A stretch of DNA of 15,700 nucleotides. Source: a virus. The position numbers and the translations under genes are program-made. Every line of letters starts with the position of its first letter. Positions within the stretch are counted from its first letter, which is position 1. The notes beneath the pieces are model-generated. The model was not told the origin of the DNA, did no database searches, and saw only the letters and a list, made by a program, of their open reading frames with translations. Shown piece by piece: positions 1 through 15,700 of this stretch. The stretch is taken from the IMG/VR virus record IMGVR_UViG_3300017923_000002, positions 1-15,700 of that record; one strand, given 5' to 3'.

Positions 1-123
1 ATAGAGGATTCACTTGCAGCACAAAGGTTGATCAGGAAATTGGAAAATCTTCCCGAACATCGGAGAAGGAAATTGATCGGAGAGCTTGAAACAGGGGAAC
101 TTGCCATGCCTGAAAACAGGGAC
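1..123. repeat. Terminal direct repeat, copy 1 (identical to 15578-15700)
   Basis: Base-by-base identity read directly. The repeat runs to the window edge, so its true extent cannot be determined. Confidence 0.97.
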
Positions 124-306
124 GAAAGACTTATCACGCCGAAAGAGTTCGCGGAAAAATGTCGCGTATCTGATCAAACCGTCCGCCGATGGTGGAAGGA
201 TGGAAAGATCCGGGGCCGTCGGGTGGGGCCGCGAAAGATCTTTCTGTATGAAAGCGACATCGAAAAGATGTGGGAACCAGGACCAGGGGAAGAAAGGGGG
301 GAATGA
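1..306 (+). CDS. MerR/excisionase-type HTH DNA-binding protein, with its 5' end cut by linearisation. The true start is probably ATG 15566 (about 105 aa). The in-window alternative is TTG 28.
   Basis: ITPKEFAEKCRVSDQTVRRWWKDGKIRGRRVG...IFLYESDIEKM is a typical excisionase/AlpA-like winged HTH. The frame is open from position 1 and continuous with 15566-15577 (atg ggt aaa cgc). AGAGGG lies 6 nt upstream of that ATG. Confidence 0.7.
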   Translation: MEDSLAAQRLIRKLENLPEHRRRKLIGELETGELAMPENRDERLITPKEFAEKCRVSDQTVRRWWKDGKIRGRRVGPRKIFLYESDIEKMWEPGPGEERGE

Positions 307-656
307 TGGGCGACTTCAAAAAAACAAAGCATAAAAAAAGATCTGGAAGATGTTTTGAGCTTGCCTTTTCGTATCTATTAGGGAACGAAGACAAAATTCT
401 TGTTCATGGATCTGTTCAACACATATCTGGAAATCAAATGGCACATGCTTGGATAGAAAACCATGAAGGTGATGTTTATGATCTTGTTAAAAACGAAATA
501 TATAATGGTGATGAGTATTACAGAAAGTTTAACGCACGAAAAATGTTTTCCTACACGGTAAAAGATGCAGCAAATAAATTTACAGAACATAATCACAGTG
601 GACCTTGGGAGCAATCAGTAAGGGAGATTGATCAAGTTATATGCGCGGGAAAATGA
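303..656 (+). CDS. Small papain-fold (transglutaminase-like) cysteine peptidase candidate, AT-rich cargo gene
   Basis: GRCFELAF (Cys), MAHAWIE (His) and VYDLV (Asp) occur in transglutaminase-core order and spacing. The start ATG overlaps the upstream stop (ATGA), and a G-rich RBS precedes it. The region is visibly more AT-rich than its flanks. Confidence 0.45.
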   Translation: MMGDFKKTKHKKRSGRCFELAFSYLLGNEDKILVHGSVQHISGNQMAHAWIENHEGDVYDLVKNEIYNGDEYYRKFNARKMFSYTVKDAANKFTEHNHSGPWEQSVREIDQVICAGK

Positions 657-698
657 TCCGCGCTGTCCTGGAGCGACAAACACAAGGAGGGAACCATC

Positions 699-914
699 AT
701 GGAACTGGTAGGGCATCTTTTCGAGGACGGGCAACACAGCTTCAAACTTATGCCGGTAATTCCAGGGAACAGAAATCCGAACAATCCGCTTTTTGACGGG
801 CCTATGGGTGAAATCAGGGACTACTTACAGCAAAAATACGGGAAGCGGGGATACAAGATCACGTCCACGCGGGACGCTGATCATGGTGGTTTTGAAGTTT
901 ACGCCAACACATAG
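699..914 (+). CDS. Hypothetical protein (71 aa)
   Basis: AAGGAGG (684-690) lies 8 nt upstream of the ATG. The ORF is followed directly by an intrinsic terminator. Confidence 0.6.
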   Translation: MELVGHLFEDGQHSFKLMPVIPGNRNPNNPLFDGPMGEIRDYLQQKYGKRGYKITSTRDADHGGFEVYANT

Positions 915-943
915 GGCCGGGCCTTCGGGCCTGGCCTTTTCTT
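915..943 (+). terminator. Rho-independent terminator
   Basis: 9-bp GC stem GGCCGGGCC/GGCCTGGCC (one G-U pair) with a TTCG tetraloop, then TTTTCTT. Starts 1 nt after the stop at 912-914. Confidence 0.8.
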
Positions 944-955
944 CAGGGGGCCGGG

Positions 956-1561
956 ATGGACAAATTCCAAGACATTGAAAAAGCCAAGATCAAAATCATG
1001 GGGAAAAACGGACAGGGAGTTTATGTTGGGAATAACCTTTTCTTGACCGCCGCGCATTGCATCAATTTTAAGACTTCCGGTTCTATGGTTCTTGGGGATC
1101 ACTTCATTGAAGACATTGAGATCCAGGGGCAAAGGTTCCGCGTTGCGCCTTGGGCGATTGAACCAATAAGCGATATTGCCGTTCTTGGACCTTTGGATGA
1201 TCAGGTTTTCCCGGACGACGCAGATCGTCTTGAAGACTTTTGCGAAGATTTGAATCCGGCTTTGATCAACACGGTAGAACCGGAGCTTTTCCAGGAATTC
1301 GAGATCCACGTTTTCAGCCATGAAGGGGGCCAAGTACCAGGGAAGGGGGAAGTTTGCAGTCCTGGTTCAAAGTCCCTGTTCATCGAAACAAAGGATGAAA
1401 TTAAGGGCGGAACGTCGGGCGGACCCATAGTTGACGAGTCCGGGGGATTGGTGGGGATCGTTTCGAACTTTTCCGGGAATGACAATACGGGAGTTCATCC
1501 AAGACCGCATTTGACTTTACCGCTTTGGGTTCTCCGTAAATTAGAAGGGGCCGCTTTATGA
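956..1561 (+). CDS. Trypsin/chymotrypsin-fold (S1-like) serine protease, cytoplasmic, protease domain only
   Basis: Catalytic triad motifs in canonical order: LTAAHC (His), SDIAVL (Asp), GGTSGGPIV (Ser). No signal peptide is apparent. The stop overlaps the parA-like start (ATGA). Confidence 0.8.
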   Translation: MDKFQDIEKAKIKIMGKNGQGVYVGNNLFLTAAHCINFKTSGSMVLGDHFIEDIEIQGQRFRVAPWAIEPISDIAVLGPLDDQVFPDDADRLEDFCEDLNPALINTVEPELFQEFEIHVFSHEGGQVPGKGEVCSPGSKSLFIETKDEIKGGTSGGPIVDESGGLVGIVSNFSGNDNTGVHPRPHLTLPLWVLRKLEGAAL

Positions 1562-2178
1562 TTATCGCCGTATGTTCTGAAAAAGGCGGCACAGGAAAAA
1601 CAACACTGGCCGTCAATCTGGCCGTCCATTTGGCTGATCAGGGCTTTACTTTGATTGACGCTGACCGCCAAGAGTCCGCGTACCTATGGGCCAAGATCCG
1701 CGCCGACGCCGGGATCAAGCCAGAGATACAAACCAAAAGGATACACAAGGCAACGCTGCACAAAGAGTTGACCGGGAACGCGGTAATTGATTGCGGTGGT
1801 AGAGATTCCGAAGTCCTACGCTCCGCGCTCCTGGCCGCTGACCTTGTGTTGGTTCCAAGCCGACCGTCGCAATTTGATCTTTGGTCACTTGAAAGCATGA
1901 ACGATTTAATCGCCGACGCCGGGGGATTTAACCAAGAATTGAAAGGGATCGTCGTTTGGAACCAGGCCGCCACTAATCCAGGAGTTCACGACGATCAAAC
2001 CGCCGCCAAGCTTGTCCGGGATCTGGAGAGCCTTGACCTGGCCGGGACGGTTCTTCGTTCGCGGGTTGCCTATGCAAGATCCGCATCTGAGGGCCAAAGC
2101 GTTGAAGAGTTCGAGCCACGGGGAAAGGCCGCCGGGGAGATATCAAGCTTATTCCGGGAGATTATGAAATGGGTTTGA
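1558..2178 (+). CDS. parA: ParA/ParF-type (type Ib) partition ATPase
   Basis: Deviant Walker A at the N-terminus (CSEKGGTGKTT), LIDADRQ, and Walker B-like VIDCGG. The 206-aa size is typical of ParF-class proteins. Confidence 0.85.
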   Translation: MIIAVCSEKGGTGKTTLAVNLAVHLADQGFTLIDADRQESAYLWAKIRADAGIKPEIQTKRIHKATLHKELTGNAVIDCGGRDSEVLRSALLAADLVLVPSRPSQFDLWSLESMNDLIADAGGFNQELKGIVVWNQAATNPGVHDDQTAAKLVRDLESLDLAGTVLRSRVAYARSASEGQSVEEFEPRGKAAGEISSLFREIMKWV

Positions 2179-2456
2179 AGAGGAAACCAAAGGATGAACA
2201 AGAGTTTATCGAGCAGGGGACGAACCAGGACCAGGACCAAGAGCAAGATATACATCTTTGGCCTGAGCCTTGGGACGAGTATCGGGCCGGGCCGAAGAGC
2301 TTCAATATCCGACTGGAAGCCGAAGACTACGCAATGCTTCGATGGTATTTCGAGGAGCACTCCAAGGCCAAGAGCCTACAAAAATTGATCAAGGGCATAA
2401 TAAGAAAGGAACTAACTGATAAGATTGACGATTTGAAGAAAAATGGGGAAATTTAA
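2169..2456 (+). CDS. Ribbon-helix-helix ParG-like centromere-binding/partner protein
   Basis: Overlaps the parA-like gene by 10 nt. Has a basic then Q/D/E-rich flexible N-tail followed by a KSFNIRLEAEDYAMLRWY beta-strand/helix pattern typical of RHH (CopG/ParG) proteins. Confidence 0.6.
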   Translation: MGLKRKPKDEQEFIEQGTNQDQDQEQDIHLWPEPWDEYRAGPKSFNIRLEAEDYAMLRWYFEEHSKAKSLQKLIKGIIRKELTDKIDDLKKNGEI

Positions 2457-2476
2457 AAATTCATCTTATGTATCCC

Positions 2477-2505
2477 TTGACTTGTACAGTTTAGTGTAAT
2501 AATAT
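2477..2505 (+). promoter_or_regulatory. Sigma70-type promoter
   Basis: TTGACT (2477-2482), exactly 17 bp spacer, TAATAT (2500-2505). GGAGG lies downstream at 2521-2525. Confidence 0.7.
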
Positions 2506-2533
2506 TTTAGTCAACACAACGGAGGTGCTGACT

Positions 2534-3253
2534 ATGGCTGAAGGTGGTTACACTGCAAAGGATTTAAGCGGGTTCACCACGGGCAGTAAGTATCGCAGGG
2601 TTTTGAATCAAATCGAGCAAGGCCAAATTTCACCGGACATCGAGGACGCCGGAGGTAGGGGAACCTTACGCCGATTCAGCTTCGACCAAGCGATACGATG
2701 CGCGTTCTTGAATTACTTTTATGAAAACTTTATCCATGACTCTAAAAAAAGTTACGAGATCATGGACGCCGTTTACTACATGCTGCCGACAATGATCAAC
2801 AATCACAAAAACGAAACGAAAGGCTTCCCGCGCTATTGGTTGCTGGCGATAAACAAAGAAGATCTGTTTACCGGCTGTTCTTTTGATCTGGACGGATTCG
2901 AGCCGGGAGAAGATGAACGGGATGGTTTGACCCGAATAGAAATAGCAAGGAATATTTTTAATCCAGACATTTCAACGACTATCTGGTTCAAAAAGAATGA
3001 CCATTTCTTACCGTCAAACGTGCTTCCAGGTTCAGGCTCCGTGCCAAGCGGTTTCCCTGTCCCAAAAAAACCAAAGATCGAAAGACCACGGGGGGCCTTG
3101 CCAGGGATGCACGGGTTTTGCTTTTTTGACCTTCAGTTCCTTTATGATAAATTTTGCTATCAACTGAATGTTAATTATAATAAGCAAAACCTGTTATTTG
3201 CTGATATAAAAGACGCGGACCCTGTTAACTTCTTTATGAAACTTGAAAACTAG
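2534..3253 (+). CDS. Hypothetical protein with a MerR-like N-terminal HTH; candidate regulator
   Basis: YTAKDLSGFTTGSKYRRVLNQIEQGQISPD...GGRGTLRRFSFDQAIRCAF resembles a MerR-type HTH plus wing. GGAGG lies 8 nt upstream of ATG 2534 (GTG 2525 is the alternative start). The 3' third is AT-rich. Confidence 0.55.
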   Translation: MAEGGYTAKDLSGFTTGSKYRRVLNQIEQGQISPDIEDAGGRGTLRRFSFDQAIRCAFLNYFYENFIHDSKKSYEIMDAVYYMLPTMINNHKNETKGFPRYWLLAINKEDLFTGCSFDLDGFEPGEDERDGLTRIEIARNIFNPDISTTIWFKKNDHFLPSNVLPGSGSVPSGFPVPKKPKIERPRGALPGMHGFCFFDLQFLYDKFCYQLNVNYNKQNLLFADIKDADPVNFFMKLEN

Positions 3254-3268
3254 ATTGGAAGTGAAGCT

Positions 3269-3502
3269 ATGATGAAGGACGACCGCTGCGAGAATTGCAA
3301 GTTCTGGAAGAGGGAAGAGGTTAAAAGTCCAGATGATGAAGTCATTGCCGGGAACGATGGATATTGCCGAGTCAATCCGCCGGTGATCCTTGGCGAACAT
3401 GATCATGGGTTTTTCCCTAAAACCTGGTGTGATTGGTGGTGTGGTTGTCATAAGAGGACGGGGGCGAGTAAACCAGTGGATGATTTAACCAGGAAGGGGT
3501 GA
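3269..3502 (+). CDS. Small Cys-rich (CxxC...C...CxxxCxC) putative zinc-binding phage protein
   Basis: CENCKFW...GYCRVNPP...WCDWWCGC pattern. I recall similar small Cys-rich proteins being frequent in phage early regions, though I cannot verify this here. Confidence 0.5.
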   Translation: MMKDDRCENCKFWKREEVKSPDDEVIAGNDGYCRVNPPVILGEHDHGFFPKTWCDWWCGCHKRTGASKPVDDLTRKG

Positions 3503-3505
3503 AGC

Positions 3506-3814
3506 ATGATAGGAGAAAAAATTTATTCTTGCCGGGTAAGATTGCAATCAGGCCAAGAGGAAAACCTGTTTGTCCATGCCGAAACAGAAGAAGAGGCCAA
3601 GTTCGCCTTGACTTCTGATCCCAACATTGAAGTCCTTAATGTCTTGCCTTTTTTGGGGTTCGATAAAGTTATGGGCCGGGGTACTTCGTCGCCGCGTCTC
3701 TTGATCAACGCCGCTGGATTCAAGCGTTGGGCTGAAAGCTCCGTTGGTGGTTACAAGGGGCTGGACGTCGCCGACAAGGTGAAGGAACTGATTGATTCCA
3801 GGGTGGTTGGATAA
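3506..3814 (+). CDS. Hypothetical protein (102 aa)
   Basis: AGGAAGGGG RBS upstream of the ATG. Co-oriented and tightly spaced with the upstream gene. Confidence 0.5.
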   Translation: MIGEKIYSCRVRLQSGQEENLFVHAETEEEAKFALTSDPNIEVLNVLPFLGFDKVMGRGTSSPRLLINAAGFKRWAESSVGGYKGLDVADKVKELIDSRVVG

Positions 3815-3820
3815 AAGAAA

Positions 3821-3848
3821 GCCCTGAACCGAAAGCCGGGATCAGGGC
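3821..3848 (+). terminator. Hairpin after the operon end; weak terminator candidate
   Basis: GCCCTGA (3821-3827) / TCAGGGC (3842-3848) 7-bp stem with a 14-nt loop. No T-tract follows. Confidence 0.3.
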
Positions 3849-3862
3849 GGGGAACAGGACAT

Positions 3863-3941
3863 CATATTCCTGACTTGGTGGTACTTGTCAGAATATGGCT
3901 TTCCTTCCCCTTTTGTCAATTCCCCTGGTTCCGGCATAACT
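3863..3941 (+). promoter_or_regulatory. Imperfect inverted repeat (operator candidate) plus a putative promoter for the primase gene
   Basis: CATATTCCTGAC (3863-3874) and GTCAGAATATG (3887-3897) pair with a 1-nt bulge. TTGTCA (3913-3918), 17 bp spacer, ATAACT (3936-3941). Confidence 0.35.
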
Positions 3942-3965
3942 TAAAAGATATGCTGGAGATCCGCC

Positions 3966-6491
3966 TTGTCTGAATCCGCAATCGACAAATTCCGATCTGA
4001 ACTTGAATCGTTCGGTATATACCCGACCGAGATCATACCCGATGGACAACTTCACAGGTGCTCCGCGCGCGACGGTGATCCGCAAGATGAGGCCGGATGG
4101 TATGTTCTCCATAATGACGGGAAACTTTACGCCGGGGCTTTTGGATCTTGGCGGTCAGATGTTTGGGAAACGTGGTGTTCTAAGCAAAAGCACCTATCCA
4201 ATACCGAGAAGCGCAATCGGAAAAAGTTTATCGCGCAAGCCAAGGCCAGGTTTCAAGAGGCCAAAGCGGAACGCCGCGCGCAAGCGGTGGAGAAAGCGAA
4301 GGGTATCCTTTCCAAAGCGCAAGCCGCCGAAAATCATCCTTACCTTGCCAATAAGCAGATCAAGTCTTTTGGTTTGAAGATATCCAAGCGGGGCGATCTT
4401 CTGATCCCGGTTCATGATCTTCAGGGCCGCTTGTTTGGTTTGCAGACGATAAATTCCGAAGGCGACAAGAAGTTCATTACAGGTTCCGATATCTCCGGGC
4501 ATTTCTGCAAGATCCCAGGGGATGAACAGCTTATCATCTGCGAAGGATACGCGACCGGGGCCAGTATTCACGAGGCGACCGGGGGGACGGTGTTTTGTGC
4601 TTTCAATGCCAACAATTTGAAGCCGGTTGCCGCTGCGATCCGTAAAGCATACCCAAACGAAAAAATCATAATCGCCGCCGACAATGACCAGTTCACAGGG
4701 GCGGACCCGCTGCATGGTGCGCCGGAGAACCCAGGGAAAACCAAAGGGGAAGAGGCCGCGCGCTGGAATGTTTGCTTCTTGACCTGGCCGGAGTTTGAAG
4801 AATCAGACCTGGCCGACAAGCCAACAGATTTCAATGACCTGCATGTTCGCTATGGTTTGGAAGCCGTCGCCGCTGCGATCCGGGCCGCCGTACATATCAA
4901 GGCCGCGATCGAGCTTGAAGACGGGAAGATGATTGAAGAGGCAAACAAGGTTGAAAAGATCCTTGGCCTCAAGAATGTTGACATCTTTTGCCGCGGGCAA
5001 ACCATCGTCCGACCTATCTTGACGGAAACCGGAACCTTTTCGGAGATCAAGCAAAAAAAGAAGACGCCGAAGATCCATGAAGTGACCCAAAGTTATTTCA
5101 GGGGGCTTTGTGGCAAACATTGCCGATTCCTGAAGCGGAATAAAGACGGGGATCACTACGAGCAGAATCCGCCGCGATATATCGCCGAAGAATATCTTTC
5201 CCGCGTTGGTGAATGGAACCTTCGGACCCTGGCCGCGATCATTGAGGCACCAACAATGAGGCCGGACGGTTCAATCTTAGATAAGCCAGGATATGACCCG
5301 GATACCTTTCTTCTCTACTGGCCGAACGAAAAATTCTTTCCCATTAAAGACAAGCCGACCAAAGACGACGCACGGGCCGCGCTGGACGTTCTCCTGGATC
5401 TGATATCCAGTTTCCCGTTCGTAGATGATGCTGATCGTTCCGTCGCTCTGGCCGCTATTCTTACGCCGCTTGTCCGTCGTGCAATGCCTATTGTTCCAAT
5501 GTTTGGTTTTACCGCGCCGACGCCGCGAACAGGCAAAAGCCTTTTGGTGGATATCGCTTCCATGATCTGCACAGGGAAGAGGATTCCAACAATGGCGCAA
5601 GGATCAACAGATGAAGAGCTTGAAAAAAGAATTGATTCGTCAATCATCCGCGGGGATAACCTGATCAATATTGATAACGTCGAACGCCGAATAAAATCTG
5701 AACGCCTCTGCCAGTTTGTGACACAAGAATCGTCCGTTACCAGAATTTTGGGGGAATCAAGAAACGAAACCTTGCCTTTGATTCTTACGATTTTCAGCAC
5801 GGGAAACAATCTTGCTTTTGCCGGGGACATAAAAGAAAGGGTTCTGTATTGCCGTTTGGATGCAAGATGTGAACGACCGCAGGAAAGGCATTTTGACCGG
5901 GATCTTTTCGAGTACATACCGGACAACAGGCCGAAGATAGTCCACGCCGCCTTGACCTTGCTTCGAGCTTGGGTTTGCTCAGGTGAGAATCCAAACATAA
6001 GCCGTTCAGACTTCACGAAATGGGATGCACTTATCCGAGGTGCGCTCTTGTGGCTGGACCAGGCGGACCCTTGGGATACGTCCGAAGTGGTGCGGGAAAC
6101 AGATGTTTACGCGCAGAATATGCGATCCTTCTTTTCTATCTGGCATGAAACCTTTGGTGAAAGAAGCGTGAATGTTCAGGAGATAACCAGGGCCGCAGAT
6201 AATGACAATGAGCTTCAAGACGTGCTTTACGCGATAGCCGGGAGACATGGGAAGTATGATCAGAAAGCCTTGGGCTATGTTCTGCGAAGCAATAAACACA
6301 AGATTTTCGACGGACTTCAGCTTGTCCATGATGGGACCAAAGGCCGGAACAAGATCGTTCACTGGAAAATGGTTGATATGCACGGGCCGCAGCAAAAATC
6401 TGAAAAGGTGGTTCAGTTGCCGACCAGGGCAAACCAAGCACAAAAACCAACACAAGGGCCAGGCGGGAAGAATGATATCGAAACCATATAA
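3966..6491 (+). CDS. Replicative primase-helicase: TOPRIM (DnaG/P4-alpha-like) primase fused to a C-terminal P-loop NTPase
   Basis: TOPRIM motifs LIICEGYATGASIHEATG and IIIAADNDQ. N-terminal GWYVLHNDGK..GAFGSWRSD resembles P4-alpha/plasmid primases. Walker A-like APTPRTGKSLL followed by NLINIDNVE. TTG start with GGAGA 7 nt upstream. Confidence 0.85.
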   Translation: MSESAIDKFRSELESFGIYPTEIIPDGQLHRCSARDGDPQDEAGWYVLHNDGKLYAGAFGSWRSDVWETWCSKQKHLSNTEKRNRKKFIAQAKARFQEAKAERRAQAVEKAKGILSKAQAAENHPYLANKQIKSFGLKISKRGDLLIPVHDLQGRLFGLQTINSEGDKKFITGSDISGHFCKIPGDEQLIICEGYATGASIHEATGGTVFCAFNANNLKPVAAAIRKAYPNEKIIIAADNDQFTGADPLHGAPENPGKTKGEEAARWNVCFLTWPEFEESDLADKPTDFNDLHVRYGLEAVAAAIRAAVHIKAAIELEDGKMIEEANKVEKILGLKNVDIFCRGQTIVRPILTETGTFSEIKQKKKTPKIHEVTQSYFRGLCGKHCRFLKRNKDGDHYEQNPPRYIAEEYLSRVGEWNLRTLAAIIEAPTMRPDGSILDKPGYDPDTFLLYWPNEKFFPIKDKPTKDDARAALDVLLDLISSFPFVDDADRSVALAAILTPLVRRAMPIVPMFGFTAPTPRTGKSLLVDIASMICTGKRIPTMAQGSTDEELEKRIDSSIIRGDNLINIDNVERRIKSERLCQFVTQESSVTRILGESRNETLPLILTIFSTGNNLAFAGDIKERVLYCRLDARCERPQERHFDRDLFEYIPDNRPKIVHAALTLLRAWVCSGENPNISRSDFTKWDALIRGALLWLDQADPWDTSEVVRETDVYAQNMRSFFSIWHETFGERSVNVQEITRAADNDNELQDVLYAIAGRHGKYDQKALGYVLRSNKHKIFDGLQLVHDGTKGRNKIVHWKMVDMHGPQQKSEKVVQLPTRANQAQKPTQGPGGKNDIETI

Positions 6492-6492
6492 T

Positions 6493-6782
6493 ATGCGGGT
6501 GATACGCGGGTGATGCGGGTGATGAAATTTTCGCATGACCCGCGTGCTATCTTCAGTGAATACAGTTGTTTATAGAAATTGCGGGTGATGACGGGTGATC
6601 AATGAACTCTTAAGGACTTTTTGAAATGGTTTTTTATATTCAACAGGGAAAAAACATATATATAAATATAAGGGGAGTGTTCTGATACCCCGCAATGACC
6701 CGCATAACAATACAAGTATCTGAAATGTATATCAATACGCCGCGGGTGATGGTTTTTCGTATGACCCGCACATGACCCGCAC
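6493..6782. other. Origin of replication: iterons flanking an AT-rich unwinding element
   Basis: GCGGGTGAT at 6495, 6506, 6515, 6581 and 6742 (degenerate ACGGGTGAT at 6591). The related motif in opposite orientation, ATGACCCGC, at 6535, 6695, 6761 and 6772 (degenerate ATACCCCGC at 6685). AT-rich core about 6601-6670. Immediately downstream of the primase-helicase gene. Confidence 0.75.
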
Positions 6783-6794
6783 ATGAGGAATTTT

Positions 6795-7136
6795 ATGTCT
6801 GGTTTGATCTCCTACCTTGAACGCCATTGCCTGATCGTTTGGTTTGCTCCGAATGAGGGCATCAAGGTTGCCGGGTTATCGCAGCTGGAACCAGGCACAC
6901 GGGATAGGCTCCGGGGAATGATGAAGACGCGCAGGGCTGAACTTTTGGATACCGCGCCGGTGTTGGTGAGCCACGACGAAGAGGCCGGGGAATATGTCCT
7001 GGAATATGCAGATGGTTCAATCCGGTTCGCTTATGCTCCTTTGTTGGATGGACCGGGGGTTGATCCTGAGCGGTGGAAACGGGTTTTTGGGGAAACTGTA
7101 AAGCAGGGGGAAGAGGTTTATGAATACGAAGTATAA
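6795..7136 (+). CDS. Hypothetical protein; the N-terminus resembles a TubC_N-like docking motif
   Basis: GAGGA lies 5 nt upstream of ATG 6795 (ATG 6783 is the alternative). LISYLERHCLIVWFAPNEGIKVAG...RDRLRGMMKTRRAELLD resembles that helical docking pattern. Confidence 0.5.
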   Translation: MSGLISYLERHCLIVWFAPNEGIKVAGLSQLEPGTRDRLRGMMKTRRAELLDTAPVLVSHDEEAGEYVLEYADGSIRFAYAPLLDGPGVDPERWKRVFGETVKQGEEVYEYEV

Positions 7137-7350
7137 GATCTTGCAGATCGTCGCGCCTACTGTCCCAATGGTTGCCGTTCATAAGGATGAAGACGTGGAA
7201 TTCCCGATTCCTGTTTCAATTTGGGCATTGATTGAAGAGGAAGATGGATATCAAAGGATCATTGGCTTTAGTGCTGGCGAATTTATGGATTCATGCGAAG
7301 ATGCAGGGAACTTCGTTCGATATGAAGAGGCGGAAAAATGGGAGAGTTAG
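7120..7350 (+). CDS. Small strongly acidic hypothetical protein (76 aa)
   Basis: G-rich RBS upstream. 16 D/E versus 6 K/R counted by eye. Overlaps the upstream gene by 17 nt. Confidence 0.5.
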   Translation: MNTKYKILQIVAPTVPMVAVHKDEDVEFPIPVSIWALIEEEDGYQRIIGFSAGEFMDSCEDAGNFVRYEEAEKWES

Positions 7351-7370
7351 GCCGTCCTAACTTTGTTTTT
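7346..7370 (+). terminator. Short intrinsic terminator candidate
   Basis: GTTAGG/CCTAAC 6-bp stem with a CCGT loop, followed by TTTGTTTTT. Includes the stop codon. Confidence 0.45.
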
Positions 7371-7460
7371 GGTTAACGGATTCAGGGCCAGGTTGACAAG
7401 GCGGGGGTGAAAGGCTTCCCACGAAGGGTTTCAACTTGCAAGCCGGGGGTTTCGCCTTCT

Positions 7461-7491
7461 GGTTTGGTTCGGTTCGGTACGGTTTGGAACC
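7461..7491. repeat. Helically phased GGTT/GGTA repeat array A
   Basis: GGTTTGGTTCGGTTCGGTACGGTTTGGAACC. GGTT at 7461, 7471 and 7481 (10-bp phase), with GGTT/GGTA at 7466 and 7476. Shares GGTTCGGTA(c/t)GGT with array B. Confidence 0.7.
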
Positions 7492-7523
7492 ACAAATAAA
7501 GTCCAGAAGATAAGGTGGATATC

Positions 7524-8006
7524 ATGTCAGAAAAGCCACGGGATACGCAGGGACGGTTCACAAGGTCAAATCCAGGGGGGCCGTCTAAGGAGAAGACGCC
7601 GAAGGATATCCGGGATCTGATTCGCAAGATGGAAGACGGGCATCTGGACCGCCGCCGTCGCATGGCAAAATTGATTGAAGAGGGCCGCGAACTCTTGGGG
7701 GTTTGTGATCCTGAAGAAATAGCAGTCCAGGTTCTTGAACATGACATTGCCACGAACCTTGCCATTGAACGGGTGATCCTGGAGCACGCGAACGAACGGG
7801 AAGATCTGATCGACGAAAGCGGACAACTGATTCCCGCGCTTTCAACTAATCTCTTGAAGTACCAAGAGGCCAAGAGGAAGTCACTGATCGAGCTGAACAG
7901 GATATACGCGCGCCGCCGGGAAGAGGATCGGGCGGACAAAATGACGCGGGACGTCGCGGACATCATCCTGGACGACCAGGGGGGCGACAATGAAGACGAC
8001 GAATAG
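7524..8006 (+). CDS. Small terminase subunit candidate
   Basis: Its position is upstream of terL. The N-terminal GRFTRSNPGGP motif resembles the GxF..NPxG motif seen in many proteins encoded upstream of terL. Has a coiled, charged central region and an acidic C-tail. AAGGTGG lies 5 nt upstream of ATG 7524 (GTG 7515 is the alternative). Confidence 0.5.
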   Translation: MSEKPRDTQGRFTRSNPGGPSKEKTPKDIRDLIRKMEDGHLDRRRRMAKLIEEGRELLGVCDPEEIAVQVLEHDIATNLAIERVILEHANEREDLIDESGQLIPALSTNLLKYQEAKRKSLIELNRIYARRREEDRADKMTRDVADIILDDQGGDNEDDE

Positions 8007-8175
8007 GTGTTCCCACTGCGGGGCCGAGATCGACCGCCGCCGGGGTTATTGTCTGGAATGTGAACGTCGCCTTGGGGAACTGGATCTGGAAACCATCGTC
8101 CGGGCCTTGGCACGTCTGCCAGTGGAGAAACGCCGCGCGATCGTCCGGGGCCTGAACCTGGAGTTTGGCCGATGA
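7990..8175 (+). CDS. Small zinc-ribbon protein (CxxC-x11-CxxC)
   Basis: CSHCGAEIDRRRGYCLEC. Overlaps the TerS-like gene by 17 nt, and its stop overlaps the terL start (ATGA). Confidence 0.5.
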   Translation: MKTTNRCSHCGAEIDRRRGYCLECERRLGELDLETIVRALARLPVEKRRAIVRGLNLEFGR

Positions 8176-9833
8176 GATTCACAGCCGACCAGGTTCGCAA
8201 GTGGAAGGACGGGGCCGCCGGGTTCGAGCAGTGGATAAATGATATCCAGCCAAGGATCATATCTCCCAGGGGCGGGTTCCAGGTATTTGAGTTCGCCGAC
8301 TTCCAGCGGGACGCGATACGCCGGGCCTTGCAGGTTGACCAGGACGGGAACTGGAAGTTCGGGACCATCGGGTTCAGCTTTCCGCGCAGACATTCCAAGA
8401 CGACCTTGAACGCGCTTCTGGTTCTATGGCGGTTCACGCTTTGGCAAACCGAAAACATCAAATGTATGGCGAATTCCGAACGTCAATCTATCTCCGTTGG
8501 CTTCCAGACCCTGAAATCCATCATCCTGAACACTCCGTCGTTGGTTGCTCAGATCGGAAGGGATAACGTCCGTTCATACGAGATCAGATACCCAAAGCTG
8601 CAAAACCTGATTGAAGCCGTTTCCCTGAACATATCCAGCCTATACGGTGAGCGGATTACCGTCGGTTGGGTTTCCGAGATCCACGCCGCGCCGTCTGAAG
8701 AGCCGATGCAAGTCCTGGCTTCCAGCTTGGGCGATTCCCTGAACTCTTGGCTTTTGGTTGATTCTACGGTGGACGCAGTGGGCGGGCCGCTTCATAGGAT
8801 GGAACAGCTGCAAGAGTCCGGGGAAGATCCGACGGTGTTCATCTATCGCATTGAATACGCGGACCTGGCCGAAGCCTTGGAGAAATCGCCGCCTTGGATA
8901 CGCCGGGACTGGTTGAATTCCAGGGCCAAACAGCTTTTGCCTGCCGTCTTTGCTACGCAACATCTGAACCAGAGGGCCGCCGCTGCGAACAACTTGTTTG
9001 CGATCCCGGACATTCGCGCTTGCCAGGAAGACGACGTTCCGAATCCGATTCCAGCCGCTTCATTGGATAGCATGTTCCAGGGGCGGAAATACGTTTGTGG
9101 TGGTGGCCTGGACCGCGCTTTCTTTGGTTCAATCCACGGGGATAAGACGATCTGGACGACGGTTGCCAAGGTTGCGGACCCTGAGAGCAAAGAGCCGGAA
9201 TACTGGATCTTGAATCAGCAAAATATCCTTGGATCTTTGGGGCGGGGGATCAAGAAGGCGATCCGCGAGGACATGGACCGTTTCAAGCTGAAGAACATAT
9301 CCCTGGAATCCTACAATTCGCAGGACATATTCACATGGTGCCTTGAGCAAGGATACCCGGCTGAAGTGATCAGTCCGACCAGTACCACGCAAGCGAACGC
9401 CTTCCCGGAGCTTTATCGTTTGGTTAAAGAACATCGTCTGCGGTTTTCTTATGAGTTAAAGGGCCTGGCCGATGAAATGGAAACATTCGTCTATGAGCTG
9501 AAGAACGGGATTCCAAAGTTCGGGTGCGACAAGTGGCACGACGACCGGATTTATTCCTTGTGTTGGGCCGTCTACGCGCTGCGGAACAAGGAACTGGCTA
9601 CCTATGAGCTAAAGGACATTCACTGCAAGTCCAGGTCTCCGAACGCGCATCTTTGCTACCTGAGACAAGGGGATCTGATCTTGCCATGTTCAAACGAATG
9701 TCCAGCACATTACCACGTTCTGAAGATGTATAACCAATACAGGGAAAGCAACATTGAATCCGAAGCGACGCTGCCGGAGTTTTTTCGGGGAATGGTGAAG
9801 GTGGCCGGGGTGAAGTCATACAAGATGATTTGA
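8172..9833 (+). CDS. terL: Terminase large subunit
   Basis: Walker A-like FPRRHSKTTLNALL (the xRxxxKT terminase style), Walker B-like ITVGWVSE, and an RNaseH-fold nuclease-like GGGLDRAF...DDRIYSLCWAVYAL. The size and the position upstream of the portal both fit. Confidence 0.85.
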   Translation: MRFTADQVRKWKDGAAGFEQWINDIQPRIISPRGGFQVFEFADFQRDAIRRALQVDQDGNWKFGTIGFSFPRRHSKTTLNALLVLWRFTLWQTENIKCMANSERQSISVGFQTLKSIILNTPSLVAQIGRDNVRSYEIRYPKLQNLIEAVSLNISSLYGERITVGWVSEIHAAPSEEPMQVLASSLGDSLNSWLLVDSTVDAVGGPLHRMEQLQESGEDPTVFIYRIEYADLAEALEKSPPWIRRDWLNSRAKQLLPAVFATQHLNQRAAAANNLFAIPDIRACQEDDVPNPIPAASLDSMFQGRKYVCGGGLDRAFFGSIHGDKTIWTTVAKVADPESKEPEYWILNQQNILGSLGRGIKKAIREDMDRFKLKNISLESYNSQDIFTWCLEQGYPAEVISPTSTTQANAFPELYRLVKEHRLRFSYELKGLADEMETFVYELKNGIPKFGCDKWHDDRIYSLCWAVYALRNKELATYELKDIHCKSRSPNAHLCYLRQGDLILPCSNECPAHYHVLKMYNQYRESNIESEATLPEFFRGMVKVAGVKSYKMI

Positions 9834-9840
9834 GGGAAAC

Positions 9841-10377
9841 ATGATCATACTACAAGACACAAGAGAACAGCGACCGTTCACCTTTGAGCGGTTCGACGAT
9901 GTAATGGTTCAGGCTGAAGGGTTGCCGGTGGGCGATTATTCGATCCCTGGTTTCACTGATCGGGTGGGGATCGAGCGCAAGGAATTGAACGACCTGATCG
10001 GGTGTTTCACTTCAGAGCGGGAACGGTTCGAGCGTGAGCTTTCCAAGGCCAGGCATTTTGAGCTTTTTTGTATCGTGGTTGAATCCGAGCTTTCCGACCT
10101 GGCCGACGGAAATTACAGATCCGAGATGAACCCGGCATCCGCGATTCAAAGTATGGTTGCCTTTATGGTTCGTTATCGGGTGCCGTTTCTGTTCTGCAAG
10201 GATCGACGCGGGGCCGAATACATGACGTATTCACTTTTGACGAAATACGCGCGGGAATTAGAAAAACGATATCAGCACATGACTAAGCACTGTTTCAGTG
10301 AAGCTGAGGCCGAGAAACAGCTTATTGGTTTGCAAGGTAAGATGCAGGGGAAAAAGTCGAATGTGAAACGAGCGTGA
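9841..10377 (+). CDS. ERCC4/XPF-Mus81-type structure-specific nuclease
   Basis: DTREQ...VGDYSI...GIERKELNDLIGCF matches the ERCC4 signature GDx(n)ERKxxxD. GAGGGA RBS upstream. Confidence 0.75.
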   Translation: MIILQDTREQRPFTFERFDDVMVQAEGLPVGDYSIPGFTDRVGIERKELNDLIGCFTSERERFERELSKARHFELFCIVVESELSDLADGNYRSEMNPASAIQSMVAFMVRYRVPFLFCKDRRGAEYMTYSLLTKYARELEKRYQHMTKHCFSEAEAEKQLIGLQGKMQGKKSNVKRA

Positions 10378-10402
10378 AATATCTACCTTGGAAGGGTAAA
10401 GC

Positions 10403-10618
10403 ATGTATGACGACGAAATTTTGGTGGGCCTGGACGAGATCCGGGTTTTTATGAGACGTGGAAGGCGAACGGTTTTGAAGATGTTACAGAACGGGGAAAT
10501 CCCTGCAAAGATGGTTCATGGTGCATATATGACCACGAAATCAAGGATCATTGCATGGCTGAACGATCAGCCAGTGGACAAGGTAACGAATAACCACGTC
10601 AAGGAACTGAAGAGATAA
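10403..10618 (+). CDS. Excisionase/AlpA-like HTH DNA-binding protein
   Basis: VGLDEIRVFMRRGRRTVLKMLQNGEIPAKMVHGAYMTTKSRIIAWL has the typical small winged-HTH layout. Confidence 0.6.
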   Translation: MYDDEILVGLDEIRVFMRRGRRTVLKMLQNGEIPAKMVHGAYMTTKSRIIAWLNDQPVDKVTNNHVKELKR

Positions 10619-10630
10619 CGAATTGACCAT

Positions 10631-10772
10631 TGAACCAAACGGTTGGGTTCGGTATGGTACATGATAGAGTCAACCGGGTGGAAACCATACGGTTGCAAAC
10701 GGTACCGAACGGTTCCAAGTGGTACCATATAGAACCAAACCAAACCAGACCAGGCGAAACCATATAGAACCA
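10631..10772. repeat. Helically phased AAC|GGT(T/A) repeat array B, plus a 14-bp direct repeat
   Basis: GGTT/GGTA at 10641, 10651, 10691, 10701, 10711 and 10721. Decamers ending in xAC run through 10631-10770. GGTACC at 10701 and 10721. ACCATATAGAACCA at 10724-10737 and 10759-10772. Confidence 0.75.
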
Positions 10773-12289
10773 TGCTATTTCAAAGCAAGGCTAAGGAATT
10801 AACTGATATCACATATCAGGCCGCAATATCTCAGGTGAACAATGAGCGCAAGGCCGAAGTTCGTCGCCGTCTGGATATGTACCACGACGACCAGGTGGAC
10901 TATCTCCGGGACGCGCTCCGCCGGAACTTCCAGAACCCGAAGGATTTGACGCCTTGCTTTATCAATATCGTCAAGAAGATCGTCGATAACCTGGCTATGG
11001 TTTATATCCGCGACGCAAGCCGGGACGTCGAGGGTAAGGAACGCGACCGGGAAATCTTCGCGGAAATCACGCGGACCAGTTCTTTACCCATCAAGCTGAA
11101 GCTGGCTTCGCGGTACACAAAACTTTTGAAATCCGTGCTTCTCCGTCCGGTTTGGAGAAATGGAAAGATGGATCTGGACGTCCTGACCGGCGACGTGGTG
11201 GACGTCGTGAGCGGGGATACGCCGGAAGACGTTCGTTCCATTATGGTTACGCATTTTCCCGAATCGAACCAAAAAGAAGACCTGGAATATACGCGCTGGA
11301 CGCCGGAAACCGTCGAGCGGTTGAACTATCGGGGCCAGGTGATCGAATCAGATCCGAACCCCTACGGGATCTTGCCGTTTGTTCCATGTTGGGACCGAAT
11401 CCCGACGTCTGACTTTTGGTTGCCGGGCGGGGATGATCTGATCGTCCTTCAGGAAGCCATAAACGAAAAGCTGACCGACCTACTTTATACGCTCCGTATG
11501 CAAGGCTTCGGTGTTGGTTGGGCCAGGGGCATGGGGGAAAATGAACCTTCCCTGGTAGGGCCTGGCACCATGTTCAACTTGCCAGAGGAAGGGGCGATCG
11601 GGTTTGAGTCAACCAAGGCTCCGATTGATCAGATCGTTGGCGCAATCGACAAGCTGATCAAGTGGGCCGCGATATCGAACGGGCTTCCCGCTGGATCTCT
11701 GAGCACCGAACCGACGGACGAATCCGGTGTTTCCAAGATCGTATCAAACCGGGAGCTGGACGAACGCCGCCGGGATGACGTCGCGCTTTGGGAGCAATAC
11801 GAGCGGAACCTTTTCGACGTATTCAAGATCGTTTGGAACGTACACAATCCGGGCCGCAAGATCTCCGAGTCGTCTTCCCTTTGGTTAGACTTCTACGATC
11901 CGAGTCCGCAGCAGGACCAGGCCAAGCAAGCCGAAACCTGGACCAAACTTCTGGCCGCCGGAGTGATCAGCCGGGTGGATGTCATTTTGGAGAAAAACCC
12001 GGATTTGAAGAGCCGGGACGAAGCCAAGGAATTCCTAAAAGAGATCGAGCAGGAACAAGCCGACTTCGCGCAGCCGGTGAACCTTGAGGATCTTCTGAGA
12101 GCCAAGAGCCTGAACGTATTACCGCGCGGGGTGATTATCAAGGAATTGGTACGCCGGGGGATTATCTCCGAAGATATTGATCCGGTGGAAGTGGAAGCCA
12201 TGTTTGCAAGTGAGAACCGGACCAGCTCCGCTTTTCCGCTGCGGACGACTGCACAAGACCGGGCCGCTTCATTGAACACGGAAGGATAA
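10772..12289 (+). CDS. Portal protein (putative)
   Basis: 505 aa, located downstream of terL and upstream of scaffold and MCP. The call rests on position, size and composition only. No SD sequence precedes the ATG. Confidence 0.6.
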   Translation: MLFQSKAKELTDITYQAAISQVNNERKAEVRRRLDMYHDDQVDYLRDALRRNFQNPKDLTPCFINIVKKIVDNLAMVYIRDASRDVEGKERDREIFAEITRTSSLPIKLKLASRYTKLLKSVLLRPVWRNGKMDLDVLTGDVVDVVSGDTPEDVRSIMVTHFPESNQKEDLEYTRWTPETVERLNYRGQVIESDPNPYGILPFVPCWDRIPTSDFWLPGGDDLIVLQEAINEKLTDLLYTLRMQGFGVGWARGMGENEPSLVGPGTMFNLPEEGAIGFESTKAPIDQIVGAIDKLIKWAAISNGLPAGSLSTEPTDESGVSKIVSNRELDERRRDDVALWEQYERNLFDVFKIVWNVHNPGRKISESSSLWLDFYDPSPQQDQAKQAETWTKLLAAGVISRVDVILEKNPDLKSRDEAKEFLKEIEQEQADFAQPVNLEDLLRAKSLNVLPRGVIIKELVRRGIISEDIDPVEVEAMFASENRTSSAFPLRTTAQDRAASLNTEG

Positions 12290-12292
12290 GCC

Positions 12293-12634
12293 ATGTCATT
12301 TTACCATAATGAAACAGATCTTTTGACCGGGGAAGGGACGCTTTCCGTATCCTCTGGTTACAACAGGCATCAACTGAAGATCGAAGCCTACAATTCAAGC
12401 GGGGAAGTCGCGGACGGTGTTTCCGCTTATGTCTCCGTTTCGGGCCGGGTTTCAGGGGCCACGGGGTTTGATCCTCTTGGAGAGATCCAGCTTTACAGTG
12501 GAAGGCAGATTTTGAAGATCAACGCCAAGGTTTCGGAATTAAAATTCCAGCCAAAGGACTTGACCCAGGAAGGACCGCCGGACGGTTTCCCTTCAGGTTA
12601 TTCATATAAAGTTTTTTGGAGAGCACTAGACTAA
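12293..12634 (+). CDS. Hypothetical structural-module protein (113 aa, beta-rich)
   Basis: GGAAGGA RBS upstream. Located between the portal and scaffold genes. Confidence 0.5.
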   Translation: MSFYHNETDLLTGEGTLSVSSGYNRHQLKIEAYNSSGEVADGVSAYVSVSGRVSGATGFDPLGEIQLYSGRQILKINAKVSELKFQPKDLTQEGPPDGFPSGYSYKVFWRALD

Positions 12635-12666
12635 TCCGCCGCCGGGCGTAAATCGGGGGGTTGATC

Positions 12667-13089
12667 ATGTCACAAGATCCGAATCAGAACCAGCACGTCG
12701 CCGCCGACGATACAGGCGCAAACGACCAGGGCCAGAACCAGAACCAGGGCCAAAACCAACACGACGGGCACGCCGCCGATAAGGGCGAAAAGTCGGTTCC
12801 GTATGCGCGCTTTCAACAGGTTAACGAACAAAAGAAAGCTGCAGAAGGAACCCTGCAGGAGTTGGTTGACGAATTAAAGCAGGATATCCCGGAGGATATG
12901 CAAGACCTGGTTCCGAACGGATTGAATCCGGCTGATCAAGTCCGCTGGATTAGAAATGCCATGAAAAAGGGCCTTTTCTCCCAGGGCCAGGCGCAAGACG
13001 GGCCAGACCCGAAGCGAGCCGGGGGGAAGCCGCCGACGGATTTTGAGGGCATGAGTCCACAATCCATCATGGCGCAAGGATACAAGTAA
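12667..13089 (+). CDS. Scaffolding protein (putative)
   Basis: Immediately upstream of the MCP gene. Q/N/D-rich disordered N-terminus, then VPYARFQQVNEQKKAAEGTLQELVDELK, a helical motif typical of phage scaffolds. GGGGGG lies 6 nt upstream of ATG 12667 (TTG 12661 is the alternative). Confidence 0.6.
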   Translation: MSQDPNQNQHVAADDTGANDQGQNQNQGQNQHDGHAADKGEKSVPYARFQQVNEQKKAAEGTLQELVDELKQDIPEDMQDLVPNGLNPADQVRWIRNAMKKGLFSQGQAQDGPDPKRAGGKPPTDFEGMSPQSIMAQGYK

Positions 13090-13112
13090 ACAACATCAAG
13101 AGGTGAACTGAT

Positions 13113-14027
13113 ATGTCTATCACTTTGCTTGAAGCTGCAAAATTGGTTCAAGATCCGCTGAAACGTGGGGTGATCGAGATCTTCCCGCGCGTATCTCCGG
13201 TTCTGGAACGCTTGCCGTTCTTTGGAGTTAACGGGCAAGCATACGTTTATAACCAGGAAGAAACCCTTCCCGGTGTTGCCTTTCGCGGGATAAATGAAAG
13301 CTATACCGAGTCAACCGGAGTCGTGAATCCGCAGACCGAACGCCTTTACGTCTTGGGCGGAACCAGCAAGGTTGACCGCGCTTTGGTTAAGACCCAAGGC
13401 AACGTCAACAATCTCCGGGCGACGTATGACGGGATGAAGGCAAAGGCCGTTTCCCTGGAATATACCAAGAAGTTTTTCAAGGGCGATAATTCCAGCGACG
13501 TGAACGAGTTCGACGGGCTGGAAAATCGTTTGACCGGGGATCAGGTGGTGGATCAGGGTTCCACGTCCGGGGGCGACGCGCTGACCCTTGCCAAGCTGGA
13601 CGAGATGATCGACCAGGTGCAGGGAACGCCGGACGTTTTGTTTATGAACAAGACGCTTCGCCGGAAAGTCAATACCCTGATGAGATCCGCAGGCCAGGCC
13701 ACGGAAACCGTGAGCGATTCCTTCGGGCGACAAATTCCCGCATACGCCGGAATTCCGATTGCCGTCGTCGAAGAGGATAAGGACGGAAACCTTATTTTGG
13801 CTTTCGACGAAGACAATCCGGGGGGCGGGACCGCCGCGTCCAGTTCCATTTACGCCGTCCGCTTCGGGGCCGCCGAATACGTTTCGGGCCTTCAGGCCGG
13901 TTCAATGGATGTGATAGACTTGGGCCTTGACGTAACTTACTATAAGACCCTGATCGAATGGATCACGGGCTTGGGTGTTTTCCATCCGAAATCCGCCGCC
14001 AGGCTCCGGGGCATCAAAAACGCATAA
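13113..14027 (+). CDS. Major capsid protein (HK97-fold candidate)
   Basis: 304 aa. GAGGTG RBS upstream. The N-terminal pattern LLEAAKLVQDPLKRGVIEIF...LERLPF..VNGQAYVYNQEETLPGVAFRGINESY resembles a recurrent phage MCP family. Sits after the scaffold gene. Confidence 0.7.
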   Translation: MSITLLEAAKLVQDPLKRGVIEIFPRVSPVLERLPFFGVNGQAYVYNQEETLPGVAFRGINESYTESTGVVNPQTERLYVLGGTSKVDRALVKTQGNVNNLRATYDGMKAKAVSLEYTKKFFKGDNSSDVNEFDGLENRLTGDQVVDQGSTSGGDALTLAKLDEMIDQVQGTPDVLFMNKTLRRKVNTLMRSAGQATETVSDSFGRQIPAYAGIPIAVVEEDKDGNLILAFDEDNPGGGTAASSSIYAVRFGAAEYVSGLQAGSMDVIDLGLDVTYYKTLIEWITGLGVFHPKSAARLRGIKNA

Positions 14028-14040
14028 TGGGGGTTAAACC

Positions 14041-14460
14041 ATGATTGATAATGATCTGATAATGAAAGACGCGGGTTTGGTTGCCAGCTCCGCAGCCGCC
14101 ACGGTGGGCGGGGAAGCTCAGGTGGTGGATGTCGGGGAAGGCATCGTCAAGGGCGAATTGGTGGTTGACGTGACCGCGATTGAAATCGCCGACAATGACG
14201 AGTTGTTCAAGATCAGCTTGCAGGGTTCAAGCAAGTCCGATTTCGCCGACACATTCGAGGATTTGGTGATCCTGGAGCTTGGGGCCGCCGAAGTGTTGGG
14301 CGGGGACCAGGACAGTACCACGGGCCGCTATGTGGTACCATTCCGAACCGAACGGAACCAAACCGTTTATGATCAGCTTCGCGTTTATACGACTGTAAGC
14401 GGAACCGTCGGAACGGGGATCAACTTTTCCGCGTACCTGCGACCGCAGACAAAGCAATAA
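14041..14460 (+). CDS. Capsid-associated (decoration/cement-like) protein candidate
   Basis: 139 aa, directly after the MCP gene. Beta-rich; motifs GELVVDVTAIEIADNDELFKISLQGS. Assignment is by position only. Confidence 0.4.
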   Translation: MIDNDLIMKDAGLVASSAAATVGGEAQVVDVGEGIVKGELVVDVTAIEIADNDELFKISLQGSSKSDFADTFEDLVILELGAAEVLGGDQDSTTGRYVVPFRTERNQTVYDQLRVYTTVSGTVGTGINFSAYLRPQTKQ

Positions 14461-14483
14461 ACCTTCAGGGTTTATATATATCG

Positions 14484-14591
14484 GGCAAGGGGTGAGTGCC
14501 TTGCCATTGCCGGCAGTTTTTCTCGCGTTTACTGCCGGCTGTTATCGGCCGCCGATTGATCGGGACATGACCAGGCGGAGAAAGTATGTCC
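14484..14591. promoter_or_regulatory. Cluster of four dyad symmetries/hairpins in the long spacer
   Basis: GGCAAGG/CCTTGCC (14484-14505). GCCGGCAGT-13 nt-ACTGCCGGC (14509-14539). ATCGGC-C-GCCGAT (14544-14556). GGACAT-17 nt-ATGTCC (14563-14591). Confidence 0.5.
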
Positions 14592-14660
14592 TGATCCGGG
14601 ACCGGAGATCCCGAAAACGGGCCGCGCGCCTTCTCCAGCTTCACGCTTCCTTCCTTTGGT

Positions 14661-14696
14661 AAAGGGCCGGGGTTTTTCCCTGGCCTTTTGCTTTTG
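14661..14696 (+). terminator. Rho-independent terminator
   Basis: GGCCGGGG/CCCTGGCC stem (one G-U pair) with a TTTTT loop, followed by TTTTGCTTTTG. The upstream AAA can extend the stem. Confidence 0.7.
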
Positions 14697-14834
14697 TCAA
14701 TCCTTCCAGTTGGTTATCTCCATTCACACAAGCCGTATTTTCCGCCTTTTGGGTTTGACCCGACCTGGAACACGGGGGACGGGAAAATTTTTGCTCAAAT
14801 CGAAAATTTGGGCGACTTTTTTTTGATTTTCCTA

Positions 14835-14863
14835 TTGACAATAGCCAACACAACATTCATAAT
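14835..14863 (+). promoter_or_regulatory. Sigma70-type promoter of the recombinase operon
   Basis: TTGACA (14835-14840), exactly 17 bp spacer, CATAAT (14858-14863). Upstream A/T tracts include GAAAATTT at 14783 and 14802. AAAGGGGGA RBS before ATG 14890. Confidence 0.7.
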
Positions 14864-14889
14864 GCTATCAACAAACAAAGGGGGATCAT

Positions 14890-15573
14890 ATGAAAGCAGT
14901 TGCATATCTTCGGGTTTCGACGCGGAGCCAGGGTGACAGTAAGTTGGGGCTGGAATCACAACTGGACCAGATTCAAACCTATTGCCAAAGGCAGGGCCTG
15001 GAGCTGGCCGCCGTTCATCAAGATGTTATCTCCGGTGGTTCGCCTTTGGATAAGCGGGACGGGTGGCTGGATGCAATGGCCGACCTGGAACCTGGAGATC
15101 AACTTGTCGTCGCAAAACGGGACCGAATCGCGCGCGACACATTGGTTTCCGCCTTGGCTGAAAAATCCATCCAGGACAAAAAAGCCAGGATCGTTTCCGC
15201 TGCGGGTGAAGGCACAAACGACGAAGATCCGACTTCGGTTCTTATGCGAAAGATCCTTGACGCCTTTTCCGAATACGAACGCTTGCAGATCCGGGCCAGG
15301 ACCAGGGGGGCCTTGAAAGCGAAAAAGGCCAGGAACGAAAAAACGGGCGGGGACGTTCCCTTTGGTTATGACGCCGACGAAAACGGACATCTGATTCCTA
15401 ACCAAGAGGAACAGCTTGTCATTGCCGAAGTCCTGGATCTTCGGGACCGGGAAGGGTTCAGCTTTCAAAAAATCGCCGACTTTCTGAACGACAAGGGGAT
15501 CAAAACCAAGACGGGAAAACACTGGAATCGCCAAAACGTAAACGGTTTATATAAGAGGGTTGCCAATGGGTAA
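14890..15573 (+). CDS. Serine recombinase: resolvase-type catalytic domain plus a truncated recombinase domain, with no zinc-ribbon or coiled-coil
   Basis: AYLRVSTRSQ holds the catalytic Ser. Also VAKRDRIARD, the E-helix YERLQIRARTRGAL, then VPFGYD...FQKIADFLNDKGIKTKTGKHWNRQNVNGLYKR, typical of the first part of the large-serine-recombinase RD. The protein ends at 227 aa. Confidence 0.85.
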   Translation: MKAVAYLRVSTRSQGDSKLGLESQLDQIQTYCQRQGLELAAVHQDVISGGSPLDKRDGWLDAMADLEPGDQLVVAKRDRIARDTLVSALAEKSIQDKKARIVSAAGEGTNDEDPTSVLMRKILDAFSEYERLQIRARTRGALKAKKARNEKTGGDVPFGYDADENGHLIPNQEEQLVIAEVLDLRDREGFSFQKIADFLNDKGIKTKTGKHWNRQNVNGLYKRVANG

Positions 15574-15700
15574 ACGCATAGAGGATTCACTTGCAGCACA
15601 AAGGTTGATCAGGAAATTGGAAAATCTTCCCGAACATCGGAGAAGGAAATTGATCGGAGAGCTTGAAACAGGGGAACTTGCCATGCCTGAAAACAGGGAC
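15566..15700 (+). CDS. 5' part of the junction-spanning HTH gene (same gene as 1-306)
   Basis: ATG 15566 overlaps the recombinase stop (ATGGGTAA). The frame continues through 15577 into position 1. Confidence 0.65.
   Translation, partial: MGKRIEDSLAAQRLIRKLENLPEHRRRKLIGELETGELAMPENRD
15578..15700. repeat. Terminal direct repeat, copy 2 (wrap-around of positions 1-123)
   Basis: Identical to 1-123 and lies inside a coding frame, which favours circular wrap-around over a physical DTR. Confidence 0.97.

Follow-up and report, generated by a model that had tools for sequence, protein, structure and literature searches.

What is a trypsin-like protease gene doing at the head of a plasmid partition operon, with its stop codon overlapping the start of parA, on an element that also encodes a capsid? 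To address this question we analysed the whole stretch of DNA (15,700 nucleotides, hereafter the window) together with related metagenomic loci. The ends of the window overlap exactly over 123 nt, which makes it a complete circular genome of 15,577 bp, and run X1 contains a single circular contig of 15,607 nt. All genes lie on one strand and include a TerS-like gene, TerL, portal, a scaffold-like ORF, a capsid protein and a primase, while tail and lysis genes are absent and no chromosomal junctions were seen. By gene content the element is a tail-less, capsid-encoding and satellite-like one, apparently an episome, of subsurface and oil-field communities. A megablast search with the entire window found no match in phage and plasmid collections.

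Within the maintenance region, the protease gene has the serine recombinase and HTH genes on one side and the par genes on the other (Table 1). Just upstream, orf117 coincides with a dip in GC content and is swapped for other sequence in one close relative (L109) and in oil-field contigs, and a second relative (L001) has a different gene, of 179 aa, at the position of orf117 and orf71. The stretch from the HTH gene to parA is a cargo hot-spot, occupied by these two ORFs and the protease. The reading that we favour, and consider probable, is that the protease is conflict-related cargo riding on the par-operon leader and belongs to neither the partition nor the capsid machinery.

Table 1. Features of the protease–par region (window positions)
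Feature	Position	Strand	Description
orf117 + orf71	303-914	+	Upstream variable cargo; orf117 303-656 (GC 0.34), orf71 699-914
Hairpin + T-run	915-943	+	5' part of the par-operon leader; intrinsic terminator- or attenuator-like
Leader	944-955	+	Shine-Dalgarno-like run GGGGGCCGGG directly 5' of the protease ATG (read from sequence)
Protease ORF	956-1561	+	201 aa; stand-alone cytoplasmic S1/PA-clan serine protease; optional cargo cassette
ParA	1558-2178	+	Small type Ib (ParF-like) partition ATPase; NF041546, phrog_164 and 4dzz matches
orf95	2169-2456	+	95 aa; candidate ParG-type centromere-binding adaptor
Sigma-70-like promoter match	2477-2505	+	TTGACT-17-TAATAT, 9/12 positions; consensus match only

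The protease, its fold and the head module

A preliminary description of this DNA had read the gene as a cytoplasmic, S1-like enzyme consisting of a protease domain only, from the motifs TAAHC (aa 31–35), DIAVL (73–77) and GTSGGP (152–157), and this reading was confirmed. The protein matches Pfam Trypsin_2 (PF13365; E 5e-10, 40.7 bits against a cut-off of 27.6 bits) in an alignment that spans profile positions 1–144 of 144, its N-terminus is polar with no hydrophobic signal sequence, and it has no second domain. The catalytic triad consists of His34, Asp73 and Ser154. Conservation of the catalytic residues had been named as a point on which the initial proposal could fail; in an alignment of 30 sequences with 36–97% identity to the window protein, the three triad residues are invariant, as are G152 and G155. 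The gene has a dN/dS of ~0.2. The window protease is thus apparently a catalytically intact S1 enzyme on sequence grounds, and we infer that it has proteolytic activity.

Sequence searches of the PDB gave marginal matches only, so structure prediction was needed to place the protein further. The AF2 model (pLDDT 91.2, pTM 0.89) is a chymotrypsin-like double beta-barrel, and a Foldseek search with this model returned 602 PDB matches at E ≤ 1e-3. The top matches were MarP, HtrA2, DegS, SplA and V8, with TM values of ~0.6 and 13–20% identity across the MarP, HtrA, DegS, SplA and V8 matches. The nearest family, which the preliminary description had left to database searches, is therefore Trypsin_2 by Pfam, with a PA-clan fold by AF2 and Foldseek. 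Assignment to the HtrA/DegP/DegS group (S1C) does not fit a single-domain protein of 201 aa with no PDZ domain and no envelope signal or anchor, and the NCBIfam HtrA/DegS models score it at ~15 bits against cut-offs of 416–450. PHROGs provided only weak matches to a generic 'protease' family.

The fold bears directly on an earlier suggestion that the protein is a displaced prohead maturation protease acting on the scaffold, capsid or portal protein of the element, which we regard as extremely improbable. The suggestion arose because the element has TerL, portal, scaffold-like ORF and capsid protein and no recognisable prohead protease. Known tailed-phage prohead proteases have an assemblin-like (S77/S78/S80) or a ClpP/S49 fold, whereas the model here is a PA-clan double beta-barrel, encoded ~10 kb from the portal gene in the par region. 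Comparable head modules are also informative. Halcyonevirus phages, whose capsid protein shares 51% identity with that of the element, encode TerL, portal, minor head protein, scaffold and capsid with no protease annotated, and the portal of the element is of the SPP1 type, a lineage that assembles without proteolysis. As head modules of the SPP1/Halcyonevirus type that carry this capsid protein have no annotated prohead protease, nothing is 'missing' from the element. In addition, the L109 copy has scaffold, capsid protein and orf139 sequences that are 100% identical to those of the window and yet no protease, and most members of the protease family are found in loci without capsid genes. Fold, L109 copy and homologous head modules all contradict a maturation role.

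The leader, the gene overlaps and the partition pair

The junctions around the protease gene agree with the preliminary description. Its stop codon (TGA, 1559–1561) overlaps the ParA start codon (ATG, 1558–1560) in an ATGA at 1558–1561, and ParA in turn overlaps orf95 by 10 nt. The space ahead of parA that would usually hold a promoter and a centromere is taken by the protease gene, which leaves no room for either. Likewise, a promoter scan found no sigma-70-like match within 900–956, as expected from the claim that the unit has no promoter of its own after the hairpin. The single match listed in Table 1 falls in the 68-nt gap 3' of orf95, where this predicted promoter likely marks the 3' boundary of the protease–par transcription unit. 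The protease is presumably co-transcribed with the par genes; metatranscriptomes searched for read-through across the hairpin yielded one 238-nt contig (2118–2355), which was uninformative on this point.

The hairpin itself had been called a strong terminator, and it resembles an intrinsic terminator or attenuator. A stem (GGGCCGGGCC), a UUCG loop and the returning strand (GGCCUGGCC) are followed by UUUUCUUC, and the sequence folds into an 11-bp GC stem; hairpin and T-run together lie 12 nt 5' of the protease ORF. Hairpin and T-run are therefore present, but the feature was not among the output of a terminator consensus scan, and the fold of the 71-nt hairpin region reaches only z = −1.6 against shuffled sequences because the region is GC-rich. 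Ahead of the parA ATG, at 1547–1553, sits GGGGCCG, a near-copy of the Shine-Dalgarno run of the protease. This 7-nt sequence forms a direct repeat with 947–953. The repeat was considered as a recombination footprint and is not claimed as a mechanism, since it coincides with ribosome-binding sites and may merely reflect them.

ParA (~206 aa) has a deviant Walker A motif (KGGTGKT) and no N-terminal HTH. It matches the NCBIfam model NF041546 'ParA family partition ATPase' along its full length (E 4e-47), with a score of 160 bits that is just short of the 180-bit equivalog cut-off, and it also matches phrog_164 (E 3e-38). The best solved relative is TP228 ParF (4dzz; E 1e-12, residues 2–204). By these alignments, ParA is a ParF-type dimer ATPase.

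The assignment of orf95 is less firm. This gene lies directly 3' of the same ParA lineage in all of L001, L105, L106 and L109, and encodes a protein with a basic N-terminus (MGLKRKPK), an acidic disordered linker and a C-terminal strand/helix/helix pattern; an N-terminal MxxKRKP motif is invariant in an alignment of relatives. Its position, size, motif and strand/helix/helix pattern make an RHH protein plausible. This status stays provisional because a homology search returned one cluster only, the AF2 model is weak (pLDDT 56; residues 1–29 disordered, helices at 51–64 and 68–91) and profile searches gave no PDB match and no significant Pfam match, with only weak hints of MobC_2 and DUF6290. 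Of the ParF/ParG-type pair that had been proposed, the ParF-like half stands on full-length matches, while the RHH fold of its partner has a weak model and no significant profile match behind it. A search for centromere-like or operator repeats around the par genes (600–3400) found no repeat array and nothing convincing; the sole repeat clusters (RAACC with 5-nt phasing) are at 7461–7485, 10732–10771 and 14345–14359.

Distribution of the cassette and its family

Relatives of the element bear on the relationship between protease and par genes. Three of them (L105, L106 and L109) have parA and the small ORF but lack the protease. In L105, an identical hairpin and leader are fused straight to the parA ATG, whereas in L001 hairpin and leader precede the protease as in the window, and L105 and L001 cease to be homologous precisely at the two start codons. 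In L106, parA is preceded by another small ORF, to which it is coupled through an ATGA overlap. In L109, where orf95, orf242, primase, scaffold and capsid protein are 99–100% identical to those of the window, orf71 is followed by a 12 nt gap and then parA, and both hairpin and protease are absent. Protease-plus and protease-minus contigs also occur together in two oil-field runs (X5 and X13). Contigs assembled from metagenomes may be chimeric, and one of 27 kb joins two variants.

As relatives keep the par operon without it, the protease is swappable cargo. Comparison of the window with L001 gives a sense of how recently it was exchanged: the hairpin-plus-protease block is 95–99% identical, while downstream of the protease the nucleotide identity of ParA drops from 85% to 67% and that of orf95 is 51–64%. 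A block this similar on backbones whose ParA and orf95 have diverged to this degree points to a recently exchanged cassette.

These data argue strongly against a single functional unit of protease, ParA and ParG-like protein, a non-canonical ATPase–protease system in which the protease would act on a partition component or its regulator by processing or degradation, or would itself be positioned or activated by ParA. The tight coupling (ATGA and 10-nt overlaps) is kept in the window and in the L001 group, and within the element lineage the cassette is found only ahead of parA. We nevertheless judge such a unit very unlikely. The par pair persists without the protease in the three relatives named above and in oil-field contigs, the near-identity of the cassette over par operons at 51–85% nucleotide identity indicates that protease and par genes have not co-evolved, and the ParA protein is an ordinary full-length match to its partition family and to ParF. 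The idea of an ATPase–protease machine is thus contradicted both by the nature of the ATPase and by a pairing that is not conserved, and the survey of relatives speaks against the functional link that had been proposed between protease and parA. Because the cassette has been seen only at the head of parA in the element lineage, there may still be some local interplay with the par genes, such as tuning of par expression. As plus and minus variants share samples, the protease may also be supplied in trans to protease-minus variants.

Beyond the element lineage, the protease family is large: 3,713 clusters match at E ≤ 1e-3, and at least 503 clusters at 50% identity reach E ≤ 1e-30. All members are single-domain proteins, and the longer ones were checked for fused domains with none found. 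The protease had no tblastn match at E ≤ 1e-3 in over 120,000 records of cultured phages and plasmids. Among ~95 loci of the wider family (for 63 of them, the downstream sequence extends to 650 bp or more), ParA lies directly 3' of the protease only in the near-identical group; every other lineage lacks this adjacency, which therefore does not represent a lasting pairing.

Neither clustering of neighbouring genes nor a Pfam scan of 128 of them revealed a family common across lineages or a conserved partner; these neighbour counts are conservative, because our ORF calling in high-GC loci also picked up spurious ORFs. Integrases were the commonest Pfam family among the neighbours. In L112–114 the protease is the last cargo gene before the integrase of a PrimPol/TerS-like island, in L102 it lies in a prophage cargo region close to an integrase, in L020 it is 3' of a D5 primase with SieB nearby, and in L007 it is at the end of an integrated PrimPol/GpA island. 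Other members adjoin McrBC, with methylases and Vsr (L103), HEPN-DUF499 (L104), or DruA, AAA_15 and nSTAND genes (L017 and L018). Away from the element lineage, the gene thus stands alone, next to integrases, among satellite-like or prophage cargo, and within defence islands.

Two further roles can be weighed against these neighbourhoods. A toxin-like or addiction function within a stability region of resolvase, par and protease, which would make loss of the element costly or keep out incompatible relatives, would suit the location of the gene in the maintenance region and the potential toxicity of a free cytoplasmic protease. Small variable ORFs often lie 5' of family protease genes and could be inhibitors; however, they are not homologous between loci, and orf71 is retained where the protease is absent. 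Post-segregational killing would also mean little for the many family members that reside in integrated elements or chromosomal islands, and we consider an addiction role unlikely.

The second is that the protease activates a nuclease–protease immune module, as in Hachiman, AVAST, Lamassu and DRT variants. In the trypsin–MBL modules described recently (PMC12799240; bioRxiv 10.1101/2025.09.03.673762), the protease carries a sensor fusion and has the gene of an MBL pro-nuclease next to it (PMC12799240). A PADLOC-DB v2 scan of the window protease gave no significant match and no system assignment, and its nearest profiles are the protease domains of the retron-XI RT-protease (RT-Protease_XI, 1.4e-6), LmuA (9e-4) and Avs1b (0.027). 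These best matches would be in line with such a module, but they are partial and weak (E-values of 1e-6 and above), the family is strictly single-domain with no sensor fusion, and the MBL motif HxHxDH occurs in 0 of 560 neighbouring ORFs. We therefore give this role hardly any credence.

Proposed role and comparison with known systems

We propose that the type Ib par pair serves as an ordinary maintenance module that, in this element family, has no promoter region of its own and would be read within a longer early gene string. The protease is an optional cassette of one ORF, which sits precisely where the par leader (hairpin and Shine-Dalgarno run) meets the parA start codon. There it could borrow the leader while the ATGA overlap hands ribosomes on to parA, and this cassette has moved recently between diverged backbones. 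Its product probably cleaves a specific protein in a conflict between the element, helper or competing phages and the host. Possible targets are phage or helper proteins, which would amount to interference or defence, or host immune proteins, which would amount to counter-defence. A role as a helper-interference or conflict factor, one of the options raised at the outset, is compatible with the genomic contexts, from which we infer the conflict function. The argument is one of guilt by association, and no known defence or anti-defence profile was significantly matched. A further point against it is that no partner, sensor or inhibitor is visible by which a free cytoplasmic protease would be kept harmless.

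More tentatively, the family could form a large undescribed set of single-gene conflict effectors: stand-alone cytoplasmic S1 proteases of ~205 aa, exchanged as cassettes by satellites, prophages and defence islands of environmental bacteria, each cutting a specific helper-phage, competitor-phage or host-immunity protein. We regard this as possible rather than probable; if true, the effector family would constitute a minimal protease-only immune or counter-immune system. Whatever its targets, the large and uncharacterised family of stand-alone cytoplasmic S1 proteases deserves attention, as its genomic company suggests a part in conflicts between mobile elements, phages and hosts. We read the protease–parA junction as an incidental docking site rather than a new partition or ATPase–protease machine, which removes a tempting wrong lead. 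The junction also provides a clean natural case in which a satellite-like episome exchanges a cassette, with ORF precision, at the leader of an operon, and both alleles are present in oil-field communities.

Compared with known enzymes, the window protease shares the double beta-barrel, the His-Asp-Ser order, the GxSGG oxyanion-hole motif and a C-terminal helix with MarP (Rv3671c), the HtrA/DegS domains and SplA/V8. Unlike these proteins, it has no signal peptide, membrane anchor or PDZ domain, and is a cytoplasmic protein of only 201 aa that stands alone on mobile elements. Retron-XI RT-protease, LmuA, Avs1 fusions and trypsin–MBL pairs belong to the same superfamily and also occur in defence islands and mobile elements, but in these defence-associated cases the protease is a fusion with a sensor or enzyme and has an MBL pro-nuclease as its partner, whereas the window family is stand-alone with no conserved neighbour and no MBL partner.

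The par pair resembles TP228 ParF/ParG in its small ParA, which lacks an N-terminal DNA-binding domain, has a deviant Walker A motif and can be aligned over its full length, and in an overlapping 3' gene whose small product has a basic, flexible N-terminus and a strand/helix/helix pattern at the C-terminus. It differs from TP228 in that no promoter, operator or centromere repeats were found directly 5' or 3' of it, and in sitting inside a longer co-directional gene string with an unrelated protease ORF ahead. At the level of the whole element, the small genome, TerS-like/TerL, portal, scaffold, capsid and primase genes and the absence of tail and lysis genes are shared with cf-PICI-like capsid-forming satellites, a likeness in gene content only; unlike them, the window element is apparently episomal, given its circular contig, ParA and small serine recombinase. 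The closest parallel to the behaviour of the protease gene is prophage and satellite cargo, such as morons and the genes of P4 and PICI hot-spots, which also shows presence and absence among near-identical backbones and recent horizontal exchange. P4- and PICI-type cargo genes likewise sit by integrases or at module boundaries and borrow the expression signals of their neighbours. However, such cargo is an autonomous promoter–gene–terminator unit, whereas the window protease is an exact ORF-level insert in an operon leader, translationally coupled to the next gene.

Genome form and gene organization of the element

The two ends of the window overlap exactly over 123 nt, and metagenome run X1 yielded the same sequence as a single circular contig of 15,607 nt with even depth; the window thus comprises one entire circular genome (15,577 bp). 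The element was detected in subsurface and oil-field metagenomes, and all of its genes lie on the same strand. The window holds no tail or lysis genes, and its gene content makes the element look like a capsid-forming, satellite-like episome. The ERCC4-type nuclease gene occupies an unusual place inside the packaging module, between TerL and the portal. RAACC pentamers are clustered in 5-nt phase (six matches to RAACC-N5-RAACC versus 0.17 expected) ahead of the TerS-like gene, ahead of the portal gene and close to the 3' end of orf139; the cluster at the TerS-like gene is inverted relative to the other two. These are candidate regulator, pac or centromere sites.

Features of the element in window coordinates
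Feature	Coordinates	Strand	Description
Terminal overlap	1-123 and 15578-15700		exact repeat
Recombination/upstream block		+	first in order: small serine recombinase, HTH_17 protein, orf117, orf71
Serine recombinase	14890-15573	+	
orf117	303-656	+	GC 0.34 (backbone about 0.50)
orf71	699-914	+	
Hairpin	915-943		
Protease-par block		+	after orf71: protease, ParA, orf95
Protease	956-1561	+	201 aa
ParA	1558-2178	+	
orf95	2169-2456	+	
RNA contig	2118-2355		238 nt
Middle block		+	after orf95: orf242, several small ORFs, Toprim primase
Packaging block		+	after primase: TerS-like ORF, TerL, ERCC4 nuclease, HTH protein
ERCC4-type nuclease	9841-10377	+	
Head block		+	SPP1-type portal, orf113, scaffold-like ORF, capsid protein (phrog_212), orf139
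RAACC clusters	7461-7485, 10732-10771, 14345-14359; also 7014-7028		

The three-gene arrangement in the preliminary description proved real. The protease features TAAHC, DIAVL and GTSGGP motifs, its TGA stop (1559-1561) overlaps the parA ATG (1558-1560), and parA overlaps orf95 by 10 nt. The protease matches Pfam Trypsin_2 with 40.7 bits (cut-off 27.6 bits) and has neither a hydrophobic N-terminus nor a second domain. The hairpin forms an 11-bp GC stem capped by a UUCG loop, with UUUUCUUC coming next, and was not listed by a consensus terminator scan; consensus scanning also gave no sigma-70-like match from 900 to 956. A single contig recovered from the RNA runs (an oil-field oligo-dT metatranscriptome; depth 2.5) spans the parA/orf95 junction, and none covers the protease.

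The partition pair and its linkage to the protease

Pfam places ParA in the ParA/CbiA/MipZ group, and the protein matches NCBIfam NF041546 ("ParA family partition ATPase") over its full length (E 4e-47) with 160 bits, just below the 180-bit equivalog cut-off. Its best solved relative, TP228 ParF (4dzz), aligns over residues 2-204, and by homology it is a typical ParF-like type Ib ATPase. Counterparts of orf95 always lie 3' of ParA in relatives and feature, in alignment A6, an invariant N-terminal MxxKRKP, an acidic linker that varies and a conserved "FNIRL..EDYAML...KSLQK.I" block. The AlphaFold2 model of orf95 is of low confidence (pLDDT 56; residues 1-29 disordered, helices at 51-64 and 68-91) and profile matches to MobC_2 and DUF6290 are weak hints; a putative ParG-type RHH adaptor is a reasonable assignment. 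No iterated repeats flank the par operon, and the par system is ordinary.

To survey the linkage, about 100 loci of the protease family were gathered from IMG/VR, GTDB genomes and JGI metagenomes, 63 of which extend at least 650 bp downstream of the protease. ParA directly follows the protease only in one near-identical group (L001-L004, L006 and L009); a further member, L005, stops 77 bp past the protease. Loci L037 and L051 encode ParA proteins 2-4 kb from the protease, which are larger and unrelated, and no neighbour family is common to several lineages among the family loci surveyed. A reverse survey starting from the closest ParA relatives was decisive. Locus L105, whose ParA is 71% identical to that of the window, has the order o179 gene, hairpin and leader, parA, o87 and o215, the same o179 gene being found ahead of the protease in L001. 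Its hairpin and "TTTTCTTCAGGGGGCCGGGATG" leader are those found before the protease in the window and L001, and here they abut parA directly (alignment A2), with L105/L001 homology stopping precisely at both ATGs. Locus L106 (60% ParA identity) has an HTH gene, an unrelated 71-aa ORF with an ATGA overlap with parA, parA, o87 and an orf242 homologue. Locus L109 is the second half of a 27,380-bp IMG/VR contig (IMGVR_UViG_3300035547_000130), which is 100% identical to the window in orf95, orf77, orf102, the TerS-like and scaffold-like ORFs, the capsid protein and orf139, and 99% identical in orf242 and the primase. In L109, orf71 is followed by a 12-nt gap, "GGGGGCCGCG", and then the parA ATG, with neither hairpin nor protease. 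The contig itself joins two element variants head to tail, an L001-like half with the protease (L009) and the window-like half without it; this is either a chimera created by assembly or a heterodimer or cointegrate that exists in nature, and that the serine recombinase might resolve.

Oil-field runs X5 and X13 each yielded a protease-less, window-like contig alongside a protease-bearing contig with an o179-type upstream region. The protease-less joint runs from 907 to 1558 in X13 (depth 10.8, versus 18 for the protease-bearing contig) and from 916 to 1580 in X5 (depth 15.1, versus 4.7). Relatives with parA and no protease, which the preliminary description had named as counting against a functional link, therefore exist in L105, L106, L109, X5 and X13. 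Judged from gene order, the protease-ParA linkage is not conserved, and this contradicts a par-linked role for the protease, such as a non-canonical ATPase-protease system. The preliminary description rightly noted that no promoter or centromere lies directly upstream of parA, but the protease occupying that space is not the cause. Throughout the element family parA never has its own upstream intergenic region, being preceded by the hairpin leader only (L105), an overlapping ORF (L106) or the 12-nt gap (L109), so this absence is characteristic of the lineage as such.

The window and L001 show 95-99% sliding identity over the hairpin and protease, but along parA this drops to 85% and then 67%, and within orf95 to 51-64%. 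A near-identical protease block thus precedes par operons that have diverged substantially, which indicates from sequence comparison that the block was exchanged recently and did not co-evolve with par. The protease is very probably a cargo cassette, and the stretch from the HTH gene to parA is a hot-spot for cargo. Just upstream, orf117 marks a second variable slot: it has no family match, and L109 and the oil-field contigs carry in its place a different ORF ending in a recombinase-like fragment; in L001, one 179-aa gene replaces both orf117 and orf71. The serine recombinase of the window is 85% identical to the L109 copy (5757-6434) and 32% identical to the L001/L009 type (L001 7463-8131), while capsid protein and TerL are 92-95% identical to the latter type. 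Backbones that are otherwise alike have exchanged the recombinase as a unit.

Protease family and the head module

A search of 5.8 billion proteins found 230 relatives of the protease, nearly all of 200-250 aa. The conservation of catalytic residues held: H34, D73, S154 and the G152/G155 motif are invariant in a 30-sequence alignment (36-97% identity to the window protein). AlphaFold2 on this alignment gave a confident model (pLDDT 91, pTM 0.89), which Foldseek placed in the PA clan with MarP, HtrA2, DegS, SplA and V8 as top matches (TM about 0.6, 13-20% identity); viral matches were no less generic. An exhaustive profile search returned 3,713 clusters (at 50% identity) at E<=1e-3 and 503 at E<=1e-30, the matches listed being essentially full-length and single-domain, with no extra Pfam domains in longer members. 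No family member was found in 50,697 phage and 72,556 plasmid records. Between the window and L001 variants, dN/dS is about 0.2. The enzyme probably works in the cytoplasm as an active endopeptidase with a narrow target.

The preliminary description also considered a displaced maturation protease, given a head module with a scaffold and no prohead protease. SPP1-like heads are not known to undergo proteolytic maturation, and known prohead proteases have assemblin-like or ClpP-type folds, unlike the PA-clan fold of this enzyme. Because the portal is SPP1-type, a protease-free head module is expected. Among the cultured phages with a related capsid protein are Bacillus phage PK2 (54% identity) and members of the Paenibacillus Halcyonevirus group (about 51%), and the Halcyonevirus C7Cdelta module (TerL, portal, minor head protein, scaffold, capsid protein) has no annotated prohead protease. 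L109 encodes identical scaffold and capsid proteins with the protease absent. A prohead-protease role is thus very unlikely.

Genomic company and proposed role

Elsewhere, the family occurs in various genomic contexts. In L112-114, PrimPol, ParB_N, a TerS-like gene (GP3_package), HTH_17, RHH_3, orf150, the protease (ATGA overlap with orf150), an integrase and chromosomal ilvD follow in order, a satellite-like island with the protease as its last cargo gene. In a Desulfovermiculus MAG (L007), a protease of 69% identity, adjoining uvrB, ends an island that also carries PrimPol, a TopoVI-like gene and a GpA terminase. Other members lie 3' of a D5-type primase, SieB being a few genes beyond (L020), between tail genes and integrase in a prophage (L102), next to EVE-McrB and McrC with methylases and Vsr present (L103), or next to a HEPN-DUF499 (HEPN_Swt1-DUF499) protein (L104). 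L104 also encodes, two genes upstream of the family member and adjacent to that HEPN protein, a larger trypsin-domain protein of 488 aa with an SHD1 match (4025-5491). Two ENA assemblies with the same protease (L017 and L018) place it amid AAA_15/21 and nSTAND1 genes. It borders a defence-gene indel hot-spot there: L018 has three genes directly upstream, DruA and ORFs of 518 and 206 aa, a block that is replaced in the otherwise collinear L017 by two small opposite-strand ORFs. In a Pfam scan of 128 neighbours, tyrosine integrases were commonest, followed by serine recombinases, PD-(D/E)XK nucleases, REase-ARP and RadC.

We propose, from homology, that the par pair acts on the episome as an ordinary type Ib partition system, and that transcription of the operon probably starts further upstream and reads through the hairpin, a possible attenuator. 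The protease cassette has been inserted between leader and parA ATG, where it would use the leader's Shine-Dalgarno sequence and hand ribosomes to parA via the ATGA overlap, and its product would cleave a narrow target. The protease keeps company with integrases, satellite-like islands, prophage cargo regions and restriction/defence genes, which suggests a role in conflict between element, phage and host. Taking interference or defence and counter-defence together, this role has at best about an even chance; targets might lie in helper or competing phages in the former case, or in host immunity in the latter. The preliminary interpretation is thus partly supported, through its helper-interference option only, with the par- and capsid-linked readings contradicted. 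Overall interest is modest, and would be higher if a substrate were found.

Among known systems, a trypsin-MBL nuclease-protease module (PMC12799240; bioRxiv 10.1101/2025.09.03.673762) is ruled out for this family, since the MBL motif HxHxDH occurs in none of 560 neighbouring ORFs. PADLOC gave weak partial matches alone, to the protease domains of RT-Protease_XI, LmuA and Avs1b. The protease adds a new member to a known superfamily; its own family is large, uncharacterised and carried as cargo on mobile elements.

Follow-up and report, generated by a model that had tools for sequence, protein, structure and literature searches.

The viral DNA analysed here, a stretch of 15,700 nucleotides (positions 1 to 15,700 of IMG/VR record IMGVR_UViG_3300017923_000002; hereafter the window), carries a phased array of short repeats in the 153-bp spacer between a small helix-turn-helix gene and the portal gene. 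What purpose might such an array serve within a packaging and head module? Small DNA-binding proteins that act cooperatively and coat arrays of short repeats are well known from plasmid centromeres, operators and packaging sites. A sequence-only reading of this DNA had offered three possibilities: a partition centromere, a pac or cos site, or a control region for late head genes. All three survive the analysis presented below, with control best fitting the positions of the array and of one of its two further copies. The repeats most likely bind a small DNA-binding protein encoded by the element itself, for control of packaging and head genes, for plasmid segregation, or for both.

A capsid-encoding, tail-less, plasmid-like element

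The two ends of the window overlap exactly over 123 bp, and the genome of 15,577 bp is therefore complete and either circular or circularly permuted. All confidently called genes lie on the + strand. They encode a serine recombinase, a second HTH_17 protein, a trypsin-like peptidase, a 206-aa ParA, a 95-aa protein (o95), an 841-aa Toprim primase-helicase with an EGYATG motif, a 163-aa terS-like protein, a 61-aa zinc-ribbon protein, TerL, an ERCC4-type nuclease, the 71-aa helix-turn-helix protein HTH-71, the portal, two small proteins, the major capsid protein and a 139-aa protein. No tail genes were detected in the 15,577-bp genome. The window is a capsid-encoding, tail-less, plasmid-like element, similar to the capsid-forming satellites of the literature by gene content only. 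The terS-like gene (7515..8006, + strand, probable ATG at 7524) is assigned by its position before terL; its product gave no Pfam or PDB match and is conserved across the family, including relatives that are devoid of arrays.

Portal homologues with 50-57% identity are numerous and many are found on contigs of ~15-16 kb. Those with a named organism all belong to the Desulfobacterota (Desulfobacteraceae, Desulfosarcina, Desulfonatronum or Desulfarculus). Two relative contigs of ~15-16 kb encode head and connector genes together with an integrase or primase, and are free of tail genes. The element that hosts the array belongs to a large family, as yet undescribed, whose members measure ~15 kb and come from sulfate-reducing Desulfobacterota. 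The window DNA had no match among GenBank phages and PLSDB plasmids, TerL had none among phage records, and searches of metagenome contigs, one with a portal profile and one with the array pattern, found nothing. When viral contigs were scanned with a 14-base pattern, most of the DNA recovered was unrelated; re-screening of the loci yielded three more relatives.

The spacer before the portal gene is a lattice of pentamers

The array-bearing spacer, site B (10619..10771, no strand assigned), extends from the HTH-71 stop codon to the portal ATG in one 5-bp register throughout. It contains 21 GGT or ACC triplets, as compared to a window mean of 4.9 (sd 2.4) and to 12 in the runner-up region, and one register modulo 5 holds 18 of the 21, where the shuffle maximum is 8. 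Measured against 2000 dinucleotide-preserving shuffles of the spacer, Fourier power at period 5 reached z = 17.5, a value that none of the 2000 equalled, and periods of 10 and 10.5 were not significant as Fourier fundamentals. Autocorrelation within site B peaked at lags 5, 10, 25 and 35 (z = 3.6, 5.6 and 6.7 for lags 5, 10 and 35, respectively), the strongest short-range peak being at 10 bp. The array is real, and lies far beyond chance in both its period-5 signal and its single register. Its unit is the pentamer GGTTY (RAACC on the other strand), held in strict 5-bp register, and the decamer pattern is the second harmonic of this unit. The periodicity that had been noticed from the sequence alone holds against shuffled controls, but the phasing by helical turns (10 or 10.5 bp) that had been read into it does not, as the true fundamental is exactly 5 bp.

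The spacer can be divided into three parts. B-left (10641..10660, + strand) is a shorter forward copy of the repeated element and comprises four contiguous forward pentamers, GGTTG GGTTC GGTAT GGTAC. B-mid (10691..10726, no strand assigned) carries GGTTGC, GGTACC, GGTTCC and GGTACC (GGTWSC) at exact 10-bp spacing and includes the palindrome CGGTACCG; TRF reports a repeat period of 20 for it. B-right (10719..10771, - strand) is a reversed element of ~34 bp, GTGGTACC ATATA GAACC AAACC AAACC AGACC, followed by ATATAGAACC, which abuts the ATG. It is the best-conserved portion of site B, and its core (10719-10754) is a reverse-oriented copy of the element, 18-53 bp before the portal ATG. Superimposed on these parts is a 14-bp direct repeat, ACCATATAGAACCA, with + strand copies at 10724..10737 and 10759..10772, 35 bp apart, the final base of the second being the A of the portal ATG. 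All coordinates given by the sequence-only reading proved correct: this applies to the 14-bp repeat, to GGTACC at 10701 and 10721, and to the GGTT or GGTA starts at 10641, 10651, 10691, 10701, 10711 and 10721, to which starts at 10646 and 10656 can be added. Its statement that most decamers end in AAC, TAC or GAC applies to just 9 of 15. Similarly, its description of an array filling the spacer is correct as to the register, which is unbroken, but across 10661-10690, where the register is kept, there are few motif matches.

Putative, weak promoter-like elements overlie B-left (10630..10670, + strand). TTGAAC (10630-35) and TATGGT (10653-58), separated by a 17-nt spacer, match the sigma-70 hexamers at 8 of 12 positions when read by eye, which is below the threshold of our consensus scan. 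Further promoter-like elements read by eye on the + strand are CATGAT (10660-65) and TGATAGAGT (10662-70); the hexamer yATGAT is common to all four spacer types and also falls below the scan threshold. The consensus scan found no consensus sigma-70 promoter at site B or at site A, described below. The portal gene (10772..12289, + strand) is the first gene after site B and, as had been noted before, lacks a Shine-Dalgarno sequence: its SD:anti-SD pairing of -2.9 kcal/mol is the weakest among well-supported genes, nearly all others ranging from -4 to -12. That an array should interrupt the packaging operon between terL and portal had also been called unusual. This point is weakened because array-less relatives also carry a promoter-like spacer at the same position, AT-rich and 85-163 bp in length.

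Two further copies bracket the packaging and head operons

Copies of the element were also identified outside of this spacer. Site A (7460..7493, + strand; TGGTTTGGTTCGGTTCGGTACGGTTTGGAACCAC) is located 31 bp upstream of the terS-like ATG and spans the positions 31-64 bp before it. Site C (14332..14366, - strand; GTGGTACCATTCCGAACCGAACGGAACCAAACCGT) lies inside the gene for the 139-aa protein, the last head gene, and matches site A at 28 of 34 positions by hand count. The lattice units occur in both orientations. Exactly three in-register lattice clusters were present per genome in five genomes (the window and four copies), and none in 300 shuffled genomes. Sites A, B and C, of which B is the largest, are the sole repeat arrays of the genome besides the origin iterons.

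Site C coincides with coding sequence, and we resampled its synonymous codons according to the genome's own usage. Recodings that matched the element equally well made up 0.3% by identity and 0.02% by motif count, the latter figure to be discounted for ~300 windows because site C came from a genome scan. Furthermore, three distant relatives encode a near-identical peptide, RYxxPFRTE(R/K)N, without the DNA motif of site C. Site C is written via synonymous codon choice and is not an accident of protein sequence. Three properties of the lattice are unusual: its 5-bp unit is unspaced and stays in strict register over ~140 bp, its three copies are dispersed and bracket the packaging and head operons, and one of them is placed inside a gene by choice of codons.

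Conservation of the lattice and its register

Array-bearing relatives fall into four types: strain variants of the window (L121-L126), genomes with a portal of 80% identity (L002, L127-L129, L019, L051 and L099), genomes with a portal of 67% identity (L003/L014/L120), and one short contig (L130). The whole of site B is identical to that of L002 at 136 of 152 positions (89%), as compared to 63-64% at four-fold sites of the flanking genes. Similarly, the right half of site B matches L003 at 45 of 49 aligned bases (92%), where four-fold sites of the flanking genes are at 37-50%. These alignments indicate that the lattice is under purifying selection. Variants of site B contain insertions of 20 bp and 5 bp, sizes that preserve the register, which runs unbroken from the first pentamer to the portal ATG in all four variants. 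At site A a block of 28 bp is 96% identical to L002 amid surrounding DNA that is unalignable. It is the best-conserved stretch of its intergenic region in a three-way alignment, and it is conserved in L003, L123 and L127.

Not every part of site B is retained. B-left is present in the window, L002 and L127 types, whereas the left arm and core are missing in L003, which has AT-rich, promoter-like DNA instead; L130 likewise has AT-rich DNA in place of B-left (44 nt available). The left arm and core are dispensable. The general idea of a large protein-binding array, which the sequence-only reading had put forward, gains support from purifying selection on the lattice, from indels in multiples of 5 bp and from the two further copies in the genome. 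That reading had not recognized that the register is one of 5 bp, that two other copies exist, that the genome is circular or that its origin is separate.

The arrays also have a narrow phyletic distribution. They occur only in a small clade that encodes HTH-71, and distant relatives without HTH-71 have no arrays. The same clade also carries a ParF-like ParA and its ParG-like partner wherever the rest of the genome is visible; contigs of the L003 type are too short to cover the parA region.

Candidate binding proteins

The gene in front of the array, HTH-71 (10403..10618, + strand), encodes a putative Xis/AlpA-like winged-helix (HTH_17) protein of 71 aa and is our leading candidate for the binder of the lattice. 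The earlier description of a small HTH gene at this position is borne out by a Pfam match to HTH_17 (E = 7.5e-5, below the gathering score) and by an excisionase-family sequence pattern that is recognizable by eye. The gene directly abuts site B in every relative, including L127, which has three extra genes upstream. HTH-71 is confined to a small clade, with five clusters among 5.8 billion proteins, and its structure model is of low confidence (pLDDT 67).

Lambda Xis, also an HTH_17 protein, forms a micro-filament on the phased sites X1-X1.5-X2 by cooperative architectural assembly. Our array is similar to this system in that an HTH_17-like gene adjoins it and that its strongest short-range autocorrelation is at 10 bp, and it would likewise be a cooperative architectural assembly. 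However, Xis sites are head-to-tail direct repeats in an att site beside the recombinase core, whereas the units described here are of mixed orientation and spread over three loci. The serine recombinase gene is 4 kb from site B, next to an HTH_17 gene of its own. A role of the lattices as sites for this recombinase is not supported, as all variants share one gene order although some copies are inverted.

A second candidate is encoded next to parA. ParA (1558..2178, + strand, 206 aa) is a ParF-like type Ib ATPase of the small Walker type without an N-terminal HTH; it matches Pfam CbiA and AAA_31 and, among PDB entries, ParF most closely (4dzz, E = 1.1e-12, residues 2-204 against 3-203). Overlapping the end of parA is o95 (2169..2456, + strand), a candidate ParG-like centromere-binding protein and the alternative binder. 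It has an invariant basic N-terminal KRKPK and an invariant KSFNIRL strand that is followed by two helices, and its model, of low confidence (pLDDT 61), shows a disordered tail and two helices after KSFNIRL. An RHH fold is predicted for o95, which gave no Pfam match at E <= 5; homologues number only 3-4. In variants of o95 with only 54-61% identity the KSFNIRL strand is retained, and the pentamer found alongside them is unchanged. HTH-71, o95 and ParA are all restricted to one small clade, and in the collections searched we found no relative that carries just one of HTH-71 and o95. Knowing which protein is the binder would reveal how so small an element is inherited or how the timing or silencing of its capsid genes is achieved, and the lattice would offer a compact and easily tested protein-DNA system.

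Proposed operators over late-gene control regions

Both unit orientations are equally conserved and the fifth base is degenerate, which together argue for recognition of double-stranded DNA by a protein; in particular, units in both orientations speak for double-stranded DNA rather than RNA. Our tentative first choice, to which we give somewhat less than even weight, is a cooperative operator lattice over the control regions of terS and portal. We favour it because sites A and B sit at late-gene control regions, weak promoter-like hexamers overlap B-left, and the right arm of site B constitutes the whole portal leader. A small element-encoded protein would bind cooperatively, with one protomer per 5 or 10 bp, and coat 30-150 bp. 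At site B the coat would cover the weak promoter and the whole leader of the portal and head operon, and at site A the DNA immediately before the terS/terL operon. Site C, which lies at the distal end of the head operon, might act as an auxiliary site for pairing or looping, so that the three sites would jointly keep the packaging and head genes under one control. If o95 were the binder, the same sites would double as plasmid centromeres. What the analysis shows is the lattice with its register, copy number, selective conservation and phyletic link; that a protein binds it, which protein this is and how transcription is affected are inferred.

Auxiliary operators within coding regions and long-range looping are well known, for example from lac O2 and lambda OL-OR. 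ParG at its operator OF and the omega protein provide described cases in which short boxes, arrayed in both orientations, are cooperatively coated and act as operators (PMC3130281). Several observations count against such a role here. The scan found no consensus sigma-70 promoter at site A or site B, and the hexamers read by eye match at only 8 of 12 positions; site A and the core of B-right are oppositely oriented relative to their downstream genes; between site C and the closest gene start downstream there are 520 bp; the HTH-71 gene lies within the operon that its product would control; and the models of both candidate binders are of low confidence. In addition, the contiguous 5-bp unit is shorter than characterised repeats, which are 7-10 bp (PMC3130281, PMC3074162).

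Possible dispersed plasmid centromeres

It is possible, though doubtful, that the three lattices are dispersed plasmid centromeres, with a ParG-like o95 coating them and the ParF-like ParA segregating the 15.6-kb circle; effects on late genes would then be secondary. ParA resembles ParF across its full length, and o95, encoded in overlap with parA, conserves a basic N-terminal tail and a strand-helix-helix pattern. The sequence-only reading had remarked that a centromere is missing next to parA, and indeed no repeats were found near parA in any variant, which leaves A, B and C as the only arrays besides the origin iterons. As in type Ib systems, the repeats form clusters of short, degenerate units, direct and inverted, over tens to ~100 bp, and a small Walker-type ParA is encoded in the same replicon. 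Site C would need no special explanation, because a centromere can lie within a coding region. Known RHH centromeres consist of short degenerate boxes, direct and inverted, over ~100 bp, sometimes with several sets per replicon (PMC3130281, PMC3074162).

The closest comparison is with parH and OF of plasmid TP228, bound by ParG and segregated with ParF. There, an array of ~100 bp with short degenerate boxes, direct and inverted, is cooperatively coated, and one of the arrays doubles as an operator; ParG itself is an RHH protein with a flexible tail that coats arrays of degenerate 4-bp boxes (PMC3130281). The window shares with TP228 a ParF-like ATPase in the same replicon and a small putative partner whose basic N-terminal tail is predicted to be flexible. 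However, the TP228 unit measures 8 bp and combines an ACTC box of 4 bp with an AT-rich spacer of 4 bp, as opposed to the unspaced 5-bp GGTTY, and parH and OF lie directly upstream of parFG, as opposed to sites that are kilobases removed from the par genes, in late-gene control regions and within a gene. For o95, the RHH fold and the binding are predictions.

The omega arrays of pSM19035 occupy the very promoters that drive the partition and copy-control genes. According to the summary of the pSM19035 omega heptads in PMC3130281, there are several sets of unspaced short repeats of mixed orientation that are centromere-like, each at a promoter. The window resembles pSM19035 in having several contiguous, unspaced repeat sets of mixed orientation per replicon and differs in that the omega unit is 7 bp; no homology to omega was detected. 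The phage-like plasmid N15 is similar in that its centromere sites are separate and form no single block by the par genes. Its sites, IR1-IR4, are dispersed. Unlike the pentamer arrays, they are single 16-bp palindromes bound by the type Ia protein SopB (PMC7205306).

Against dispersed centromeres stands their location: characterised type Ib sites adjoin the par operon, whereas the lattices are 2.8-8 kb away from it. The unit length of 5 bp is below the 7-10 bp of characterised RHH-class repeats, and the RHH fold of o95 is predicted. Centromeres would also leave unexplained why the lattice reaches the portal ATG and why HTH-71 always abuts it. A degenerate site near parA may escape our scans.

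Operator and centromere need not be exclusive. One protein might perform two jobs on the three lattices, a ParG-like partner both segregating the 15.6-kb plasmid and, through its coat on the terS and portal control regions, silencing the capsid and packaging genes, which we consider unlikely. If true, plasmid inheritance would be coupled to a lysogeny-like silence of a capsid-forming satellite via a nucleoprotein filament with a register of 5 bp, which is below any characterised centromere repeat.

A possible packaging site

We regard it as quite unlikely that the array is a packaging site (pac or cosB-like) on which HTH-71, with or without the terS-like protein, would assemble and recruit TerL and perhaps the ERCC4 nuclease, marking the DNA for the element's own capsids. 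Cos and pac sites are often directly upstream of terS, as site A is, and site B and HTH-71 belong to the packaging module, with terL/ERCC4 on one side and portal on the other. We also count in favour that lambda gpNu1 has a winged helix, broadly of the Xis kind, as its DNA-binding domain. The left and right arms of site B are inverted relative to each other, and the 30-bp core between them does not differ between type 1 and type 2. This layout resembles the pac of P1, a region of boxed repeats. Sites pacL/pacC/pacR of SPP1 consist of sets of direct repeats across promoters and the start of the terS gene (PMC4737164). Both the SPP1 and P1 sites are like site B in measuring 150-270 bp within a packaging module, with two-arm repeats over promoters and a gene start. 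However, they occur once per genome and their repeats are off any 5-bp lattice, and in SF6/SPP1 the boxes turned out not to drive binding (PMC4737164).

The number of copies further weakens this possibility, since a packaging site is normally unique and here there are three per genome, of which only site A adjoins terS. In distant relatives the same terS-like protein persists in genomes devoid of arrays, L003 lacks the core and left arm of site B, and contig ends fall at the origin repeats rather than at the lattices.

Unlikely alternatives: RNA, replication and slippage

Could the repeats act as RNA instead? The GGUU-rich left arm might pair with the AACC-rich leader and sequester the portal start, which has no SD, or site A might enter into long-range pairing with B-right or C. 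Over 20 nt, B-left shows 85% complementarity to B-right, the minimum free energy of the whole spacer is -46.4 kcal/mol (z = -2.1), and the portal leader is CA-rich and unstructured. However, none of 45 predicted pairs covary, L002 disrupts several of them and the covariation term comes to +2. A fold from the putative transcription start has z = -0.17, and neither Rfam (0 matches) nor a tRNA search gave a match. Since the fifth base is degenerate, an RNA duplex would have a mismatch every five bases, and a duplex has no need of a 5-nt period. With no covariation, no Rfam match, a modest z and no left arm in L003, a structured RNA or leader hairpin is unsupported, and we hold a role as RNA to be very unlikely.

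Replication is a still poorer fit and most improbable. The lattices might be secondary origin iterons for a P4-alpha-like primase, comparable to P4 crr, or a polar fork trap. Satellite origins such as P4 ori/crr and PICI ori have iterons, which are similarly short repeats in both orientations in satellites with an alpha-like primase. The window encodes such a primase with its EGYATG motif, P4 has two iteron loci 4.5 kb apart, which counts in favour, and forward and reverse sets converge on site B. However, the window carries a canonical origin of its own elsewhere, immediately after the primase gene, where at least 10 TGCGGGTGA/TCACCCGCA iterons in both orientations flank an AT-rich core (6493-6786), and the lattices are therefore not the origin. 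Furthermore, L014 has a different, 886-aa replicase and different iterons with the same GGTTY arrays. We thus rejected the lattice as an origin, the arrays being independent of replicase type.

That the array is a pentanucleotide microsatellite of no function, arising from replication slippage, is next to negligible: the copy number of (AACCA)n varies between relatives and the indels are multiples of 5 bp, but the units are degenerate and in two orientations, conservation is far above that of neutral sites, one copy lies inside coding sequence by codon choice, and the same element recurs at three loci. Site B is identical in six assemblies, which is uninformative on slippage because their genomes are 100% identical for kilobases around it. 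A binder encoded by the host or a helper phage, or other functions, share the remaining probability.

Two similar-looking repeat families in other contigs were also set apart from the lattice. Neither the GGTTACC repeats of L008, a Desulfovibrionaceae MAG, nor the GTACCGAA repeats of L082 form a 5-bp lattice; each set lies directly downstream of a rep gene and represents that contig's own origin.

A complete genome with head genes

The first and last 123 bp of the window form an exact terminal direct repeat (1-123 = 15578-15700), and the window therefore represents a genome that is complete, 15,577 bp long, and either circular or circularly permuted. Capsid, portal and terminase are all encoded within this genome, while no tail genes were detectable in it. 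Numerous portal homologues with 50-57% identity were found, many of them on contigs of ~15-16 kb, and wherever the source gives an organism name this organism belongs to the Desulfobacterota. Two full contigs of this kind encode head and connector proteins together with either an integrase or a primase, and neither contains tail genes. Based on the protein matches to the portal together with the relative loci L118, L119 and L008 (a Desulfovibrionaceae MAG), these elements may constitute a family of satellite-like, capsid-forming elements that has yet to be described.

A 27,380-bp IMG/VR contig (3300035547_000130; loci L002, L010, L131 and L134-L136) holds about 1.8 tandem copies of the element, in two different variants. 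Identity to the window is 96% in one part of the contig and about 87% in the other part, and its two copies of o95, the candidate ParG-like protein, are 54% and 100% identical to that of the window. Two strains may truly be joined here as a cointegrate or dimer, or else the contig is a chimeric assembly.

Replication origin, and a probable one in L082

Directly downstream of the primase-helicase gene, whose product is P4-alpha-like and carries an EGYATG motif, an AT-rich core (about 6600-6670) is surrounded by at least 10 TGCGGGTGA/TCACCCGCA iterons, which occur in both orientations. The region at 6493-6786 is a textbook replication origin. Iterons were also observed in L082, an unrelated element whose primase has an N-terminal domain 39% identical to that of the window primase. 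There, about 15 irregularly spaced GTACCGAA/TTCGGTAC iterons lie directly downstream of the primase gene (2040-2290; also in L064, L023 and L020), and they probably mark the origin of that element.

Non-coding regions flanking the late genes

Two terminator-like hairpins (7343-7364 and 7445-7459) separate the last early gene from site A, the copy of the pentamer lattice upstream of the terS-like gene, and the first pentamers of site A serve as the T-rich tail of the hairpin nearer to it (7445-7459). In genomes of the L002 type, which encode an 80%-identical portal, a perfect 9-bp inverted repeat, ACTGTCACA ... TGTGACAGT, with its arms 13 bp apart, was observed upstream of site A (approximately 596-630 in L002 and 3655-3690 in L127). 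This repeat, which is absent from the window, looks like an operator.

At the 3′ side of the head module, a 430-bp non-coding region (14461-14889) contains several hairpins and terminator-like sites. The sole near-consensus sigma-70 promoter within 7000-15700 is also located here (TTGACA-17-CATAAT, 14835-14863), pointing to the recombinase gene. The region is likely to include the early promoter, and the site on which the recombinase acts may lie in it as well.

Putative accessory and regulatory genes

A second HTH_17 gene, which overlaps the serine recombinase gene at its end, crosses the window junction (15566-15700, continuing at 124-306); its product, 105 aa in the strain variant L121, may be a directionality factor or regulator and is a possible further binder of the lattice. 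The trypsin-like peptidase gene (956-1561) overlaps the start of parA in both the window and L121. It is missing from the otherwise close relatives L122, L123 and L124, and thus has the look of an accessory gene inserted into the early operon. Finally, the packaging module includes an ERCC4-type nuclease gene whose position varies among relatives, as it follows terL in the window (9841-10377) and precedes the terS-like genes in L008 (6665-7129), the Desulfovibrionaceae MAG. Its product could serve as a packaging accessory nuclease, for which the HNH proteins of HK97-like phages provide a comparison.
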